DNA from: Candidatus Moraniibacteriota bacterium
GTDB lineage: Bacteria; Patescibacteriota; Minisyncoccia; Moranbacterales; UBA1568
Length of the DNA: 64,000 nucleotides
Direction of reading: 5' to 3'
Assembly (NCBI GenBank): GCA_052034935.1
Contig: JBPOIB010000001.1
Coordinates: 172,173 to 236,172 of the forward strand
In this document: positions 1 through 64,000 of the stretch, one piece after another
Position numbering within the stretch: the stretch's first letter is position 1
How the letters are laid out: each line of letters begins with the position of its first letter
Notes under the pieces: model-generated
The model's database searches: none
What the model was told of the DNA's origin: nothing
Seen by the model: only the letters and a program-made list of their open reading frames with translations
Program-made: the position numbers and the translations under genes

Positions 1-1
1 G

Positions 2-682
2 ATCAAAGTCGAGTTTGACCGCTCCGTGAAGGATTTTTACATCGATTTCCAGTTCGATCCACTAGTCGAAGTGGTCTATCAAAATAATCCGGAGAAAACT
101 GTTTTCGAGATCCTGCCAAAGGACCCGCTTCCTGCCGGAAAAGAGTATCAGCTCCGTATCCGTTCCCGTTTCCGAAGCGCTACCGACGACCAGTATCAGT
201 CGATCGCGGCGACCACATTCACGACCTTGCCGCCGAAGCCAGTAGCAGTGAGTCGCGACTACGCCACCCGGATCGAAGAGGCGAAGCGCTTTACGCGTGC
301 GAGGAAGTCGGAAGGGAAATACATTGATGTGAATACGGCTGCCCAGGTTATGACGCTTTTTGAGAATGGTCGCGCTGTCGATGCCTATATGATTTCCTCC
401 GGCAAGCCGGGGATGGATACCCCGAAGGGTGAATTTGCTATTCACAATCAGGCCCTCCGGCCTTGGTCGAAGAAATACAGTCTCTATATGCCGCATTGGC
501 AGGCCATCACACCGGACGGGCTGTACGGCATCCATGAGTTACCGGAATGGCCGGGCGGTTACAAGGAGGGCGCGAATCATCTCGGCACGCCGGTTTCGCA
601 CGGCTGTATCCGGCTTGGTGTCGGATCGGCGAAGCGCGTGTACGAATGGTCGACCGTCGGTACACCGGTGGTGATATACTAG
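2..682 (+). CDS. L,D-transpeptidase (YkuD domain), 5'-partial at window edge
   Basis: C-terminal catalytic motif ...HGCIRLG... with upstream conserved YkuD region; frame is open back to nt 2, so the gene probably starts upstream of the window (the track starts at GTG 26). Confidence 0.75.
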   Translation: MKVEFDRSVKDFYIDFQFDPLVEVVYQNNPEKTVFEILPKDPLPAGKEYQLRIRSRFRSATDDQYQSIAATTFTTLPPKPVAVSRDYATRIEEAKRFTRARKSEGKYIDVNTAAQVMTLFENGRAVDAYMISSGKPGMDTPKGEFAIHNQALRPWSKKYSLYMPHWQAITPDGLYGIHELPEWPGGYKEGANHLGTPVSHGCIRLGVGSAKRVYEWSTVGTPVVIY

Positions 683-699
683 GGCCAAAGAAAAGACCT

Positions 700-1170
700 A
701 TGCAACGGAAACTCTTCACGCTCGTGTTCATCGTCAAAGGAAAAAATATTCTCCTCGGGATGAAGAAGCGCGGCTTCGGTGCTGGTCGCTGGAACGGCTT
801 CGGCGGCAAAGTCGAGCCAGGCGAATCGATCGATGAAGCGGCGAGGCGCGAAACGAAAGAAGAATGCGGCGTCGGAATTACAGCGATGGAAGAGGTGGGT
901 ATCCATGAATTCAGATTCGCCGCGAAGCCTGATGAGGTGCTCGAAGTACATGTCTTTCGTGTCAGTGAGTATAAATGGGAGCCGGTTGAGACGGAAGAGA
1001 TGCGGCCGCAGTGGTTTTCGGTTACCGAGATTCCGTACGACAACATGTGGCCGGATGACCGGTTGTGGATTCCTACGTTCCTCGCTGGAAAGAAGTTTCG
1101 GACGAGTTTCCTTTTTGGCGAAGAGGACACAGTTCTCGAACAAGAGATCCGGATCCTGGAAACGTTGTAG
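700..1170 (+). CDS. NUDIX hydrolase, MTH1/NUDT1-like 8-oxo-dGTP diphosphatase
   Basis: ATG at 700 within ORF 547..1170; Nudix box GGKVEPGESIDEAARRETKEECG; LGMKKRGFGAGRWNGFGGKV and EMRPQWF...MWPDD are collinear with human MTH1 as I recall it. Confidence 0.8.
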   Translation: MQRKLFTLVFIVKGKNILLGMKKRGFGAGRWNGFGGKVEPGESIDEAARRETKEECGVGITAMEEVGIHEFRFAAKPDEVLEVHVFRVSEYKWEPVETEEMRPQWFSVTEIPYDNMWPDDRLWIPTFLAGKKFRTSFLFGEEDTVLEQEIRILETL

Positions 1171-1235
1171 TAAAGAAAAAAGCGCGGCCGAGATACTCGG
1201 CGCGCTTGAGGCTGGTCAAAGAACGGCGGAAAAAA

Positions 1236-1877
1236 TCAGTGCTGGTGTCGGCAGTGGTGTTTTGCTGTTTTTGCCTCACGCCCGAAGGCTTGGTGGGCAC
1301 CGTATGCCATCCGCCACCAGATGATCGCTACGATTGTGATTGCCGCCCAGGCATCAGCCAGGGGGAGGCCGAAGAAGGCAGCGGCAGCTGTCCCGGTGAT
1401 TGCAGCGACACTCCCGGCGACATCGGTCACGATATGGAGCATCTGTCCCCAGTGGGTAAGGTTGCGGTGTTCTTCGGGCGCGCCGAAGTGGATACGGAGC
1501 TGCCAAAGGTTCATGAGTAGCGAAAAAGCTGCGACCGCGACCGTCCAGCCGAAGAGGCCGGGAGCCTCCTGACCGAGTATTTTTCGGATGGCTTCATACC
1601 CCATGAAAGCGGTCGAGAGGCCGATGAGGACGAGACTCGCCGCGAACCCAGCCTTGCGGATCCGCTCTGGGTGAGGAAGGAGTCGAGCTCGGTCGGATAC
1701 GAAGGCATTGAGCAGATTTTCGAACACATCGAGCAGCGTATGGATGGCGTCTGTGATGAGGGCGAGACTGCCAGTAAAAATGCCAGCGGCGAGCTCGACG
1801 ACACAGGTGATGAGGGAAAGCGGGGCGAGTCGGAGATAGCGATTCCGTTCGCTCGTATCGTGCGAATGAGGATGCAT
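1236..1877 (-). CDS. cation diffusion facilitator (CDF) family metal transporter, short form
   Basis: HSHD near the N-terminus, ITDAIH TM motif, multiple TM helices, His-rich C-terminus. Confidence 0.6.
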   Translation of the reverse strand: MHPHSHDTSERNRYLRLAPLSLITCVVELAAGIFTGSLALITDAIHTLLDVFENLLNAFVSDRARLLPHPERIRKAGFAASLVLIGLSTAFMGYEAIRKILGQEAPGLFGWTVAVAAFSLLMNLWQLRIHFGAPEEHRNLTHWGQMLHIVTDVAGSVAAITGTAAAAFFGLPLADAWAAITIVAIIWWRMAYGAHQAFGREAKTAKHHCRHQH

Positions 1878-1978
1878 GTGGTACTCCCAGGGTTGTCAAA
1901 GAAGAATGGCCCGAGTATGACCCAAGCGATGCGGCGTGTCAAACAAAAAACCGGCTTTCAGCCGGTTTCGTGAGAATG

Positions 1979-2191
1979 TTAGAGTTTCTCAATCTCTTTC
2001 AGGTCCTTATCTGGAAAATAGAGGATGGCGAGGCCGAGGATGACGCCCGGGAGCGCCGTCCAGAAGTGGTTGCCTGCGAAAAAAAGCATGTCGACACCAT
2101 CGAGAAGGAGCCAGATACCGCGCCAGACGAGAACGAGGCCGACGACCGTCGCGATATTCTTAGCGAGATAACGGGGAGTAATCTTGTGCAT
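1979..2191 (-). CDS. small membrane protein, hypothetical
   Basis: 70-aa ORF with two hydrophobic helices; hairpin plus T-tract terminator directly downstream on the minus strand (1935-1960). Confidence 0.4.
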   Translation of the reverse strand: MHKITPRYLAKNIATVVGLVLVWRGIWLLLDGVDMLFFAGNHFWTALPGVILGLAILYFPDKDLKEIEKL

Positions 2192-2340
2192 ATAAACTTA
2201 TTGAGGTGGCCAATTCAACATCTGCAGTATAGCTATTTTGGTCTGATCTGGGAAGGTAAACCGGCTTTACGAGCCGTTCAAAATCTGATATTCTGGGTTC
2301 CCCGAGGAATGGTCCGAAGGGGAAAACAGGAGAGATTCCC

Positions 2341-2520
2341 ATGCAACAAAAGGCCGTGCAAGTCGGTGTGTTCGTCGCTGTGCTGAGCGCTGCTCCGCTC
2401 GCGTACACCGCCCCTCCGCCTCCGCCGCCGGCACCACCACCGATTGCGATGGTGACGGATCCGGCGCCAGCGCCTTTCGTCGAAAGTCAGCGCACCTCGT
2501 CTGACACCAACGCCTGACCC
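2341..2520 (+). CDS. small secreted proline-rich protein, hypothetical
   Basis: ATG preceded by a GGAG RBS; signal-peptide-like N-terminus then PPPPPPAPPP; followed by a strong terminator; 59 aa, so below the ORF-track cutoff. Confidence 0.35.
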
Positions 2521-2557
2521 CGTCAGGTACGCGCTTCAGTCTTTCTGGCTGAGTGCT

Positions 2558-2600
2558 CCCCGTAGGCGCCAACGTGTGCCTACGGGGTTTTCTTTTTATC
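2558..2600 (+). terminator. intrinsic terminator
   Basis: CCCCGTAGGC-loop-GCCTACGGGG followed by TTTTCTTTTT. Confidence 0.7.
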
Positions 2601-2659
2601 TGACTGGATGCTTGAAATCAGGACGAAAGCTTGCTATCCTACAAACCGTTATTCGTGCT

Positions 2660-2730
2660 GGGCCTGTAGTAAAGTGGTATTACGCGGCATTCGCATTGCC
2701 GAGTCGGGAGTTCGATTCTCCCCAGGTCCA
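2660..2730 (+). tRNA. tRNA-Ala (anticodon CGC)
   Basis: Cloverleaf read by eye: acceptor GGGCCTG/CAGGTCC with the G3:U70 Ala identity pair, D-loop AGTGGTA, anticodon loop TTCGCAT, T-loop TTCGATT; no encoded CCA; TTGAAA-17-TATCCT promoter upstream. Confidence 0.85.
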
Positions 2731-2845
2731 CAGAAATGATTTCTCATTGGGCGGGTTGTTGAGTCGGGAGTTCTCGTCTGCTGCGGCCGAGGATGCTTCT
2801 CTCCAGGTCTACACATTACTTCTGGACGTTAATCGTCAGATTGCT

Positions 2846-3529
2846 ATGCTCAAAACTCTCCGGGCCTGGCGCGCCGCGCCGCGCTTCCAAGCATTCATCG
2901 GATCGAAGCCGATTCTACTCGCTCTTTCCTCGATTGCTTGGCCGAGGAAGATTATTCGCCGATTGTACGGCTGGGTCGTCGGCTGGGCGGAAACGAAGCG
3001 CGCCGAGCAAGCACTCGCTGGTATCGCGTTTGCGGAAAGCTCATTCTTCCCGATTCCGCCGGATCCGCTCCTTATCGCTATGGTGATGGCAAAACCAGCG
3101 AGTTTTCTTCGTCATGCGGCGATCTGCACGATCGCGAGCGCGCTCGGAGGTGCGCTCGGTTACTTGATCGGCCTCGCTCTCTTCAGTACGGTCGGCATGT
3201 GGATCGTGAATACCTACGGGTTGCAGGAAGAATTCGTGCATATCGGAACGCGGTATGAGGAGAATGCTTTCTTGACCGTCTTCACCGCAGCCTTTACGCC
3301 GATCCCGTACAAACTCATTACCGTCGCCGCTGGCGTCTTCCGGATCGATTTTGTCATGTTCATGTTCGCATCGCTCATCGGCCGGGGTATGCGTTTCTTT
3401 CTCGTGGCCTTTCTTATGCACCATCTCGGCAGTCGCTACAAGGACTCGATTGAGAAATATATCGATCTTCTTTCAATCGCTTTCGTCGTTCTCCTTGTTC
3501 TCGGATTCCTTGCGCTCAAATACGTGTAA
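2846..3529 (+). CDS. DedA/YqaA family membrane protein
   Basis: ATG 2846 in frame with ORF 2576..3529 (the upstream part overlaps the tRNA); motif FFPIPPDPLLIAMV and multiple TM helices. Confidence 0.75.
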   Translation: MLKTLRAWRAAPRFQAFIGSKPILLALSSIAWPRKIIRRLYGWVVGWAETKRAEQALAGIAFAESSFFPIPPDPLLIAMVMAKPASFLRHAAICTIASALGGALGYLIGLALFSTVGMWIVNTYGLQEEFVHIGTRYEENAFLTVFTAAFTPIPYKLITVAAGVFRIDFVMFMFASLIGRGMRFFLVAFLMHHLGSRYKDSIEKYIDLLSIAFVVLLVLGFLALKYV

Positions 3530-3571
3530 TCCGTACTTTGGCGTGCTGCCTGCATTGTTTTGGACCGCGGT

Positions 3572-5881
3572 CTATCGTCCGGTATGGAAGTCAGCGGGTG
3601 GCACTTCGAAAATCGTATAATACGGCGACCCCCAGACCACTCGGAGGTTATGACCGACAAAATCAGTGAAGGCTTCGATTTTCGCATTGAAAGTGGGACG
3701 AGTACCTTGTTCGAGTTCCTCATTGTAGCCGCGTGCGTAGAGTACATAGCGAATGTCGAAATCACGCAGTCTTGAGAGTGTAAGGGCGTCATTACGTTCG
3801 CGGTGGATGCAGTTGAACGAATCGAGATGGGGGTCCATCACCGCCCGGCGGTCATTATCGGTAATGCCGTACCAGAGTTGAGAACTGGTGAGGAGAATGC
3901 GGCTTTCCGGGTCCTGATTCAGGATTTTGATAGCTCCGCCGTAACCGGCAATTGATTGATCGAGGAATTCATCAGCTGAGAGTTCATTTCCAGCAAAGAG
4001 GACTTGCGCCCGTTCGCCTTTCAGCTTCATCTGGACCAGAGTATTTCCGATGAGGCCGAGCGCGAGCACAACACAGAAATATATAAACAGGATACGGGAA
4101 AAGCGGACTTTTTCGCGAAGCCCGACGACAAGCAGGATGAGGAGTGCCAGCCCCGGGTAGGCGTACCAGAAGACTCCTTCACCGAGTACGGCCCAGAGCG
4201 AAAAATAGCCGAAGGCAAACAGCGCGATCAGTGGTCCTGGTTGCTCGTGCCATGGCGGCTTCGGAGAAATAGCTCCATTTTGACGGATGGCGAAGTACCA
4301 AGGAAGTAGTGCGAGAAAAAGAAAGCCAATTTCAGTCGCGAACGATCCAATATGAACGTTCATAGTCGTGTCCCAAGGAAGTTTGAGCCAGCGTTCGATT
4401 GGGCCGCGTGCTGGAACAAAGCGCGAGAAATCCTCGGCGGCCCCGGTGGCTAAGCAGGAATTTCTCCAAACGTAAGTAGTGACTTCGTTCCGGAGCTTTT
4501 GATATTCGTCAGTTGACTCACTTGAAATGAGGGCCTCGAACGAATTAATCGCCGAAGAGACCGGATGTGTCGTAAGTCCGTAGCTGATCCAAGGGAGTAG
4601 TGGTATCAGGCCAATAATAATCATCATGATGAGCGATCGCCACGTAATGTCGAAAGCCCTTCGTTGATGAGCGATGAGGGTAGCCGTGATAGCGAGCGGG
4701 GCGATCAGGAAGAGAGCGGTGAGCTTGATGATGACGGCGAAAGAAAATAATCCGAGTGCGCTGTGCCAGAAAATCAACTTTTTCTCAGCGACCGAGCGGA
4801 TGAGCGACCATAACACCATCGCCGAGACGGCAAAGAGGAGGGGGTCAGGCTTTACCTCACGAATGGCGAGTGCTGCTCCGATCGGGAGCGAGAGAAGGAT
4901 GATGGCGGAAAGGGCGCCGGTGCGACGGCTAAAGACGGCTTGTCCGAAGCCGTAGAGAATGAACATACCGAAAAAGAGACAGTAGGTACCAAGACTCATC
5001 GCGAGGAGGAGGGTGTCATCACCAGATGCGATTCTAATCGTGGCGGCGAGAATCTCGAACGGGTAAGGACGTCCGCCGGCGATGATCTCGCCGCGCTCTG
5101 ATACGATATGCACCCGGTCCATGTAATGGGTCATGTCGTCATAACCGGTTGGGTGCGGCTTGATCGATTGTGTCAGTACGAAGGCGACAAGGAAGCATCC
5201 GAGCGCAAGAAGGTATGGTTCCGCTGACCGGAAGTGCGGCTGCCACTTACCGGTTACGTCGAACATTTGGCGAAAAAGTGCCGTCACTGCCCGGTGCTCC
5301 CAGATGACTAGGAGAGAGAAGGTAATCCAGATTATCCAGCCAGGAAGACCACCGAGCATTCCGAGTCCGAGGAGGAGGGTGCTCCAGAGAAACATTCCCG
5401 CGATAATCCTTAGTGCTATGCCATAGACCGAATGTTGGTCTTGGATCGGGTGGCGCAAGACGGTTCGGAACAAGAGATTGCCAGCACCGAAGAAAGCGAT
5501 AGTCAGGAAAACATACGTCAGAATGACGGATCCAAATTTTGCAGCAAAGGAGAGATTGGCTGATGCCCACGATGCGAGTGGGATGAGTGGACCGTCGGCG
5601 AAGATGAGTCCGCGGAGGAAAGCCTGGGTATTGAAGATAGTAGCGCTCAAGATAAAGACAACGGGGAGAATGAAGACTGGTCTGAAGTGAAAACTCAAAG
5701 AGGGATGCTTCCGGGAGTACTGGAAGCAGAAAAAGAGCACCAGGGCGACGAGGCTGCTGGCGAGGAAAAAAGGAAGGCCAATCGAGAGTTGATTGTCCGG
5801 CAGCATGACGAAATGATGCCTGAACCAGACCGCGATGACCGCGCCCGAAAAACCGAGGAGGAGAATATGAAGAATGGGCAT
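3572..5881 (-). CDS. large polytopic membrane protein, putative GT-C (ArnT/PMT-like) glycosyltransferase with C-terminal soluble domain
   Basis: About 770 aa with more than 12 predicted TM helices followed by a roughly 180-aa soluble C-terminal domain; start chosen at MPILH (5881), but the ORF extends to 6001. Confidence 0.5.
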   Translation of the reverse strand: MPILHILLLGFSGAVIAVWFRHHFVMLPDNQLSIGLPFFLASSLVALVLFFCFQYSRKHPSLSFHFRPVFILPVVFILSATIFNTQAFLRGLIFADGPLIPLASWASANLSFAAKFGSVILTYVFLTIAFFGAGNLLFRTVLRHPIQDQHSVYGIALRIIAGMFLWSTLLLGLGMLGGLPGWIIWITFSLLVIWEHRAVTALFRQMFDVTGKWQPHFRSAEPYLLALGCFLVAFVLTQSIKPHPTGYDDMTHYMDRVHIVSERGEIIAGGRPYPFEILAATIRIASGDDTLLLAMSLGTYCLFFGMFILYGFGQAVFSRRTGALSAIILLSLPIGAALAIREVKPDPLLFAVSAMVLWSLIRSVAEKKLIFWHSALGLFSFAVIIKLTALFLIAPLAITATLIAHQRRAFDITWRSLIMMIIIGLIPLLPWISYGLTTHPVSSAINSFEALISSESTDEYQKLRNEVTTYVWRNSCLATGAAEDFSRFVPARGPIERWLKLPWDTTMNVHIGSFATEIGFLFLALLPWYFAIRQNGAISPKPPWHEQPGPLIALFAFGYFSLWAVLGEGVFWYAYPGLALLILLVVGLREKVRFSRILFIYFCVVLALGLIGNTLVQMKLKGERAQVLFAGNELSADEFLDQSIAGYGGAIKILNQDPESRILLTSSQLWYGITDNDRRAVMDPHLDSFNCIHRERNDALTLSRLRDFDIRYVLYARGYNEELEQGTRPTFNAKIEAFTDFVGHNLRVVWGSPYYTIFEVPPADFHTGR

Positions 5882-6057
5882 AAGAGCAGTGTTTCTATAG
5901 TATCGGACCGGGACCGGAAGCGGAAGTTGACTTTTGAGCCGTTTTTCCCTACTGTACAGCCACCAAAGGCGCGCTTTCAGGCGGGCTTTTCTGGCGCTCA
6001 ACCGAGCTTTTGAACCTTCCCAATCAACCCCAACTCCTCATGAAAGGGGAACACACC

Positions 6058-6966
6058 ATGATCGCTTTCCGAGATGCGCTGATGGCGGCTCAAGCCAAGA
6101 ACAATTCCTGCCTCTGCGTCGGTTTCGATCCGGAACCGAGCAAATTCCCCGGCTTCCTCGAAGGGGATCCGGCCCGCATCTACGACTTCTGCACCAGCGT
6201 CCTGGATGCGACGAGGGACCTCGTCTGCTGCTACAAGCCGCAGATCGCGTACTTCGCGGCCAATCGCGCCGAAGATCAGCTCGAGCGCTTGATCGCCCGC
6301 ATTCACGAGACCGCGCCGGGCATCCCGGTCATCCTCGATGCGAAGCGCGGGGACATCGGTGAGACGGCCAAGCAGTATGCCCGCGAAGCGTTCGAACGGT
6401 ACCGGGCTGATGCGTTGACGCTCTCGCCGTACATGGGTTTCGACTCGATCGAACCCTATTTGAGCTGGGATGGCAAGGGACTCTTTCTCCTGGACCGGAC
6501 CTCCAATCCGGGCGGTGCCGAGACGCAGCAGTGCGTCATGACGACAAGTCAGGAGTTCTACGCCGAAATCATGCGCGGCCGCCCGGCAGACGAAGAACTG
6601 TCGTTCTCGATGTCTATGCAGATTCCCTACTACCAGTACCTCGCGCACCTGGCGACCAATGGGCGGAAGTGGAACGCTTCCGGGCGCATCGGTCTCGTCG
6701 TCGGTGCCACGCATCCCGAAGAGCTGCGCCAGGTCCGAGGGATCGCTCCGCATGCCCCGCTGCTCATCCCGGGTGTCGGAGCGCAGGGGGCAACCGAGCG
6801 CGATGCGATGTCGGCCTGGTCGCCGCATGCCCCGGTCGTCGTGAACTCGTCTCGGGCCGTGCTGTACCCGAAGCTCTTGCCGAGCGAGGACTACATGGTG
6901 GCCGTGCGCCGAGTAGCGCTCGCCACGCGTGATGGACTCAACGCTGCCCGTTCCCTGTCATCTTGA
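6058..6966 (+). CDS. pyrF: orotidine 5'-phosphate decarboxylase, type 2
   Basis: DAKRGDIGETA active-site region typical of long-form OMP decarboxylases; GGGGA RBS before ATG 6058. Confidence 0.8.
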   Translation: MIAFRDALMAAQAKNNSCLCVGFDPEPSKFPGFLEGDPARIYDFCTSVLDATRDLVCCYKPQIAYFAANRAEDQLERLIARIHETAPGIPVILDAKRGDIGETAKQYAREAFERYRADALTLSPYMGFDSIEPYLSWDGKGLFLLDRTSNPGGAETQQCVMTTSQEFYAEIMRGRPADEELSFSMSMQIPYYQYLAHLATNGRKWNASGRIGLVVGATHPEELRQVRGIAPHAPLLIPGVGAQGATERDAMSAWSPHAPVVVNSSRAVLYPKLLPSEDYMVAVRRVALATRDGLNAARSLSS

Positions 6967-7015
6967 TTCCCCAACCCACGTCATCAATGCCTGAACAAGG
7001 CAGCAGGAGAGTGTC

Positions 7016-7738
7016 ATGAAAAGGAAACCCGCGATCATCCGCGACGATCATGCCGAGACGCTGATCAATTGCGGTGGCTTCTACCTGGCTCCGCCGACCG
7101 GTCCCTTGGTCGGCTATGCTGGTAGCTACGAACCCGGCAAGCACTACGTCGGCTTCGGCTACTTCAACGTCGCGATGGCCGAGGAGTGGCCGGACGTGAT
7201 GGACCACTTCGCCGGCTGCCTCGGTGATCAGCTCCACAACGACGGACATCGTCCGGACGTCATCCTGGGGGCACCCATGGGCGGCATCGTCTTTGGGCAG
7301 AACCTTGCCCGGTCGCTTCGCTGCCGCTTCATCTTCGCCGAGAAGATCCAGAAGACAGCTGGCGTCGATGGCCAACGCGGCAAGGAAGAGCTCGTACTCG
7401 CTCGCCACGAAATCCATCCCGGCGAGCTGGTGGGCATCGCGGAAGACATCGCGAACAACTTCACCACGACGCTCGAGCTCATGAAGCTCATCGTGTCCGC
7501 CGGTGGTGTTCCGGTTTTCCTCGCCTGCGTGGTGAATCGATCAGACCGTACGGTATATTCAACCGATGGCATCGGCCCGCTGCCGGTCGCCAGTCTCATC
7601 CATCGACCGACACCACAGTACCGCCAGGACGATTCCGTCGTGGCGGAGTTGGTTCGATCCGGCCGGGTCGTCTGGAAGCCGAAGCACCATTGGCCGGAAC
7701 TGAAGGCGGCGATGGATGCTGCGGCAGTATCAGCCTGA
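7016..7738 (+). CDS. pyrE: phosphoribosyltransferase, probably orotate phosphoribosyltransferase
   Basis: PRTase type I motif VILGAPMGGIVFG; immediately downstream of pyrF. Confidence 0.6.
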   Translation: MKRKPAIIRDDHAETLINCGGFYLAPPTGPLVGYAGSYEPGKHYVGFGYFNVAMAEEWPDVMDHFAGCLGDQLHNDGHRPDVILGAPMGGIVFGQNLARSLRCRFIFAEKIQKTAGVDGQRGKEELVLARHEIHPGELVGIAEDIANNFTTTLELMKLIVSAGGVPVFLACVVNRSDRTVYSTDGIGPLPVASLIHRPTPQYRQDDSVVAELVRSGRVVWKPKHHWPELKAAMDAAAVSA

Positions 7739-7820
7739 ACAGGCACCGTTTCGACAGGGTTTTCGGCGCATGCATCGCATGCGCCGCCGACCCTGTTTTT
7801 TCTTTGCTATACTTACCCCT

Positions 7821-8867
7821 ATGAAATTCTCCGACCTCGACCAGTACGACTACGGGCTTCCGCCCGAACTTATCCGCCGGGAGCCACTCGAGCCGCGCGA
7901 TAGCGCCCGCCTCTTTATCTATGATACGGCGACCGATACGGTCCGCTTCAATACGTTCCGGAATCTCGCTGCATACCTGCCTGAGAAGGCACTCATGGTG
8001 CTGAATGATACGCGCGTTCGACCGGCACGGCTTTGGCTTCGGAAACCGACTGGCGGCAAGATCGAGGTTTTTGTTCTGGTGAATGAGTGGGATAGCAAAA
8101 ATCTTATTCCGGCGCTGGTGGACCGCAAGGTTTCCGTCGGGGACCGGCTGAGCTTTCCGAATGGCGATGGGCTCATCGTGGAACGTCAGGAGGAAGCGAA
8201 ATTCTTTTTCCGTCTAGAAAGCGAACAGGCGCTTTTTGAATTGCTCGATCAGTATGGTGAAACGCCCGTGCCACATTATCTCGAGTCCGATGAGCAAAAT
8301 GAGGTGAAACTTCGCGAGCGTTATCAGACTATCTTTGCCTCGAGTGGTCAGTCGGTAGCGGCGCCGACGGCTTCGCTGCATTTTACCGATGCTGTCTTCG
8401 CTTCGCTCAAAGCGAAAAGAATTGATCAGACGCATATCACGCTCGATGTTGGGATGGGAACCTTTTCTCCATTGTCTGAAATCAGTTTTGAAACCGGAAA
8501 GCTCCATCAGGAATTTGTCACGGTTTCCATGGAGTCGGCAGAACAATTGGAAAGGGCGAAAGCGACGAATCAGTCCATCATCGCCGTCGGTACGACTGTG
8601 ACTCGGACACTCGAAACAATTGGGCAGAACCGGCCGGTTCAAGCGTTTGCGGGACCGATTGATACCTTTATTTATCCACCGCATCAGTTCCAAACCGTCG
8701 ATATCCTCATCACGAATTTTCACTTACCAAAAACCTCGCTCATGCTCCTCGTCGATGCTTTTCTCCAGAGCAAGAAGGCGAAGCGAAATATAAACGGGCT
8801 CTACCGGATTGCGATCAAAGAACGATTCTCCTTCTATTCTTTCGGTGACAGCATGCTCATCTTGTAG
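7821..8867 (+). CDS. queA: S-adenosylmethionine:tRNA ribosyltransferase-isomerase
   Basis: MKFSDLDQYDYGLPPELIRREPLEPRD...LNDTRVRPARL is collinear with QueA; ATG 7821 lies within ORF 7716..8867. Confidence 0.85.
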   Translation: MKFSDLDQYDYGLPPELIRREPLEPRDSARLFIYDTATDTVRFNTFRNLAAYLPEKALMVLNDTRVRPARLWLRKPTGGKIEVFVLVNEWDSKNLIPALVDRKVSVGDRLSFPNGDGLIVERQEEAKFFFRLESEQALFELLDQYGETPVPHYLESDEQNEVKLRERYQTIFASSGQSVAAPTASLHFTDAVFASLKAKRIDQTHITLDVGMGTFSPLSEISFETGKLHQEFVTVSMESAEQLERAKATNQSIIAVGTTVTRTLETIGQNRPVQAFAGPIDTFIYPPHQFQTVDILITNFHLPKTSLMLLVDAFLQSKKAKRNINGLYRIAIKERFSFYSFGDSMLIL

Positions 8868-8992
8868 CGTTTTCCGTTGACAAAACAGCTCAGGAATGGT
8901 AAGAATCAGCTATTGTTCCTTCCGTTCTTTTTCGTCTCTATTACGTGCACCGCGTCTCGGTGTTTGCTCTGTTTTGTCGCAGGAGTTGCCTC

Positions 8993-9958
8993 ATGAATCA
9001 AGTGAGTACGGCCATCCCATCCCCTCGGAGGCGCTGGGGTTTCAATCTCGCTTCTCTGATTCCTGGTCGATCCTCTGTTGCTCCGCCGGCCGTGGTGGAG
9101 CAGCCTCTCACCAAGATTGGTGACGCTGATGGTCAAGATCAGACCGATGCGCCAGAAGTTGCTCCGGAAGCTGTGTCAGCCAAGATAGGCGTGGCTCAAC
9201 TGTCGACCGATGGAGCAGTCGCTCTTCAGTCGACCACCCCATCGTTTCCGGCCGCCACCCCTGAGGCACCGTCACCCCTGTCAGTTCCTCCGTCTGTGCC
9301 TCCTGAATCGAGTCGCCGGCGGCGTGGTCAAATTGCTGCCATCCCTGATTCGGCGGCTGAAGAGATACAGGCGCGCTTGTTCGCCCTTCTCGGCGATGCC
9401 AGCCTGAAGTCTGGTGGTTTCGACACTGATGCCGTGCTTCACAAGCTGTGCTTGCATCCACCGCATGTCGATGATCTCTGCCGCCTTCTCGCCGCCCCCT
9501 TCATGGATGGAGGCAAGAAGATTGCTGCGGTTATCGGCCTCGGTGGCTACGGCGCCGTACTCGCTTTCGGGGTGGCGCGAATCTTGCCGCCGTTTCCGTT
9601 CGGCGAGGGAGAGTTTCGGCCGGTGTCCTTTCTCTCGGTTGACCAGGGCGTCAGCGAAAAGGGTGCTGTCTGGCGGTTAGCTTCACCGAAGGATGCAGCG
9701 ACAGTACTTCGCAATAAGCGCATCCTCATCGTTGCTCCGGTGCTGACCAAGGAGACCTGCACCCACATCCAGGCGTGTGTCAGACTCATCGAAGAGCCAA
9801 CCGGCGAGGGGCTCGGTGTCAACGCGACCGTGGTTGGCGTTTCGACGCTGTTTCAACTTCAGTGCAGCGGCAACCTGCCCAAAGGCCGCGTGAAGGGTTT
9901 CGAGACCCGATCGGTACTGCGACTGGACTTCCAGACGCACTCCGCCAAAGCGGTCTGA
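8993..9958 (+). CDS. hypothetical protein; Pro/Ala/Ser-rich N-terminal region, C-terminal PRTase-like fold?
   Basis: AGGAG RBS before ATG 8993; low-complexity N-terminus; RILIVAPVLTKETCT resembles a PRTase phosphoribosyl-binding loop. Confidence 0.45.
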   Translation: MNQVSTAIPSPRRRWGFNLASLIPGRSSVAPPAVVEQPLTKIGDADGQDQTDAPEVAPEAVSAKIGVAQLSTDGAVALQSTTPSFPAATPEAPSPLSVPPSVPPESSRRRRGQIAAIPDSAAEEIQARLFALLGDASLKSGGFDTDAVLHKLCLHPPHVDDLCRLLAAPFMDGGKKIAAVIGLGGYGAVLAFGVARILPPFPFGEGEFRPVSFLSVDQGVSEKGAVWRLASPKDAATVLRNKRILIVAPVLTKETCTHIQACVRLIEEPTGEGLGVNATVVGVSTLFQLQCSGNLPKGRVKGFETRSVLRLDFQTHSAKAV

Positions 9959-9964
9959 CCTGCT

Positions 9965-10005
9965 GCCCCCGCGCTCATCCGAGTGCTGGGGGCGCTTCTT
10001 TTTCT
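9965..10005 (+). terminator. intrinsic terminator (conserved-loop type)
   Basis: GCCCCC-gcgctcatccgagtgct-GGGGGC followed by TTCTTTTTCT. Confidence 0.65.
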
Positions 10006-10018
10006 CCCCAGCTGGCGG

Positions 10019-10047
10019 CTTGTCAAAAGCGGTGAAAAAGGCTAGGA
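10019..10047 (+). promoter_or_regulatory. putative promoter TTGTCA-17-TAGGAT for rplI
   Basis: -35 TTGTCA, 17-nt spacer, -10 TAGGAT, about 30 nt before the rplI start. Confidence 0.4.
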
Positions 10048-10077
10048 TAGAACATAAGTTTTGATGCATTGAATGCT

Positions 10078-10515
10078 ATGAAAGTGATCCTCGTTGTCGA
10101 TGTCCCGCGCGTCGGGAAAGCTGGTGAAATTAAAGAAGTCAAAAAAGGCTTCGCTTTCAACTATCTTCTTCCAGAAGGCTTCGCGGAGCTCGCGACGGCC
10201 GGGATGGTGAAGTCCGTCGAGAAGTCACTCGTCAAGCGAACAGCCGAGAAAGAGGCGAAGATTGCCGAACTGGCGACCTCGATGAAAAAGCTCGACGGAA
10301 TGAGGTTCACGATTGCTGCCAAAGCCGAGGACGGCAAACTCTTCGGCTCAATCAGTGCCGCCGATATCGTTGCGGCTGCCAAGGCGAGTGATGTCGAAAT
10401 CGTCGACGACATGGTGGTACTTGAGCGCCCGATCAAGACGGTCGGTGAGCACGCCGTGACGCTCGCAGCGGGAAAGTCGAAAGCGACCGTGACCGTGTCT
10501 GTTGTCGCTGAGTAA
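10078..10515 (+). CDS. rplI: 50S ribosomal protein L9
   Basis: MKVILVVDVPRVGKAGEIKEVKKGFAFNYLLP is a typical L9 N-domain; terminator hairpin follows. Confidence 0.9.
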   Translation: MKVILVVDVPRVGKAGEIKEVKKGFAFNYLLPEGFAELATAGMVKSVEKSLVKRTAEKEAKIAELATSMKKLDGMRFTIAAKAEDGKLFGSISAADIVAAAKASDVEIVDDMVVLERPIKTVGEHAVTLAAGKSKATVTVSVVAE

Positions 10516-10535
10516 TCATCAGATTCTTTGAAAAG

Positions 10536-10573
10536 GAGCCGTTCTTCACCCCCGAAGGCGGCTCTTTCTCTCT
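10536..10573 (+). terminator. intrinsic terminator
   Basis: GAGCCG-loop-CGGCTC followed by TTTCTCTCT. Confidence 0.55.
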
Positions 10574-10588
10574 AAATAAAAAAATCTT

Positions 10589-12250
10589 ATGGCTGCAGAG
10601 AAAAAACAGGGACGGTCGCGGAAATACATCTTCGTCGTGGGCGGGGTGATGAGCGGGGTCGGCAAGGGCGTGGCCGCTTCCTCGATCGGGAAAATTCTTC
10701 AGGCGAGGGGACAGGAGGTGACGGCGATCAAGATCGATCCATATATCAATGTCGATGCTGGGACGATGAATCCGACCGAGCATGGCGAGGTGTTCGTTTT
10801 GGCCGATGGCTACGAGACCGATCAGGATATGGGGAATTACGAGCGCTTCATGGGCCTCAAGCTTTCGCGCGATAATTACATGACGACCGGCTCCGTCTAT
10901 CAGCGGGTGATCGAGCGGGAACGCAATCTGGAATACCACGGCAAATGCGTCGAGGTGGTGCCACATATTCCGCTCGAGGTCATCGGGACTATCCGCCGGG
11001 CGGCGGACAAAGCTGATGCTGACGTGACGATCATCGAGATTGGCGGGACGATCGGGGAGTATCAGAACATCCTCTTCCTCGAGGCGGCTCGGATGCTGAA
11101 AAATGAGCAACCAGACGATGTTCTTTTCGTCCTCGTCTCGTACCTCCCGATCCCGAACAAGATCGGCGAAATGAAGACGAAGCCGACCCAGTATGCCTCT
11201 CGAACGCTCAATGGCGCCGGCATCCAGGCTGATTTCATCGTCGCTCGGGCCGAGCGGCCGCTTGATGACCGGCGCAAGGAAAAAATCGCCGTCTCCTGCA
11301 GCATGCGGCCGGAATCCGTCATCAGTGCGCCGGACGTCGAGAGTATCTACGATGTACCAGTCAATTTCGAAAAAGACTATCTTTCAGATGCGATTCTCGA
11401 GCGGTTGAAACTGAAGCCGAAAAAGTCTGATCTGACAGTCTGGAAAGGTAAAGTTTCCGTTATTCATCGGCTGAAGAAGGAGGTACGGATCGCTGTGGTT
11501 GGGAAATACTTCAAGACGGGGGACTACGTCCTCTCGGACGCCTATATCAGTGTCATCGAGTCACTGAAGCATGCGGCGTACGCAAATAAACGCTTGCCTA
11601 AGCTCGTTTGGATCGATTCGACCGAGTATGAAAAAGATCCGAAGAAGCTCCGGGAACTTTCCGGTTTCGACGGTGTGCTCATTCCGGGCGGTTTCGGCGC
11701 ACGGGGGGTTGAGGGGAAAATCCTCGCGATCGAATTCTGCCGAAAAAAAGGAATTCCGTATTTCGGTATCTGTTATGGCATGCAGCTCGCGGTCATCGAG
11801 TATGCCCGGCATATCGCGGGCCTCGCAGGGGCGAACACGGCGGAAGTTGATCCGAAGTCGCTACACCTTGTGATCGATGTGATGCCCGAACAGAAAGCCA
11901 AGATCGCGAGGAAAGAATATGGCGGCACGATGCGACTCGGTGAGTACCCAGCTATTCTGAAGAAGGGTACGCTCGCTGAAAAAGCTTATGCGGCTAAAAA
12001 GATCATTGAGCGTCATCGACACCGCTATGAAGTAAACCCGGAATACATCGACCGGCTCGCTGAAGCGGGAATGGTGTTCTCCGGTACTTCTCCAGATGGC
12101 GTCCTCATGGAAATCGCCGAACTGCCGAAGTCGGTCCACCCCTTCTTCGTCGGTGTGCAGTTTCATCCCGAATTCCAGTCGTCTATCCTCGCGCCCCACC
12201 CAATCTTTAGCGCCTTCATCAAAGCGGCGATCAAGCATCGGAAGAAGTAG
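10589..12250 (+). CDS. pyrG: CTP synthase
   Basis: N-terminal GGVMSGVGKG P-loop, C-terminal glutamine amidotransferase GICYGMQ, full length 553 aa. Confidence 0.95.
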   Translation: MAAEKKQGRSRKYIFVVGGVMSGVGKGVAASSIGKILQARGQEVTAIKIDPYINVDAGTMNPTEHGEVFVLADGYETDQDMGNYERFMGLKLSRDNYMTTGSVYQRVIERERNLEYHGKCVEVVPHIPLEVIGTIRRAADKADADVTIIEIGGTIGEYQNILFLEAARMLKNEQPDDVLFVLVSYLPIPNKIGEMKTKPTQYASRTLNGAGIQADFIVARAERPLDDRRKEKIAVSCSMRPESVISAPDVESIYDVPVNFEKDYLSDAILERLKLKPKKSDLTVWKGKVSVIHRLKKEVRIAVVGKYFKTGDYVLSDAYISVIESLKHAAYANKRLPKLVWIDSTEYEKDPKKLRELSGFDGVLIPGGFGARGVEGKILAIEFCRKKGIPYFGICYGMQLAVIEYARHIAGLAGANTAEVDPKSLHLVIDVMPEQKAKIARKEYGGTMRLGEYPAILKKGTLAEKAYAAKKIIERHRHRYEVNPEYIDRLAEAGMVFSGTSPDGVLMEIAELPKSVHPFFVGVQFHPEFQSSILAPHPIFSAFIKAAIKHRKK

Positions 12251-12253
12251 TCT

Positions 12254-12718
12254 ATGAACTTTGAACAACCTCAGGAGGATAAGGTTGTGTCCCGGATAAA
12301 CTGGGTGAAGCCGGACATTGACTATGAATATGGTGAAATTGAAAGGGTTGCTGAGCATTTTGGAAAAACCACTCAAGAAAAATTGAGAATTCGAGAAGAG
12401 CTTTCTCGGGGCGCTCAGCAGGCAGAAATGATTGATTTGACAGAAGACTTGTGGCAAGAGCTTGAGAATACCGATTCGTTCGATGTCGCACTCGATGACT
12501 ATACATCTATTCGTGATTGTGTAGAGGCGTGTAATCGAAATTACCAAGCACGTGTTGTTCCGCAGATTAAAAAGATCAATAGCGGGGGTAATATAAGCGC
12601 CCCTATAATTGCTCGGTATGGAGGTGTGCTGCACCTTGTAGCAGGCAATACACGTCTCATGCTCGCTCGTGCGGCCGGGCAGACACCGAAAGTTGTTATT
12701 GTTCAGTTGACTCAATAA
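12254..12718 (+). CDS. hypothetical protein with ParB/Srx-like motif; AT-rich gene
   Basis: GGVLHLVAGNTRLMLARAAG resembles the ParB N-terminal/sulfiredoxin fold motif; about 42% GC against about 57% for flanking pyrG. Confidence 0.45.
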   Translation: MNFEQPQEDKVVSRINWVKPDIDYEYGEIERVAEHFGKTTQEKLRIREELSRGAQQAEMIDLTEDLWQELENTDSFDVALDDYTSIRDCVEACNRNYQARVVPQIKKINSGGNISAPIIARYGGVLHLVAGNTRLMLARAAGQTPKVVIVQLTQ

Positions 12719-12748
12719 AACTCAGGAGTATACGCCTCTTGCCTAGAA

Positions 12749-12778
12749 TAAAAAAACCTCCCGATCGGGAGGTTTTTG
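12749..12778. terminator. bidirectional intrinsic terminator
   Basis: AAAAAA-CCTCCCGATCGGGAGG-TTTTT between convergent genes. Confidence 0.7.
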
Positions 12779-12795
12779 CTTCAGAAGAAAACTCT

Positions 12796-13083
12796 TTAGG
12801 CGGCTTCGGCGGGGATGACATGGACGAACATCCGCTTTTCGAGCTTGCCGGTAAAAGCCTCGACTTTACGCTCTTCGAATTTCACCATGCCGTCAACGAG
12901 AGCGAAAAGGGTGTCGTCAGCACCACGTGAAACGTTTTTTCCGGCGTGATACTTGGTGCCGCGCTGGCGAACGATGATGTTGCCTTCCATAGCGATTTGG
13001 TCGCCATAAATCTTGACGCCGAGGCGCTTCGAGATTGAGTCACGACCAAGAGCGGTTGATCCACCTGCTTTTCTGGTTGCCAT
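12796..13083 (-). CDS. rpmA: 50S ribosomal protein L27 (with C-terminal extension)
   Basis: [10 protein letters not shown]...RLGVK..G.....[17 protein letters not shown] matches the L27 signature. Confidence 0.9.
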
Positions 13084-13160
13084 ATTCGAGATTGTGGCCT
13101 ACAATGGGCCTTCAAAAGATGTATGGGGACAGTATAGCGATTTACTGGTCAGGTGTCAAT

Positions 13161-13580
13161 ATGAGTATGCATACGGAGCGCATAAAGGAATACTTTGGAC
13201 AGCTTTCGGGCTACTTTTCAAAAATTTGGCTTGGTATAGCTTTTTTTCTGGTGGCAGCCCTTTCTTTTGAAGCGGGGGTGCTCCAAAAGAGCCTCGAGGA
13301 GCCCTTGCCGATTATTATCGCCGCTCCGAATGTGCTTCCTTCGTCGGCCGTGCCGGAGCGGATTCCTACTGATTCAAATGCGTCGGCCAAATCAGTCGAT
13401 GCCACTCCGCCCGCTAGTTTGGATAAAGTGGAGTGCAGTTTCGTCGGAAGTAAAAACTCAAACAAGTATCATGTTCCAACAACGCGTTGCGCCAAACAGA
13501 TTAAACCGGAGAATCGGGTCTGCTTTGCCTCGGTGGATGCCGCGAAGGCGAAAGGGTATCTGCCTGGCTGCCTGGAGTAG
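13161..13580 (+). CDS. membrane-anchored protein with C-terminal Ada-like zinc-binding domain
   Basis: N-terminal TM helix; C-terminal YHVPTTRCAKQIKPENRVCFASVDAAKAKGYLPGC follows the Ada N-terminal metal-binding pattern as I recall it. Confidence 0.5.
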   Translation: MSMHTERIKEYFGQLSGYFSKIWLGIAFFLVAALSFEAGVLQKSLEEPLPIIIAAPNVLPSSAVPERIPTDSNASAKSVDATPPASLDKVECSFVGSKNSNKYHVPTTRCAKQIKPENRVCFASVDAAKAKGYLPGCLE

Positions 13581-13610
13581 CGAAGGGCGAGAGTGTGGCA
13601 TAATGAATGC

Positions 13611-14816
13611 ATGCTTGAAGAAGAGAAACAAAAAAACAAAGAAGTTTTCGACCGCAGAAAAGTCCGACTGATTTCTTTCATCTCGTTCACTCTCGGATTT
13701 CTTGACGCCTTTCTCATCTATATCCTTTCTTCATACTTCTCTGTTATTTCAGGTGAAGGCATGGTCGGTGGATTCTACTTCGTCGCGTTCGTCATCGTCT
13801 TGTGGCTGCTCATGCATCTCCAGCCGCTCGTCCACGGAGTCGGGTCGGTCCGTCTGCTTGCACTGCTCCTTTCCGGTCTGATTGCCTCGAGCTTCTACCT
13901 CAGTCTCGGCAATCCGTCCTGGGTGGGTGCGGCCGTGCTTCTCGCCTATATGATCTGCGGTAATCTTGCCTGGTCAGTACTTGATGTGCTGCTTGAAGAC
14001 TTCTCCACCGACCAGGTCTCGGGCCGAGTGCGCGGCTTCTATCTCACTATCCTGAACCTGGGAGTAATTTTGGCACCAATCCTGTCGACGAAAACACTTT
14101 CTCTGGCGGGGTATTCGGGCATCTTCACGACGCTTGCTTTCGGTTACGGACTCGTGCTTCTCGTTACCCTTATCGGCTTACGGGGACATGTGACAGCCCG
14201 TCTCCCGCGGATCGTCTTTGGGGAAACGCTTCGGAAGGTGGTCAAGCAAAAAAACCTTCTCCTTATTTATGCGGTTTCATGGACGCTCGAGTTTTTCTAC
14301 GCTGTCATGATCGTCTACGCGCCGATCCTGCTCCTGTCCCAGGGCTTCGAGTGGAGTGCGATTGGTATCATCTTCACCGTTATGCTTATCCCGTTCGTCG
14401 TACTCCAGTACCCGCTGGGTATTCTCGCGGACAAGCGCTTCGGTGAAAAGGAACTACTCTTTGTCGCACTTGTCACCATGGGTATAGCGACTACCATCGT
14501 CGGTTTCACCCGTTCGACCGATATTATGTTTTGGGCCGCGCTTCTCTTCATGACTCGACTCGGTGCGGCAGCAATCGAGGTTCTCCGCGACTCGTATTTT
14601 TACAAGCAGATCGGGCCCGGCGATACCGACATTGTCGCTTTTTTCCGAACCGCCCGCCCGACCGCGAATATCTTCGGCGCCGGTGCTTCGCTTTTCTTCC
14701 TCGCCTTCTTCAGCGTCCATAGTCTGTTCTACCTGGTTGGCGCCATCGCTCTCGGAGTTTGTTTCGCGGTACTTCGGCTCGATGACACAAAAAGCGAACG
14801 TGAGCAGGGGGCATGA
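13611..14816 (+). CDS. MFS-type transporter
   Basis: 12 predicted TM helices; typical MFS loop 2-3 region (GRVRGFY); roughly 400 aa. Confidence 0.7.
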   Translation: MLEEEKQKNKEVFDRRKVRLISFISFTLGFLDAFLIYILSSYFSVISGEGMVGGFYFVAFVIVLWLLMHLQPLVHGVGSVRLLALLLSGLIASSFYLSLGNPSWVGAAVLLAYMICGNLAWSVLDVLLEDFSTDQVSGRVRGFYLTILNLGVILAPILSTKTLSLAGYSGIFTTLAFGYGLVLLVTLIGLRGHVTARLPRIVFGETLRKVVKQKNLLLIYAVSWTLEFFYAVMIVYAPILLLSQGFEWSAIGIIFTVMLIPFVVLQYPLGILADKRFGEKELLFVALVTMGIATTIVGFTRSTDIMFWAALLFMTRLGAAAIEVLRDSYFYKQIGPGDTDIVAFFRTARPTANIFGAGASLFFLAFFSVHSLFYLVGAIALGVCFAVLRLDDTKSEREQGA

Positions 14817-14885
14817 CTATTTTGAGAACCGCAGAAAGCTGCTTTTTCGCCTAGCCTAAAGGGAAATCTGCGTGCTATCATAGGC

Positions 14886-15602
14886 ATGAAACCTATGGCA
14901 TACGCAGTGCGTCTGGAGCAGTTCGAGGGGCCGCTCGAGCTTCTCTTGCAGCTTATCGAAAAGGAAAAGCTCGATGTCACGCGGGTTTCTTTGGCGAGTG
15001 TCGCGGATCAGTTCCTCGAATACATCGGGCGGCAGGGGGATGTGCCGCTTTCACATCTTGCTTCATTCCTTTCGGTCGCTTCTCGTCTCCTTCTTCTGAA
15101 ATCGCGGGCGCTTCTGCCGCTTCTCGAATTCACCGAAGAGGAAGAACAATCCATCGAGGATCTCGAGTGGCAGCTCCGTGAGTATGCACGTTTCCGGGAT
15201 GCGAGCACCGCGCTCGGACTCCTGTTCGCCAAGAATGACCGGGCGCATGCCCGCGAAAGTTTTCTTGGGGCGAGCGCTGTCTTTTATCCGCCGAAAACGC
15301 TGACGACAAACGTCCTCGCCGAAGCCTTCCGCTCGGTGCTTGGCGAGATACCACTCCTCGAAAAACTTGAAGAAGAGTCAATCCGCGAAGTCGTATCATT
15401 GGAGGAAAAGATGCTCGAGCTTCGGGCCACACTTTCGAGCCGGATGCAGATGTCTTTCCAGCAGATGACGGCGGACGTTGAAGGGAAAATCGAGGTGATC
15501 GTTGCTTTCCTCGCGGTACTTGAGCTCGTCAAACAACGTTTTGTTCGAGCCGAACAATCCGGATCGTTTCATGATATCGCCTTGCATCACGAACAAACAT
15601 AA
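14886..15602 (+). CDS. scpA: segregation and condensation protein A
   Basis: FEGPLELLLQLIEKEKLDVTRVSLASVADQFLEY is a canonical ScpA N-terminus. Confidence 0.85.
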   Translation: MKPMAYAVRLEQFEGPLELLLQLIEKEKLDVTRVSLASVADQFLEYIGRQGDVPLSHLASFLSVASRLLLLKSRALLPLLEFTEEEEQSIEDLEWQLREYARFRDASTALGLLFAKNDRAHARESFLGASAVFYPPKTLTTNVLAEAFRSVLGEIPLLEKLEEESIREVVSLEEKMLELRATLSSRMQMSFQQMTADVEGKIEVIVAFLAVLELVKQRFVRAEQSGSFHDIALHHEQT

Positions 15603-15621
15603 GTGAAATTTTGGATACTTT

Positions 15622-16203
15622 ATGAGTGAACTTTCTCAGCAAGCCGGAATTGAAGCGCTTCTCTTCATCAGTGGAGAGCCGGTTTCGCATGCGCGTCTTA
15701 TGACACTTCTCGGGCTCGATAAATCGGGCTTAGAAAGAGAAATAGCCACGCTCCGTGAGCGGTATGTGACCAGTCCTGACACAGGACTCATGCTCATCGA
15801 ACACGAGAGCAAGATTGAACTGGCGACGAAGCCAGCGGCCGCAAGACTGGTCGAAGCATTGACGAAGTCGACCCTCCAAGAATCGCTTTCTAAGGCGGCA
15901 CTCGAAGTCCTCTCCATCATCGCCTACCGTAGCCCGATCGCTCGTGCAGAAATCGAAGCTATCCGGGGAGTGAACTGCAGCTACACGCTTCGAGCGCTTC
16001 TCTTGCGCGGTCTCATTGAACGTCAGGGGAATCCGGATGATGCGCGGGGCTACGTCTATCGGCCGACCTTCACCTTTCTCGAACATCTCGGCGTGGCAGG
16101 GGTTGAGGATCTACCTGATTTCGCCAGCCTCTCTCTTGATCCACGGATGAATATCGTTGGAACAGAAGAACCGGTAAATACCGAAACACCCAAAGCATCA
16201 TGA
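15622..16203 (+). CDS. scpB: segregation and condensation protein B
   Basis: IEALLFISGEPVS...winged-helix repeats; immediately follows scpA. Confidence 0.85.
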   Translation: MSELSQQAGIEALLFISGEPVSHARLMTLLGLDKSGLEREIATLRERYVTSPDTGLMLIEHESKIELATKPAAARLVEALTKSTLQESLSKAALEVLSIIAYRSPIARAEIEAIRGVNCSYTLRALLLRGLIERQGNPDDARGYVYRPTFTFLEHLGVAGVEDLPDFASLSLDPRMNIVGTEEPVNTETPKAS

Positions 16204-17240
16204 TACTTCGCGCCATCCTCACTCTTGCAATCATCGCGGCCGTGGGACTCTTTACTCTCAAGGAACGACCCGAGCTTCTCTATAGCTTTCTCATGAGCGA
16301 ATCGGTTACCGGACTCTTCTCATCTGAAGAAGAGATGATTCCGGCTGAACCGACACCCGGCCTTTCGATGCCCTCAATTCCCTTCCTCCCGGAAAGCCGC
16401 TCGCTGTCGGCTACTTTTCAGCCGATAATTCGCGACTATGCGGCTCGACTCTCCGTCCCAACCGCGCATGCTTCCGTTATTATGGATGCCAACTCTGGCA
16501 AGGTACTCTATGACCGCAACGCTGAAGACCGGCGGCAGATTGCATCATTGACGAAGCTCTTTACGGCACTTATCGTCGTGGAAAGAGTGCCTGACCTTTC
16601 GGCACTTGTGACGATTGATGAAGAGGCGGTATATACGATAGGAACGCGTATCGGCTGTCCGCGTTCGGGGTACTGTCCGGGTGTGCGGTTTGCGGTTGGG
16701 GAACAGCTCACAGTACACGATCTACTCAAAGCGGCGCTTATGCAGAGTGCGAACGACGCCGCGATTGCACTCGGGAAGCATGTCGGCGGGACTCAGGATG
16801 GATTCGCAGCGGTGATGAATGCACGCGCTCAAGAGCTTGGCCTGACGGATTCGCTCTTTTGTACGCCATCCGGGCTTGAAATCGACGGAGCCGAAAATCG
16901 TTGCTATTCTTCAGCTCGCGACATTGCCATTATTGCGAGTGAGGCTCTAAAGCACCCGATTCTCTGGGAAATCATGAAGATTGAAAAGACGGATATCGTT
17001 TCGGCTGATGGAAAACTGACCCACGAAGTGTTCAATACGGATCAGTTCATCGGCAGTATGCCGAACCTGGTCGGTACCAAGACTGGCTTCACGCCTCTCG
17101 CTGGATACTCGCTTCTGGCGGTTGCTACCGATCCGTCGGGCGAGCATCCAGTTATTGCGGTTGTACTGAATGATCCGTACCGCTGGGACAGTATCCGGTC
17201 GATGTTCGATTGGAGTTTCGAATCGTTTGACTGGATATAG
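16200..17240 (+). CDS. D-alanyl-D-alanine carboxypeptidase (S11, PBP5/6 family)
   Basis: SxxK (ASLTK), SxN (SAND) and KTG (KTGFT) motifs; N-terminal TM anchor. Confidence 0.85.
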   Translation: MILRAILTLAIIAAVGLFTLKERPELLYSFLMSESVTGLFSSEEEMIPAEPTPGLSMPSIPFLPESRSLSATFQPIIRDYAARLSVPTAHASVIMDANSGKVLYDRNAEDRRQIASLTKLFTALIVVERVPDLSALVTIDEEAVYTIGTRIGCPRSGYCPGVRFAVGEQLTVHDLLKAALMQSANDAAIALGKHVGGTQDGFAAVMNARAQELGLTDSLFCTPSGLEIDGAENRCYSSARDIAIIASEALKHPILWEIMKIEKTDIVSADGKLTHEVFNTDQFIGSMPNLVGTKTGFTPLAGYSLLAVATDPSGEHPVIAVVLNDPYRWDSIRSMFDWSFESFDWI

Positions 17241-17256
17241 TTAATATTTTCTCCGT

Positions 17257-18366
17257 ATGGACGCTCTCGCTTTCGCTCAGATCCAATCGCTTCCGATCGT
17301 CATGAATGTGATGAAAGTCCTCATCACAGGACTACTCGCTTTCGTTCTCGCTTTTCTCCTGACCCCGCTCTGGACCCATATCCTGTACAAGTACAAGATC
17401 GGCATCAAGATCAAGGAGACGGGCGTTTCGGGTGATAAGCTGAATTTTGTTTCGAGCCTGCATGCCTGGAAAGCAGGGACGCCGACGATGGGTGGCGTGA
17501 TTATTTGGGCGACTGTCTTTCTCCTAGCCTTCATGTCGGAGTGGGTCTTTCCGCTCATCGCTCTGCTCTTCGATACGAACTTTATCGCCCGTCTCGATTT
17601 CTTGAAGCGTTCTCAGACCTGGCTGCCGCTCTTCACGCTGGTGACGGCCGGAGCTCTCGGGCTCATCGATGATTACATGAGCGTTCGAGGAATTGGAACA
17701 AATAAGGGTGGAGGAATGCGTTTCCTTGCTCGCTTCTGGTGGCTCATCGCCATCGCCGGACTCGGTGCTTGGTGGTTCTATTCCAAGCTCGGCTGGGACA
17801 TGATCCATGTACCGGCAGTCGGTGACTTTTCGATTGGTTGGTGGTATATCCCGCTCTTCATCTTCGTCATCCTCTTCGCGTCGATCTCTTCGAATGAGAC
17901 CGATGGTCTCGATGGGCTGAACGGCGGTGTGTTGCTCATCGCATTCAGCTCCTTCTCTTTCATCGCTTTCATGCATAACAAAGTCGACCTCGCGAGCTTC
18001 TGCGCCGCGGTCGCCGGAGCGCTGCTTGCTTTCCTCTGGTTCAACATCTATCCGGCTCGTTTCTTCATGGGCGATACCGGCGCGATTGCTCTCGGTACAA
18101 CGCTTGGCGTTGTCGCGATGCTGACCAATTCAGCTCTCGTGCTTTTTGTTATCGTCTTCATCTATGTCCTTGAGTCCGGAAGCGCGGCGATTCAGATGTT
18201 CTCAAAGCGTTTTCGGGGCAAGAAAGTCTTTCTGGCTGCACCGCTGCATCATCATTTCGAAGCCAAGGGATGGCCTGAGCCAAAAGTCGTGATGCGGGCC
18301 TGGATTTTCACCGCGCTTACCGCGCTTGTGGGGGTCGTCATCGGTGTGCTCGGTATGGGAAGCTAA
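17257..18366 (+). CDS. mraY: phospho-N-acetylmuramoyl-pentapeptide transferase
   Basis: 10 TM helices; NETDGLDGL motif; C-terminal HHHFE-like motif (LHHHFEAKGW). Confidence 0.9.
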   Translation: MDALAFAQIQSLPIVMNVMKVLITGLLAFVLAFLLTPLWTHILYKYKIGIKIKETGVSGDKLNFVSSLHAWKAGTPTMGGVIIWATVFLLAFMSEWVFPLIALLFDTNFIARLDFLKRSQTWLPLFTLVTAGALGLIDDYMSVRGIGTNKGGGMRFLARFWWLIAIAGLGAWWFYSKLGWDMIHVPAVGDFSIGWWYIPLFIFVILFASISSNETDGLDGLNGGVLLIAFSSFSFIAFMHNKVDLASFCAAVAGALLAFLWFNIYPARFFMGDTGAIALGTTLGVVAMLTNSALVLFVIVFIYVLESGSAAIQMFSKRFRGKKVFLAAPLHHHFEAKGWPEPKVVMRAWIFTALTALVGVVIGVLGMGS

Positions 18367-18394
18367 TTGAGATAAAAAACGTATATACATACAT

Positions 18395-19447
18395 ATGCAG
18401 CTCAAAGGCATTACAACACTGGACTTCAAAGGAAAAAATGTCCTCATGCGCGTCGATTTTAATGTCGAACTCAATGATCTCGCTCATGTCCAGGAGGGAT
18501 TCAAGCTCGAAGTGGCACGAAAGACGATCGACTCCGTTCTTGCTTCCGGCGCTCGAAGCATCGCGCTTTTGACCCATTTCGGCCGGCCCGAAGGAGCTCC
18601 AGACCCCCAGTTCTCAGTCGAACGTTTAGCGGGCGAAGTGATGCGCGTTCTCGGGCGGCCGGTCCGGTTCATTCCGAGTTGTCAGGGGCCAGTAGTCGCG
18701 GCGGCGGTTACGGAGGTAGTCAATGGCGAAATTCTTCTCCTTGAAAATGTACGTTTCGAACCCGGAGAGATGACGAATGATGCCGTGTTCGCAGCAGCGC
18801 TCGCGGAGCCGTTTGACCTTTATATCAATGAGGCTTTCGGAGTTTCTCATCGAAAGCACGCCTCAGTTGTTGCGGTGACCGCGCAGCTGCCATCGGCGGC
18901 GGGCCATCATCTCATGGAGGAAACTGAGCGGCTGGATGCGGTTCGCTTCAATCCAGCTCGGCCGGCAATCGCGATTATCGGTGGGGCCAAGATAGAGACA
19001 AAACTGCCGCTCATCCGGGCGCTGGAAGCGACCTACGACTGCGTTTTGGTCGGGGGGAAAATCGCGAATGAGGCGCTCGACCAGAAGATCCAGTTCTCGG
19101 AAAAAGTTCTTCTTCCACAGGATTTCGATTCGTCAGCGCGGCTCGATATCGGCAAGACGACGGCATCCTACTATGCGGCCATCATCAAGAAGGCAAAGAC
19201 TGTCGTTTGGAACGGACCGATGGGAAAGTTCGAGGAGAAGCCGTACGACTTCGGTACGCAGGTCGTGCTCGATGCGATTCTCGAAAGCGAGGCCTACGTG
19301 ATCATCGGCGGCGGCGAATCGCTTGCGGTACTCGAAAAGGCGGGCGTTTTCAACCGGATTGGCTTCGTGTCGAGCGGCGGCGGGGCGATGCTCGAGTACA
19401 TGGCCGGAAATGACTTACCTGGTCTCCAGCCGCTCAAGGCCGCATGA
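18395..19447 (+). CDS. pgk: phosphoglycerate kinase (short form)
   Basis: GKNVLMRVDFNVELND...LLTHFGRPEG is a PGK N-domain; C-domain GGGESLAV...GGGAMLEY. Confidence 0.9.
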   Translation: MQLKGITTLDFKGKNVLMRVDFNVELNDLAHVQEGFKLEVARKTIDSVLASGARSIALLTHFGRPEGAPDPQFSVERLAGEVMRVLGRPVRFIPSCQGPVVAAAVTEVVNGEILLLENVRFEPGEMTNDAVFAAALAEPFDLYINEAFGVSHRKHASVVAVTAQLPSAAGHHLMEETERLDAVRFNPARPAIAIIGGAKIETKLPLIRALEATYDCVLVGGKIANEALDQKIQFSEKVLLPQDFDSSARLDIGKTTASYYAAIIKKAKTVVWNGPMGKFEEKPYDFGTQVVLDAILESEAYVIIGGGESLAVLEKAGVFNRIGFVSSGGGAMLEYMAGNDLPGLQPLKAA

Positions 19448-19486
19448 TAGAATTTGAATACAGAAACTGTTAAAACACTCAATGTT

Positions 19487-20776
19487 ATGGCACGAATTAC
19501 TGAAGTGATCGCGCGCGAGATTCTCGATTCGCGGGGTAATCCTACCGTGGAAGTAATGGTAGCGCTCGATGATGGGGCAACGGCCCGTTTTGGTGTGCCA
19601 TCCGGTGCTTCGACGGGTGCCTTCGAAGCAGTGGAGCTCCGGGATAACGATCCGAACCGCTATGGAGGCTTGGGCGTGCAGAATGCCGTCTCGCATGTGA
19701 ATGGTGAGCTCCGTGACGCGGTCATCGGTATGGATGCGAGTGATCAGAAGGCGCTTGATGAGAAGATGATTATGCTTGATGGCACCGAGAATAAAGCGCG
19801 CTTCGGAGCCAATGCTATCCTTGGTATCTCGGCGGCGGCTTGTCGTGCATCGGCTAAGTCGGCAGGGAAGCCACTCTATGAATATATCAACAGTTTGTAT
19901 GGAGAAAGGAGGAATTCGAAGTATCCAGTGCCGATGTTCAATATTTTGAATGGTGGCAAGCATAGTGATTCCGGGCTTTCTGTTCAAGAATTCAAGCTTA
20001 TCCCGTATGGTATCGAGGCGTATCCTGATCAGTATCGTGCCGGGAGCGAGATTTTTCATGCCCTGAAGAAACTTTTGGAGAAAGAGGGCTTCGCAGTCGG
20101 AGTCGGTGACGAAGGTGGCTTCGCGCCGCATCTCGAGAGTCACGCGCAGGCGCTCGAAATAATCGGAAAGGCTATCGCTGAGGCCGGATACCGCTTGGGT
20201 GAGCAGGTCTTTATCGGACTGGATATCGCTGCCAACTCTTTCTACGAATCAGCTGAGGATCAGTATGCGCTCAAGCCCGAGGGTGTGTCGCTTTCCCGCG
20301 AGAGTTTGATCAATGTCTATCGTGAGTGGATACAGAAGTATGCTGTTGTTTCCATTGAAGACGGCCTGCATGAGGAGGATTGGTCCGGTTGGGCTGTCAT
20401 GAAAGAGAGACTTGATAAGGAAACGGCGGCCTGGAAAAAACATGTGCTCAATATCGGTGACGACCTTCTCGTGACCAATGTGAAACGGGTGGAGAAAGCT
20501 ATCGCAGAGAAATCCTGCAATACCGTACTTATCAAGCTTAATCAGATTGGCTCGGTGACGGAAACCATCGCGTGCATGCAACTGGCCGAAAAGAATGGTT
20601 TGGAGCGAATGATTTCGCATCGTTCTGGTGAGACCATTGATGACTTCATTGCGGATCTCGCTGTCGGTACGGGGGCGGAATTCATCAAGACCGGATCTCT
20701 CTCTCGTGGTGAACGGATCGCAAAATACAATCGGTTGCTCGCTATCTACGCCGACCGCACAGCTCCAAAAAAATAA
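19487..20776 (+). CDS. eno: enolase
   Basis: MARITEVIAREILDSRGNPTVEV; SHRSGETID; IKLNQIGSVTE. Confidence 0.95.
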   Translation: MARITEVIAREILDSRGNPTVEVMVALDDGATARFGVPSGASTGAFEAVELRDNDPNRYGGLGVQNAVSHVNGELRDAVIGMDASDQKALDEKMIMLDGTENKARFGANAILGISAAACRASAKSAGKPLYEYINSLYGERRNSKYPVPMFNILNGGKHSDSGLSVQEFKLIPYGIEAYPDQYRAGSEIFHALKKLLEKEGFAVGVGDEGGFAPHLESHAQALEIIGKAIAEAGYRLGEQVFIGLDIAANSFYESAEDQYALKPEGVSLSRESLINVYREWIQKYAVVSIEDGLHEEDWSGWAVMKERLDKETAAWKKHVLNIGDDLLVTNVKRVEKAIAEKSCNTVLIKLNQIGSVTETIACMQLAEKNGLERMISHRSGETIDDFIADLAVGTGAEFIKTGSLSRGERIAKYNRLLAIYADRTAPKK

Positions 20777-20783
20777 AAAATCT

Positions 20784-21800
20784 ATGCAACGAATTCTCTG
20801 CATCGGGTCTTCATCCAAAGATGTTTTTTTTCCGACTGAGGAAGGAGTAATCATTGAGACGCCGGAGGATCTCCGCGCTCAGACGAAAGTCGCCTTCGAG
20901 CTTGGCGGAAAGATTAGCTGCAAAGAGCGTGCGGAATCGGTCGGTGGTGTGGCGGCGAATGTCGCACAGGGTATCGCTCGAATGGGCCATGCCGTCGGCG
21001 TTTACAGCCAGATTGGGAGTGATGAGGTGGGATCCTGGATTAAAAAAACGCTTTCCAGTGCCGGAGTCGAAACAGAATCCCTTATTGTCGATCCGGCGGT
21101 CGGGACGGATCTCTCTGCGATTGTCGTCATCCGTCAGACCGGCGACCGAGTGATTTTCCATAATCGGGATGCGAATGAAAAACTGAAAGTCGAGAGTGCC
21201 CGGCTGCAGGGCTATCATTGGTTCTATGTCAGCTCGCTCAATGGAGACTGGAAAGAGAATTGGCGGATGATTTTTCAGGCAGCGGAAAAGAATAAGACGA
21301 AGATCGCACTCAATCCCGGGCAGCATAACCTCAAGGATGACCCGCGGCTTATGCTGGAGTCATTGCCTCATGTTTCGGCGCTCTTTTTGAATAAGGATGA
21401 AGCCTTGGAGCTGCTCTTGGTCGGCGGAGTCGTGAACGACCCAGAGAAACTGAATGATGAGCTGTATCTCATTCAGGCATTGCACGGATTCGGTCCCGAA
21501 GTCGTTTGTTTGACAGACGGAAAACGAGGAGCATGGGTCTATGATGGCCGTGAACTTTGGCGCGCGGATATCTATGAGCCGAACGGGTTGGTTGATACGA
21601 CTGGAGCTGGAGATGCTTTCGGATCAGGCTTCTTCTCAGCGTATCTCCATCATTATCCGCTTGAGAAGTGTCTTCGTTACGGTATCGCCAATGGAGGGAA
21701 CGTTGTGGGCTCATACGGCGCGAGCGCTGGTCTGCTTGACCAGGCTTCGGCCGAAACGTTTGCGCCGAACGTACATGCCACACTTTTGGCTGACCGATGA
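20784..21800 (+). CDS. PfkB-family carbohydrate/nucleoside kinase (ribokinase-like)
   Basis: GG motif near the N-terminus (FELGGK), C-terminal DTTGAGDAFGSGF anion-hole motif; ATG 20784 lies within ORF 20628..21800. Confidence 0.75.
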   Translation: MQRILCIGSSSKDVFFPTEEGVIIETPEDLRAQTKVAFELGGKISCKERAESVGGVAANVAQGIARMGHAVGVYSQIGSDEVGSWIKKTLSSAGVETESLIVDPAVGTDLSAIVVIRQTGDRVIFHNRDANEKLKVESARLQGYHWFYVSSLNGDWKENWRMIFQAAEKNKTKIALNPGQHNLKDDPRLMLESLPHVSALFLNKDEALELLLVGGVVNDPEKLNDELYLIQALHGFGPEVVCLTDGKRGAWVYDGRELWRADIYEPNGLVDTTGAGDAFGSGFFSAYLHHYPLEKCLRYGIANGGNVVGSYGASAGLLDQASAETFAPNVHATLLADR

Positions 21801-21826
21801 TATAATAGAGAAAAAGACTGTTCGTT

Positions 21827-23092
21827 ATGGGACTTTTCTCGCGCTTACCCTGGAAAAATCAAGAAGAGCTCTTCTTGGCTCTTGATATTGGGACAGAAAT
21901 CGTCAAAGCGCTCATCTTCCGGGTTGACCACGAAGCACGGCGCGGTACGGTCATTGGTGTCGGCCGGGCCCGCCAGAAATCAGGCAATATGCAGAGCGGG
22001 GCCGTCTCGGATATCCGCGGTGTCATCGGTTCGGCTCGAGAAGCGATCGATCGTGCCAAGGAAAAATCGGGAGTGAAGCGGATTGAGAAAAGTATTATTG
22101 GTATTGCTGGCGAACTCGTCAAGGGAACAACCACGACGGTTCATTATGAGCGAGTGAATTCCGAGATTAAGATCGGCATGCCCGAGCTCAAAATGATCAT
22201 CGACAAGGTCCAAGAGAAGGCTCTTGAGCGCATCAAGAAACAGCTCGTCTGGGAGACCGGCCAAGAGATTGAGATCAAGCTTATCAATGCGGCCATCGTC
22301 GATGTGCGGATTGATGGCTACCGCGTCCTGAACCCGCTCAATTTTCAGGGCCGCGAAGTCTCGATGAGCGTCTTCAACGCCTATGCACCACTGACCCATC
22401 TCGGTGCGATTGAAACGATTTCCGATGAGCTCGACCTCGATCTTTTATCGATTGTAGCCGAACCATATGCGGTCGCGCGGTCGGTCGAAGTCGAAGACAT
22501 GCTCGATTTCAGTGCCATCTTCATCGATATTGGTGGAGGAACGACGGATATCGCCGTGGTCCGCAACGGTGGCCTGGAAGGAACGAAGATGTTCGCACTT
22601 GGCGGGCGAGCCTTCACCAAGCGGCTGGCTCAAGAGTTTCAAATCAATCTCGAGACAGCTGAGCAGATGAAAATCGACTTTTCGAACGGCCGTCTCAAGC
22701 CCGAAGATATGCAACGGATCAACGCACTCTATACCGATGATTGCCGGGTCTGGCTCGCGGGCGTTGAACTTTCGCTGGTCGAATTCGCCGAGACTGATTT
22801 CCTCCCATCGAAGATATTTCTCTGTGGAGGAGGGTCTGGTCTACCGGGCATCAAACAAGCACTCTCGCTCCCGGAATGGTCGAAGGGTCTGCCTTTTGCG
22901 AAACCACCCCAGATCGGATTTCTTCAGCCACATGATATCAGCCGGATTTCTGATGCGACTGGTGAGCTTAATAATCCCCAAGATATCACTCCGATGGGAC
23001 TGGCCCACCTTGCACTCCTGAATGCGCTCGATGAAGAGCCGATCCTGACAGGAATCCTCCAACGCAGCATGGAGTCGTTCGAGAAAAATTAA
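21827..23092 (+). CDS. ftsA: cell division protein FtsA
   Basis: Actin-fold ATPase motifs LALDIGTE, IDIGGGTTDIAV, LCGGGSGLPGI; 421 aa. Confidence 0.85.
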   Translation: MGLFSRLPWKNQEELFLALDIGTEIVKALIFRVDHEARRGTVIGVGRARQKSGNMQSGAVSDIRGVIGSAREAIDRAKEKSGVKRIEKSIIGIAGELVKGTTTTVHYERVNSEIKIGMPELKMIIDKVQEKALERIKKQLVWETGQEIEIKLINAAIVDVRIDGYRVLNPLNFQGREVSMSVFNAYAPLTHLGAIETISDELDLDLLSIVAEPYAVARSVEVEDMLDFSAIFIDIGGGTTDIAVVRNGGLEGTKMFALGGRAFTKRLAQEFQINLETAEQMKIDFSNGRLKPEDMQRINALYTDDCRVWLAGVELSLVEFAETDFLPSKIFLCGGGSGLPGIKQALSLPEWSKGLPFAKPPQIGFLQPHDISRISDATGELNNPQDITPMGLAHLALLNALDEEPILTGILQRSMESFEKN

Positions 23093-23110
23093 AATGATTC
23101 CGCGAGGAGT

Positions 23111-25030
23111 ATGGCCGAAACACACTACATAGAAATAGACGAGGAAATCATCGGCGCGGTCGGCCGTCTTCGCAAGTCGAGCGCGACTGAGAATATTTTT
23201 GTTTTCCCGAAGCGAGCCCTCATCCTCCAGAGCATTATCAACCTCAAGCTCTTGGGGCGAGAAGCGGAAAAGCTGGGAAAGTCGATTACGGTCATGAGTC
23301 AGGATGAGCAGGGGATGCGGCTGGCTGAGAAAGCGGGACTTCGGATCGAGGAATATCATGACGCTGTCTTGCGGGAGCACCGCCAAGAATCCGATGTCCG
23401 CTTCACAGTCAAGCACGGAGAAAATATCCCAATGCCGGAAAAGTCGGCCAGCGAAGGCTTGCGGCGATCGACAGAGATTGGTTCATCGAGTTTTTATGCG
23501 CATCAAGCCAGTGCAGTGCCGCTTCCGGAAAAAAGAGAAGAAGTACCGCTGGCAGTTTCTCAGTCAGTTGCTCCGGTCCTGCCGCAGCAGTCCGACTTAC
23601 GTTCACTCCGGGTTCGAAATATGTCCCCGCCCCCCCAGACAGCGCTCAATTCGAAGCGCGATTTCAGGCCGCTACCGGCCAATCCGAGTCCACTGCCAAA
23701 TCGGATGGATACGGTCGCTCCGAGCGCGGTCTCAGATGTTCGGAAGGAAAAGCTCCGCCGCCTCTTCCAGCAGCCAGCCGAACCGAGCGCAGTATCGCCA
23801 CGCCCGTTGCCATCTCGGTCACCCGAACCCTCCTCTTCACAGTCTCGTTCTCACGAATCTTCATCTCAGGGAAGGTCATGGGTCTGGGCCGTTGTGAGTC
23901 TTTCTATCGTCGCGGCAGTGGTTCTGGGTGGCTATTTTTTCCTGCGTCCCGAAGCGATCGTATCAGTCGAGTCTCAGGCCGCTTCGCAGATGGTCAGACT
24001 CTCGCTTTTTGGGACGGCTGATCAGAATAATGGTGAGGAATCCGTATCGGTGCGCTTCATAAATGAAGAAAAGACCATCCGTCTGACTCGTCCGGCGACC
24101 GGAAAAGACCTCGGCAATGCCGCCAAGGCCAGCGGAATGATAACGATTATCAATAACCATAGTGATGCCGCACAGTCGCTCGTTGCCACGACCCGTTTCG
24201 AGACAAGTGATGGGAAAATCTACCGGCTCGTCGAGGGTGTGACGGTGCCAGGAATAAAGAATGAGGGCGGAAAGAAAGTTCCTGGAAAAACAGACGCTCG
24301 TGTAATCGCTGATGCGACCGGAATGAGCTTCAATATCGCTTCCGGAACATTCAAGATCCCAGGTTTCAAGGGCGGTCCTAAATACGACTCGATTACGGCT
24401 GAGGTCAAGTCGGCCTTTATCGGCGGCGGTGATGGTACCGGCGGAAATGCGCTGTCGATCGCGGCAGCCGATCTCGATTCGGCGAAGGAGGCAGCCGCCG
24501 AGGAGGCGAAACAAGCAGTCTTTTCTAGTCTCCGTTCTAATCTCGCGTCCGGAGAAGCGATACTGGAAAAATCATTCCAGACGGCTGTCGTCGGGACGCC
24601 GGTGGCCCCCCCGATCGGAACCGTGGTACAGGCCGGTTTCGAGTATGAAGCCCGTTTCCAAGTCAGAGGATTCGTCATTTCGGAGGCTGGGCTGCGGGGC
24701 ATTCTCGATCAAGAAACCATCGAATCGGCTGGGGTTGTTCTGAAGCCGCATAGCTATGAAATCGGTTATGGTACGGTGCTTTCTAACTTCGAGACGAAAC
24801 GCGTTGACTTCACGGTTGAAAGTAAAGTATTCTTCCAGGCGCCACTGGACGAAGAAGAACTGAAGAAAGAGCTGCTCGGTCTGGATGAAGAGGGTATCCG
24901 GAATTTCCTTGGCACCCATCCGGAGATTAAGCGTCTTCAGGTAGAATTCAAGCCGAAGGTATTTATTGCCACTATCCCTGAAGACCCAAATCGAGTCGTA
25001 GTCCAATTCCGTCCTCCAGAAAGCGAGTAA
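23111..25030 (+). CDS. hypothetical bitopic membrane protein (cytoplasmic N-domain, Pro/Ser-rich linker, one TM, large extracytoplasmic domain)
   Basis: 639-aa ORF immediately after ftsA; single TM WVWAVVSLSIVAAVVLGGYFFL at about residue 260; no recognisable catalytic motif. Confidence 0.55.
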   Translation: MAETHYIEIDEEIIGAVGRLRKSSATENIFVFPKRALILQSIINLKLLGREAEKLGKSITVMSQDEQGMRLAEKAGLRIEEYHDAVLREHRQESDVRFTVKHGENIPMPEKSASEGLRRSTEIGSSSFYAHQASAVPLPEKREEVPLAVSQSVAPVLPQQSDLRSLRVRNMSPPPQTALNSKRDFRPLPANPSPLPNRMDTVAPSAVSDVRKEKLRRLFQQPAEPSAVSPRPLPSRSPEPSSSQSRSHESSSQGRSWVWAVVSLSIVAAVVLGGYFFLRPEAIVSVESQAASQMVRLSLFGTADQNNGEESVSVRFINEEKTIRLTRPATGKDLGNAAKASGMITIINNHSDAAQSLVATTRFETSDGKIYRLVEGVTVPGIKNEGGKKVPGKTDARVIADATGMSFNIASGTFKIPGFKGGPKYDSITAEVKSAFIGGGDGTGGNALSIAAADLDSAKEAAAEEAKQAVFSSLRSNLASGEAILEKSFQTAVVGTPVAPPIGTVVQAGFEYEARFQVRGFVISEAGLRGILDQETIESAGVVLKPHSYEIGYGTVLSNFETKRVDFTVESKVFFQAPLDEEELKKELLGLDEEGIRNFLGTHPEIKRLQVEFKPKVFIATIPEDPNRVVVQFRPPESE

Positions 25031-25057
25031 GAGAGATAATTGAGAGAGTAATTCTGT

Positions 25058-25348
25058 ATGTCTGGGATAACGTATGACGGCGGAGGGAATGATGAGGATC
25101 CAGTCCGAGCTCAGCACCTGAAGCGCCGGAAGCTTGATAGCGAGATGTTCATTCTCCAATCCGACCGTTCGAAGTTCGAACGTCAGTCGAATGAGCTCGA
25201 TGCCGAAATCCGGGCGCTCGAAAAGCAACTCACGGAAAAAGAGATAGAAATCGATACACTGAAGGGGAAGCGTAAACATCTCATTCAGAAAATGCAGGAT
25301 GCCGACGCAGAGATTCTTCGTTTGAAGCGCTCGGTCTACAAGAAATAA
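25058..25348 (+). CDS. small coiled-coil protein, hypothetical
   Basis: 96 aa with a heptad-like charged sequence (ELDAEIRALEKQLTEKEIEIDTLKGK). Confidence 0.4.
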   Translation: MSGITYDGGGNDEDPVRAQHLKRRKLDSEMFILQSDRSKFERQSNELDAEIRALEKQLTEKEIEIDTLKGKRKHLIQKMQDADAEILRLKRSVYKK

Positions 25349-25358
25349 TGCTCTGTCT

Positions 25359-25577
25359 ATGAAAACCGACACTTTCGTCAAATTAGTCGTTCCAGAGATC
25401 CTGCGGAGTCCGGATGTGACTGATACGAGTTTTCTCCGCTCAAATATCCGAGCCATCGGTCGGAAGTTCGAATCGGGAGACATTGATGGGCAGGGAGTCA
25501 TGGCTGAAATTGAGCGCCTGTTGCCTTGGCAGCTCGGTCGTGATATTAAGAAGAGCATTGAAAAAATCCTCCGTTAG
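25359..25577 (+). CDS. small hypothetical protein
   Basis: 72-aa ORF between the coiled-coil ORF and alaS, same strand. Confidence 0.3.
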   Translation: MKTDTFVKLVVPEILRSPDVTDTSFLRSNIRAIGRKFESGDIDGQGVMAEIERLLPWQLGRDIKKSIEKILR

Positions 25578-25590
25578 CCCCGAAAAAACT

Positions 25591-27477
25591 ATGCAGACCA
25601 GTCAGATCCGGGCGAAGTATCTCGCCTATTTCCAATCCCAGAAACACACAGTGGTACCTTCAGCGCCACTTGTCCCTGAAAACGACCCAACAACCCTCTT
25701 CACCGGTTCGGGGATGCAGCCTATCGTGCCGTACCTCCTCGGTGCGCCGCATCCACTCGGTACTCGGATCGCTGATTCGCAGAAATGTTTCCGAAGCCAG
25801 GATATCGAGGAAGTCGGGGATAACCGCCATACCACGTTTTTTGAGATGCTCGGCAACTGGTCGTTCGGCGACTACTTCAAGACCGAACAAATTGATTGGA
25901 TGTGGGAATTCCTGACAGCTGAGCTTGGACTTGATCCGAAGCGGCTTTACTTCACCTGTTTCCGCGGGAATGATACGCTCGGTATCCCGAAGGATACGAG
26001 CTCGGCCGAACGTTGGCAGGCGCTGTTCAAGGCGGCCGGTATCGATGCAAAAATCGGTGAAGATTCTGAGAAAGACGGCATGCAGCCGGGAGAGAGGATT
26101 TTTTACTACTCTGAAAAAAAGAACTGGTGGAGCCGGGCGGGCGTACCGGGCAATATGCCGGTCGGGGAGCCGGGCGGGCCGGATACCGAGATGTTCTGGG
26201 ATTTCGACCCGACCAATGAGATGGAGATGCACGAGTCTTCTGTGTGGAAGAATGAGCCATGCCATGTGAACTGCGACTGCGGCCGTTTCATGGAGATCGG
26301 CAACAATGTCTTCATGCAGTACAAGAAGGCCGAAACCGGCTTCGAGAAGCTCGCGCAGCAGAATGTAGACTTCGGCGGCGGACTTGAGCGCATGGCAGCC
26401 GCGCTCGCTGATGATCCGGATGTTTTCAAACTCGATCTTTTTACTGAGGCCAAAACAACACTTGAAACCCTTTCCGGAAAACCATATGGTGAGTCAGCGG
26501 AAACGACGCATGCGTTCCGTGTTATCCTCGACCATATCCGCGCCGCGGTCTTTCTTATTGGTGACGGGGTCCTGCCATCAAATAAGGATCAGGGGTATTT
26601 CGTCCGTCGTCTTATCCGTCGTGCGGTTCGCTACGGCAAGAAACTCGGCATCCAAGATGTCTTCACTGTCCCTATCGCGACACCATTCATCGCAACCTAC
26701 CGACTACAGTATCCAAACCTCGATGAAAAACAGCAAACTATCCTTTCAGCTCTCGCCGAAGAGGAAAAGAAATTCCGGACAACGCTGGAAAAAGGCCTTC
26801 AGGAAGTGGAAAAGCGGATTTCTCTTGGAACGCTGACCGGCAAGGACGCATTTGAACTTTTTTCGACGTATGGTTTTCCGCTTGAGATGACGGAGGAGAT
26901 TGCGATCGAGCGCGGGGCTAGCGTTAACCGTGAGGAATTCCAGAGAGAATTTCAACAGCACCAAGACCTGTCCCGGACAGCGTCAGCGGGGAAATTCAAA
27001 GGCGGATTGGCTGACCACAGCGCGAAAGTGACGGCACTTCACACCTCGACGCACCTCATGCTTGCCGCGCTCCGCAAAGAGCTCGGGCCGGATGTCCATC
27101 AGGCAGGATCGAATATTACTGAGGAGCGGACCCGTTTTGACTTCACCTATCCGGAAAAGGTGCCACGGGAAGTACTCGACCGGGTTGAAGCGTACGTGAA
27201 TACCGCACTCCAGGCCGAGGCGACGGTCGGGACGAAAATAATGGAGAAAGAAGCTGCCAAAGCGGCTGGGGTCGAGGGGAGTTTTTGGGAGAAATATCCT
27301 GAAAAAGTGACCGTATATCAGGTCGTGGGACAGGACGGTACTGTGTATTCCCAGGAGCTCTGCGGTGGCCCGCACGTGGCAAAAACAGCTGATATTGGGG
27401 CTTTCGGGCGGTTCCGCATCACGAAGGAGGAGGCGTCATCCGCTGGCGTCCGGCGAGTGAAGGCGGTCCTGGAATAG
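25591..27477 (+). CDS. alaS: alanine--tRNA ligase, short form lacking the C-Ala domain
   Basis: N-terminus ...PENDPTTLFTGSGMQP...FFEMLGNWSFGDYFK; editing-domain HxxxH and CGGPHV motifs; 628 aa against about 875 typical. Confidence 0.9.
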   Translation: MQTSQIRAKYLAYFQSQKHTVVPSAPLVPENDPTTLFTGSGMQPIVPYLLGAPHPLGTRIADSQKCFRSQDIEEVGDNRHTTFFEMLGNWSFGDYFKTEQIDWMWEFLTAELGLDPKRLYFTCFRGNDTLGIPKDTSSAERWQALFKAAGIDAKIGEDSEKDGMQPGERIFYYSEKKNWWSRAGVPGNMPVGEPGGPDTEMFWDFDPTNEMEMHESSVWKNEPCHVNCDCGRFMEIGNNVFMQYKKAETGFEKLAQQNVDFGGGLERMAAALADDPDVFKLDLFTEAKTTLETLSGKPYGESAETTHAFRVILDHIRAAVFLIGDGVLPSNKDQGYFVRRLIRRAVRYGKKLGIQDVFTVPIATPFIATYRLQYPNLDEKQQTILSALAEEEKKFRTTLEKGLQEVEKRISLGTLTGKDAFELFSTYGFPLEMTEEIAIERGASVNREEFQREFQQHQDLSRTASAGKFKGGLADHSAKVTALHTSTHLMLAALRKELGPDVHQAGSNITEERTRFDFTYPEKVPREVLDRVEAYVNTALQAEATVGTKIMEKEAAKAAGVEGSFWEKYPEKVTVYQVVGQDGTVYSQELCGGPHVAKTADIGAFGRFRITKEEASSAGVRRVKAVLE

Positions 27478-27549
27478 ACCCTCTTCTCACGATTGACAAT
27501 TCCGTCCGCTCGGGCTATACTCAGACAGTATCAATTTTTCGAGACCTTT

Positions 27550-27855
27550 ATGATCGCCGTTATCCATACCGGAGGAAAGCAGTACAAAGTCGCCGTCGGC
27601 GATGTTGTTAAAGTTGAAAAACTCGAAGCCGAGCCGGGCAATGTCATCAAATTCGAAACCTACTTCGTGGGCGATGAGAACACTGTGACGATCGGCGCGC
27701 CGGCCGTAAAGAATCATGTCGAAGGTAAAGTGGTCGCTCATGGTCGCCACGCCAAAGTGACCGGCATCCGGCATAAGGCGAAGAAACGCGAAATGACTCG
27801 TTACGGGCATCGCCAGGACTATACCGCTGTTGAAATCACCAAGATTGCTGCCTAA
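27550..27855 (+). CDS. rplU: 50S ribosomal protein L21
   Basis: MIAVIHTGGKQYKVAVGDVVKVEKL is the L21 signature. Confidence 0.9.
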   Translation: MIAVIHTGGKQYKVAVGDVVKVEKLEAEPGNVIKFETYFVGDENTVTIGAPAVKNHVEGKVVAHGRHAKVTGIRHKAKKREMTRYGHRQDYTAVEITKIAA

Positions 27856-27865
27856 GAAAGAAAAG

Positions 27866-27892
27866 ACCGCCCAGTAGGGGCGGTTTTACTTT
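27866..27892 (+). terminator. intrinsic terminator
   Basis: GACCGCCC-agta-GGGGCGG followed by TTTTACTTT. Confidence 0.7.
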
Positions 27893-27916
27893 GTCTCGCG
27901 AATCTCCCTGCGACAG

Positions 27917-28507
27917 CTATTTCAGGGATTTCCGATTCTCGAGCGAAGAAGAGAGGGTGAGCTCATCCGCATATTCGATATCGCCGCCGGTTGCGAGTCC
28001 GCGCGCAATCCGAGTGATGACGGCTCCTGTATCGGCGAGTTTGGATTTCACGAAGTACGCCGTCATATCGCCTTCGGTCGTCGGATTGGTCGCGAGGATG
28101 ACCTCTTTGACGCCCGATTTCTGGATCCGTTGTTTCAATTCGGCGACCCGGAGCGTCTCATCGTCTTTGCCGGAGTCGAGCACGCCGCCGAGGACATGGT
28201 AGAGTCCGCAGAAGCTTCCGGTGCGCTCGATCGCAATGACGTCGAGCGGTTCTTCGACGACGCAGATAGTGGTACGGTCACGCGAAGCATCGCTGCAGAA
28301 AGCACAGAGCTCTGATTCGGAGATATAGAAGCAGTCCTGGCAGCTTGAGAGATGTTTCAGGCCTTCGAGGCTTTCAGCAAAGGCGAGGAGCTTTTCTTCG
28401 TCTTGCTTGAAGAGATAGAGGACGAGGCGCTCAGCCATTTTCGGCCCGATGGATGGTAGGCTCGAAAAATGTGTGATGAGGGATTCGAAGGGTTTAGGGT
28501 AGCGCAT
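27917..28507 (-). CDS. recR: recombination protein RecR
   Basis: HhH N-terminus, C4 zinc finger (CQDC...CAFC), Toprim domain. Confidence 0.9.
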   Translation of the reverse strand: MRYPKPFESLITHFSSLPSIGPKMAERLVLYLFKQDEEKLLAFAESLEGLKHLSSCQDCFYISESELCAFCSDASRDRTTICVVEEPLDVIAIERTGSFCGLYHVLGGVLDSGKDDETLRVAELKQRIQKSGVKEVILATNPTTEGDMTAYFVKSKLADTGAVITRIARGLATGGDIEYADELTLSSSLENRKSLK

Positions 28508-28548
28508 ATACTATTCAGCATACAGCATACTGGAAGGTCTCTCTAGTC

Positions 28549-29940
28549 TTAGTGGTGCTGCGGCTGCGGAAGCGCCTCGTTGTGGGCGCGCTCGAGCGAC
28601 TTGAAGCTGGTCGCGTTGTCTTCGAAGTAGAGCGAGATCTGGCCGACCGGGCCATTACGGTGCTTGGCGATAATGACATCGACGATGTTCTTGTTCGGGG
28701 TGTCGGGCCGGACGCGGTCTTCACGATAGAGGAACATGACGACGTCGGCATCCTGTTCGATGGAACCGGATTCCCGGAGGTCAGAGAGCTTCGGACGCTG
28801 ATCAGGACGGGATTCGATACCGCGAGAGAGCTGGGAGAGGGCAATGACCGGGATATTGAGCTCGCGGGCGAGCTGCTTGAGGCCGCGCGAGATTTCGGAA
28901 ATCTCCTGGACGCGGTTGTCGCTCTTGTTTGAGCGACCTTCCATCAGCTGGAGATAGTCGATGATGATGAGCCCGAGGTTGTGCTCGGCCTGGAGTCGAC
29001 GCGCCATAGTCCGCATCTCGAGGATATTCAAGCTGCCGGAATCATCAATGAAGATCGGTGCTTCGGACAAAACCCCCATGGCTTCCGAGATTTTTTCGAA
29101 ATCGTTGCCCGGACCCTCGCTGACGAGCTTGCCGGTCCGGATGCGCCAGAGGTCGACGCCGGCCTGAGCTGCGAGCATACGGTCGATGAGTTGGTCGGCA
29201 CCCATTTCGAGCGAGAAGATACCGACTGGAACCTTGGCGTAGACGCCGACCTGGCGGGCGATATCGAGTGCGAACGAAGTCTTTCCGATCGCCGGACGCG
29301 CCGCGAGGATGATGAGGTCGGATTTCTGGAGCCCGGCGAGCATGTTATCAAGGTCGGGGAAATGCGTCGGGACGCCGCGCATCGTCTGGTCGTTCTTGTG
29401 GAGCTCGTCGATGCGGTCGAATGCTGCTTCGAGGATAGTCTTGATCGGGATGAAATCCTGCTTGATGTATTTCTGGGAGATGGCGAAGAGCCGTTGTTCA
29501 GCTTCGTCGAGTACTTTCTGGACGTCTTCGGCATCGTCATACCCCATCTCGACGATTTCCGATGCGGCGCCGATGAGCCGGCGGAGGAGCGCTTTCTTCT
29601 GGACGACCTTGGCGTAGTGGACGATGTTCGAGGCCGAGGGGACGGAGTTCACGAGCGAAGCGAGATAGCCGGAGCCGCCGATCGCTTCGAGCGTTTTCTT
29701 TTCCTCGAGCCGGTTCGCGAGCGAGAGGACGTCGATCGGCTCGCGCTCCTCGTAGAGATCGAGCATCGCCTGATAGATGCGGTTGTGGTCGTCCTTATAG
29801 AAATCACCCACTTTGGCAATGTCTGCCACTTTGATGATGGCGTCCTTGTCGAGCATGAGCGAGCCCAAGACCGATTGTTCGGCCTCGATGTTATGCGGGG
29901 GGATGCGGACGTGGTCGGCTTTGGAACTGGATTGAGCCAT
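28549..29940 (-). CDS. dnaB: replicative DNA helicase DnaB
   Basis: N-terminal HNIEAEQSVLGSLM; Walker A GARPAIGKTSFAL; RecA-like core. Confidence 0.95.
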   Translation of the reverse strand: MAQSSSKADHVRIPPHNIEAEQSVLGSLMLDKDAIIKVADIAKVGDFYKDDHNRIYQAMLDLYEEREPIDVLSLANRLEEKKTLEAIGGSGYLASLVNSVPSASNIVHYAKVVQKKALLRRLIGAASEIVEMGYDDAEDVQKVLDEAEQRLFAISQKYIKQDFIPIKTILEAAFDRIDELHKNDQTMRGVPTHFPDLDNMLAGLQKSDLIILAARPAIGKTSFALDIARQVGVYAKVPVGIFSLEMGADQLIDRMLAAQAGVDLWRIRTGKLVSEGPGNDFEKISEAMGVLSEAPIFIDDSGSLNILEMRTMARRLQAEHNLGLIIIDYLQLMEGRSNKSDNRVQEISEISRGLKQLARELNIPVIALSQLSRGIESRPDQRPKLSDLRESGSIEQDADVVMFLYREDRVRPDTPNKNIVDVIIAKHRNGPVGQISLYFEDNATSFKSLERAHNEALPQPQHH

Positions 29941-30044
29941 AGCGGTGGGACGAGAGAGTCAGGAGATCAGGACTTCATTCTACCGGGTATCGCGAGCGGG
30001 TTCAATGTAGACAGATTGTTCATATCTTTTCCCTGTCCTAACCC

Positions 30045-30073
30045 TTGACAAAATCATAAAACCGTTCTATTTT
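30045..30073 (+). promoter_or_regulatory. sigma-70-like promoter TTGACA-17-TATTTT
   Basis: Consensus -35, 17-nt spacer, near-consensus -10, about 30 nt before ATG 30105. Confidence 0.5.
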
Positions 30074-30104
30074 GCAGTCATCACTTTACCAACCGAGGTT
30101 TTGT

Positions 30105-30527
30105 ATGAATATGCCACAAGAGGGGTTCCTCCGTGGCATATTGCCTGGAGAACTTTCCCTACAGCCCATCGGGCCCGAGCGTCTCAGGGCGCGTATCGTG
30201 CTTTTTGAGTACGATCGGCGCGAAGTATCGCCGGAACCGATCAGCGAGCAGCTTCGCCAGTTTCGGCGAGAAAACCGACTCCCGCCCTTTGCTGGGTACA
30301 GCCAGCCGGTCGAGTTTCCCGATGCTCCGAAAGTCCAAGTGTTCGCTTGGACGGCCGAGAACATCCTTTTTCGCCCAGGGCACCAGCGGCCGCATCAGTT
30401 CATCTCCATGGACGACTACCGGCGTTGGGCTGCCTGCGAACCGCTCGGCAAGCCGAGAACGTTCTACACGAACTGCTACGACCGGGTCGGGAACCAGCTC
30501 CCTAGCACCTTCATCGTCGTCGCCTGA
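30105..30527 (+). CDS. hypothetical protein
   Basis: GAGG RBS 8 nt before ATG 30105; 141 aa; followed by a terminator. Confidence 0.45.
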   Translation: MNMPQEGFLRGILPGELSLQPIGPERLRARIVLFEYDRREVSPEPISEQLRQFRRENRLPPFAGYSQPVEFPDAPKVQVFAWTAENILFRPGHQRPHQFISMDDYRRWAACEPLGKPRTFYTNCYDRVGNQLPSTFIVVA

Positions 30528-30567
30528 CGGCCGCCGCTCATCCGAGTGTCGGCCGTTTCTTATTTCT
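30525..30567 (+). terminator. intrinsic terminator (conserved-loop type)
   Basis: ACGGCCG-ccgctcatccgagtgt-CGGCCGT followed by TTCTTATTTCTT; the loop is nearly identical to the one at 9971-9987. Confidence 0.6.
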
Positions 30568-31969
30568 TACGAACAACTTGTCCATTCGGACCGTCTTCGA
30601 CGATATAACCGAGTACCATAATCTCATCGCGCAGCGCATCGGAGCGGGTGAAGTCTTTATTCTCCCGAGCAGTTTTTCTTTCCTCGATAAGAATCTTTAC
30701 TGACTCTGGAAGCTCAATTGTCTCAAATCTTAATCCAAAAACAAACAATATATGCTCAAAAACCTTTTGGATACTTTCGGCATCAATTGGCTGGGTCTCA
30801 TCGAGAAGCCGATTCATTTTTTTAATAAAATCGAGAGTCACCGCGAGAGCACCGGGTGTATTCAAATCATCATGTAAAATATTTTCGAATCCTTCAAGTA
30901 GTTCTTTTCCACCCAGGGTTTTAAGCGTCCCCACTGAGTGTGGTTCTTCTAACCGCCGTATGGCCTGAAAAATAGCTTCTTTATTCTTTTTAGCCTGTTC
31001 TAGCGCCTCCCAGGTGAAATTCATCTGGCTCCTATAGTGCGCGCTGAGGAACAGCATGCGGAGGTCCATCGCCGAAAAGCCGCGTTCGAGAATGTCTTCG
31101 AGCCGGTAGAAATTACCTTTCGACTTTGACATTTTCTGCCCATCGACAAGGAGGTGGCGGCCATGGACCCAGTAGCGGGAAAATTTTTTCTCATTGCCGC
31201 ATTCGCTTTGTGCGATTTCCGCTTCGTGGTGAGGGAAGATATTGTCCTCGCCGCCGGTATGGATGTCGATGGTGGCGCCGAGTGTGGCCAAATTCATCGC
31301 ACTGCATTCGATATGCCAGCCGGGGTAGCCGACGCTCCAGGGCGAATCCCAATGCATCAGGTGTCCCTCTGGCGCTTTCAGCCAGAGCGCGAAGTCCCAG
31401 GGATTCTTCTTGTCCGGATGCTCTTCGAGACGAGCACCGACTTTGAGTTTGTCGAGCGTATTGCCGGAGAGTTTGCCATACTCCGTGAAGGTGGTGACAT
31501 CGAAAAAAACATTGCCGTTTACCGCGTAGGCGTGACCCTGCTTGATGAGACTCTCGATGAAAGTAATCATCTCGGCGATGTAATCAGTCGCCTTCGGCTG
31601 CTCATGCGGCGGCAGGATATTCAGCGCAGCCTCAGCCTGGCGGTAGTAGTCGGTATAGAAAGCGGCGATCTCTTCCGGAGCCTTGTGCTCCGCGGCGGCC
31701 TTTTTCGCGATCTTGTCTTCACCGCTGTCTCCCTGAGCGATGTCATCCGCGGTCAGATGACCGACGTTGGTGATGTTTTTCACGTGCTTGACCTCGAGTC
31801 CTGAAGCTTCAAGGACCCGTCGCAAGGTATCTGCCATCACATAGGAGCGCAGATTGCCGATATGGACGTAGTCGTAGACGGTCGGACCGCAGGTGTACAT
31901 CTTTACTGGGCCATCCTTCGGCGCTTCGAATGGCTGCTTTTCTTTGGCGAGGGTGTTGTAGAGGGAAAG
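30560..31969 (-). CDS. cysS: cysteine--tRNA ligase
   Basis: HIGN (HIGNLRSY) and KMSKS class-I motifs; start chosen at MLSLYNTL. Confidence 0.9.
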   Translation of the reverse strand, partial: LSLYNTLAKEKQPFEAPKDGPVKMYTCGPTVYDYVHIGNLRSYVMADTLRRVLEASGLEVKHVKNITNVGHLTADDIAQGDSGEDKIAKKAAAEHKAPEEIAAFYTDYYRQAEAALNILPPHEQPKATDYIAEMITFIESLIKQGHAYAVNGNVFFDVTTFTEYGKLSGNTLDKLKVGARLEEHPDKKNPWDFALWLKAPEGHLMHWDSPWSVGYPGWHIECSAMNLATLGATIDIHTGGEDNIFPHHEAEIAQSECGNEKKFSRYWVHGRHLLVDGQKMSKSKGNFYRLEDILERGFSAMDLRMLFLSAHYRSQMNFTWEALEQAKKNKEAIFQAIRRLEEPHSVGTLKTLGGKELLEGFENILHDDLNTPGALAVTLDFIKKMNRLLDETQPIDAESIQKVFEHILFVFGLRFETIELPESVKILIEERKTARENKDFTRSDALRDEIMVLGYIVEDGPNGQVVRKK

Positions 31970-32062
31970 CATAGGCGTATGACTTCTAGGGTACAGGGAG
32001 GAAGAAACAAAAACAAGGCGTTCAAGCCCTGTTATCACATCCTTTTCACGACTTTTCTTTGC

Positions 32063-32974
32063 CTAGATCCAACGCCTCATCCGAAAGACGACGATGGTGA
32101 GGGCAGAGAGGAAGACCATCATGGCGAAATGGATCCAAAAGCCGCCTGCTGCTCCCTCAAAGGGAAGGTGAGTTGTATTCATCGACATCGCGTTCGAGTA
32201 GACCGTCAGTGGGAGGATGACCGCCGAAAAAATCGTGAGGACTTTCATCGTCTGCTCGAGCTTATTCGAGAGAAGCGAGTTATTGGTCGCTTCGAGCGCC
32301 TCGATCGTCTCTTTGTTGCTCTCGAGCATGTTCCAGAGTCGGACATTGGTGCCAATCAGATCTTGGAAATAGGCAGTAAGGTCGGGCGGGATGAATGGAT
32401 GCTTGGTCGCGAGTAGGCTCTCGATGAGCGACCGCTGTGGTTTGAGCGTGCGGCGGAAATTGAGGATGTCTCGTTTCACGAGGGAAATCTCGAAGACCAT
32501 TTCTTTCTCGTGGCCAGCGAAGACTTCGGTCTCGATCCGATCGATTTTTTCCGAAATGTGGTAGAGCTTGGGGAAGCAAGAGTTGAGGAGAAGCTCGAGG
32601 AGGTGGTAGACGAGATGGGTCGGGGAGTCCTCGAGGTGAAGTCGCCGCTTTCCTTCACTCGCTTCCAGTTCGGCGAAGAATTTCCCAATCTGGTAGATGG
32701 GAAAGCGGTGCGCTGTGATGAGGTGGTCCTTGGTGAGGATAATGTCGAGTTCCCCGGCGTAGGTGGTGCGCTCCTTCACATCGAAGAGCGGGATGTGGAT
32801 GGAGAAAAACAAACACTGGTCATAGCGCAAGACCCGCGGCTGATACGTCGGTGTAATCAGCTCTTCGAGGACGAGGGGGTGGATGTCAAAATTCTCGTGG
32901 AGGTACAGGATGTCGTCCTTGGTCGGCGACTCGAAATCGATCCACGTGACATTCTTATGGGTGAGCGTGTGCAT
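32063..32974 (-). CDS. corA: CorA-family magnesium/cobalt transporter
   Basis: Cytoplasmic N-domain plus two C-terminal TM helices with a degenerate GMN-type motif (YSNAMSMN); start chosen at MHTLTHK. Confidence 0.65.
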
Positions 32975-33052
32975 GTTTCTGTTGGTGTTTTTTCCAGTAT
33001 AGCAGGCGTTTTCACCTTGACAAAGGCATTTGGTCGGGGTTATGCTCATCCC

Positions 33053-33316
33053 ATGCTCAAAACGGTTTTTTTGAAGCTGATTCGGCTCTATCAGGCGACT
33101 TTTTCCCTGAATCACGGCCTCCTGGGGCTCATCATCGCCGAACGGTACTGCCGTTTTCATCCGACCTGCTCAGAGTACGCCTACGAAGCGATTTCCCGCT
33201 TTGGTGTATTCCGAGGAGGGTGGATGGGGTGCAAACGCATCCTACGCTGCCAGCCATGGTCCGAAGGCGGGTATGACCCAGTCATGCCACCGAAGGAAAA
33301 GCAAACTGAACGTTAA
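33053..33316 (+). CDS. yidD: membrane protein insertion efficiency factor YidD
   Basis: [12 protein letters not shown]...[16 protein letters not shown] is the YidD signature; 87 aa. Confidence 0.85.
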
Positions 33317-33319
33317 CAA

Positions 33320-33625
33320 GTGAATCGGAGAACAAACTTGCAGATCGTACAAGTCGAACGTCTCGCCCACGTCCGTGGCCGCCTCATCGGCGACCGCATC
33401 GAGGGCCGCAGTGTGCTCGAACCGGAACTGATCCGGCAAAAGGGCAGTTCCACAACGGCAGTTCCTGCCGCGAATGATGCCGGCAAGACGGCAGTCCGTT
33501 GCCGCCAGATCATCCGTGGCGGCCGGCCGAAGACCGTTCCGCTCACCCGGGCGAAGACCAAGTTCCAGTCCCACGAGCGCAAGTGCCAGTGCTGCAATCA
33601 TCGCCTGGCCTGCGCGACCGCATGA
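33320..33625 (+). CDS. small Cys-motif protein (C-x27-C-x2-C-x5-C), hypothetical
   Basis: GTG start 4 nt after the yidD stop; Cys pattern C61...C89-x2-C92-x5-C98. Confidence 0.25.
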   Translation: MNRRTNLQIVQVERLAHVRGRLIGDRIEGRSVLEPELIRQKGSSTTAVPAANDAGKTAVRCRQIIRGGRPKTVPLTRAKTKFQSHERKCQCCNHRLACATA

Positions 33626-33663
33626 CGTGAAGTCCAACCACTCAACGTTTCAAGGAGAACTCT

Positions 33664-33867
33664 ATGCTGTTCCAGAGGTCTGCGTTGGCGCCGGATGACC
33701 CGAAGCGTCGTCATGAGCCGGTGGTGATCTGCCAGGGCTACACGACGGAGGGCAATCAGCCTCAGCGCGTGCCCCTCTCCACGGCCCATGTGCGGGCCAT
33801 GCGATGTCCGGAGCGCTGCGTCGGCTGCCTGAGCCAGGGGCAGTGCAACCCGCCGCTTCGCCACTGA
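33664..33867 (+). CDS. small Cys-motif protein (C-x28-C-x2-C-x5-C), hypothetical
   Basis: AAGGAG RBS 7 nt before the ATG; Cys pattern C23...C52-x2-C55-x5-C61. Confidence 0.35.
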   Translation: MLFQRSALAPDDPKRRHEPVVICQGYTTEGNQPQRVPLSTAHVRAMRCPERCVGCLSQGQCNPPLRH

Positions 33868-34389
33868 CGTTTCGCCACCCAGGCGCCGTAAGTCGTCTTT
33901 CAACCACGAGGGGATAGCCAACGCGCTGTCCCCTCGAATCATATCCAGGAGAAAGCCATGCTTGGATTGCGCATTGAAGCAGCCCTGGTGTTCGAAGTGA
34001 TTGCCCTTATCGAATATCGTTCAGATTTCCCGCCCAACCCCGTCCTCCACACGTCCAATCTACATACATCGCCGCAACTGCTGCTTGGGAATCCGTTCGA
34101 GGATTCACTCTTCGAATCAGCTGATGTGGCGGCTGATGTCCAGCGCTTTCGGCTCGGCCGCATCCGCTTGCCACTCGTTCCCGAGAGGCGCTACGGTCCG
34201 CCGTCCTATCGGCGCTGGCCTTCCGCATCAACCAATCGTCGCGAGCGAGGGAACCGTTGCCAGCGCTGAGCATCGCCCCTGTACGTCGCATTCCGTTTGC
34301 GCTAGGATAGGGCTGTTTCAGAAGTCCTGCTCATTCCCAAAACAAGATTTTCTCGGAGACATATCACCCCGCAACTACCGGAGTCATCC

Positions 34390-34698
34390 ATGAATGCCGA
34401 ACTTTCGGTGTCCACCCATCCCATCTTCCCAGGCACCCGCGTACCTTGTCCCTCAGCAGGGAATCACCTCCTGCTCAGTGCTGCCGCCCTGCGCGAGCGC
34501 TCGGCCGCCTGTGTTACCTGCGGCGTTCGGGGACCGTGCCGGACGCTGTATGCGCCCGAAGCTGCCGCTCCCGACTCGTGCTGGATCGCCATGGCAGTGA
34601 CGCGTGACCAGTCCAGGTGTGCTGACTGCTCCGTCCGCGAACCGTGCCATGACCTCGTCGCCGAGCTTGCGGCTATCGCCCGCCGCGCGGGGCATTGA
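34390..34698 (+). CDS. small protein with two tandem WhiB-like Cys motifs (CxxCxVRxPC), hypothetical
   Basis: GGAG RBS; C41VTC44GVRGPC50 and C77ADC80SVREPC86; TAGGAT motif upstream. Confidence 0.4.
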   Translation: MNAELSVSTHPIFPGTRVPCPSAGNHLLLSAAALRERSAACVTCGVRGPCRTLYAPEAAAPDSCWIAMAVTRDQSRCADCSVREPCHDLVAELAAIARRAGH

Positions 34699-34773
34699 AC
34701 CCCGGTGCGAAAGAAACTCGCGTCCGCCCAAAGGAACGCTTTCCTGAGGGCTTTTTTCATACCCAAATTAGAG

Positions 34774-34800
34774 TTAGCACTCACACTTGACGAGTGCTAA
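34774..34800 (+). promoter_or_regulatory. CIRCE operator (HrcA binding site)
   Basis: Perfect TTAGCACTC-N9-GAGTGCTAA inverted repeat. Confidence 0.9.
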
Positions 34801-34816
34801 AACTGGATTTATACTG
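34787..34816 (+). promoter_or_regulatory. sigma-70-like promoter TTGACG-18-TATACT overlapping CIRCE
   Basis: -35 within the CIRCE right arm, -10 TATACT 25 nt before the hrcA ATG. Confidence 0.6.
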
Positions 34817-34840
34817 GAGACACAGAACGGTGAAATCGTT

Positions 34841-35596
34841 ATGAACATGAATGAACGACAACGCGAAGTGCTCTCGGCTGTGGTCGAGCTGTACACGAAA
34901 ACGGCGCTCCCGGTCGGCTCCGAAGCCCTGCTCGAACGGCATCATTTTCCGGTGAGCTCGGCGACACTCAGGAACGACATGCTCGCCCTCGAGGAAATGG
35001 GCTATCTCTATCAGCCCCATACTTCCGCGGGGCGCATCCCAACTGATGCCGGCTACCGTTTCTATGTCGAGGAGATGATGGGCGACAAGCCGCTCTCGAA
35101 GAAAGACCAGCTTCACCTTCAAGAAGAGTTTTTGAAGCTCCAAGCGAAGCATAACCGCACCGTCCGCACCACCGCCCGTCTTCTCTCGGCCCTCTCGGGC
35201 AATCTGGGGGTTTCGGGAATGGTCGGCAAAGATGAAATCTATGATTTCGGGATGAAGTCCCTCATGGAGAGCCCGGAATTCCGCGAAATGGATGATCTCT
35301 GTCGGCTTGTTGAGACCCTCGATACGCTCGATGAGAAGATTGATGTCCTCGTCGCTGGACTGAAAGATGGTGAGACACGCATCTTCATCGGCGAAGAGAA
35401 TCCGGTCCGCGGTATCGAGAACTGTGCGATGGTGGTGTCACCCTACCGCGATGAGAATGGGGATCGCGGCATGCTCGCCATCATCGGTCCGAAGCGGATG
35501 GAATACGCCAAGAACAAGTCGCTCATCGAATCGATGCGCCGCCTCCTCGGATCGTCCCTCGTCATCGTGATCGTCACTCAGGCACCGTTATGGTAA
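34841..35596 (+). CDS. hrcA: heat-inducible transcription repressor HrcA
   Basis: N-terminal winged helix ERQREVLSAVVELYTKTALPVGSEAL; CIRCE immediately upstream; ATG 34841 lies within ORF 34787..35596. Confidence 0.9.
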   Translation: MNMNERQREVLSAVVELYTKTALPVGSEALLERHHFPVSSATLRNDMLALEEMGYLYQPHTSAGRIPTDAGYRFYVEEMMGDKPLSKKDQLHLQEEFLKLQAKHNRTVRTTARLLSALSGNLGVSGMVGKDEIYDFGMKSLMESPEFREMDDLCRLVETLDTLDEKIDVLVAGLKDGETRIFIGEENPVRGIENCAMVVSPYRDENGDRGMLAIIGPKRMEYAKNKSLIESMRRLLGSSLVIVIVTQAPLW

Positions 35597-35598
35597 CG

Positions 35599-35730
35599 AT
35601 GGCATCAGAGCCGGAACAGGAAGCCGGTGAGCCGGAAGAAACCATTGATGATAGCCGGCCGCTCACCGAAGAAGAACGTCAGAAACTCTTCGAAGCCGCC
35701 AAAAGCGCCATGACCCGAACCTCATAATAA
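35599..35730 (+). CDS. small acidic protein, hypothetical
   Basis: 43-aa ORF (MASEPEQEAGEPEE...) in the 140-nt gap between hrcA and the grpE fusion; below the ORF-track cutoff. Confidence 0.2.
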
Positions 35731-35738
35731 AAAACCCT

Positions 35739-36653
35739 ATGACCCAAGAAAAACAATCGAGCCTGGTCAAGTACGAGCAGTTCCAGCTTAGCCAGAAGGC
35801 GGTAATCTATTCGAAGACGACGAAGAAGTTCCTTCTCTTGAAGGATGCTGAGCCGGAGTCCGAATACGTCGCGAAGTATGGTCTCTGGGACTTGCCGGGC
35901 GGGCGGCTCGAGAAGGGCGAAGCGCTGCCATCCTCCTTCGAGCGTGAGCTTCGCGAGGAGATTGGTGATTTAAAATACGAGCTTCGCGATATCGTGTACG
36001 CCACGACAGTCTCAATTCCCTTGGACGATCCAGAGAGCCCGAACCGCGTTCGCCTCATCTCTCTCGCGACGACCGAAGACGATACCGTCACGCTTTCCGA
36101 CGAGCACACCGAAGCCGCCTGGAAGACGTTCGAAGAAATCGACGCGGATGCCGATTGCGGCGAGTGGCTGAAGCGAGCGGTCACGGCAGCACTGACGACG
36201 CTTCGGGCAGAGGAGGGTGCCAATGACACCCTTCGCATCCTCGCTGACTTCGAGAACTACAAGAAGCGAGTGAAGAACGATGAACGCGAGCTCTACGGTC
36301 ACCTGACGGCCCAAATCGTCAATGAGCTCATCCCAGTCCTCGACAATTTCCACGCCGCGACGGGTCATGTCCCGGCCGATGCGGCGGGCAGCCCCTGGGT
36401 CACCGGCATCACCTATATCGAGAAGCAGTTCGAGGATGTACTCGCCAATTACGGGGTAACGCCGCTCGACGTCAAACCCGGCGATGCCTTCGACCCGACT
36501 CGCCACGAAGCCCTCGATCACAAGGCCGCAGCAATGAAAGAAGGAGAGCTGGAGGGGGAGAAAAAACTCGTTATCGAGAAAGTCGTCCAGAAAGGCTATC
36601 TCATCAAAGACAAGCTCGTCCGCCCCGCCAAAGTGATCGTGACCGAAGCTTAA
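35739..36653 (+). CDS. grpE: NUDIX hydrolase-GrpE fusion protein (nucleotide exchange factor GrpE with N-terminal NUDIX domain)
   Basis: N-terminus has Nudix box GGRLEKGEALPSSFERELREEIGD; C-terminal 170 aa LRILADFENYKKRVKNDERE...KGYLIKDKLVRPAKVIV is canonical GrpE. Confidence 0.8.
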   Translation: MTQEKQSSLVKYEQFQLSQKAVIYSKTTKKFLLLKDAEPESEYVAKYGLWDLPGGRLEKGEALPSSFERELREEIGDLKYELRDIVYATTVSIPLDDPESPNRVRLISLATTEDDTVTLSDEHTEAAWKTFEEIDADADCGEWLKRAVTAALTTLRAEEGANDTLRILADFENYKKRVKNDERELYGHLTAQIVNELIPVLDNFHAATGHVPADAAGSPWVTGITYIEKQFEDVLANYGVTPLDVKPGDAFDPTRHEALDHKAAAMKEGELEGEKKLVIEKVVQKGYLIKDKLVRPAKVIVTEA

Positions 36654-36706
36654 AAACGTGTATGTACCAGATCCGAATCCAAAACCAGAAAGGAGGTGAG
36701 AACCAT

Positions 36707-37120
36707 ATGACACGCCATCTTATTCCGTTCCCGACGAATGATCTCAGTCGTTTCTTCGACCCTGAGCTCTTCGCTTCGGGCGAATTCTTCCCGGCACTCG
36801 ACATCTATCAGGACAAGGATAATGTCGTCGCTGAGCTCGCGCTCCCGGGTATCGATCCGGCCAAGGTCGACATCACCATCGAAAATGATGTCCTGACCGT
36901 CTCCGGGTCCACCGAGAGCAAGGAGGAAGTGAAGCGCGAGGACTACTACCGCAAGGAGGTCCGCACCGGCAGCTTCTCCCGCTCCGTCGTCCTCCCGATG
37001 GCCGTGAAGGGGAATGACACCCAAGCCGAGTATGACAAGGGTGTTCTCACCATCACGATGCCGAAGGAGGAATCCGTGAAGCCGAAGAAGATCGCCGTCC
37101 AGATTAAGGACGCGAAGTAA
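36707..37120 (+). CDS. Hsp20/alpha-crystallin family small heat shock protein
   Basis: AGGAGG RBS; ALDIYQDKDNVVAELALPG...DVLTVSG...GVLTITMPK alpha-crystallin domain. Confidence 0.9.
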   Translation: MTRHLIPFPTNDLSRFFDPELFASGEFFPALDIYQDKDNVVAELALPGIDPAKVDITIENDVLTVSGSTESKEEVKREDYYRKEVRTGSFSRSVVLPMAVKGNDTQAEYDKGVLTITMPKEESVKPKKIAVQIKDAK

Positions 37121-37224
37121 CCGGGCTCCGCGCTCGGCCGCCTCAGAAGTCTGGGGCGGCTCATGAGCGGAGTTCGCTCGAGACAAAACGTTCCATTCGT
37201 AATTAATGTAAGTTGAATAATCGT

Positions 37225-39177
37225 ATGTCAAAGATACTCGGTATTGACCTCGGGACGACCAACTCGGCGATGTCTATCGTCGAAGGCGGCAGCCCTAGCG
37301 TCATCGAAAACAAGGAAGGCAATCGCACCACGCCCTCGATGGTCGCGATGTCGAAGACCAATGAGCGCCTCGTCGGCCTCCTCGCCAAACGTCAGTCCGT
37401 CACCAACCCGGAGAACACGCTCTTTTCCGTGAAGCGCCTCATCGGGCGCCGGTTCGAGGACGACGAGGTGCAGCGTGATATGAAGACGCTGCCCTACAAA
37501 GTCGTGAAGAGCGGCGAGGGGACGAAAGTCATCATGGGCGGCAAGGAATACACCCCGCAGGAAATTTCTGCCATGGTGCTCCAGAAACTGAAAGCCGATG
37601 CCGAAGAGAAGCTCGGCGAGAAGATCACCGATGCGGTCATCACCGTCCCAGCCTACTTCGACGATGCCCAGCGCAAGGCGACGATGGAAGCCGGTGCGAT
37701 CGCGGGCCTCAATGTCCGCCGCATCATCAATGAGCCGACCGCGGCGGCCCTCGCCTATGGTTTCAACAAGAAGAAAGACGAAAAGATCGCGGTCTATGAC
37801 CTCGGCGGCGGTACGTTCGACATCTCCATCCTGGAAGTCTCCGAAGACACGGTCGAAGTGAAGTCGACCAATGGCGATACGCATCTCGGCGGCGACGACT
37901 TCGACCAGCGCGTCATCCACTGGATCCTCGACGAGTTCAAGAAGCAGGAAGGCCTCGACCTCTCCAAGGATCCGCTCGCGCTCCAGCGCATCAAGGAAGC
38001 GGCAGAGAAGGCGAAGATCGAGCTCTCGACTGCTCAGGAATCCGAAATCAATCAGCCGTTCATCACGAGCGGAGCGGACGGTCCGAAGCACCTCGTCATG
38101 AAGCTCACCCGCGCCAAATTGGAAGAGCTCGTCGGTGACCTCGTCACAGGAACGCTCGAGCCGGTGAAGAAGGCGCTCGCCGATGCGAAGCTCTCCGTCT
38201 CTGACATCAATGAAGTCGTCTTGGTCGGAGGAATGACGCGCATGCCGCTCGTCCTCGCGACCGTCGAGAAATTCTTCGGCAAGAAACCAAATATCAGCGT
38301 GAACCCGGATGAGGTCGTCGCGATCGGCGCGGCCATCCAGGGTGGTGTGCTCGAGGGGAGCGTGAAAGACGTTCTGCTTCTCGATGTGACGCCGCTCACC
38401 TTCGGGATCGAAACGCTCGGTGGTGTCCGCACCCCGCTCATCGACCGCAACACGACTGTCCCAGTCTCAAAGAGTCAGACCTTCTCGACCGCCGCTGACA
38501 ATCAGCCACAAGTCGAAATCCATGTGCTCCAGGGCGAGCGTGAGATGGCTGCTGACAACAAGTCGCTCGGCCGCTTCGTCCTCGATGGTATCCCACCAGC
38601 GCCGCGCGGCATCCCGCAAATCGAAGTCAATTTCGACATCGATGCGTCGGGTATCCTCTCGGTGACGGCCAAGGACAAGGCGTCCGGCAAGACCCAGAGT
38701 ATCCGCATCGAATCGTCCACCGGACTTTCCAAGGACGAGATCGAGCGCATGAAGAAAGATGCCGAGCTCCACGCCGAGGAAGACAAGCGCAAGAAAGAGC
38801 TCATCGAAGCGCGCAATATGGCCGACACGCTTTCCTACACGACCGAGAAAGCGATGAAGGACGCGGGCGACAAGCTCACGGCCGAAGAGAAGAAGCCGGT
38901 CGAGGAAGCCATCGCCCAATTGGCCAATGTGAAGAATGGCGACGACCTCGAACAGATCAAGCAGAAAACCGAAGCGCTCTCGCAGGCTGCGCAGAAGATC
39001 GGCGAGAAGCTCTACAAGGCCGCCCAAGAAGCGCAGGCTGCCGCTCAGCCAGCCGCAGGTGCCCAGTCTGGTACCGAAGCTCAAACGGGCTCAACTGCTG
39101 AAGCTCCCAAGGATGCAGAGGTAGAAGAAGCGCCGAAAGCCGCAGGTACTGAGCCTGTCGAAGGTGACAAGAAGTAA
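37225..39177 (+). CDS. dnaK: molecular chaperone DnaK
   Basis: [30 protein letters not shown] motifs; 650 aa. Confidence 0.95.
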
Positions 39178-39238
39178 GGAGTAGAATAGGAGCAGGGTTT
39201 CGGCCCTGCTTCTCTTCTTATCCAGTATCCACACGCTT

Positions 39239-40201
39239 ATGCTCGAACGTATCAAAACCATCTTCTACCGGCCGGAGTTCTTCCGGGACCAGCGCTTCAC
39301 GACGAATCAGGCGCTCAGCTTCTACTCGTTCGTCATCCTCGCCTACGTCATCCTCACGCTCTTCACGATGCTGCCGGGAGCGGCGGCTGCCCTCCAGTCG
39401 ATGCGTTCGGGCGAGTGGCAGACGCAAAAGGGGATCGTCGCCAGCCTGTATCCCGAGAATCTGCAGGTCACCGTGAGCCAAGGTGCGGTCTCGACCAATC
39501 AGGCCGGTCCGAGCGTCATCGCCGTCCCGTCGGCCTGGAAGCTCGCGGCCCATCCCGAGCCGGCCTTTCCGATCGACAATCTCGTCGTGATCGATACGAG
39601 CCGGCCGGTGACGCCGGCGACGCTCGAAGACGCGAAGACCGTCGTCCAGATCGGTCAGCACGAAATTGGTTTCCGCAATCCGGAACGCGGCGAGACGCGT
39701 ATCTTCAACCTGAAGGAAGCGAAATTCGACCGGAGTTTCACCCTGACCGCACCGATGTTCCGGGAGGGGATTGAGAAGGGGTTCAAAGCGCTCCAGATCG
39801 GTTTCTTCGCGCTCCTGTTTGTCGTCCCGGCAGTGCTCTACGTTGCCCTCTGGATCGGCTACCTCCTCTATAGCCTCTTCGGCGCGCTCGTCGTCTGGGT
39901 CGCGGCCAATGTCCGGGGGCAGACACTCCGCTACGGTCAGGCCTACCGCTCGGCGCTCTACCTCCTCGCCGGCCCACTCGCGCTCAGCTTCCTCATGTCG
40001 CTCGGCAATGTCCACATCCCGTTTGTGTTCACCCTCGTCCTCTTCGGCATGGCGTTCCTGAATTTCTCAGGAGTTCAGACGAAAGACTCTGAGCCCGTCG
40101 ATGAGCCAAAAGTAGAAAAGCTCCCCGAACCGGTAAAGATTGCTACTGCAGAAGCTCCTAAGGTTGCGGAAAAGCCGGTTGAATCGAATGAAAGTAAGTA
40201 A
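39239..40201 (+). CDS. hypothetical polytopic membrane protein
   Basis: 320-aa ORF, N-terminal TM, periplasmic-like middle, 3-4 C-terminal TM helices, Lys/Glu/Pro-rich tail. Confidence 0.55.
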   Translation: MLERIKTIFYRPEFFRDQRFTTNQALSFYSFVILAYVILTLFTMLPGAAAALQSMRSGEWQTQKGIVASLYPENLQVTVSQGAVSTNQAGPSVIAVPSAWKLAAHPEPAFPIDNLVVIDTSRPVTPATLEDAKTVVQIGQHEIGFRNPERGETRIFNLKEAKFDRSFTLTAPMFREGIEKGFKALQIGFFALLFVVPAVLYVALWIGYLLYSLFGALVVWVAANVRGQTLRYGQAYRSALYLLAGPLALSFLMSLGNVHIPFVFTLVLFGMAFLNFSGVQTKDSEPVDEPKVEKLPEPVKIATAEAPKVAEKPVESNESK

Positions 40202-40243
40202 ACAGGCGGGCCCTTTCGGGCCCGCTTTGTTACCGAGTGTAGT

Positions 40244-40825
40244 ATGAATATATCCTTCTTAGAAAAAATTCCTTATAGAAAAGAGGTATTTTTACTTACC
40301 TACGGGTTTATTCTTACTGGTATTATTGGCGCGATCATAACGTTCGGACTACAGTCTGCATCGTGGAGATATCAAAATAATTCTGCAAAGCTAGAGAAAG
40401 AGCTTAATGTAGCCTCTGATGTTTTTGAACAAATTAGTACAGTAACCGACAAGCGCATCTATAGAATGGATAAGCTTGACCGTTGGCTGGTAGATGGAAC
40501 AGACGATGTAATGATTAATAATCTGATGCGGGAGTATAGGGATGTTCTTTACGAATGGAATGACTCATACAATAAAAATAAGGCTCTCGTAAATTTATAC
40601 TTTGGTACTGAAGTGTCTGCCCGTTTCGACTACATTCATTTCTTCTTTAAACAAGTAGGAAAAGACTTAGAGACCCAATATTACCTATCTTCAGAGAATC
40701 GTAATCAAGAACAGTTAGTTCAAATTGGAAATAGAATTGGTGATTTGAATAACATCGCACTTGAAATCAACGAGGGGATGATAAAGAAAATCCAAGCGCA
40801 GTCAGTCGGATCTTTTCAAAAATAA
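40244..40825 (+). CDS. hypothetical membrane-anchored protein (AT-rich island gene 1)
   Basis: 193 aa, one N-terminal TM; about 33% GC against about 60% in flanking genes. Confidence 0.5.
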   Translation: MNISFLEKIPYRKEVFLLTYGFILTGIIGAIITFGLQSASWRYQNNSAKLEKELNVASDVFEQISTVTDKRIYRMDKLDRWLVDGTDDVMINNLMREYRDVLYEWNDSYNKNKALVNLYFGTEVSARFDYIHFFFKQVGKDLETQYYLSSENRNQEQLVQIGNRIGDLNNIALEINEGMIKKIQAQSVGSFQK

Positions 40826-40871
40826 AAGTATAGCTGTAAACGCATACAATCACCACTACTCAGAAAAATAT

Positions 40872-41396
40872 ATGTATCAAATTCGTATCCTCGCTGATGA
40901 TGGGTTAATAAAAAAGGAATATCGGACTGAACTTGAAGATATATTTCGGAAATCAGGATTGAATTTTGAGTATGTAGAATGTGATACACACGCAAAGGGT
41001 GGTGTAATTTGGTTTGCAACTGGATTAATAATTGCAGCTGTTGGAATGACTGCTCAAGGATTTTTCTCCGCTGTGGGTGAAGATCTTTATAAAAAACTCA
41101 AAGAGTTAATTAAGGACTCTTTAAAAAATCCACCGGAAAATACTCCGGGCATTGGAGTAGCTTATATATCCTTTATAAACGACGGTATTGAATTCTATTT
41201 TGAGTTTAGTGAGTTCATGATGGATAACTACGACGAGGCATCTTCTAGAATACTTGCAGATAATGATAGAATCGCGTCTGAGTTTAGGATAATTTCAAAG
41301 AAAGAGTTAGAGAACATACACGGGGAATTCACGAGTGTTACTTTAAGGTTCGATGAAAATAGTCGGCGATGGATTGTAGCGCACTACAATTTATAA
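40872..41396 (+). CDS. hypothetical protein (AT-rich island gene 2)
   Basis: 174 aa, one internal hydrophobic segment; about 35% GC. Confidence 0.5.
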   Translation: MYQIRILADDGLIKKEYRTELEDIFRKSGLNFEYVECDTHAKGGVIWFATGLIIAAVGMTAQGFFSAVGEDLYKKLKELIKDSLKNPPENTPGIGVAYISFINDGIEFYFEFSEFMMDNYDEASSRILADNDRIASEFRIISKKELENIHGEFTSVTLRFDENSRRWIVAHYNL

Positions 41397-41404
41397 GTAA
41401 GCAT

Positions 41405-41713
41405 ATGAAATTCATCATCATCTACATCACTCATGCGGATATGAGGGCGGCGAAGAAGGTCGTGGAGGCATTGCTCCGCGATAAGCTCATCGCTTGCGCG
41501 AATTATTTCCCTATCGAGAGCGCGTATTGGTGGAAAGGGGAAATCACAAATGCCAAGGAAATCGTCTCGATCGTGAAGACCAAGAAATCAAACTGGACGA
41601 AAGTAAAGAAGGCGGTCGAGGTCATCCATCCCTACGACACTCCGTGCATCATGAAATTCGAAGTCGAATCCAACAAATCCTACGCCGACTGGATCCACAC
41701 CGAAACAAAATAA
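41405..41713 (+). CDS. cutA: divalent-cation tolerance protein CutA
   Basis: KLIACANYFPIESAYWWKGEI...HPYDTPCI matches the CutA1 family signature. Confidence 0.8.
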   Translation: MKFIIIYITHADMRAAKKVVEALLRDKLIACANYFPIESAYWWKGEITNAKEIVSIVKTKKSNWTKVKKAVEVIHPYDTPCIMKFEVESNKSYADWIHTETK

Positions 41714-41750
41714 AAAAATAGTTCAATGGAGTTAACCAATTGAACTATTT
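41712..41750. terminator. bidirectional terminator
   Basis: A7-AGTTCAATGG-loop-CCAATTGAACT-ATTT. Confidence 0.5.
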
Positions 41751-41833
41751 GGGGTGGGTTGGCCTTGGGCCAGTCTGGCGGGCGGCGGCCGCGCCAGCGT
41801 GCCGACCAGTGGTCGCTTTCCATGACGGTCTCC

Positions 41834-42142
41834 TTACTTGCTGACTTCGTAACCCTTCAGACCGCCGAGGGTCTTCAGGACTGTATCAAGATTGAGTCCG
41901 TAGACTCGGATCTCCTGCTTGCCGAGCTTGGTCAAGACGGTCAGGAGAATGCTGCTGCCATCGTTCGCCGCCTTCACCCGCTTGCCGGCGTAGCGAATCG
42001 GCTTGCCGCTCGCGGTGATGTAGCCGGGGGAGCAAGTGCCGCCCGCTTTGGTGACGGCGTTGACGATGGGTATGGCCGCTTCGGTCACGCTATCGTGGCG
42101 ACCGACGAGGCCGGATGTATCTAACTTCATGTGTTGCTCCAA
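41834..42142 (-). CDS. hypothetical protein
   Basis: 102-aa ORF; beta-rich Gly/Lys composition. Confidence 0.45.
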   Translation of the reverse strand: MEQHMKLDTSGLVGRHDSVTEAAIPIVNAVTKAGGTCSPGYITASGKPIRYAGKRVKAANDGSSILLTVLTKLGKQEIRVYGLNLDTVLKTLGGLKGYEVSK

Positions 42143-42248
42143 AAGGACGTGATTCGGCTGCAGCCGACCCTGGTTAGTGAAGATTCACCAACATAATATC
42201 ATAGCACTTTTTAATGATAAAATCAAGTGCCAGGTAGTATTTTAAGAC

Positions 42249-42284
42249 AAATGAAAAACGGCAGGTCGGATGACACTGCCGTCT
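42249..42284 (-). terminator. conserved hairpin terminator repeat, copy 1 (minus-strand reading: ACGGCAG-loop-CTGCCGTTTTTCATT)
   Basis: Plus strand AATGAAAAACGGCAG-gtcggatgaca-CTGCCGT; 35 nt beyond the stop of gene 42318..42737. Confidence 0.7.
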
Positions 42285-42317
42285 TGGATGCTAGCGTGGC
42301 AAACACGGATGAGTGGT

Positions 42318-42737
42318 TCACTCGGCAGCCTTCCATTCGAAGTGCAGCCAGTGGAAATGGCGCCCATTGCGCGGCACCAGGTTGGGGAGGGTGATGGCCT
42401 TCGATCGGCTCGGAGTACCTTCGACGATAAACCGATCGGCGCGTTCGGCGCCGCGGATGAGTGCTTCGCGGAGTTGGGCAGCCGAGAGTTCGTACTGGTG
42501 GTGCAAGACGATCTCGGCCATGATGCGAAGGATGACCGATTCGTATTCGCTGGCGATTAGCCAGTCGCCATTTTCAAATTCGAGTGCCGTGAGCCGGAGC
42601 GGCGGAAGCGCTGCTTCCGTCAAGAGGGCGATGGCGAAGCCCTCAGCGGCTTCTTCGATGGCGGAGCGGTAAATCGCGGCTTCGAGGCGGCGGATAGCTT
42701 CGTTTCGAGTGACCACGAGGAATCTCCTGGTTGGCAA
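42318..42737 (-). CDS. hypothetical protein
   Basis: 139-aa ORF with a TTG start; followed by its own repeat-terminator. Confidence 0.4.
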   Translation of the reverse strand: MPTRRFLVVTRNEAIRRLEAAIYRSAIEEAAEGFAIALLTEAALPPLRLTALEFENGDWLIASEYESVILRIMAEIVLHHQYELSAAQLREALIRGAERADRFIVEGTPSRSKAITLPNLVPRNGRHFHWLHFEWKAAE

Positions 42738-42778
42738 AGAATACTTTGAAACTACCGTATCCCTCTCTTGCCGTCAAA

Positions 42779-42815
42779 AATGAAAAACGGCAGAACTTTC
42801 GAGGTCCTGCCGTCT
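42779..42815 (-). terminator. conserved hairpin terminator repeat, copy 2
   Basis: AATGAAAAACGGCAGAAC-tttcgag-GTCCTGCCGT; 30 nt beyond the stop of gene 42845..43402. Confidence 0.7.
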
Positions 42816-42844
42816 TGTTGTGCCAGCGGTTGCCGGCGAGTGCT

Positions 42845-43402
42845 TCAGGCAGCGAGACGTTCTTCACCATGGATGGGATGCCAGGCACGGAAGGCGCGGA
42901 GCGGTTCATTCGCCCGGACCGCCTCGATCACTTCCTGCGCCGGCGGTTGGTACAGGTAGAGCGTGACCGGGAGGAAGCTCTCGGCCATCGCTGAAAGGAT
43001 CTCTGCGTGATCCGCCCGGTCGCGCTTGCCTATGCGGCCGGTGCCGATCCGGACGCTGGAGTAACGCCGGCTACCTTCCGTCTGCCACAGGTAATCGAGC
43101 CCGAAACGGACGTAGCGATGAGCACCCTTCCAGCCATGCTCGCCGAGCGAGTGGCAGATGAGCATGTGAACCTGGCGGTCCGAGTTGAACTGGAAGCTGA
43201 GCACGCTGCCGAGGACGATCGGGTAGGCGACCGAAATCTTCTTGACGAAGGGGAGACCGATGCCGGTCACGTCCGAGAGTTCGCTGTTCATGCCGATGAT
43301 GATGTCGGCTCGGTTGTCCGGGCTGGTGATATCGCCTTGGACGATGTCTTTGATCACGGTTGTCTCCAAAGAGCTTGCCGGTTGCGGGATGCATCCGGAC
43401 AT
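42845..43402 (-). CDS. macro-domain-like protein (putative ADP-ribose binding/processing), low confidence
   Basis: GDITSPDNRADIIIGMNSELSDVTGIGLPF resembles the macro-domain N-terminal GDIT...DAIVNAAN pattern. Confidence 0.4.
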   Translation of the reverse strand: MSGCIPQPASSLETTVIKDIVQGDITSPDNRADIIIGMNSELSDVTGIGLPFVKKISVAYPIVLGSVLSFQFNSDRQVHMLICHSLGEHGWKGAHRYVRFGLDYLWQTEGSRRYSSVRIGTGRIGKRDRADHAEILSAMAESFLPVTLYLYQPPAQEVIEAVRANEPLRAFRAWHPIHGEERLAA

Positions 43403-43457
43403 GGGAGTACCTTAGCAGAAAAAGAGGCACTGTCAAGAGTCTCCAGTCACCTGAGAA

Positions 43458-43490
43458 AATGAAAAACGGCAGGTCGGTTGACTTGCCGTT
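43458..43490 (-). terminator. conserved hairpin terminator repeat, copy 3
   Basis: AATGAAAAACGGCAG-gtcggttgact-TGCCGT; 43 nt beyond the stop of gene 43533..43886. Confidence 0.7.
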
Positions 43491-43532
43491 CGTGTGTGCC
43501 GATGGTGAGGCTGGTGGTGCTGCTGCGGGCGT

Positions 43533-43886
43533 CTAGGCGATGACCAGGGCGTCAACGAGTTCGGGCTTGCCCGTTGGCCCGACGCCGTCGAATTCGGCCA
43601 CGACACCGCCGGCGGGGAGCTGAATCTCCTTGCCGTCGATCCGGAGGAGATGGATGTGGAGCCGGCCGCCGAAGGCGCCGTTCCTTTCCTCGGGATAGAA
43701 ACGGGCCTCGATGCGGGTACGGCGGTCGTTCGGCTGTACCGGGCAATCCTTGATGGCGAGGTTCGGTCCGTCGACGTCGATGACTTCGCTGACGTCGAGG
43801 CTCAGGCTGTTGGCATCGAGACCGTAGCCGAGGAAAAGGGTGAAACGAAGCGCTTGGCGGGCGTAGTCAGCAGGCATTTGATCCAT
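43533..43886 (-). CDS. hypothetical protein
   Basis: 117-aa ORF with an ATG start; own repeat-terminator. Confidence 0.45.
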   Translation of the reverse strand: MDQMPADYARQALRFTLFLGYGLDANSLSLDVSEVIDVDGPNLAIKDCPVQPNDRRTRIEARFYPEERNGAFGGRLHIHLLRIDGKEIQLPAGGVVAEFDGVGPTGKPELVDALVIA

Positions 43887-43973
43887 GATGTCTCCGAAAG
43901 AACGGGGTTGGTCGGCCGGGCGATTCCTGGCCGAATGAGATAAATCTGCTACAAAAATCGATTTTCGTCAAGG

Positions 43974-44010
43974 GAAAATGGAAAATGGCAGAGCTTTGGG
44001 GCGCTGCTGT
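43974..44010 (-). repeat. degenerate copy of the hairpin terminator repeat (orphan)
   Basis: AAAATGGAAAATGGCAG-agctttggggcg-CTGCTGT; no minus-strand gene upstream of it. Confidence 0.4.
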
Positions 44011-44066
44011 TGAGAAGGTGTACAATAGGGGTGTTGAACGTCTTTTAATCAGTAAGCGGCCGGCTT

Positions 44067-44234
44067 ATGGATAAAGTAAAAATTGAGAATCACAGTTTCA
44101 CGGGGTTCTCCTGGTTTGCGGGGTGGCTCTTCACCATCGGATTCCTCGGTCTCTCATTTGGAAAGGGGTTGCTCGCCGTTCTCCTCTGGCCGTACTATAT
44201 CGGCCAGTACGTGAGCGGTATCGTCGGGAGCTAG
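44067..44234 (+). CDS. small membrane protein, hypothetical
   Basis: 55-aa ORF with two hydrophobic helices; below the track cutoff. Confidence 0.25.
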   Translation: MDKVKIENHSFTGFSWFAGWLFTIGFLGLSFGKGLLAVLLWPYYIGQYVSGIVGS

Positions 44235-44300
44235 AAGTAAATATCGTGCTGGTCAAAGAGTCAGCCGATAAGCTGAGAGATTTTTTAAAGCCGTAAATAT

Positions 44301-44591
44301 ATGACCAAACCAGAGCAACAAATCCAGATAAAGGCGACGGATGAAGTTTTGAAAGGAGTCTATTCCAATATGGCTCATATCTCGCATACGGGAGAGGAAT
44401 TTATCCTCGATTTTCTCTCAGTCTATCCGCCGACTGGGAGTCTGAACGCTCGTGTCATCATCAGCCCGAGCCATATGAAACGTATGGTAGCTGCTCTCGC
44501 GGACAATCTGGCCAAGTACGAAAAGCAATTCGGTTTGATCAAGGCGAGCGACGCGCCAACCACGGCACCGATTGGGTTTTCAGAAAAATAA
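44301..44591 (+). CDS. hypothetical protein, DUF3467-like
   Basis: VYSNMAHISHTGEEFILDF resembles the DUF3467 core as I recall it. Confidence 0.5.
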   Translation: MTKPEQQIQIKATDEVLKGVYSNMAHISHTGEEFILDFLSVYPPTGSLNARVIISPSHMKRMVAALADNLAKYEKQFGLIKASDAPTTAPIGFSEK

Positions 44592-44604
44592 GCTGCCTCT
44601 CAGT

Positions 44605-45150
44605 ATGCTGCACTATGTTCTTTTTGGTCTCCTCTTCATGGTTGTCGGGGAGTTCTTGGTGAATGTCGTCTTCAAAGAGACGCTCGCCGGCTTCTTCGGT
44701 ACGCTCATCCTGTATGCAGTCATGCTCACGCTCGCGTATCCGGTCACGCGGCTCGGCAAAAAACTGCTCAAGATGTCAGGCTATTTTCTGACCTCGATGA
44801 TCATTCTCTTCGGCAGCTTGGGACTTTTCGTCATGGAATGGGTAATCATTGGTAACTCTCCGTGGGGGAATCCTGACGCAAGCCAGATTGCGATGTTCAT
44901 CTGGTGGGCGGGTGTGTTCGTTTTTCCGCTTCTCTGGGGCGAAGCGCTGCCCGTCCTTCAATTGATTCGCCGCCGGTCTTTGCAATACCATGCCGTGTAT
45001 ATGGGGACGCTCGTTGCTATGATGCTGCTCATCCCATTCATCCCGATGATGAAACCGCTCTCGCTGTTCGTCTTCACTTACGGACTTTTTCCTTACGGGT
45101 ATTTTTTGGGCGCCTCTGTCTGGCTCGTGAGAAAATCACCGTCTGAATGA
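44605..45150 (+). CDS. hypothetical polytopic membrane protein
   Basis: ATG 44605 within ORF 44572..45150; 6 predicted TM helices. Confidence 0.5.
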   Translation: MLHYVLFGLLFMVVGEFLVNVVFKETLAGFFGTLILYAVMLTLAYPVTRLGKKLLKMSGYFLTSMIILFGSLGLFVMEWVIIGNSPWGNPDASQIAMFIWWAGVFVFPLLWGEALPVLQLIRRRSLQYHAVYMGTLVAMMLLIPFIPMMKPLSLFVFTYGLFPYGYFLGASVWLVRKSPSE

Positions 45151-45527
45151 AAGAAAAAGCCCGGGCGGAGTGCCTAGGCTTCGTGCGGCGATTGCATCGC
45201 CAAAGAACTACTTGTTGTCGCTTGTGCCGCTGCCCCACTCGGCTTCGTCTCTCGCCGTCCAGACCATCCTGGACCCCGTTCCTTTCTTCGCCCGCGGAGG
45301 GTGCACAGCCACCTTGGCTCGCTTCCGGCGAAAACGGATTCGCTTGGGTATGAGCGCGAGGATACTTGTCATGAGCATGAGAACGAGCAAATTATGCCCT
45401 GTCTTCACGGAGTCTCCTTGTGGTGATTTTGAGAGTCAGTAACCAGCCTATGAAATAGGTAACAGAGATAATAACACATTACCTCTTTTCGGTCAATGTT
45501 AAAGCGGTTCTATCAAGAGAGCGGGTC

Positions 45528-45565
45528 AATGAAAAACGGCAGAACTTTGTGGGGTTCTGCCGTTC
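45528..45565 (-). terminator. conserved hairpin terminator repeat, copy 5
   Basis: AATGAAAAACGGCAGAAC-tttgtggg-GTTCTGCCGT; 40 nt beyond the stop of the GNAT gene. Confidence 0.7.
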
Positions 45566-45604
45566 GTGTTTGCCGACGGTTTTCGGCGTATGCGGCTGGC
45601 CTTC

Positions 45605-46129
45605 TCAATGCGATACCTGTCCGAGTTCGAAGCGGTAGACGTTGGCGCTCTCTTCATCACCCGGGAGAGCCGGCTGGATCAGCCGGAATCCGAGTTTCTC
45701 GAACAGCCGATTGGCTTCGACTCGCTTCGCTTTTGATCGAAGCTCGACGTGGGGGAGATGCCGACCCTTCGCCTCTTGCAGGGCCGCTTTGACGAGGATC
45801 TGTCCGATGCCGCGTCGCCGGCAATCGCCTTTCACGACGAGGTCATGGATTTCTCCGTGCCGCTCGACGCCGGGCGTAACGACCAGCCTCGCGATCCCGA
45901 GCATCTTGCCGTTGTCAGACAAGTCGACAGCAAGAAGGCAATCACTCCCTCTCGCCAGCGCCTGAATGGCCTCGAATGTGACCTTGTCCCTTGGATAGGG
46001 GGACAGTTCGCAGTAAAGATCAACGAGATGGGCTTTTCCGTCGCCAGTGAACCGCCACGGTTCAAACCCGGCGTCGTGCTCGACACTTACGTGATGGTGC
46101 ATGGACAACTCCAGTGTGTGAGGGGACAA
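45605..46129 (-). CDS. GNAT-family N-acetyltransferase
   Basis: Acetyl-CoA binding motif RRRGIGQILV...ANRLFEKLGF. Confidence 0.75.
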   Translation of the reverse strand: MSPHTLELSMHHHVSVEHDAGFEPWRFTGDGKAHLVDLYCELSPYPRDKVTFEAIQALARGSDCLLAVDLSDNGKMLGIARLVVTPGVERHGEIHDLVVKGDCRRRGIGQILVKAALQEAKGRHLPHVELRSKAKRVEANRLFEKLGFRLIQPALPGDEESANVYRFELGQVSH

Positions 46130-46283
46130 AAATAGCTTCCGTTGAAGCCGATAGTTCCATTCTTACTCTCGCCGGGCTCGTTGGTCAAGATTCTTATGAC
46201 ACGGAAGGGAAGCAGCCTCTCTTCCGAGAAAAGACCCGATCAACATGGTGTTCGGGCCTAAGAGATTGGCGTAGAGTGTCCTC

Positions 46284-47474
46284 TTACTGTGGATTTCTTT
46301 TCATCGTCCGCGAGAGTCCGACGAGTGCGAGACTCCCGAGAGCGAGAAAGACCGTACCGCTCGTGAGGAGTGCCACTTGGAGTGAAACCGCATCGTGGAT
46401 CCATCCCATGATCGGACCGAGAGCCGAAAAGAGCAGTCGTGCCAAGAGATTCTTCACCGAGAGTACGGTCGCCCGGATTTCTGAATCAATCAGGCCGTTG
46501 ATGTAGTCCGAGAGGATCGGACCGTGGACACCGCGTGTGATGTAGAAGAGTGCGATGATGGCGGCCGCCGCAAGTGACCCGGCCATCCCGAGGAAGAGAT
46601 ATCCGGTAGCAGGAAGCATGATGAGGGCGATGAGCGACCCGCGTTTTCCGAGTCGCTCTTCAATCGCGTGCGCGTGCCAAGAGCACGATGCTCCGACGAG
46701 CTGGAACGTGGCCCAGACGATGCCGAAGTAAGTGAGTGGTAGCCCGGCCTGCTGGAGGTAGGGCTGGGTGAACCAGACCATAGTGAGCGTCGATGCGCCC
46801 ACAGTAGCGGAGTAGAGGCAGAGCCACTTGATTTCGCTATGGTCATGAAGCGCGTACTTGGCGAGACGCAACATGTCACGGAAGGCGCTTCCCTTCGAGA
46901 TGAGCTGTTGCCGTTTCGGTTCGACGATTGAGAGAGCGAGCGGGATGAGTGCCAGCATGATGATGGCCTCACAGTAGAGCGGAAAGCGCAGACTGATGAG
47001 AGCTAGCGCCCCGCCGAGAATGCTCGCGATGCTTTCCGAGACCATGGCGAGGCTCGTGTTGCGCCCTTCGATGCGCTTGTGCTCGTCGGTCCGACCCATT
47101 TCTCGGAGCGAATCGTAGAGGAGGGCGGATTCGGTCCCAGATAGGAAACTCGCGCCGAACCCGAGGAGAATTTCTGCGAGGAGGAATCCCCAGAACCCAG
47201 TCCCGATCGCATAGACGCCGTGTCCAATGACGCCGAGTGTGCAGCCGATGATGATCGAGGTCCGGCGACCGAAGCGATCCGAGAGATAGCCGGTCGGAAC
47301 TTCGAAAGCGATCACCGCGATTGAGAAGAGCGATTGAAGGAGGAACACCTGCGAGAGAGTCAGCCCGTTCTCCTGGAAGAAGAGCACAATGACCGGGATG
47401 ATGAGCATGAAGCTCCGGATTGACCGGATGACAGCGATCTTCCAGAGATTATCGGAAACGCGTCCGTTTGGCAT
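46284..47474 (-). CDS. MFS-type transporter
   Basis: 12 TM helices; typical loop 2-3 motif (DRFGRR). Confidence 0.75.
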   Translation of the reverse strand: MPNGRVSDNLWKIAVIRSIRSFMLIIPVIVLFFQENGLTLSQVFLLQSLFSIAVIAFEVPTGYLSDRFGRRTSIIIGCTLGVIGHGVYAIGTGFWGFLLAEILLGFGASFLSGTESALLYDSLREMGRTDEHKRIEGRNTSLAMVSESIASILGGALALISLRFPLYCEAIIMLALIPLALSIVEPKRQQLISKGSAFRDMLRLAKYALHDHSEIKWLCLYSATVGASTLTMVWFTQPYLQQAGLPLTYFGIVWATFQLVGASCSWHAHAIEERLGKRGSLIALIMLPATGYLFLGMAGSLAAAAIIALFYITRGVHGPILSDYINGLIDSEIRATVLSVKNLLARLLFSALGPIMGWIHDAVSLQVALLTSGTVFLALGSLALVGLSRTMKRNPQ

Positions 47475-55767: not shown

Positions 55768-56139
55768 CTAGGCCGCGTCTTGTTCTTGCGCCAAAAGGAT
55801 GGCGAGATTCTCCGGCGTGTAGGGCTGGCCAGGATACATGGGCTGATAGGAGCTGCCCTGCATCAGCTTGAGAAGCGCGTTCATCGCAACCTTGAAAACG
55901 AGCACGTCTTCCGTCGCATTCAAAAGTCCGATGAGCTCGTTGGCGGCCACAGCTCGCACCTCATCGCCCCGGTCCGGTGTGACAAGGGGAAACGGAGTGG
56001 CGAGCCGCTGTCTCTCAAGCGCCGACCAAGGAATATCCCTCCGCTCGAGCATGGTCGATCCGGCGCGATGTCGCGCGAGCGAAATCTCTGCGTAGAAAAC
56101 CTCGATGGGGTTTCCGTACATTCTGAGTTCGGTTGTCAT
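55768..56139 (-). CDS. hypothetical protein
   Basis: ATG 56139 (MTTELRMYGNPIEV...), 123 aa; divergent from 56236. Confidence 0.4.
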   Translation of the reverse strand: MTTELRMYGNPIEVFYAEISLARHRAGSTMLERRDIPWSALERQRLATPFPLVTPDRGDEVRAVAANELIGLLNATEDVLVFKVAMNALLKLMQGSSYQPMYPGQPYTPENLAILLAQEQDAA

Positions 56140-56235
56140 GGTGAAGCTCCGGCTGATGTTGTTAAAGAGAGTGACAGAAATTGTCTTGACCAATTTACTA
56201 TAATATGTCATATTTGTCAATTAGAAACACCTCCT

Positions 56236-57003
56236 ATGGTCATTGCTCTCCGCGTCGGACTTATCGTTATCGCCCTCGTCACCGTCGTTGTCACCAACGC
56301 GGAGTATTTCGTTCCGAAAAGCGTCGATTGTCGCAAGCCAGTTTCCTGGGAAGAGACGGCACCGCATGGCGCGATTTGGAAGGCAGAGACAATCCATTGG
56401 CAGTCGGTTCCCGAGAATTACTCGGCCCTCGTCGGATGGATCAATGCGGCGACAGCTGTTCCATGTGCTGATTCAGAAACTCCACGGCCATCAATTGAGA
56501 TTCGAAAACTTTCAATCATCGCGATTGCTCCTGACGGCACAGAAACCGTGATCGAAACCGTTGACCCCCGCGACCAGGGACGCTTTATCGGTCGGCTTTT
56601 CCCGCGAGTTCCGCGTTGGTTCGGCGAAACCGAGGGCCGGAATGAACTGGAGATCACGAGCGGTAATGAGGATGGTCTACTGATCGGGCTCGAAGCGGTG
56701 CCGCTCCGGGTGTATCATGCCTGGACGGAGCCACGCATCAGGATTGACCCAGCAAATCGGTACGCTCTGGAAGTTGAAGCGCGCATTTCAGAAACCGCCC
56801 GATTCCAATTCGGAATCGACTACTGGCGTGATATGGCCGCCGATTATGCTGGTTGGGATCCGGAGTGTACGAGATCTAATAATTGCGAGGGATTGGTGAG
56901 CAATTGGCAGGGTGGTACGAACGGAGAATTCCAGACATTTCGTGCCCCAGAGCGCCCTTTTTCTCACCCAAAAGAAACCCTATCAGAGGCGGTGTCTGAA
57001 TAG
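56236..57003 (+). CDS. hypothetical secreted/membrane-anchored protein
   Basis: ATG 56236 with N-terminal signal anchor IALRVGLIVIALVTVVV; TATAAT box 35 nt upstream. Confidence 0.5.
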   Translation: MVIALRVGLIVIALVTVVVTNAEYFVPKSVDCRKPVSWEETAPHGAIWKAETIHWQSVPENYSALVGWINAATAVPCADSETPRPSIEIRKLSIIAIAPDGTETVIETVDPRDQGRFIGRLFPRVPRWFGETEGRNELEITSGNEDGLLIGLEAVPLRVYHAWTEPRIRIDPANRYALEVEARISETARFQFGIDYWRDMAADYAGWDPECTRSNNCEGLVSNWQGGTNGEFQTFRAPERPFSHPKETLSEAVSE

Positions 57004-57042
57004 CTTGTCAGCGGGGCACGAGACGTGCTAACCTTGGTCCTT

Positions 57043-57504
57043 ATGGAAAATGAACTCAAACAGCAGCTTACCCGCATCCGCCTGGCGACTATCGCCCTCC
57101 GGCATAACGTTCGCCATGCCTTCGATGAATTCCGAGAGCGTTTCGCCTCTTGGCGACCGACAGAGACTACACTGCCTCCTCTCTCTTCTTTAGAGCCGGA
57201 AGCCAAAAAGTTACTCCTGCCGATTCTTTCCTTCGACCGCCGCTTGGTTTTGCGCTGGGCTTTTACGACCCTCTTTTTCGGTCTGAGTGTCATTCTTGGT
57301 GTCATGCTCAAATCTTCGGCCGACGAGCGTTTCACGATTGGTCATGAGGACTACCGACTTACTCCGGCTGAACAGCTCTACGACTTGAACGAGCTCCGTG
57401 AGAGAGCTTTGGCCAATGGTGCGCCACTCACGATGGACCCGAAACCGACCTATCCGGTCTGTACTGATGATATTGATGTTTCCGTGGACGAAGCCGCTCT
57501 CTAA
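57043..57504 (+). CDS. hypothetical protein
   Basis: 153 aa, one internal TM. Confidence 0.4.
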   Translation: MENELKQQLTRIRLATIALRHNVRHAFDEFRERFASWRPTETTLPPLSSLEPEAKKLLLPILSFDRRLVLRWAFTTLFFGLSVILGVMLKSSADERFTIGHEDYRLTPAEQLYDLNELRERALANGAPLTMDPKPTYPVCTDDIDVSVDEAAL

Positions 57505-57523
57505 ATTGATGATACGAAGCCTT

Positions 57524-58564
57524 ATGGATTGGAAAACCCTGTTCGCGAATCTTCAGAAAGACACTCAGACCCTCTGGTCGGTGGTGATTATCCTCTGCGG
57601 TCTTTTCATCGGCAGCCTCTTTGTCGATCTCGGCCAGCTCATAACGGGCAGTGGTTTTTCGGGCCAGGCGATCAAATCGCATGATGTGCTCGTGACCGGC
57701 GGCAAGACATGGGTCGCCTATACCGAGCCAAAGGTGGCTTTGCAGATTGTTTCTGATGAACAATGCATTGAATGCGATCCGAGCGATGCGCTGCTTTGGT
57801 TGCGTCGCATTGTTCCGACCCTGGAGGCGGAGCGGATTGATATCGCGAGCGAAAAAGGGAAATCACTCGCTGAAGCTTTCGATCTCGTCACATTGCCGGC
57901 GTTCATCTTCGATCAGTCGGTCAAGGAGACCGAGTTCTATGTCCAGGCTGAGCCGCTCTTCCGGACGGATGAGGCGACCGGACGGTCCATTTTTGACATG
58001 AACAAGATCGGCCTCCCGGTCGGTCGCTATCTGGCCGCGCCGGAAACGGGTGATGCCGATATTGTCCTCGGCTCGAAGGATGCGGCCGTTACCCTCGTTG
58101 TCTTTTCTGATTTCCAGTGCGAATATTGTCGCGACTACCATGCAGCCTACAAGCAGGTTCTCGCTGAGTATCCGGACCGAGTTCGTCTCGTCTGGAAGCA
58201 TCTCCCGCTCTCAATCCATCCGGAGGCACCGCTCGCAGCGGAAGCCGCCCAGTGCGCTGCTGACCAAGGACAATTTCTTCCGTATGCGGATTTGCTCTTC
58301 AGCCGCCAGGCAGAGTGGGGGAAAGCCGGTGGCGAACGACGGCTGAAGGAATACGCCTGGCGAGTGAAGGGCCTGGATGCGCGTGTCTTTGCTGATTGCT
58401 TTGATGGACACAGACACGCAGAGAAGGTAGTTGCTGATACCGACCTCGCTGCCCGCTTCAACCTCGAATCGGCTCCGGCGACTTTCATCAACCGTGAATT
58501 CGTTTCTGGCGCTTTGCCGTACGCTGATTTGAAGACGCTCATTGAGGCGGCATTGGCCGAGTGA
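57524..58564 (+). CDS. DsbA-like thiol:disulfide oxidoreductase with N-terminal TM and extra N-terminal domain
   Basis: C-terminal thioredoxin fold with CEYC active site (VVFSDFQCEYCRDYH); N-terminal TM; a second CxxC (CIEC) in the N-terminal domain. Confidence 0.7.
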   Translation: MDWKTLFANLQKDTQTLWSVVIILCGLFIGSLFVDLGQLITGSGFSGQAIKSHDVLVTGGKTWVAYTEPKVALQIVSDEQCIECDPSDALLWLRRIVPTLEAERIDIASEKGKSLAEAFDLVTLPAFIFDQSVKETEFYVQAEPLFRTDEATGRSIFDMNKIGLPVGRYLAAPETGDADIVLGSKDAAVTLVVFSDFQCEYCRDYHAAYKQVLAEYPDRVRLVWKHLPLSIHPEAPLAAEAAQCAADQGQFLPYADLLFSRQAEWGKAGGERRLKEYAWRVKGLDARVFADCFDGHRHAEKVVADTDLAARFNLESAPATFINREFVSGALPYADLKTLIEAALAE

Positions 58565-58638
58565 CTGAACAGCGTTGAGACAGAGAAAAAGAGGCCCTGA
58601 AGAGCCTCTTTCTCATTTTTCCACGTGATACCTCTATG

Positions 58639-58711
58639 AGCCGATGACCAGGATTGAACTGGTGACCTACGCGTTACGAGTGCGTCGCTCTACCAACTGA
58701 GCTACATCGGC
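58639..58711 (-). tRNA. tRNA-Thr (anticodon CGU)
   Basis: Minus-strand read GCCGATG-TA-GCTC-AGTTGGTA-GAGC-G-ACGCA-CTCGTAA-CGCGT-AGGTC-ACCAG-TTCAATC-CTGGT-CATCGGC-T. Confidence 0.85.
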
Positions 58712-58810
58712 TTTTCTCCCCGAAGGATAACGCCCTCTATCCTAGCAAATCTAAAGGAAGAATCAAGGGGAGTGATGTGTTAGGATAGGGGAATAAGTAA
58801 AAACTTCCTA

Positions 58811-59911
58811 TGGAAGAGCTGAAACGTCGTCTGAATCAGATCGAAACCGCGTACGCCCGCTTGCGGGACTATCTTTGACTGGGAAGGAAAGCGACGAGAC
58901 ATCGCCCGCCTGACAGGAGAGAGCGAAAGACCTGGCTTTTGGGACGCTCCGGAAACGGCGGCAGTCGCGATGCAAGCGCTCGATAGCTTGAAAAAAGAGA
59001 TTGCCGATTTTGAGGCGCTTGAACGTTCAATCATCGATTCGAAAGAACTCGTCCTTCTGGCAGATCTCGATGCGACAGACATCGCCTCTCTCGACCGTGA
59101 ACTTGCTGCAATCGAAAGTGCGATCCATGGCTGGGAATTCCAGCTTCTCCTCGGGGGCGAGTACGATAGTGCTGACGCTATTTTAACGCTGCGGAGCGGG
59201 GCGGGCGGCACAGAGGCTCAAGACTGGACCGAGATGCTTCTCCGAATGTATCTGCGCTATGCCGAACGACACAGTTATCAAACAACAGTACTCGACGAAA
59301 CACGCGGTAATGAGGCTGGACTGAAGAGTGTGACCATCGAGGTGAAGGGTCGCTACGCTTATGGGTATCTCCGGGGCGAAATGGGGGTGCATCGATTAGT
59401 CCGGCTCTCACCCTTCAATGCGAACAATCTGCGCCAGACATCTTTCGCTTCGGCTGAAGCGATGCCGGTGTTGCCGGATACGGATCGGTCGATTGAGGTT
59501 AAGACGGAAGACCTCCGGGTCGATACGCTCCGTGCTTCCGGTGCCGGTGGCCAGCACGTGAACAAGACGGAATCAGCGGTCCGACTGACCCATCTGCCGA
59601 CTGGTATCGTTGTCGCTTGTCAGAGCGAGCGGTCGCAGCTCCAAAACCGCGAACAAGCGATGAAGCTGCTGAAGTCGAAGCTTCTCCAGCGTCGACTCCT
59701 CGAAGAAGAGGAGAAAAAGGCAGCAATCCGAGGAGAATTCAAATCTGCCGGATTCGGCAATCAGATCCGCTCTTACGTGCTCCATCCGTACAATCTCGTG
59801 AAAGATCATCGGACCGAAACCGAGACGAGCGATACGCAGGGAGTACTCGACGGCGACTTGGACAGGTTCATCGAAAGTGAGCTACAATATGAGCAAAGAC
59901 AGAAAAAATAA
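58811..59911 (+). CDS. prfB: peptide chain release factor 2, with programmed +1 frameshift at CUU UGA C (58874-58880)
   Basis: Frame-0 ORF MEELKRRLNQIETAYARLRDYL stops at the in-frame TGA within TAT CTT TGA C; the +1 frame continues DWEGKRRDIARL... into ORF 58970..59911 with SPF and GGQ (SGAGGQHVNKTESAVR) motifs. Confidence 0.9.
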
Positions 59912-59916
59912 CCCTC

Positions 59917-60627
59917 ATGACGGAAGCGAAACCACAGCCGATTGTCGTGTTTGATAATGTAACCAAGGAGTATCCAGGCGGCGCGAACGCGCTGTATGAT
60001 GTTTCCTTTTCCGTTTTTCCGGGCGAGTTCATCTCGCTCGTTGGAGCCAGCGGTGCGGGCAAATCGACGCTGCTGAAGCTTATCTATGCCGAAGAGATTC
60101 CGACGGAGGGTATTGTGTACTTCCGAGGGCGGCCTATCCGCGATATCAAGCGGAAAGTTCTTCCATTCTATCGGCGCGCCATCGGCACCGTTTTCCAGGA
60201 CTACAAGCTTTTGCCGCAGAAAACGGCTTTTGAAAACATCGCCTATGCCCTCGAAGTCGACGGTCGTCCCGCGAAAGAGATTCGCGAAGAAGTGACCGAG
60301 CTCCTCGATATCGTCGGACTCGGAAAAAAGGGCCACAAGTTTCCCCGAGAGCTTTCCGGCGGTGAGCAGCAGCGTGTCGCAATCGCCCGCGCTCTCATCC
60401 ATCATCCACAAATCATCTGTGCCGACGAACCGACCGGCAATCTCGACCCGGTGTCAACGAAAGAAATCACTGACCTCCTTCTAGAGATCAATTCGTATGG
60501 GACAACAGTAATCGTCGCGACGCATAAGAACGAAGTGGTAGACCAGTTGAACAAGCGCGTCATCACGCTCGTCGACGGCCGGCTCGCTCATGATGAGGCG
60601 CGGGGTAAATACATCATCAAATCCTAA
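59917..60627 (+). CDS. ftsE: cell division ATP-binding protein FtsE
   Basis: Walker A GASGAGKST, ABC signature LSGGEQQRVAIARAL, Walker B ICADEPTGNLD. Confidence 0.9.
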   Translation: MTEAKPQPIVVFDNVTKEYPGGANALYDVSFSVFPGEFISLVGASGAGKSTLLKLIYAEEIPTEGIVYFRGRPIRDIKRKVLPFYRRAIGTVFQDYKLLPQKTAFENIAYALEVDGRPAKEIREEVTELLDIVGLGKKGHKFPRELSGGEQQRVAIARALIHHPQIICADEPTGNLDPVSTKEITDLLLEINSYGTTVIVATHKNEVVDQLNKRVITLVDGRLAHDEARGKYIIKS

Positions 60628-60631
60628 CGCT

Positions 60632-61546
60632 ATGCAACGGACGCTCAAACTCTGGCGCACCTTCCGGGAAGGGATGGTCAACTTCCGGCGTAACGGTTGG
60701 CTCTCCTTCGCGACGATCACCATCCTCTCACTCTCGCTTTTCATTATTAGCTTCGCTGGCCTTATTACGATCGGGACACGGCTCATCGTGAGCAATCTCG
60801 AGGATCGGATTAGCGTCACTATTTCTTTCAATCCAGATATCGATGAGAACCGTATTCTTGTGATGAAGGAAGATCTCAAGCGTTTCCGCGAGATCGAATC
60901 AGTTGAGTACGTATCACGCGAGCAGGCACTCGACGATTTCCTCAAGAGTAACGGAGATGACCCGATTATCCGCCAGGCCATCGACGAGATTGGAGAGAAT
61001 CCGCTCCTTGCTTCCCTCGTGATCCGTGCAAAAAAACAGTCCGATTATGAGAAGATCGCGACCGTCCTCAAAGCCTCAGAGTATCAGACCTATATTAGTC
61101 GGATTAACTTCGAGAAGAACCGAAAGATTTTCGAACGACTCAACTCGATCAGTGAGGCAGCGCGGAAATTCGGCCTTTTCCTCGGCGCAGCTTTCGGTTT
61201 AATCGCCATTCTGATTACCTTCAATACGATCCGCATCACTATCTACTCGCATCGCCAGGAGTTCGAGATCATGCGTCTCGTGGGTGCTTCGAACCTCTAT
61301 GTCCGGATGCCGTACATCTTCGAAGGGATTCTCTATGGACTCTTTGCCGGAGTGACTGCGATCGCGCTGGTAGCACTTGGCTCATATGGCCTTTCAGGTT
61401 TCACTGAAGGTGCTTTTCCACAAGGGAATCTCTTTCGAGTTTTCATGGATTATCTTCCGATGATCTCCGTCCTGACCATCCTGCTCGGCATCTTGCTTGG
61501 GGTCATATCGAGCTTCATTGCTATCCATCGCTACCTCAAGGCTTAG
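60632..61546 (+). CDS. ftsX: cell division permease FtsX
   Basis: N-terminal TM, periplasmic domain, 3 C-terminal TM helices; follows ftsE. Confidence 0.85.
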   Translation: MQRTLKLWRTFREGMVNFRRNGWLSFATITILSLSLFIISFAGLITIGTRLIVSNLEDRISVTISFNPDIDENRILVMKEDLKRFREIESVEYVSREQALDDFLKSNGDDPIIRQAIDEIGENPLLASLVIRAKKQSDYEKIATVLKASEYQTYISRINFEKNRKIFERLNSISEAARKFGLFLGAAFGLIAILITFNTIRITIYSHRQEFEIMRLVGASNLYVRMPYIFEGILYGLFAGVTAIALVALGSYGLSGFTEGAFPQGNLFRVFMDYLPMISVLTILLGILLGVISSFIAIHRYLKA

Positions 61547-61612
61547 AGAAGACGTATATTCCGCCGGACGATTTATCGGCGGTTCTTGGATGCGGTGGCG
61601 AGTCTCCAAGAC

Positions 61613-61641
61613 TTGATTCGGAAGCATTTTTCAGCTAGGAT
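61613..61641 (+). promoter_or_regulatory. putative promoter TTGATT-17-TAGGAT for tRNA-Gln
   Basis: -35/-10 with a 17-nt spacer ending 14 nt before the tRNA 5' end. Confidence 0.45.
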
Positions 61642-61655
61642 AGGGGAGTATTTTT

Positions 61656-61727
61656 TGGGGAGTAGCCAAGCGGTAAGGCAGTGGGTTCTGGTCCCACCAT
61701 GCGAAGGTTCGATCCCTTCCTCCCCAG
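61656..61727 (+). tRNA. tRNA-Gln (anticodon CUG)
   Basis: TGGGGAG-TA-GCC-AAGCGGTAA-GGC-A-GTGGG-TTCTGGT-CCCAC-CATGC-GAAGG-TTCGATC-CCTTC-CTCCCCA-G; U1:A72 and short D-stem as in bacterial tRNA-Gln. Confidence 0.85.
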
Positions 61728-61728
61728 C

Positions 61729-61761
61729 AATGAAAAAGCGTCGCAGGTGCGTGCGACGCGG
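61729..61761 (-). terminator. hairpin terminator with TTTTTCATT tail (variant stem)
   Basis: Plus strand AATGAAAAA-GCGTCGCA-ggtgcg-TGCGACGC; 18 nt beyond the stop of gene 61779..62150. Confidence 0.55.
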
Positions 61762-61778
61762 AAATGGGATGTTTCTCC

Positions 61779-62150
61779 CTAGAGATCCTCGGGTGAGGTA
61801 ATGATCACATGCATCATGCACGATCTGAGGAAGGTACTACCGTGATCCTTCGGCTTTCGCTTGATGGAAAAAACATCGGTGAGCGCCTGACGGAGGAACT
61901 GCGTCGCCCCCGGGCTTCGGACGAACCAACGTTTTTCCGGATCCATGCCCGAAAGAACCATGATATCTTCGTCGAACTGACCGACCAGCTTCTCTTTCGA
62001 ATAGCCGTTGTCCCTCGACATGGCAGCGTGCTCGATGAATTCGCTCGCCTCATGACATTCCTTCGCGGTAGGCAGGAAATTGCGCGCCGAAGCGGCGTAC
62101 GGGAGCCCGGCGCAGAGCGCCAGCAGTACGAATTTTTGCAGTCTCTGCAT
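61779..62150 (-). CDS. hypothetical secreted protein
   Basis: 123 aa with signal peptide MQRLQKFVLLALCAGLPYAASA. Confidence 0.5.
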   Translation of the reverse strand: MQRLQKFVLLALCAGLPYAASARNFLPTAKECHEASEFIEHAAMSRDNGYSKEKLVGQFDEDIMVLSGMDPEKRWFVRSPGATQFLRQALTDVFSIKRKPKDHGSTFLRSCMMHVIITSPEDL

Positions 62151-62267
62151 GTCTGTCTCCTTGTCGTTGTGGACCGTACCAGTATTCTCTGCCGAGTCGC
62201 CCCGTCTGTCAAAATGACATGGTTGATGGTGATTTCGCTGCTTTGGACGGATAATAGGCGGTAGGGG

Positions 62268-62543
62268 GTGAGTTTGCTACTTCGAGTTATGGACTTAGAT
62301 CCTCAAAAGCTTTATCTGCTGATACTGGGCGCGACATCACTGGTATGTTCAAAGTTGTTCTTTTTCTTGCTCGACGATCCGGAAGGCCCTAATCTACTCA
62401 TCATCACTTGGTTAGCGGTCATCCTATATCTTCCATCTCTGGCAGTGTATGCCGCCCTTGGTTTCGAAAATTCCAAAAAGCTTCTATCGGTAGTCCTTCT
62501 TCAGCTGACGGTGATCACTTGCCTCTACTTTGGCTTGAAATAG
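62268..62543 (+). CDS. small membrane protein, hypothetical
   Basis: 91 aa, three hydrophobic helices. Confidence 0.35.
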   Translation: MSLLLRVMDLDPQKLYLLILGATSLVCSKLFFFLLDDPEGPNLLIITWLAVILYLPSLAVYAALGFENSKKLLSVVLLQLTVITCLYFGLK

Positions 62544-62630
62544 ACTGGCCATCGCTCATGGCAGAAAATGGTTTTTTCTGCCATTCTAGAATAGTAGCAG
62601 AAACCCAGATGACAGAATTCGGAATATTGT

Positions 62631-63251
62631 ATGAACAATACGTATAAAGCGATTGTGTTCGATTTTGGCGGGGTTATAGAAATCGCGCCTGATGGCAACC
62701 CGCTTCAAAAAGTAGCCGCTCTTGTCGGTTTATCGATTGACGACTTTCACCAGGAGTACTTCAAACATAATCATCTAAGCAATGTCGATGGTCTGCCTTG
62801 GGAGGAAACCGTGGTCGTAGTCGTGAGCCATCTTACGGATTCAGAGGACATAATTCAGCAATCACGGCAGATTATTCTTGACCATATAGCGAGTCGAAGG
62901 ATAAACAGGGAGCTTGTTGATTTTTTCTCGATTCTTCGTCAGCAGAATTACAAAGTCGCTATTTTCAGCAATAACACCGCCAGCTTGAGACAGCGGCTGA
63001 TTGATAAAAAAATCATTAATCTCGTTGATGAGGCCGTGATTTCCGGAGAAATTGGTTTTCAAAAGCCGAGCAAAGAAGCGTTTAATGTTCTCTTCCAAAA
63101 ACTTAGTCTTCGACCGGAGGAAATCATCTTTATCGATGATGCACCAAAAAGCCTAGAGAAGGCGGATGAAATCGGCTACACACCGGTGCTGTACCAGGGA
63201 AATGAAAAGTTGGTAGAAGATCTCAAGAACCTTGGAATAAATCTGAGCTAA
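62631..63251 (+). CDS. HAD-superfamily hydrolase
   Basis: Motif I IVFDFGGVI, motif II FSNN, motif IV IFIDDAPKSL. Confidence 0.75.
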   Translation: MNNTYKAIVFDFGGVIEIAPDGNPLQKVAALVGLSIDDFHQEYFKHNHLSNVDGLPWEETVVVVVSHLTDSEDIIQQSRQIILDHIASRRINRELVDFFSILRQQNYKVAIFSNNTASLRQRLIDKKIINLVDEAVISGEIGFQKPSKEAFNVLFQKLSLRPEEIIFIDDAPKSLEKADEIGYTPVLYQGNEKLVEDLKNLGINLS

Positions 63252-63277
63252 AAGTACCGGGCACGCTTTGTTATCTT

Positions 63278-64000
63278 ATGGACTACGGAAAGGAACTAGA
63301 AATTGCTAAAAGTATCGCGAGAGAAGCGGGTGAAATAATGCTCCGATATTTTGACGGCGACCAGGCAATCGAGATTAAGAGCGATGGTTCACAGGTCACT
63401 ATTGCTGATAAGCTCATCAACACACTCGTCATTGAGCGTTTAGCGAGCGCCTTTCCGGAAGATGGTGTCATCGGGGAAGAGGAGAGTACGAGTGAGTACG
63501 GATTCGGCCGGAAATGGTTCTGTGATCCGATCGATGGGACAGCTGCCTATGTCTGGGGTGTTCCGACAGCGATGTTCTCCCTGGCGCTCATTATCGATGG
63601 AAATCCAGTCATCGGTATTGCCTATGATCCATTCCTCGACAGGATGTACACGGGGTCGGTGGGTGAAAAAAGCACCTGCAATGGCAAACTGATAGTAGTG
63701 TCCCATCTTGATTTTAAATCGGGCATATTCGCTGCCTCGAGCAGTATAAAGTCCTTGCCAAAAACCAAGTACTTCCAAAGAATGGCTGCGGACGGGGTCC
63801 GGCTCGCTACTTTTAGCGGCGCCGTGTACAAATCGTGCCTAGTAGCCAGAGGTCGATTCATCGGGTATGCAGAGCACGGGGTGAATGCGCACGATATGGC
63901 CGCAGTACACGTAATCATCGAAGGTGCGGGCGGAAGGATAACCTCGCTCGAGGGGAAACGACTAGACTATTCTCGGCCTTTCAAAGGAGCAATCGTCTCG
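63278..64000 (+). CDS. inositol monophosphatase / 3'(2'),5'-bisphosphate nucleotidase family protein, 3'-partial at window edge
   Basis: EEES...DPIDGT metal-binding motif (WFCDPIDGTAAYV); the ORF runs off the window end. Confidence 0.7.
   Translation, partial: MDYGKELEIAKSIAREAGEIMLRYFDGDQAIEIKSDGSQVTIADKLINTLVIERLASAFPEDGVIGEEESTSEYGFGRKWFCDPIDGTAAYVWGVPTAMFSLALIIDGNPVIGIAYDPFLDRMYTGSVGEKSTCNGKLIVVSHLDFKSGIFAASSSIKSLPKTKYFQRMAADGVRLATFSGAVYKSCLVARGRFIGYAEHGVNAHDMAAVHVIIEGAGGRITSLEGKRLDYSRPFKGAIVS

Follow-up and report, generated by a model that had tools for sequence, protein, structure and literature searches.

A C-x2-C-x5-C motif together with one remote cysteine marks the N-terminal cluster of FNR and the Fe-S loop of Endonuclease III (EndoIII)/MutY. 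The usual mark of zinc ribbons is a second CxxC knuckle. The SPASM/twitch auxiliary Fe-S domain has a seven-cysteine motif, CX2CX5CX3C, on a radical-SAM core. In Firmicutes, the Cys-rich zinc-finger modulator McsA is the product of one conserved gene that adjoins ctsR, a heat-shock repressor gene, and shares its operon. In the WhiB-like (Wbl) protein WhiB1, the cluster is held by C9, C37, C40 and C46, and a G[V/I]WGG motif that follows the last cysteine is universally conserved among Wbl proteins (PMC6282962).

Here, we analyzed 64 kb of DNA (hereafter, the window) from a Moranbacteria bacterium, in which a spacer between yidD and hrcA contains three small open reading frames, ORF1-ORF3, that place four cysteines in this kind of arrangement.

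Architecture of the yidD-hrcA spacer

The spacer between yidD and hrcA is 1.5 kb long in the window and, as first described, high in GC (0.61-0.68 compared with ~0.50-0.56 in the flanks). Its features, numbered from the first nucleotide of the window, are:

33017..33046, + strand: promoter-like site TTGACA-18-TATGCT, just 5' of yidD
33053..33316, + strand: yidD, membrane protein insertion efficiency factor (Pfam YidD, E=7.4e-28)
33338..33625, + strand: ORF1, 95 aa, subfamily A (local HMM, E=1.3e-12)
33664..33867, + strand: ORF2, 67 aa, subfamily D (HMM, E=1.6e-8)
33907..33936, + strand: GC-rich hairpin between ORF2 and orfX (12-bp stem, no U tract)
33958..34269, + strand: orfX, 103 aa, Shine-Dalgarno sequence AGGAG 6 nt upstream
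34270..34389, + strand: conserved non-coding stretch 5' of ORF3, low divergence from related locus L077
34390..34698, + strand: ORF3, 102 aa, two tandem Cys4 domains of subfamilies C and E (HMM, E=2.8e-10 and 7.7e-6)
34726..34757, + strand: intrinsic terminator, stem GCCC..GGAAC/UUUCC..GGGC then U6 (-13.8 kcal/mol, z=-3.1)
34774..34800, + strand: CIRCE operator of hrcA, TTAGCACTC-N9-GAGTGCTAA, the sole match in the window even at 3 mismatches

The array is bordered on its left by yidD, which is conserved, and the gene order corA(-)-yidD(+)-hrcA(+) is retained in most of 68 Moranbacteria loci. Both hexamers of the promoter-like site are also present in the aligned loci L001-L003, and this site is likely the promoter for yidD-ORF1-ORF2. 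Because only 21 nt separate yidD from ORF1 and 38 nt separate ORF1 from ORF2, both ORFs probably share a transcript with yidD. The hairpin that follows ORF2 occurs as a single copy in the window and has a folding energy of -23.9 kcal/mol (z=-7.5). It is retained in L077, L079 and L001; in L079 a U.G pair is replaced by U-A and the loop differs.

The stretch directly 5' of ORF3 diverges from L077 by 1.7%, less than the neighbouring genes do, and shares ~78% identity with L001 across 94 nt. It probably comprises the promoter and 5' UTR of ORF3. It has no convincing RNA structure, and with a single covarying pair among three sequences we dropped the notion of a structured 5' UTR. On the other side of ORF3, the terminator, whose GGGCTTTTTTC tail is conserved in L001-L003 and L079, is predicted to end the ORF3 transcription unit ahead of hrcA. 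We infer that the conserved upstream stretch and the terminator are ORF3's own. The CIRCE operator overlaps another promoter-like site (34787-34815) and marks the right border of the array; hrcA starts at 34841 (Pfam HrcA). The array thus lies just 5' of the hrcA operon, adjoining the heat-shock genes as the original prediction had it. We considered CIRCE control of the array and rejected it: the only CIRCE in the window sits at hrcA, 3' of the ORF3 terminator, and none lies upstream of the array, placing the array outside the CIRCE-controlled unit. The region contains no tRNA or tmRNA.

ORF1 had been given a GTG start at 33320. Both the gene call for an identical contig and the start of its close homologue P0004 make the TTG at 33338 likelier, and a GGAG Shine-Dalgarno sequence lies 9 nt before this codon. 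In the ORF1 product, a basic N-terminal part that contains the motifs GDxIEGR and EPxLIRQK precedes the Cys4 domain (DNA 33464-33622; CQCCNHRLAC at 33584-33613), whose cysteines, numbered from the TTG, are C55-x27-C83-x2-C86-x5-C92. Its orthologues are found at L005, L007, L010, L014, L073, L074, L077 and L079 and among the proteins P0003, P0004, P0025, P0026, P0030, P0033 and P0035. ORF2, which aligns with an FGRRRR...RFECARNPQGG group, begins at ATG 33664, 6 nt after AAGGAG; its domain (33682-33864; CVGCLSQGQC at 33817-33846) contains C23-x28-C52-x2-C55-x5-C61 and an additional C48. ORF3, with GGAG 8 nt before ATG 34390, shares 71% amino-acid identity with P0002 in L001. Its two domains (DNA 34411-34566 and 34552-34674) contain C20-x20-C41-x2-C44-x5-C50 and then C64-x12-C77-x2-C80-x5-C86. 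Shine-Dalgarno sites are thus legible before all three ORFs, where good sites had been noted earlier for two, and the tandem CxxCxVRxPC copies reported for ORF3 are indeed there, as CVTCGVRGPC (34510-34539) and CADCSVREPC (34618-34647). These two copies also share a 31-nt DNA repeat of 74% identity. The earlier statement that the motif is conserved in protein and not as a DNA repeat therefore holds between genomes, where the array DNA is unalignable even at 88-98% HrcA identity and the cysteine pattern is still kept, and fails inside ORF3.

The substitutions that separate these ORFs from their relatives fall preferentially at third codon positions. Compared with L077, the differences at first, second and third positions are 2, 4 and 6 in ORF1, 1, 1 and 3 in ORF2, and 2, 4 and 9 in ORF3, without a single indel; taken together, the three give a dN/dS of 0.29 (0.33 for ORF1, 0.23 for ORF3). 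ORF2 differs from L079 at 6, 4 and 20 such positions and ORF3 from L001 at 18, 17 and 56, and the sole indel between ORF1 and its counterpart in L079 is an in-frame insertion of 21 nt. The dN/dS check proposed for the reading frames thus gave values of 0.23-0.47 for ORF1-3 against relatives, and all frames are intact. These values are about ten times those of hrcA and corA (0.02-0.04), which points to relaxed selection. By codon usage, every annotated frame ranks best or ties with its own antisense frame. We discarded two antisense ORFs (33242-33637 and 33598-33942), whose seeming conservation is a by-product of the plus-strand genes. We also rejected extra constraint as the cause of the array's low synonymous divergence from L077, because divergence is mosaic along the whole 8 kb compared, ranging from 0% to 11% per 200-nt window with one patch of ~45%.

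The original prediction held that nothing else in the 1.4-kb stretch was convincingly coding; orfX argues otherwise. It differs from L077 at 5, 2 and 12 first, second and third positions (dN/dS 0.19) and has a homologue in L011 (5316-5606), with YGPPxYRRWP and PF(A/E)(E/D)(T/S)LF in common. Its product is a basic protein that has a hydrophobic N-terminus and lacks the Cys motif, and orfX is probably a real gene. From these comparisons, the spacer appears to carry four plus-strand genes, ORF1-3 as real genes and orfX as a probable one. The opposite reading, that the spacer encodes no protein, being a structured RNA or non-coding DNA with chance recurrences of Cys codons, could appeal to the high GC content and the long ORFs that it produces on both strands, to the strong hairpin at 33907-33936, and to an Rfam match to ncrMT1302 within ORF1 (33426-33535) that we took as chance (25.5 bits; gathering score, 45). 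No Rfam family, however, reaches threshold between 32500 and 35500, the Cys pattern persists where the DNA cannot be aligned, and the family HMM matches all fall on one strand. The substitution pattern, with its third-position bias and indels absent or in frame, already refutes this reading, and we give it next to no credence.

Definition and distribution of the four-cysteine family

In the six-frame translation of the window, CxxCx5C occurs five times. Four occurrences, each on the + strand, belong to the array (33584, 33817, 34510 and 34618), and the fifth, at 58054, lies within a DsbA-like thioredoxin gene. Across 2000 shuffles of the region the motif appeared 0.05 times on average and at most once, so the predicted trio of small ORFs with four-Cys spacing exists and stands far above chance.

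A local HMM unites ORF1-3 with the copies in relatives, and we regard the three as members of one apparently undescribed paralogous family of Cys-cluster mini-proteins, as had been proposed. The family core reads h-x-C-x(7-14)-[IV][PS][LV]-xx-A-x(8-12)-C-x2-C-x5-C; three cysteines are invariant, and the remote cysteine and one alanine are at least 90% conserved. The only feature common to all members is a C-terminal domain of ~45 residues, in which the remote cysteine is followed by C-x2-C-x5-C near the C-terminus, and most of the proteins stop 2-15 residues past the last cysteine. Distant members keep the layout of a remote cysteine and a C-terminal triad and vary the triad's spacing (CxxCxxC, Cx3Cx3C, Cx5Cx5C, CxxCx6C and CxxCx9C). 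The proteins are 67-130 aa long and hydrophilic (maximum 15-residue hydropathy <1.5), mostly with a pI of 9-11.4, and contain no signal peptide or membrane segment. They fall into at least 12 subfamilies, which are frequently gained and lost. Two AlphaFold2 models, both of low confidence (pLDDT 54 and 59), display a beta-hairpin, a helix and a Cys-rich tail, and Foldseek found no match for these models.

Searching related genomes, as the original prediction advised, extended the family to 22 loci beyond the window. The local HMM gave 58 domain matches in the window and at these loci, each of them on the + strand and just 5' of hrcA, and no match elsewhere in the 64-kb window. A looser regular expression matched 48 times in the spacer and twice elsewhere, among 1.09 million six-frame residues. 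Two further members, P0012 (on 24 contigs) and P0038, occur in the same yidD-hrcA context, and the neighbours in every context examined are cysS, corA, yidD, hrcA, grpE, hsp20 and dnaK. The spacer is 72-184 bp long in distant relatives and 0.4-2.3 kb long, with 1-5 copies, where the family occurs. Family-bearing relatives are labelled Moraniibacteriota/Moranbacteria, Patescibacteria, Minisyncoccota or 'uncultured Bdellovibrionales', with none labelled Actinobacteria, and they extend down to ~61% HrcA identity to the window, including the low-GC lineages L042 and L047. The family thus appears to be confined to one clade of Candidatus Moranbacteria, within the candidate phyla radiation (CPR), and always to the yidD-hrcA locus. 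We also considered the high GC content as a mark of foreign DNA; this is not general, as in relatives the GC excess of the locus over its flanks lies anywhere between -5 and +10 points.

Sequence searches of 5.8 billion proteins returned 20 and 15 matches, and a profile search of 1.84 billion representative proteins returned 25, all from the same family. The family has no match in Pfam, NCBIfam, PADLOC or PHROGs, and against PDB sequences its profile matched just a nucleoporin-like fragment of a zinc finger, by chance (E=3.7). No relative was found in 50,697 phage genomes or in IMG/VR, where the sole match (to ORF1) was spurious, lying in an alternative frame of a 670-aa phage ORF and lacking the Cys motif; JGI metagenome contigs searched with ORF3 yielded nothing. 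In the literature, no paper ties Wbl-like or cysteine-rich small proteins to Patescibacteria or Moranbacteria.

Possible roles of the cysteine cluster

We tentatively favor, at somewhat less than even confidence, a Moranbacteria-restricted four-Cys family whose mini-domain is built around a metal centre, with Fe-S as our pick, and whose members act as functional analogues of Wbl proteins. The four cysteines would bind a metal centre around which the mini-domain folds, possibly a cubane Fe-S cluster, with Zn(Cys)4 nearly as likely. Our preference for Fe-S follows from the ligand set, three cysteines close together and a fourth far from them, which Wbl, FNR and EndoIII also use; the triad and remote spacing equals that of Wbl, and no second CxxC knuckle is conserved. 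Speculatively, the proteins could be cytoplasmic and bind nucleic acid or a partner protein through their basic N-terminal part, could lose this activity upon damage to the cluster from O2, NO or oxidants, and would resemble WhiB-like regulators by analogy and not by homology. Rapid paralogue turnover is unusual for core regulators and counts against a regulatory role. The linkage to hrcA and yidD may reflect only birth by tandem duplication in the spacer and not a common function. A fuller scenario, which we consider unlikely as a whole, is that CPR Moranbacteria independently invented a Wbl-like solution: basic mini-proteins with a redox- or NO-labile Fe-S cluster on the 1+3 motif would have been born in a formerly ~100-bp yidD-hrcA spacer and tandem-duplicated to at least 12 subfamilies of stress-responsive regulators or adaptors beside the chaperone operon.

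The variable triad spacing and the 45-residue domain would suit a structural Zn site equally well. On this account the family is just as real, the Cys4 binds structural Zn(II), and the proteins bind DNA, RNA or ribosomes in the manner of zinc fingers and play no part in redox sensing. Their small size, high pI and disordered basic N-terminus agree with it, as do the tolerance of change in the triad and the finger-like succession of elements in the low-confidence AlphaFold models; weak, chance-level matches to Zn_ribbon_RPB9 (0.0067), HVO_0649 (0.0087) and zf-HC5HC2H (0.009) lean the same way. The ligands, however, are arranged 1+3 and not 2+2, with no second CxxC/CPxCG knuckle conserved; no zinc-finger family reaches threshold, and the exact C-x2-C-x5-C of the closest clade is one of the classic Fe-S spacings. 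We regard zinc binding of this kind as doubtful overall and still a serious contender. The Cys4 might instead do no more than stabilise a minimal fold in proteins that lack any important or specific cellular role, namely young lineage-specific orphans that were born and duplicated in the spacer under weak selection. The short spacer of distant relatives, the dN/dS excess over hrcA and corA, the frequent gain and loss of subfamilies and the very few homologues found anywhere all fit such orphans. Against them speak the persistence of the family to ~61% HrcA identity, including in low-GC lineages, its invariant cysteines and the still purifying selection, which together make this account improbable in our view.

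Tandem arrays, rapid turnover and many subfamilies would also be expected of exported Cys-rich peptides (leaderless bacteriocins, effectors or RiPP precursors) that diverge in an arms race and whose cysteines are disulfide-bonded or modified. The proteins are cationic and small with cysteines clustered C-terminally, and the window does contain the DsbA-like gene. They have, however, no signal peptide or hydrophobic segment; no maturase, radical-SAM, transporter or immunity gene occurs in any context examined; and the conserved, folded-looking 45-residue domain (hydrophobic-x-C, [IV]P[LV], A) does not resemble a leader and core, leaving export with little to recommend it. Even less probable is a true but very divergent Wbl acquired from Actinobacteria or phages. 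Such an origin would explain the shared Cys spacing, the CxxCxVRxxC of ORF3, the multiple paralogues per genome, and the faint matches of the second ORF3 domain to Pfam Whib (at best 10.8 bits, E=0.78; cutoff, 23.6) and to a WhiB-like PHROG (E=0.88). When compared with an alignment of PDB-verified Wbl proteins (WhiB1, Streptomyces venezuelae WhiB and WhiB3), the family as a whole reached an hhalign probability of just 1.6% and the ORF3 group 3.3%, on which ground we conclude that it is not WhiB. At E<=1, 0 of 43 domain sequences matched Pfam Whib, Wbl proteins were absent from the results of the profile search of 1.84 billion proteins, and tblastn found no WhiB in the 50,697 phage genomes. The family also lacks the C-terminal helix and G[V/I]WGG, at whose aligned position ORF3 has DSCWIAM, and its host is no actinobacterium. 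Descent from Wbl is thus already largely refuted, and the original view that these proteins are not canonical WhiB, with neither the GVWGG turn nor the basic C-terminal tail, stands.

If the family does bind Fe-S, WhiB-type mini-sensors would have arisen a second time, independently and outside Actinobacteria, in ultra-small CPR genomes with few known regulators. The locus also records the birth and expansion of a protein family inside a short intergenic spacer, with the ancestral state (a spacer of 72-184 bp) and the derived state (1-5 genes) both sampled. If the proteins are just zinc-stabilised orphans, the result would be a useful annotation of ~40 'hypothetical' small proteins and biologically modest.

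Comparison with known systems

Wbl proteins (PF02467; for example, M. tuberculosis WhiB1, PDB 5oay), transcription factors that bind an O2/NO-sensitive [4Fe-4S] cluster and sigma-factor region 4, have the identical C-x(n)-C-x2-C-x5-C spacing. Both groups are small (67-130 aa in the family, 81-139 aa in Wbl), both have several paralogues per genome, and both have basic regions that may contact nucleic acid; the CxxCxVRxxC of ORF3 further resembles the CxxCPVRxxC of Wbl. Unlike in Wbl, the basic part of the family is N-terminal, with no positively charged C-terminal helix or AT-hook and no C-terminal extension, and in the low-confidence model the predicted first element is a beta-hairpin and not a helix. 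The family resides in a CPR bacterium with its genes clustered at one locus, whereas Wbl genes are dispersed and belong to Actinobacteria and actinophages.

Small Cys4 zinc-ribbon or zinc-finger proteins (archaeal CPxCG, HVO_0649-type and C4 ribosomal proteins) resemble the family in size, basic charge and their four cysteines, and likewise have no enzymatic domain. Zinc ribbons and treble clefs use two CxxC or CPxCG knuckles (2+2), whereas the family is 1+3 with one CxxC conserved. Zinc-finger family models gave scattered, sub-threshold matches to single members, and the AlphaFold models are too poor to assign a fold. SPASM places its fourth ligand downstream of the triad; in the family this ligand lies upstream and the radical-SAM domain is absent, and Pfam SPASM, Fer4 and Radical_SAM give no match in the family at E<=1.

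McsA offers a conceptual analogue, as a small cysteine-rich protein encoded beside a heat-shock repressor gene. It has no sequence relation to the family, which instead forms a variable array upstream of hrcA with a terminator in between. FNR and EndoIII/MutY share with the family three close cysteines (C-x2-C-x5-C) and a remote fourth ligand, a likeness of motif that comes with no sequence similarity. Their motif occupies one segment of a large sensor or enzyme, whereas that of the family makes up nearly the whole folded part of a mini-protein.

Locus and transcription signals

The window belongs to a Candidatus Moranbacteria genome (Moraniibacteriota; Patescibacteria/CPR) with the local gene order cysS(-), corA(-), yidD(+), the Cys4 stretch, hrcA(+), a NUDIX-GrpE fusion, hsp20 and dnaK. 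The Cys4 stretch, named for small proteins with a remote cysteine and a C-x2-C-x5-C triad, has a GC content of 0.61-0.68, compared with ~0.50-0.56 in its flanks. We assigned the following features to it and its borders:

33017-33046 (+), conserved promoter-like sequence TTGACA-18-TATGCT upstream of yidD
33053-33316 (+), yidD (Pfam YidD, E=7e-28)
33338-33625 (+), ORF1
33664-33867 (+), ORF2
33907-33936 (+), very stable GC-rich hairpin with a 12-bp stem and no U tract (-23.9 kcal/mol, z=-7.5), occurring once in the window
33958-34269 (+), orfX, 103 aa, basic, hydrophobic at the N-terminus and lacking the Cys motif, between two Cys4 members
34270-34389 (+), conserved block of 120 nt upstream of ORF3
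34390-34698 (+), ORF3
34726-34757 (+), terminator between ORF3 and hrcA
34774-34800 (+), perfect CIRCE (HrcA operator), TTAGCACTC-N9-GAGTGCTAA, sole copy in 64 kb
34787-34815 (+), hrcA promoter-like sequence TTGACG-17-TATACT, overlapping CIRCE, with its -35 hexamer inside the CIRCE loop
34841 (+), ATG of hrcA

ORF1 follows yidD after 21 nt and ORF2 follows after another 38 nt; both are probably transcribed from the yidD promoter at 33017-33046. This promoter-like site ends 7 nt upstream of the start codon of yidD, so that the transcript of yidD (and ORF1-ORF2) may be leaderless or nearly so. The hrcA CIRCE is identical in the related loci L001-L003 and L079. The yidD and ORF1 genes share a frame, with only the yidD TAA stop (33314-33316) between them, and in another relative (L007, 4611-5369) yidD and a Cys gene of subfamily A form a single uninterrupted 252-aa ORF. 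Because the frames differ in other relatives, the common frame is probably incidental, and the L007 ORF may be due to a lost stop codon or an error in assembly and not to a meaningful fusion.

Two neighboring regions are noted in their own right. The grpE gene at 35739-36653 (+) encodes a fusion protein with a NUDIX hydrolase domain at its N-terminus (Pfam NUDIX 21-137, GrpE 156-302), and L073 and L074 share this fusion; the GrpE of L076 is plain (180 aa). On the other side, ~30050-31000 (the 3' part of cysS and downstream sequence) is ~40-49% divergent from the close relative L077, with flanks at 0-11%, and overlaps in part a region at ~30550-31150 where GC falls to 0.40-0.47. This suggests that the tract was recombined or replaced, although the two genomes are otherwise close.

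Coding evidence for the array

The original prediction described three small ORFs with WhiB-like cysteine spacing, and all three do have that spacing. Six-frame translation of the 64 kb yielded five CxxCx5C matches without an internal stop, four of them in this stretch (33584, 33817, 34510 and 34618, all + strand); shuffling the 1.4-kb stretch (n=2000) gave a mean of 0.05 and a maximum of 1. The fifth (CRYCPRLEGC, 58054) falls on a DsbA-like thioredoxin domain, whose CxxC site it includes, in a gene at 57398-58564 (+) that is unrelated to the Cys4 family; Pfam Thioredoxin_4 covers residues 220-384 of its product, and the N-terminal ~220 aa have no assigned family.

Comparison with relatives established ORF1, ORF2 and ORF3 as real genes. 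An ORF3 homologue (P0002, 71% identity) lies on a syntenic contig, L001 (corA-yidD-...-hrcA), to which yidD, ORF3 and hrcA align well at the DNA level, whereas 33320-34290 is essentially unalignable; that part of L001 nevertheless carries small + ORFs that keep the cysteine pattern, as C-x25-C-x2-C-x5-C, C-x28-C-x2-C-x5-C and C-x24-C-x2-C-x9-C. ORF3 and its L001 orthologue differ at 18, 17 and 56 first, second and third codon positions. Against L077, the corresponding counts are 2, 4 and 6 for ORF1, 1, 1 and 3 for ORF2 and 2, 4 and 9 for ORF3, with no indels; against L079 they are 6, 4 and 20 for ORF2, and ORF1 has a single indel, which is 21 nt long and in frame. The reading-frame check proposed originally thus came out in favor of coding, with frames kept and dN/dS against L077 of 0.33, 0.47 and 0.23 for ORF1, ORF2 and ORF3. 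Since the values for hrcA and corA are 0.04 and 0.02, the family is under purifying selection that is relaxed relative to these genes. By codon usage, every annotated frame is best or level with its antisense frame, and Rfam gave no match above threshold in the stretch. We therefore rejected a non-coding RNA reading.

The claim that nothing else here is coding proved wrong, because orfX behaves as a gene: it has a good Shine-Dalgarno site, differs from L077 chiefly at the third position of codons (5, 2 and 12; dN/dS 0.19), and has a 96-aa homologue (L011, 5316-5606) with YGPPxYRRWP in common. ORF2 and orfX also resemble each other around the Shine-Dalgarno site and start, with 79% identity over 19 nt. 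In the +1 frame relative to orfX, 33959-34000 (+) reads ...PCLDCALKQPWCSK and then stop, with a CxxCx6C 2 residues from the stop. This triad resembles subfamily B (CFSCGxxGxxC), has neither an upstream remote Cys nor a start codon, and may be the remnant of a lost Cys4 member with which the start of orfX overlaps.

The hairpin at 33907-33936 is kept in L077 and L079 (U.G to U-A, different loop), and its L001 copy sits 3' of a different gene; it may stabilize the mRNA 3' end, mark a site of processing or terminate transcription weakly. The block at 34270-34389 diverges from L077 by 1.7%, less than the flanking genes, and is ~78% identical to L001, though the adjoining sequence is unalignable. 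Both a TAGGAT box and the sequence GCTCATTCCCAAAAC lie within it; no convincing RNA structure was found.

A family restricted in lineage and locus

We compared the window with 68 genome loci retrieved with its HrcA protein, all metagenome-assembled or single-cell genomes, labeled mostly Moraniibacteriota/Moranbacteria, Patescibacteria or relatives, with many 'uncultured Bdellovibrionales' or 'bacterium'. An iterated HMM, built from motif-bearing ORFs upstream of hrcA in related loci and searched against 14,236 six-frame ORFs (window plus 68 loci), found 58 domain matches (E<0.01) in the window and 22 loci, every one on the + strand between yidD and hrcA, and none elsewhere in the window. The proposed paralogous family of four-cysteine mini-proteins is confirmed, with ORF1-ORF3 as members. 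A looser regular expression allowing other triad spacings gave 48 spacer matches, again in the window and 22 loci, though not all the same ones, and just 2 outside the spacer in 1.09 million residues. Searches of 5.8 billion proteins returned 20 and 15 members, and an exhaustive search with the profile across 1.84 billion representatives gave 25 matches, all clearly Cys4 family and none of them informatively named or carrying a Pfam domain. No family match came from Pfam, PHROGs, NCBIfam, PADLOC or PDB sequences, and there were no relatives among 50,697 phage genomes or in IMG/VR, where the lone match was spurious. Two members on independent contigs, P0012 (24 contigs) and P0038 (JGI), have the same yidD-hrcA context.

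The core reads hydrophobic-x-C, 7-14 residues, [IV][PS][LV]-x-x-A, 8-12 residues, C-x2-C-x5-C (at times x6 or x9), and in most members the stop comes 2-15 residues past the last Cys. Conservation is complete at three cysteines and at least 90% at the remote Cys and at one Ala, with a mean column identity of just 14-27%. The proteins are 67-130 aa long and hydrophilic (maximum 15-residue hydropathy <1.5), with no signal peptide or membrane segment; the pI is 9-11.4 for most, near neutral for ORF3 and acidic in a few subfamilies. Subfamily A, including ORF1, has additional conserved N-terminal motifs (GDxIEGR, EPxLIRQK), ORF2 is related to the FGRRRR...LLTPAV...RFECARNPQGGTVTV group but shortened, and ORF3 is an internal duplication with two domains and a 31-nt DNA repeat.

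Clustering separated at least 12 subfamilies. Array composition varies between genomes (A, D, (orfX), C+E in the window; elsewhere, for example, A B; A C;. B F; J G I.), which indicates birth-and-death evolution. The spacer measures 0.44-2.3 kb in loci with the family and 72-184 bp in distant relatives (L051, L055, L057, L059, L060, L065-L068); in farther Moranbacteria, CxxCxxC, Cx3Cx3C or Cx5Cx5C triads occupy the same position. In L079 (~2905-3105, +), past the conserved hairpin, a different third gene, MFTTPAAMKEAVTTLPLITVWCSQQCSHTILRSASWSLRRDDCRKVKDCPHYTNCVRVATALHRPIN, with a remote Cys and a C-x5-C-x5-C triad, replaces orfX and ORF3, showing cassette-like replacement inside the array.

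Probable metal site and comparison with WhiB

The four cysteines quite likely ligate a metal, and this ligation would fold the domain. Two low-confidence AlphaFold2 models (pLDDT 54 and 59) share a sketch of a beta-hairpin, a helix and then a Cys-rich tail, in which the remote Cys ends strand 1 and the helix covers the xxAxxx[FY] segment; Foldseek found no match to them. As a judgement call, we tentatively favor an Fe-S cluster, because the 1+3 ligand layout and the exact Wbl (WhiB-like)/FNR/EndoIII spacing point to it and no second CxxC knuckle is conserved. Zn is nearly as likely and fits the small size, basic charge and tolerant triad spacing. A regulatory or adaptor role and a link to heat shock or YidD are speculation. 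No CIRCE precedes the array, and its fixed position may mean no more than that it arose by tandem duplication. The family is of moderate interest, and its importance hinges on metal content.

The original view that these are not canonical WhiB proteins was borne out. Against a Wbl reference of PDB-verified WhiB1, Streptomyces venezuelae WhiB and WhiB3, the whole family reached a profile-profile probability of 1.6% and the ORF3 group one of 3.3%, and the sole WhiB trace was the second ORF3 motif against Pfam Whib (10.8 bits, E=0.78). Besides the cysteines, G[V/I]WGG is the sole universally conserved Wbl sequence, and Wbl proteins are exclusive to Actinobacteria (PMC6282962). Cys4 proteins do not contain G[V/I]WGG and their host is not an actinobacterium, although their cysteine spacing matches that of Wbl proteins exactly. 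The Cys4 proteins form a genuine family of small proteins that had not been described before, WhiB-like in the spacing of their cysteines but with no detectable WhiB ancestry.

Follow-up and report, generated by a model that had tools for sequence, protein, structure and literature searches.

A Nudix hydrolase domain takes the place of the acidic GrpE tail in a heat-shock operon of Candidatus Moraniibacteriota

Background

GrpE, a homodimer that resets the DnaK chaperone by speeding up ADP release, is normally a single-purpose cofactor whose beta-domain and helical bundle contact the ATPase domain of DnaK (structure 1DKG), and in many Gram-positive-type operons its gene occupies the slot between hrcA and dnaK behind a CIRCE operator. 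The role of its N-terminal tail, which is disordered and acidic, is debated (PMC12987570 vs PMC12915176); in E. coli the tail carries an IIM pseudo-substrate motif that binds DnaK (PMC12915176). A GrpE with an extra N-terminal helix-turn-helix, All4144, has been described from Anabaena (10.1101/2025.04.14.648684).

The closest described counterparts of the second protein family considered here are minimal Nudix enzymes of the MutT-like, NudI, NudG and ApnA types (3grn, 6dt3, 3gwy, 1vc8, 3i7u), with a fold of ~140 aa. Nudix enzymes are metal-dependent pyrophosphohydrolases of nucleoside diphosphates linked to a further moiety X, and Nudix domains that act as sensors have degenerate Nudix boxes. 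Ap4A accumulates on heat shock. It has been cross-linked to DnaK, and Nudix enzymes degrade it (PMC10148737).

Here, we analysed a 64-kb stretch of DNA from an uncultivated Candidatus Moraniibacteriota bacterium (hereafter the window), in which one gene between hrcA and dnaK encodes both a Nudix domain and GrpE. No Nudix-GrpE protein is described in the literature searched in full text, including a 2025 GrpE review. The first-pass annotation of the window had regarded this architecture as unfamiliar, and its rarity holds, with the qualification that public databases already contain it in Moraniibacteriota MAGs under the name “nucleotide exchange factor GrpE”.

Results

A CIRCE-fronted heat-shock operon

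The features of the operon, all of whose genes lie on the forward strand in the order CIRCE, hrcA, 45-aa ORF, nudix-grpE, hsp20 and dnaK, are as follows:

34774..34800, no strand assigned: CIRCE operator (HrcA binding site), perfect inverted repeat TTAGCACTC-N9-GAGTGCTAA, found by pattern match
34787..34815, +: sigma-70-like promoter, TTGACG, 17-nt spacer, TATACT, 10/12 consensus, overlapping the CIRCE
34841..35596, +: hrcA, 251 aa from this ATG (Pfam HrcA 80.1 bits, HrcA_DNA-bdg 22.6 bits)
35590..35727, +: 45-aa ORF, its start overlapping the hrcA stop (ATGGTAA), a gene call in three assemblies
35739..36653, +: Nudix-GrpE fusion gene (ORF list, Pfam, homologues, AlphaFold model)
36707..37120, +: hsp20 / alpha-crystallin small heat-shock gene, 137 aa from this ATG (Pfam HSP20 72.9 bits, gene call)
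37225..39177, +: dnaK, 650 aa from the proposed start in a 654-aa ORF, 91.5% identical to the DnaK of the syntenic relative L002
39188..39213, +: terminator-like hairpin after dnaK, 11-pair stem with 6 G-C, pattern match only

The CIRCE is the sole exact match in the 64-kb window, where 0.01 would be expected by chance, and it was also scored as a hairpin; the sigma-70-like promoter is a consensus match only, for which shuffled sequence gives an equal count. An upstream TTG at 34787 offers an alternative start for hrcA, and the gene calls in relatives are also 251 aa long. The dnaK of the window was named by homology, its HSP70 Pfam match having been scored on the L002 homologue. Nearly every fetched locus has, downstream of grpE, a DnaK homologue of 51–93% identity, and the synteny of CIRCE, hrcA, grpE and dnaK recurs in L002, L083, L085, L086 and L087. 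With an exact CIRCE, hrcA and hsp20 above their Pfam cut-offs and dnaK placed by homology, the hrcA-grpE-hsp20-dnaK setting first read from the sequence is borne out.

The 45-aa ORF between hrcA and the fusion gene was absent from the gene list of the first-pass annotation. Its peptide has an acidic N-terminal half and a C-terminal end ...EEERQKLFEAAKSAMTRTS, and no Pfam family scored above cut-off. The ORF is kept directly upstream of grpE in seven related loci (L002, L003, L013, L025, L026, L027 and L085), among genomes with fused and genomes with plain GrpE alike, as well as in L001, an independent assembly of the same sequence. We considered that it might be the severed original tail of GrpE and rejected this, since L002 has the small ORF as well as a tail of its own.

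One frame with two complete domains

The fusion gene is a single unbroken frame of 304 aa plus stop, within which the following parts are distinguished:

35739..35763, +: first 8 codons, MTQEKQSS, with the grpE start retained (MTQEVKQSA in the plain grpE of L002)
35764..36233, +: Nudix module, 470 nt, aa 9–165, in place of the 132-nt acidic-tail segment of L002
35799..36149, +: Pfam NUDIX PF00293 domain, aa 21–137 (45.5 bits, pLDDT 90–97, Foldseek)
35901..35969, +: Nudix box GRLEKGEALPSSFERELREEIGD, aa 55–77, read off the translation
36162..36365, +: continuous predicted helix, aa 142–209 (DSSP on the AlphaFold model, pLDDT ~79–96)
36204..36644, +: Pfam GrpE PF01025 domain, aa 156–302 (115.3 bits, Foldseek, 87% identity to P0035, the plain GrpE of L002)

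The protein is a real GrpE joined to a complete Nudix domain in one ORF, as confirmed by the Pfam search that the first-pass annotation had proposed, in which both families pass their curated cut-offs. The PF00293 match exceeds the gathering cut-off of 21.1 bits (E 9.6e-12), and the PF01025 match, which covers profile positions 26–164 of 165, exceeds one of 25.8 bits (E 2.9e-33). The fusion protein missed the cut-offs of the NCBIfam GrpE equivalog models, which are built from full-length GrpE of cultivated lineages (best 83.4 bits vs 137, PRK14140); NCBI nonetheless gives its relatives the name GrpE.

The Nudix box, claimed as complete from the sequence, has G55, E61, R69, E70, E73, E74 and G76 all in place. 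It reads G55-x5-E61-x7-R69-E70-L-x-E73-E74-x-G76 and follows GX5EX7REUXEEXGU, with Asp at the final hydrophobic consensus position, as in 30 of 100 fusion proteins; this position is variable in the others. Across the same 100 proteins the box is kept at G55 (99%), E61 (96%), R69 (100%), E70 (93%), E73 (99%), E74 (100%) and G76 (95%), and E122, H123 and W128 are near-invariant in the Nudix part. An SQK in strand 1, LSxEHxE[YF]xW and W143-L-K145 are peculiar to the fusion type. Compared with L085, the operon diverges most within the Nudix module (67–75% vs 85–97% elsewhere), at a dN/dS of ~0.07 for the Nudix part. Judged by such sequence comparison, both domains are intact and under purifying selection, and the Nudix domain is predicted to be a catalytically competent pyrophosphohydrolase.

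The Nudix half is modelled as an alpha/beta/alpha sandwich (pLDDT 90–97), and Foldseek supports this fold. The search with the whole fusion model returned 433 PDB matches at E ≤ 0.001, of which the top 50 are nearly all Nudix proteins, the other three being the GrpE chains 1dkg_B (TM 0.82, target-normalised), 9a81_A and 9bls_C. Closest in fold to the Nudix half are minimal MutT-like, NudI, NudG and Ap4A/Ap6A hydrolases (3grn, 1vc8, 6dt3, 3i7u). The minimal enzymes share its ~140-aa fold at target-normalised TM-scores of 0.65–0.81; they are only 20–26% identical to it, and in the fusion the C-terminal helix extends into another protein. Set beside MutT-like proteins, the fusion Nudix has the complete box together with a W-x-[LF]-P-G-G lead-in. 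All NCBIfam Nudix equivalogs scored far below cut-off, MutT, NudG and NudI being best at 22–32 bits vs 95–245. Two further attempts at a subfamily were set aside: a PDB sequence search, with E of only ~1e-4, and PADLOC, which gave nothing beyond a generic Nudix match to PDC-S07 (31 bits). Dunn et al. 1999 are said to have placed a Tyr ~16–18 residues after the box as a marker of ApnA enzymes, and a Pro reportedly ~15–16 residues after it marks ADP-ribose enzymes. Positions 92–95, where these markers would fall, are variable in the fusion family (position 93 is Tyr in 21 of 97, position 94 is Pro in 26 of 97). The domain looks like a minimal Nudix of the MutT/ApnA type and meets no named subfamily, and an ApnA activity would be compatible with the likeness of its modelled fold to the Ap4A/Ap6A hydrolases 3i7u and 1vc8.

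The C-terminal 150 aa resemble canonical GrpE (E. coli, 1DKG, PF01025) in having a stalk helix, helical bundle and beta-domain. In the AlphaFold model this GrpE fold is built from helices 142–209 and 219–237 and strands 240–303, and its gene lies on one strand within the heat-shock operon together with dnaK. The fusion differs from canonical GrpE in bearing an enzyme domain and in being without the disordered acidic tail and the hydrophobic pseudo-substrate motif; the model has no more than 8 low-confidence residues ahead of the Nudix fold. Helix 142–209 is predicted to run unbroken from the last Nudix helix through the GrpE stalk into the first bundle helix, so that a Nudix helix furnishes the stalk start, i.e., the first ~25 positions of the GrpE profile. 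The model thus holds the Nudix enzyme rigidly at the tip of the GrpE stalk and puts it roughly 70–100 Å from the face of GrpE responsible for opening the DnaK ATPase domain, with moderate confidence in the mutual orientation of the two halves (pTM 0.56).

The Nudix module supplants the acidic tail

Comparison with L002, whose plain GrpE (P0035) is 187 aa long, shows what the module stands in for. The two genes share the same operon, the first 8 codons and a GrpE half that is 87% identical. DNA homology between window 34734–35763 and L002 1742–2764 stops at 35763 and restarts at 36234, so that window 35764–36233 stands opposite L002 2765–2896; the rest of the operon is collinear at 84–90% DNA identity. 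The tail of P0035 measures 44 aa, is acidic and contains AEIIEE, which resembles the E. coli IIM motif (PMC12915176), and the window has the 157-aa Nudix module instead. A Nudix domain had been described as added N-terminally to GrpE, and the domain is indeed real; as the L002 alignment and the model indicate, it is not placed atop a normal GrpE but stands where the acidic tail would be and forms the first turns of the stalk helix. Plain GrpE tails have a common motif, SEWQxKAEEYL, which may be left over from the Nudix helix (EWLK...EYL) or may have arisen once on its own and spread by recombination. A foreign origin of the Nudix segment was rejected on composition, GC content being uniform across it.

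An old, lineage-wide architecture

The survey of related genomes suggested at first pass bears the architecture out: NUDIX and GrpE are joined in 100 of the 120 best homologue clusters, in independent assemblies and down to 36% identity. Among these best 120, every cluster with a taxon name belongs to Moraniibacteriota/Patescibacteria, the sole exception being a plain GrpE with the label Undibacterium. The fusion was seen in about 20 GTDB species representatives; it occurs in roughly half of the sampled species and in the two deepest Moraniibacteriota branches of a DnaK tree, and a fusion that is 38% identical keeps the synteny corA-yidD-hrcA-fusion-dnaK. Viral contigs yielded distant plain GrpE genes only and no fusion. 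The arrangement is therefore old and lineage-wide in Candidatus Moraniibacteriota.

The concern that an assembly error or frameshift had joined a separate Nudix gene to grpE is removed by the ~100 independent protein clusters with the fused form, which come from differing samples and assemblers. Some relatives do have a free Nudix gene directly upstream of grpE, and in one low-coverage MAG (L030) the fusion is split into two overlapping frames. Against these stand the unbroken frame, an identical protein in L001 (another sample, independently assembled), a junction that is a continuous and confidently predicted helix with no linker, and the retention of the plain grpE start codon and first 8 codons in the fusion gene. 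An artefact is already refuted in practice, and we regard it as next to impossible.

An exchangeable cassette

The Nudix module behaves as an exchangeable cassette. The DnaK tree requires at least six changes between fused and plain GrpE; genomes with 98% identical DnaK have Nudix domains that are just 38% identical, and such 38%-identical paralogues are found on GrpE that is 96% identical. The alternatives at the GrpE N-terminus of relatives are a type I Nudix, a type II Nudix, two Nudix domains (P0095, L014) and an acidic tail. None of the plain-GrpE loci has a fusion-type Nudix within 4 kb, and for this reason we treat Nudix domain and acidic tail as alternatives. In L037 and L041 a nucleotidyltransferase-like domain is fused at the same position of GrpE (sub-threshold match). 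Whether this domain is a regular grpE neighbour was also considered and rejected, its free homologues adjoining nucleotide-metabolism genes elsewhere.

In a library of 1.84 billion proteins, the free Nudix proteins most similar to the fusion Nudix come from genes that lie between hrcA and a Nudix-grpE gene, a layout that L086 shares. These free-standing paralogues are ~150 aa long and retain the same motifs. As a pattern of gene neighbourhoods, free Nudix genes beside hrcA and grpE argue for a functional linkage that extends beyond the fusion.

Discussion

The reading that we favour, and hold to be probable, is that the gene between hrcA and dnaK in the 64-kb window encodes a working GrpE whose tail has been replaced by a competent Nudix domain acting on free nucleotides. 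The C-terminal half would perform ordinary ADP/ATP exchange on DnaK, and the Nudix half would be made with it in fixed amounts under HrcA/CIRCE heat-shock control, the two Nudix halves probably being paired by the parallel GrpE dimer. The Nudix domain may then hydrolyse free nucleoside polyphosphates that accumulate under stress, the likeliest substrates being damaged or non-canonical (d)NTPs or dinucleoside polyphosphates such as Ap4A. Nucleotide bound within DnaK would be out of its reach, given its modelled distance from the surface that opens the ATPase domain. As a by-product, the fused protein would lack the tail segment that E. coli GrpE presents as a pseudo-substrate to the substrate-binding domain of DnaK. 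The domain would be accessory, since L002 lacks it while having a 91.5% identical DnaK, and tethering would be unnecessary for Nudix activity, since this Nudix type also occurs as free copies; the fusion could reflect co-expression alone.

Unlike this reading, the first-pass annotation had implied that the Nudix domain acts on DnaK's own ADP/ATP, directly in its nucleotide cycle. It might, for example, break down the ADP expelled by GrpE, or Ap4A/ATP in the bound state, so that exchange would run one way only in a cell short of energy. A whole phylum-level lineage has kept a nucleotide-exchange factor and a nucleotide pyrophosphatase together, the linkage persists where the genes are separate, Ap4A has been cross-linked to DnaK (PMC10148737), and the nucleotidyltransferase-like fold at the same site in L037 and L041 (sub-threshold) is unrelated to Nudix; all of these speak for such a role. 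We nevertheless consider it unlikely and do not favour it: the domain sits at the N-terminal, far end of a 68-residue helix, opposite the DnaK-contacting beta-domain and bundle, the near-identical operon of L002 works with a plain GrpE, and the interchange of 38%-identical Nudix paralogues on 96%-identical GrpE argues against a finely fitted interface.

Two further readings were weighed. The Nudix fold might be a non-catalytic structural or sensor module that caps and pairs the stalk helices, as a ligand-tuned thermosensor or a tail substitute. The region replaced, tail plus stalk start, is a thermosensor and pseudo-substrate in E. coli GrpE (PMC12915176), NrtR offers a precedent for a non-catalytic Nudix (Foldseek match 3gz8), and the Nudix domain evolves much faster than the GrpE core. 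This is hard to reconcile with metal-binding and catalytic box residues that are 93–100% kept across sequences only 36% identical overall, and with free paralogues of ~150 aa that keep the same motifs, so we find it rather improbable. The fusion might also be neutral, the hrcA-grpE slot gathering stress-induced accessory genes, one of which is occasionally welded on by read-through deletions with co-regulation as the only consequence. The content of the slot does vary by genome (45-aa ORF, free Nudix genes, Nudix type I or II), the six or more changes between fused and plain forms point the same way, and loss is tolerated in L002; yet the two deepest branches and roughly half of the species sampled have the fused form, Nudix and GrpE always meet helix to helix at one and the same point of the stalk, and Nudix domain and acidic tail are mutually alternative, which makes neutrality a doubtful account of the whole pattern.

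A bolder proposal, which we offer as a long shot, is a hitherto undescribed nucleotide-based control layer on the DnaK machine, of which the Nudix domain at the stalk tip would be part. In one version the domain would clear Ap4A or ADP at the chaperone as an “exchange-and-destroy” factor; in another it would strip an AMP or ADP-ribose modification from DnaK or its clients.

Conclusions

The Nudix-GrpE fusion differs from Anabaena All4144, another GrpE with an extra N-terminal module, in phylum and in kind: the All4144 module binds DNA and is no enzyme, and the two modules are unrelated in sequence. Natural, matched operon variants with nearly identical DnaK (acidic tail, Nudix type I, type II, two Nudix domains, free Nudix beside fused) amount to a ready-made experiment on the role of the GrpE N-terminus. 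The lineage consists of minimal-genome bacteria that depend on scavenged nucleotides, and the fusion would be a new physical link from the Hsp70 cycle to nucleotide clean-up or alarmone turnover. If the Nudix domain degrades Ap4A, the binding of Ap4A to DnaK, observed 35 years ago, would gain mechanistic support; if only co-expression is at work, the family would be a clean case of an essential housekeeping gene that exchanges domains in cassette style. Should the control layer be real, the turnover among Nudix type I, type II, double Nudix, acidic tail and the nucleotidyltransferase-like domain of L037 and L041 would reflect selection for differing nucleotide targets.

Fusion gene and its operon

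The open reading frame (ORF) at 35739..36653 (+) runs uninterrupted for 304 codons and joins a NUDIX domain N-terminally to GrpE. The first-pass annotation had claimed both domains in one ORF, with a complete Nudix box, and had proposed a Nudix profile search for the N-terminal region. In Pfam searches, NUDIX (aa 21-137, 45.5 bits, cut-off 21.1) and GrpE (aa 156-302, 115.3 bits, cut-off 25.8, profile positions 26-164 of 165) both pass, and the full GX5EX7REUXEEXG signature can be read in G55-RLEKG-E61-ALPSSFE-R69-E70-L-R-E73-E74-I-G76. The CIRCE/hrcA/hsp20/dnaK setting described there also holds, with a perfect operator and co-oriented genes; its gene list was accurate but omitted a 45-aa ORF. 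The genes follow one another on one strand:

Features of the heat-shock operon in the window
34774-34800, perfect CIRCE operator, TTAGCACTC-N9-GAGTGCTAA, sole match in the window (0.01 expected by chance)
Overlapping the operator, sigma-70-like promoter (pattern match)
34841..35596 (+), hrcA (above Pfam cut-off)
35590..35727 (+), 45-aa ORF between hrcA and the fusion gene
35739..36653 (+), fusion gene
36707..37120 (+), hsp20 (above Pfam cut-off)
37225..39177 (+), dnaK, named via a 91.5% identical HSP70-family homologue in L002, a syntenic relative with plain GrpE
39188-39213, terminator-like hairpin 3' of dnaK (pattern match)

The ATG of the 45-aa ORF overlaps the hrcA stop codon (ATGGTAA), and the peptide is acidic in its N-terminal half and conserved at its C-terminus (...EEERQKLFEAAKSAMTRTS). 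It is also encoded directly 5' of grpE in L002, L003, L013, L025, L026, L027, and L085, which include both fused and plain GrpE genomes, and matched no Pfam family above cut-off; it is probably a small heat-shock operon gene not yet described. Upstream, the ~1.5 kb between yidD and CIRCE (33200..34780) has a higher GC content (0.60-0.64), holds just short overlapping ORFs on both strands, which gene callers return as small unannotated ORFs, and is only patchily conserved in L002. Downstream lies a low-GC island (40200..41400, 0.35-0.38 vs about 0.58 around) with ORFs at 40244..40825 and 40872..41396, and L002 has a different sequence at this place, between DUF1189 and cutA.

Profile, fold, and context assign the fusion protein to the GrpE family, but it scores below the NCBIfam GrpE equivalog cut-offs and lacks the usual tail of the family. 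Its profile, motif, and fold likewise place it in the Nudix superfamily, where it matches no named subfamily. The nearest precedent is Anabaena All4144, a GrpE whose added N-terminal module is a helix-turn-helix region (bioRxiv 10.1101/2025.04.14.648684). The literature searched, including a 2025 review of GrpE-like factors, does not mention a Nudix-GrpE protein; since database domain tables show the architecture, it has been seen but not described.

Authenticity and distribution

The fusion is not an assembly or frameshift artefact. A separate assembly of a different sequencing run contains the identical protein (L001). When 5.8 billion protein clusters were searched, in line with the survey of related genomes that the first-pass annotation had suggested, 313 relatives were retrieved, and 100 of the best 120, for which domain architecture was taken, have the two Pfam domains together, at 36-85% identity. 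These fusion clusters derive from NCBI, JGI, ENA, and Logan assemblies, and all that are taxon-named are labelled "nucleotide exchange factor GrpE" from Candidatus Moraniibacteriota or the Patescibacteria group. Of the GTDB species, each scanned through one genome, about 20 have a representative that encodes the fusion, and even a fusion of merely 38% identity (P0119, locus L083) has the same neighbourhood, corA-yidD-hrcA-fusion-dnaK.

Several TPA metagenome-assembled genomes with the fusion (L003-L005, L008, L011, L012, L016, L032) are titled Bdellovibrionales, Micavibrio, Candidatus Fimivivens, or Bathyarchaeia archaeon. These titles look wrong, because DnaK, where testable (L003, L004, L005, L008, L012, and L032, with near-complete dnaK), falls within the Moraniibacteriota, a clade recovered as monophyletic in 100/100 bootstraps. 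In L030 (3992-4853), a low-coverage MAG (about 5x), the gene occupies two overlapping frames, 3992-4372 and 4353-4853, most likely through a sequencing frameshift or as a recent pseudogene.

Selection on the Nudix half

Among 100 fusion proteins, the box positions G55 (99%), E61 (96%), R69 (100%), E70 (93%), E73 (99%), E74 (100%), and G76 (95%) are highly conserved, as are the family-specific positions Q19-K20, W50, S120, E122 (100%), H123, W128, and W143-L-K145. Against L085, an 85%-identical fused relative, dN/dS is 0.07 for the Nudix part, a value that is approximate because dS is close to saturation, and 0.06 for the GrpE part. Constraint of this kind is expected of an active enzyme more than of a domain that has decayed or serves structure alone. 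As far as sequence can tell, the GrpE core is complete and in its canonical operon, and the Nudix enzyme is intact and under selection.

What the module replaces

L002 (GCA_041730415.1) shares the order corA-yidD-...-hrcA-small ORF-grpE-hsp20-dnaK-DUF1189 with the window and has a DnaK 91.5% identical to that of the window, with an ordinary GrpE of 187 aa. Window 34734-35763 aligns to L002 1742-2764 at 83.6% DNA identity, from hrcA through the first 8 grpE codons, so that the start codon and MTQE(V)KQS are common to both; homology ends after codon 8 and restarts at window 36234 (L002 2897, 87.6%). The 470-nt Nudix module therefore occupies the exact place of a 132-nt acidic-tail segment in L002. 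Judged from this alignment, the module replaced the GrpE tail, and it is dispensable in close relatives. The acidic tail of L002 GrpE contains AEIIEE, which resembles IIM, the conserved motif that the tail of E. coli GrpE places in the substrate-binding groove of DnaK (PMC12915176); the fused GrpE, unlike both, has no such tail.

Cassette behaviour

In the DnaK phylogeny, all members of the two deepest Moraniibacteriota branches are fused and all outgroups plain, with fused and plain forms intermixed within the clade; at least 6-9 changes of state are required over 100 DnaK bootstrap trees. The tree of the GrpE half shows the same interleaving. Between closely related fused loci, Nudix paralogues have been swapped, and the Nudix part diverges far more than its surroundings:

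Amino acid identity between pairs of fused loci
L004 and L005: DnaK 98%, GrpE core 96%, Nudix 38%
L017 and L031: DnaK 95%, GrpE core 83%, Nudix 44%
Window and L003: DnaK 93%, GrpE core 83%, Nudix 48%

The DNA of L004 and L005 is ~88% identical in the GrpE core and dnaK and merely 41-57% in the Nudix region, with a sharp break at the codons for EEYLNDLKRLQADF. The window and L085 are 67-75% identical over 35790-36090 and 85-97% elsewhere, and dS is 2.0 for the Nudix part and 0.57 for the GrpE part.

When the Nudix domain alone was searched against 1.84 billion representative proteins, just 35 matches reached E <= 1e-10, with fusions at the top followed by free proteins of ~150-167 aa. The genes of the two traceable free proteins (P0123, P0121) lie between hrcA and a Nudix-grpE of different Nudix type, as does a free gene in L086 whose product resembles the fused domain of P0021; P0095 (449 aa) and L014 are double-Nudix GrpE proteins. 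In plain-GrpE loci, the Nudix type of the fusion was absent within 4 kb. Nudix module and acidic tail are alternatives, not independent features. The simplest reading would start from an old operon in which two Nudix paralogues stood upstream of grpE or were joined to it; these modules may have been repeatedly lost, retained, and recombined, with breakpoints at the conserved stalk codons and the gene start.

A different N-terminal domain of ~150 aa shares the reading frame of GrpE in two Moranbacteria species (L037 3497-4438, L041 3156-4148), and P0330 is one more such fusion. The two copies are 65% identical, carry a GSxG...DxDF motif, and match the nucleotidyltransferase models NTP_transf_2 and DUF2204 weakly and below threshold. 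Free homologues (~165 aa) are common in Patescibacteria and adjoin genes of nucleotide metabolism (adenylosuccinate lyase, dCMP deaminase, and HD and HIT hydrolases), not grpE.

Predicted structure and function

An AlphaFold model from an alignment of 97 fusion sequences (mean pLDDT 85.8) has a very confident Nudix fold at aa 16-136 (pLDDT 90-97), an unbroken helix 142-209 leading from the C-terminal Nudix helix through the GrpE stalk into the first bundle helix, a second helix (219-237), and the beta-domain (240-303). The join is predicted to be rigid and helical. By Foldseek, the N-terminal half resembles minimal Nudix enzymes, among them 3grn (MutT-related protein), 1vc8 (Ap6A hydrolase), 6dt3 (NudI), 3gwy (putative CTP pyrophosphohydrolase), 3i7u (Ap4A hydrolase), DR1025, and YmfB, and the C-terminal half the GrpE chains 1dkg_B, 9a81_A, and 9bls_C. 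In 1DKG, the GrpE bundle and beta-domain grip the DnaK ATPase domain. The 68-residue helix measures about 100 Å and would therefore place Nudix at the opposite end of GrpE.

That the Nudix half acts directly on DnaK-bound nucleotide is unlikely: in the model the distance to the surface that contacts DnaK is too great, a DnaK 91.5% identical works with plain GrpE in L002, and very different Nudix paralogues are interchangeable. Direct nucleotide-based control of the DnaK machine strikes us as improbable. Instead, we favour a GrpE half that would perform ordinary nucleotide exchange, predicted to proceed without tail-driven substrate release, and a Nudix half that would be made one-for-one with it under HrcA/CIRCE control, probably brought together in pairs by the parallel GrpE dimer, and may hydrolyse free stress-related nucleoside polyphosphates.

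As to substrate, sequence similarity leans to MutT/NudG/NudI-type (d)NTP pyrophosphohydrolases and fold similarity to minimal MutT-like proteins and Ap4A/Ap6A hydrolases. The Nudix half missed every NCBIfam Nudix equivalog cut-off, and the specificity markers downstream of the box, a Tyr for ApnA hydrolases and a Pro for ADP-ribose pyrophosphatases, are not conserved among the fusion proteins. Ap4A is a candidate: its level rises on heat shock, it was cross-linked to DnaK, GroEL, and ClpB, and Nudix enzymes break it down (PMC10148737). A second, separate Nudix ORF lies at 547..1170 (+) (207 aa; best models MutT, NudG, and "Nudix family hydrolase", all sub-threshold), and the genome therefore has at least one Nudix enzyme besides the fusion. 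Nudix-GrpE itself is genuine, ancient, and specific to this lineage, a protein with two predicted functions whose cassette dynamics are unusual.

What the first reader, a model, noticed from the sequence alone, without database searches (positions are those of the whole stretch)
40244..41396. Strongly AT-rich two-gene island (about 33-35% GC) embedded in a roughly 60% GC neighbourhood
Genes 40244..40825 (N-terminal TM anchor plus helical domain) and 40872..41396 (internal hydrophobic segment) have a composition and codon usage unlike flanking genes; dnaK and the 39239 gene are over 60% GC. They have no recognisable domains and sit between the dnaK operon and cutA. Composition points to recent horizontal acquisition. 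Small membrane-protein pairs of this kind are typical of abortive-infection, toxin-immunity or other defence cargo, though that role is only an inference.
Basis: seen in the sequence. Interest (0 to 1): 0.55.

Follow-up and report, generated by a model that had tools for sequence, protein, structure and literature searches.

The report
Swappable AT-rich gene cassette beside cutA
Two orphan genes with far lower GC than their neighbours fill a strain-variable slot between the dnaK gene cluster and cutA in a Candidatus Moraniibacteriota genome; a different species carries the same cassette almost base for base, so this is an ordinary, recently transferred accessory cassette, not a demonstrated defence system.

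Summary
Genes A (40244-40825, GC 35.7%) and B (40872-41396, GC 36.2%) have the lowest GC3 of 75 ORFs in a 54% GC window. Recent horizontal transfer is strongly supported. A second Moraniibacteriota lineage carries A+B at the same site. The block 40192-41412 is 98.2% identical between the two, while the flanking dnaK, DUF1189 and cutA genes are only 43-87% identical. The closest relative found (flanks 88-90% identical) has an unrelated AT-rich gene in the same slot. The slot is therefore a cargo hot spot between conserved genes. It has no integrase, no tRNA and no convincing flanking repeats. The idea of a membrane-protein pair or toxin-immunity system is not supported. A and B belong to separate families that occur together nowhere else. 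A is a stand-alone membrane-anchored three-helix protein from an unannotated family of more than 200 members, some fused to peptidoglycan-binding domains. B is predicted to be a soluble alpha/beta protein. Its four distant homologues with readable context all lie next to or near defence-type genes: PDC-S57, a Cas4-like nuclease, a type III methyltransferase and a weak KAP/PifA-like NTPase match. Neither protein matches any PADLOC, Pfam, PHROGs or NCBIfam model above threshold, or any solved structure or phage or plasmid record significantly. Function remains inferred.

The parts
39239..40201 (+). Left flanking conserved gene: a DUF1189-family membrane protein, the last gene of the hrcA-grpE-hsp20-dnaK cluster. 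It is native to the genome (GC 0.599, GC3 0.78).
   Evidence: Pfam DUF1189 at 6.1e-10. It is 90% nt identical to L034 and 43-71% identical per 100 nt to L001.
40192..41412 (+). The recently exchanged block. It runs from the last bases and stop codon of the DUF1189 gene through the hairpin, gene A, the spacer and gene B to the first 8 nt of cutA.
   Evidence: There are 22 mismatches over about 1220 nt against L001 (98.2% identity). Mismatches are dense on both sides of the block.
40198..40233 (+). GC-rich hairpin followed by TTTGTT. It is probably the terminator of the upstream cluster and lies inside the exchanged block.
   Evidence: Inverted repeat I3. Folding energy -23.5 kcal/mol, z = -4.0. 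The terminator scan reports it on the minus strand. The homologous sequence in L034 is degenerate and does not fold.
40244..40825 (+). Gene A, 193 aa. It has an N-terminal transmembrane anchor (about residues 15-37) followed by a three-helix bundle. It belongs to an unannotated family of more than 200 proteins with conserved DKRxYRM and WNDxxNxNxA motifs.
   Evidence: Against L001 there are 8 synonymous and 4 non-synonymous codon differences.
40826..40871 (+). The A-B intergenic spacer, 46 nt, identical in the window and L001.
40872..41396 (+). Gene B, 174 aa. It is predicted to be a soluble alpha/beta protein and belongs to a small family (8 representatives at E<1e-10) with conserved DTHAKGG..WFP.DLII and RWxIAHFN motifs.
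   Evidence: Against L001 there are 4 synonymous and 3 non-synonymous codon differences, one of which changes the stop codon to Leu.
41405..41713 (+). Right flanking conserved gene cutA (native, GC3 0.66). It starts 8 nt after B's stop codon and is probably co-transcribed with A and B (inference).
   Evidence: Pfam CutA1 at 1.3e-29. It is 90.3% nt identical to L034 and 79.6% identical to L001.
41716..41750 (+). Perfect 12-nt inverted repeat after cutA, probably the terminator of an A-B-cutA transcription unit.
   Evidence: Inverted repeat I7. Folding energy -13.8 kcal/mol, z = -4.0.

Best explanation
The feature is a 1.2-kb AT-rich accessory cassette. It sits in a strain-variable slot between two conserved genes of a Candidatus Moraniibacteriota (CPR/Patescibacteria) genome: the DUF1189 gene that ends the hrcA-grpE-hsp20-dnaK cluster, and cutA. 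The cassette was exchanged recently between different Moraniibacteriota species. It encodes no recombinase. It replaces or is replaced by other AT-rich cargo at exactly the same boundaries, the stop codon of the upstream gene and the start codon of cutA. The most likely route is recombination of imported DNA at these short conserved edges (inferred). The two genes are unrelated passengers, not a two-component system. A is a membrane-anchored three-helix-bundle protein that most likely works at the membrane/cell-wall interface, because about 15% of its relatives carry a C-terminal peptidoglycan-binding domain. B is a soluble alpha/beta protein whose distant relatives live in defence islands. 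Shown: the composition, the boundaries, the recent transfer, the alternative cargo in the slot, the independence of the two families, and signs of purifying selection. Inferred: co-transcription with cutA, the recombination route, and any envelope or defence role.
For: Composition: A and B have the two lowest GC3 values of 75 ORFs. Recent transfer: the window and L001 are 98.2% identical over 40192-41412, against 76-87% in dnaK, 43-71% in the DUF1189 gene and 72-82% in cutA. The same structure appears in three independent assemblies, L001-L003. Alternative cargo: L034 is the closest relative found (dnaK 87.6%, DUF1189 90.1%, cutA 90.3%). In the same slot it has one unrelated 217-aa gene with GC 0.369. 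L006 has a divergent A-like gene (56% aa identity) directly after the dnaK terminator. No mobility signature: only one copy of the cutA 5' sequence in the window, no convincing flanking repeats, and no tRNA nearby. Real genes under constraint: the A family has more than 200 members with invariant motifs and the B family has 8 representatives below 1e-10. Synonymous changes outnumber non-synonymous ones, 8:4 in A and 4:3 in B. Independence of A and B: A homologues in more than 15 loci share no conserved neighbour. A-like genes are consistently lower in GC than their hosts, including an Alphaproteobacteria locus at 0.41 against 0.67. PG_binding_1 fusions occur in 8 of 45 sampled members. The B model is globular. 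B-like genes lie beside PDC-S57 (4.8e-74), a Cas4-like nuclease (1.5e-10) and a weak KAP/PifA-like NTPase match (1.8e-6), and one gene away from a type III methyltransferase (1.5e-14). Precedent: many HGT hot spots lack mobile elements and lie between core genes (PMC5635113), and HGT is frequent among Patescibacteria (PMC12455944).
Against: The recombination route was not demonstrated. The high-identity block ends exactly at the gene boundaries, and no stretch of donor-like flank is retained. Classical homologous recombination in long flanks would be expected to leave such a stretch. No donor was identified. Neither protein has a homologue in INPHARED phages, PLSDB plasmids or IMG/VR contigs. 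No functional assignment came from PDB or BFVD fold searches or from PDB sequence profiles. The topology of A is unresolved: the PG-binding fusions suggest an outside location, but the charge bias in most family members predicts a cytoplasmic domain. The defence association for B rests on only four distinct contexts.
Confidence: 0.8

Rival explanations
1. A and B form a dedicated two-component defence module, such as abortive infection or toxin-immunity. A would be the membrane effector and B its partner or sensor.
For: A and B are adjacent, on the same strand, and separated by a 46-nt spacer that is identical in two species. They sit in a slot with rapid cargo turnover. B homologues lie next to or near defence-type genes. 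In L027 a non-homologous protein with a hydrophobic N-terminus (read by eye from its sequence) sits directly upstream of the B-like gene. A retron-type reverse transcriptase lies about 4 kb from the slot in L034.
Against: A and B co-occur only in the near-identical copies of this one cassette. More than 15 A-like loci have no B-like neighbour, and none of the four B-like contexts read carries a recognisable A-family gene beside it. There is no PADLOC hit for either protein. B is predicted to be soluble. A-family contexts are not enriched for defence genes.
Confidence: 0.12
2. A and B are an old native gene pair whose low GC has resisted amelioration.
For: Related genomes L001-L003 carry A+B at the same position with the same low GC. 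An A-like gene follows dnaK in L006.
Against: The pair is 98.2% identical where the flanks are 43-87% identical. The closest relative, L034, lacks both genes and has other cargo in the slot. The A-like gene in L006 is closer to homologues from other genomic contexts (68% to P0005) than to the window's A (56%).
Confidence: 0.04
3. The cassette is a remnant or moron of a prophage, plasmid or integrative element that decayed and lost its integrase.
For: The composition is AT-rich, the genes are orphans and the context varies. One A-family member with a PG-binding domain lies about 4 kb from a Phage_integrase gene in L033.
Against: There are no hits to 50,697 phage records, 72,556 plasmids or IMG/VR contigs. 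BFVD fold matches all have E>0.009. There is no integrase, att-like repeat or tRNA at the site. Only weak PHROGs hits were found (E>0.01).
Confidence: 0.08
4. The island is an assembly or binning artefact: foreign AT-rich reads joined into the contig.
For: The source is a metagenome-assembled genome. L034 is labelled Undibacterium, which shows that labelling and binning errors occur in these data.
Against: The same junctions, with Moraniibacteriota genes on both sides, occur in the 399-kb window contig and in three independently assembled contigs.
Confidence: 0.01

Closest known systems
HGT hot spots between core genes that lack mobile genetic elements (Oliveira, Touchon, Cury & Rocha 2017, PMC5635113)
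   Same: The flanking genes are conserved (DUF1189 and cutA). The gene content of the interval differs among related genomes: A+B in the window, A+B plus extra genes in L001, and gene X in L034. No integrase or transposase is present, and turnover is rapid.
   Different: Only four or five genomes could be compared, so turnover was not measured statistically. Recombination tracts in the flanking core genes were not seen; the block ends at the gene boundaries.
Defence islands and core-gene-flanked defence hot spots (e.g. the E. coli pan-genome survey, PMC10121019)
   Same: The slot is variable and holds orphan AT-rich cargo. B homologues lie beside or near PDC-S57, a Cas4-like nuclease, a type III methyltransferase and a KAP-type NTPase. 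A retron-type RT lies near the slot in L034.
   Different: Neither A nor B matches any of the 5027 PADLOC models. No defence function was tested. A-family contexts are not defence-enriched.
Classical tRNA-associated genomic islands and integrative elements
   Same: The composition deviates from the genome, and presence is patchy among relatives.
   Different: There is no integrase, no tRNA, no flanking direct repeats beyond a 7-nt AAGTAAG match that chance could explain, and the island is only 1.2 kb.
N-terminally anchored helical-bundle proteins (LemA PF04011; 4HB chemoreceptor sensor domains)
   Same: Protein A has one N-terminal transmembrane helix that continues into a long antiparallel helical bundle. 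The best structural matches include 4HB ligand-binding domains at TM-score about 0.5-0.55.
   Different: There is no sequence match to LemA or 4HB_MCP models. All Foldseek E-values exceed 0.006. A has three helices rather than four, has no second transmembrane helix, and carries its own invariant motifs.

Membership tests
HGT hot spot flanked by core genes | The same two conserved genes flank the interval in related genomes. | tested here: met
   The DUF1189 gene and cutA flank the slot in the window, L001, L003 and L034.
HGT hot spot flanked by core genes | The gene content of the interval differs among related genomes. | tested here: met
   The window has A+B. L001-L003 have A+B, an RmlD-like gene and a 107-aa ORF. 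L034 has an unrelated 217-aa gene.
HGT hot spot flanked by core genes | Homologous recombination tracts are present in the flanking core genes. | tested here: inconclusive
   The high-identity block stops at the stop codon of the DUF1189 gene and 8 nt into cutA. No extended donor-like flank is seen.
Classical genomic island / integrative element | An integrase or recombinase lies within or beside the island. | tested here: not met
   The block contains only A and B, and neither has a recombinase domain. The rest of the window was not fully scanned for recombinases.
Classical genomic island / integrative element | Flanking direct repeats (att sites) and a tRNA or tmRNA target are present. | tested here: not met
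   No repeat of 11 nt or more brackets the island. The only shared sequence is a 7-nt AAGTAAG at both ends. The nearest tRNAs are at 2660, 58638 and 61656.
Known anti-phage defence system (PADLOC-DB v2) | The proteins match a defence-system model. | tested here: not met
   Zero families for A and for B at E up to 10.
Two-gene toxin-immunity / toxin-antitoxin / Abi pair | The two families co-occur across unrelated genomes. | tested here: not met
   There is no conserved neighbour of A in 15 or more loci. None of the B-homologue contexts L024, L027, L028 and L029 carries a recognisable A-family gene beside the B-like gene.
Two-gene toxin-immunity / toxin-antitoxin / Abi pair | One gene is toxic and the other neutralises it. 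| not testable with these tools
   This needs expression experiments.
Integron-type gene cassette | An attC-type imperfect palindrome at the cassette 3' end and an IntI integrase with attI nearby. | tested here: not met
   There is no hairpin between B and cutA; the gap is 8 nt. The only strong hairpin is 5' of A and is homologous to the terminator position in relatives. IntI was not searched for across the whole window.
LemA (PF04011) / 4HB_MCP sensor domain, for protein A | The sequence matches the family model. | tested here: not met
   Pfam lists neither family for A (E up to 1), and neither is among the families matched by the 45 family members (E up to 0.01). Structural matches are generic helical bundles with E>0.006.
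Tautomerase / MIF superfamily, for protein B | The beta-alpha-beta fold matches with a significant score, and the catalytic N-terminal Pro1 is present. | tested here: not met
   The best Foldseek hit has E = 4.6e-3 and TM-score 0.34. B starts MYQ, with no Pro at position 2.
CutA1 (PF03091), for the right flanking gene | The Pfam model is matched above the gathering threshold. | tested here: met
   102.3 bits against a cut-off of 22.4.

The most novel reading that the evidence does not exclude
The slot between the DUF1189 gene and cutA could be a site-specific cassette-exchange locus of CPR bacteria, served by an unknown recombinase acting in trans. The conserved first 20-26 nt of cutA would act as the attachment site. 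L001 carries three direct copies of this sequence bracketing successive inserted genes, and cargo always abuts the cutA start codon within 6-8 nt. Under this reading A, B and gene X would be new anti-phage or host-interaction genes.
Probability: 0.1. Interest if true: 0.7.

Novelty: new member of a known kind. Interest (0 to 1): 0.35.

Why it matters
The finding gives a clean, base-resolved example of recent gene-cassette exchange between distinct Patescibacteria species at a recombinase-free hot spot. It also flags two unannotated protein families as candidates for accessory envelope or defence functions in organisms that cannot yet be manipulated genetically. The first is a widespread family of membrane-anchored helical proteins, sometimes fused to peptidoglycan-binding domains. 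The second is a small family resident in defence islands. The phenomenon itself, AT-rich orphan cargo in a hot spot flanked by core genes, is well known.

Tried and rejected
- Pfam, PADLOC, PHROGs and NCBIfam scans of A and B gave nothing above threshold.
- Profile searches of both families against PDB sequences found nothing below E = 0.08.
- Foldseek of the A model against PDB and BFVD, and of the B model against PDB, gave only generic or weak matches.
- tblastn of A and B against INPHARED phages and PLSDB plasmids found no match.
- IMG/VR scans with both family alignments found no relatives.
- Rfam at E<=1 over 39-49 kb gave only chance-level hits.
- The sigma-70 promoter scan found no plus-strand promoter upstream of A, and the number of sites did not exceed shuffled controls.
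- The idea that a copy of the cutA 5' sequence flanks the island on the left was rejected: the window holds one copy only.
- Gene X of L034 is not a divergent B: hhalign probability 0.7%.
- Long repetitive 'homologues' of B (e.g. P0131, 1761 aa) look like tandem-repeat proteins matching by composition and were discarded.
- A conserved partner for the A family was sought by all-vs-all BLAST of neighbours in 19 loci, and none was found.

Full report
**1. Observation**

Gene A (40244-40825) has GC 0.357 and GC3 0.356. Gene B (40872-41396) has GC 0.362 and GC3 0.314. The window mean GC is 0.544. The 500-nt window at 40501 (GC 0.346) is the global minimum of the window, about 4.4 sd below the mean. 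Among 75 non-overlapping ORFs, A and B have the two lowest GC3 values, with z = -2.9 and -3.4.

The flanking genes are native by composition. dnaK has GC3 0.76. The 39239-40201 gene matches Pfam DUF1189 and has GC3 0.78. cutA has GC3 0.66. cutA starts at 41405, 8 nt after B's stop codon. A strong GC-rich hairpin at 40198-40233 (-23.5 kcal/mol, z = -4.0) separates the DUF1189 gene from A. A second hairpin follows cutA at 41716-41750. The layout is therefore: terminator, A, B, cutA, terminator. This suggests that A, B and cutA are co-transcribed, which is an inference.

**2. Organism and relatives**

Near-identical copies of A and B are annotated in Candidatus Moraniibacteriota MAGs. Three independently assembled contigs, L001-L003, carry dnaK, DUF1189, A and B in the same order as the window.

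Per-100-nt identity between the window and L001 is 76-87% in most of dnaK and 43-71% in the DUF1189 gene. It then jumps to 97-100% across the island and falls back to 72-82% in cutA. The mismatch map places the block at 40192 to about 41412, with 22 mismatches (98.2% identity). Mismatches are dense immediately on both sides. The block begins at the stop codon of the DUF1189 gene. It includes the hairpin, A, the spacer (46 of 46 nt identical) and B, and it ends 8 nt into cutA.

Within the block, codon differences are 8 synonymous to 4 non-synonymous in A. In B they are 4 synonymous to 3 non-synonymous, one of which changes the stop codon to Leu. My rough estimates from these counts are dS of about 0.03-0.06 and dN/dS of about 0.15. 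That is consistent with functional genes shared far more recently than the surrounding genomes diverged.

**3. The slot is variable**

The cutA and DUF1189 proteins have relatives at 90% identity or more. One such contig, L034, is labelled Undibacterium sp. but has the same hrcA-grpE-hsp20-dnaK-DUF1189-cutA gene order as the window. It is the closest relative found: dnaK 87.6%, DUF1189 gene 90.1% and cutA 90.3% nt identity. In the same slot, and again ending 6 nt before the cutA start codon, L034 carries one unrelated 217-aa gene with GC 0.369 and GC3 0.28. That gene has no Pfam or PADLOC match and no similarity to B.

In L001-L003, A and B are followed by three further elements:
- a truncated copy of the cutA 5' end,
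- an RmlD-like gene followed by a second cutA 5' copy,
- a 107-aa ORF, after which the intact cutA follows.

L001 therefore holds three direct copies of ATGAAATTCATCATCAT.TACA. The window has one copy.

L006 is a third lineage, with dnaK 81% identical to the window. It has a full-length A-like gene (56% aa identity to A) immediately after the dnaK terminator. That gene is extended at its C-terminus by a tail containing two hydrophobic stretches that I read by eye as transmembrane segments. It is closer (68%) to A homologues found in other genomic contexts than to the window's A.

Taken together, this is a cargo hot spot between conserved genes, not a one-off insertion. No integrase, tRNA or convincing flanking repeat is present. 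The only shared sequence at the two ends is a 7-nt AAGTAAG, which chance can explain. This matches the class of hot spots without mobile elements described by Oliveira et al. (PMC5635113). It also fits the reported frequency of HGT among Patescibacteria (PMC12455944).

The route of exchange is inferred. The block retains the ancestral terminator position, so the donor had the same locus. However, no donor-like tract extends into the flanking genes. Crossovers must therefore have occurred within very short conserved edges, or a site-specific process is involved.

**4. Protein A**

A profile of the first ten homologues recovers 207 proteins at E<=0.01. Most are 190-210 aa and none has a Pfam domain over the homologous region. 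Family-wide invariant residues define DKRxYRM and WNDxxNxNxA..YFG motifs.

Members occur in Gaiellaceae and other Actinomycetota, Desulfobacteraceae, Calditrichia and Alphaproteobacteria MAGs, as well as in contigs resembling the window genome. Eight of 45 sampled members carry a C-terminal PG_binding_1 domain.

The AlphaFold model has pLDDT 90 and pTM 0.73. It shows one very long helix (12-84) that contains the membrane anchor, followed by helices 88-146 and 155-184. Foldseek against PDB and BFVD returns only generic helical bundles with E>0.006.

The gene is stand-alone. In more than 15 loci no neighbour family recurs. Contexts include positions after uvrB, mutL, a Ham1-like gene and an SNase gene, a position beside a convergently transcribed S1-P1 nuclease gene, and a position near an integrase. 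In most loci read, the gene has lower GC than its host:
- 0.35-0.38 against neighbours of roughly 0.40-0.59 (most of them 0.45-0.59) for the close subfamily,
- 0.41 against 0.67 in an Alphaproteobacteria locus,
- 0.41 against 0.58 in L030.

In Gaiellaceae the gene looks native, with GC3 of 0.8-0.9.

Topology is unresolved. The peptidoglycan-binding fusions argue for an extracytoplasmic domain. Most members, including those fusions, have a 3-4-residue uncharged N-tail and 3-4 Lys/Arg after the anchor, which predicts a cytoplasmic domain. The close subfamily that includes A has the opposite bias.

My working reading, at low confidence, is that A acts at the membrane/cell-wall interface.

**5. 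Protein B**

The word-indexed search found only the near-identical copy. The exhaustive phmmer search found 17 hits, 8 of them below 1e-10 and with 33-39% identity. They share the DTHAKGG..WFP.DLII...GFF.A.G.D.Y.KLK motif and the C-terminal RWxIAHFN motif. The long repetitive hits look compositional.

The model has pLDDT 86.7 and pTM 0.84 and is a globular alpha/beta fold. The hydrophobic segment forms strand 52-57 and helix 61-85. In homologues that segment contains Asp, Glu or Lys, which argues against a transmembrane helix. PDB matches to tautomerase/MIF-like beta-alpha-beta proteins are weak (E>=4.6e-3, TM-score <=0.34).

The four distinct contexts of B homologues are all of defence-island type:
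- L024: beside a T5orf172 gene matching PADLOC PDC-S57 at 4.8e-74.
- L025-L027: beside a P-loop NTPase with weak matches to PADLOC PifA (1.8e-6) and Pfam YobI-ATPase (1e-4); I read it as KAP-like.
- L028: beside a Cas4-like PD-(D/E)XK nuclease.
- L029: one gene away from a type III methyltransferase (1.5e-14).

This is guilt by association from a small sample.

**6. Verdict**

That inference is now backed by an identity discontinuity and by alternative cargo in the closest relative. Its logic fails because those orthologues are nearly identical in sequence.

The picture of a pair of small membrane proteins forming a toxin-immunity or Abi module is not supported. The two families are independent, B is probably soluble, and no defence model matches. 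A defence or envelope accessory role remains the most reasonable guess for hot-spot cargo, but it is untested.

The finding is an ordinary example of a known phenomenon. It is of modest extra interest because of three things: the precision of the cassette boundaries, the triple cutA-5' copies in L001, and the large unannotated A family.

Noticed in passing
window 42249-42281, 43457-43495, 47776-47808 (+ strand); also L034 about 9319-9358: There are three direct copies of a 35-40-nt motif, AAATGAAAAACGGCAGGTCGGTTGAC.CTGCCGT, which contains a hairpin (ACGGCAG/CTGCCGT). None is expected by chance. Copies 1 and 2 bracket two minus-strand ORFs with no Pfam match (42318-42737 and 42845-43402, GC about 0.61). 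No Rfam family matches.
   Followed up: partly
window 41714-44300: A second variable region lies directly downstream of cutA. The window has four high-GC minus-strand ORFs with no Pfam or PADLOC match. L001 has a 476-aa gene there. L034 has a 2_5_RNA_ligase2 gene and others, before the shared DUF3467 gene.
   Followed up: partly
L001 3383-3423, 4284-4324, 4828-4868: There are three direct copies of the first 41 nt or so of cutA. The first, after gene B, encodes a truncated window-type CutA N-terminus. The copies bracket an RmlD-like gene and a 107-aa ORF. They could be scars of repeated insertion at the cutA start, or att-like sites.
   Followed up: partly
window 35739-36653: The window's grpE encodes a NUDIX-GrpE fusion of 304 aa (NUDIX 9.6e-12, GrpE 2.9e-33). 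The close relative L034 has a plain 187-aa GrpE.
   Followed up: no
L034 10972-12072: A retron-type reverse transcriptase gene (Pfam RVT_1 1.8e-15; PADLOC retron RT models down to 5.9e-24) lies about 4 kb downstream of the slot in the closest relative. The blastn comparison of window 34000-48000 with L034 found no match to this gene.
   Followed up: no
L006 2764-3621: An A-like gene lies directly after the dnaK terminator. Its C-terminal extension of about 95 aa contains two hydrophobic stretches that I read by eye as transmembrane segments. The public gene call (P0009) starts too late and misses the N-terminal half.
   Followed up: partly
L017 5941-6567: An Alphaproteobacteria MAG locus with GC 0.67 holds a single A-family gene with GC 0.41 and GC3 0.335. 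This is another sharp AT-rich one-gene island.
   Followed up: partly
L034 (GCA_041730415.1, JBGSBW010000002.1): The contig is labelled Undibacterium sp. (Betaproteobacteria). Its gene order and its 88-90% nt identity to the Moraniibacteriota window indicate a mis-binned or mislabelled contig.
   Followed up: no
window 40192-40198 and 41395-41401: The same 7-nt sequence, AAGTAAG, sits at both ends of the 98%-identity block. This is compatible with chance or with a microhomology junction.
   Followed up: partly
window 12254-12718 and 62268-63778: These are other ORFs with lower GC. ORF 12254-12718 has GC3 0.41 and no Pfam match. A region at about 62.3-63.8 kb, starting about 0.5 kb downstream of tRNA-Gln (61656-61728), includes a HAD hydrolase gene with GC 0.43.
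   Followed up: no
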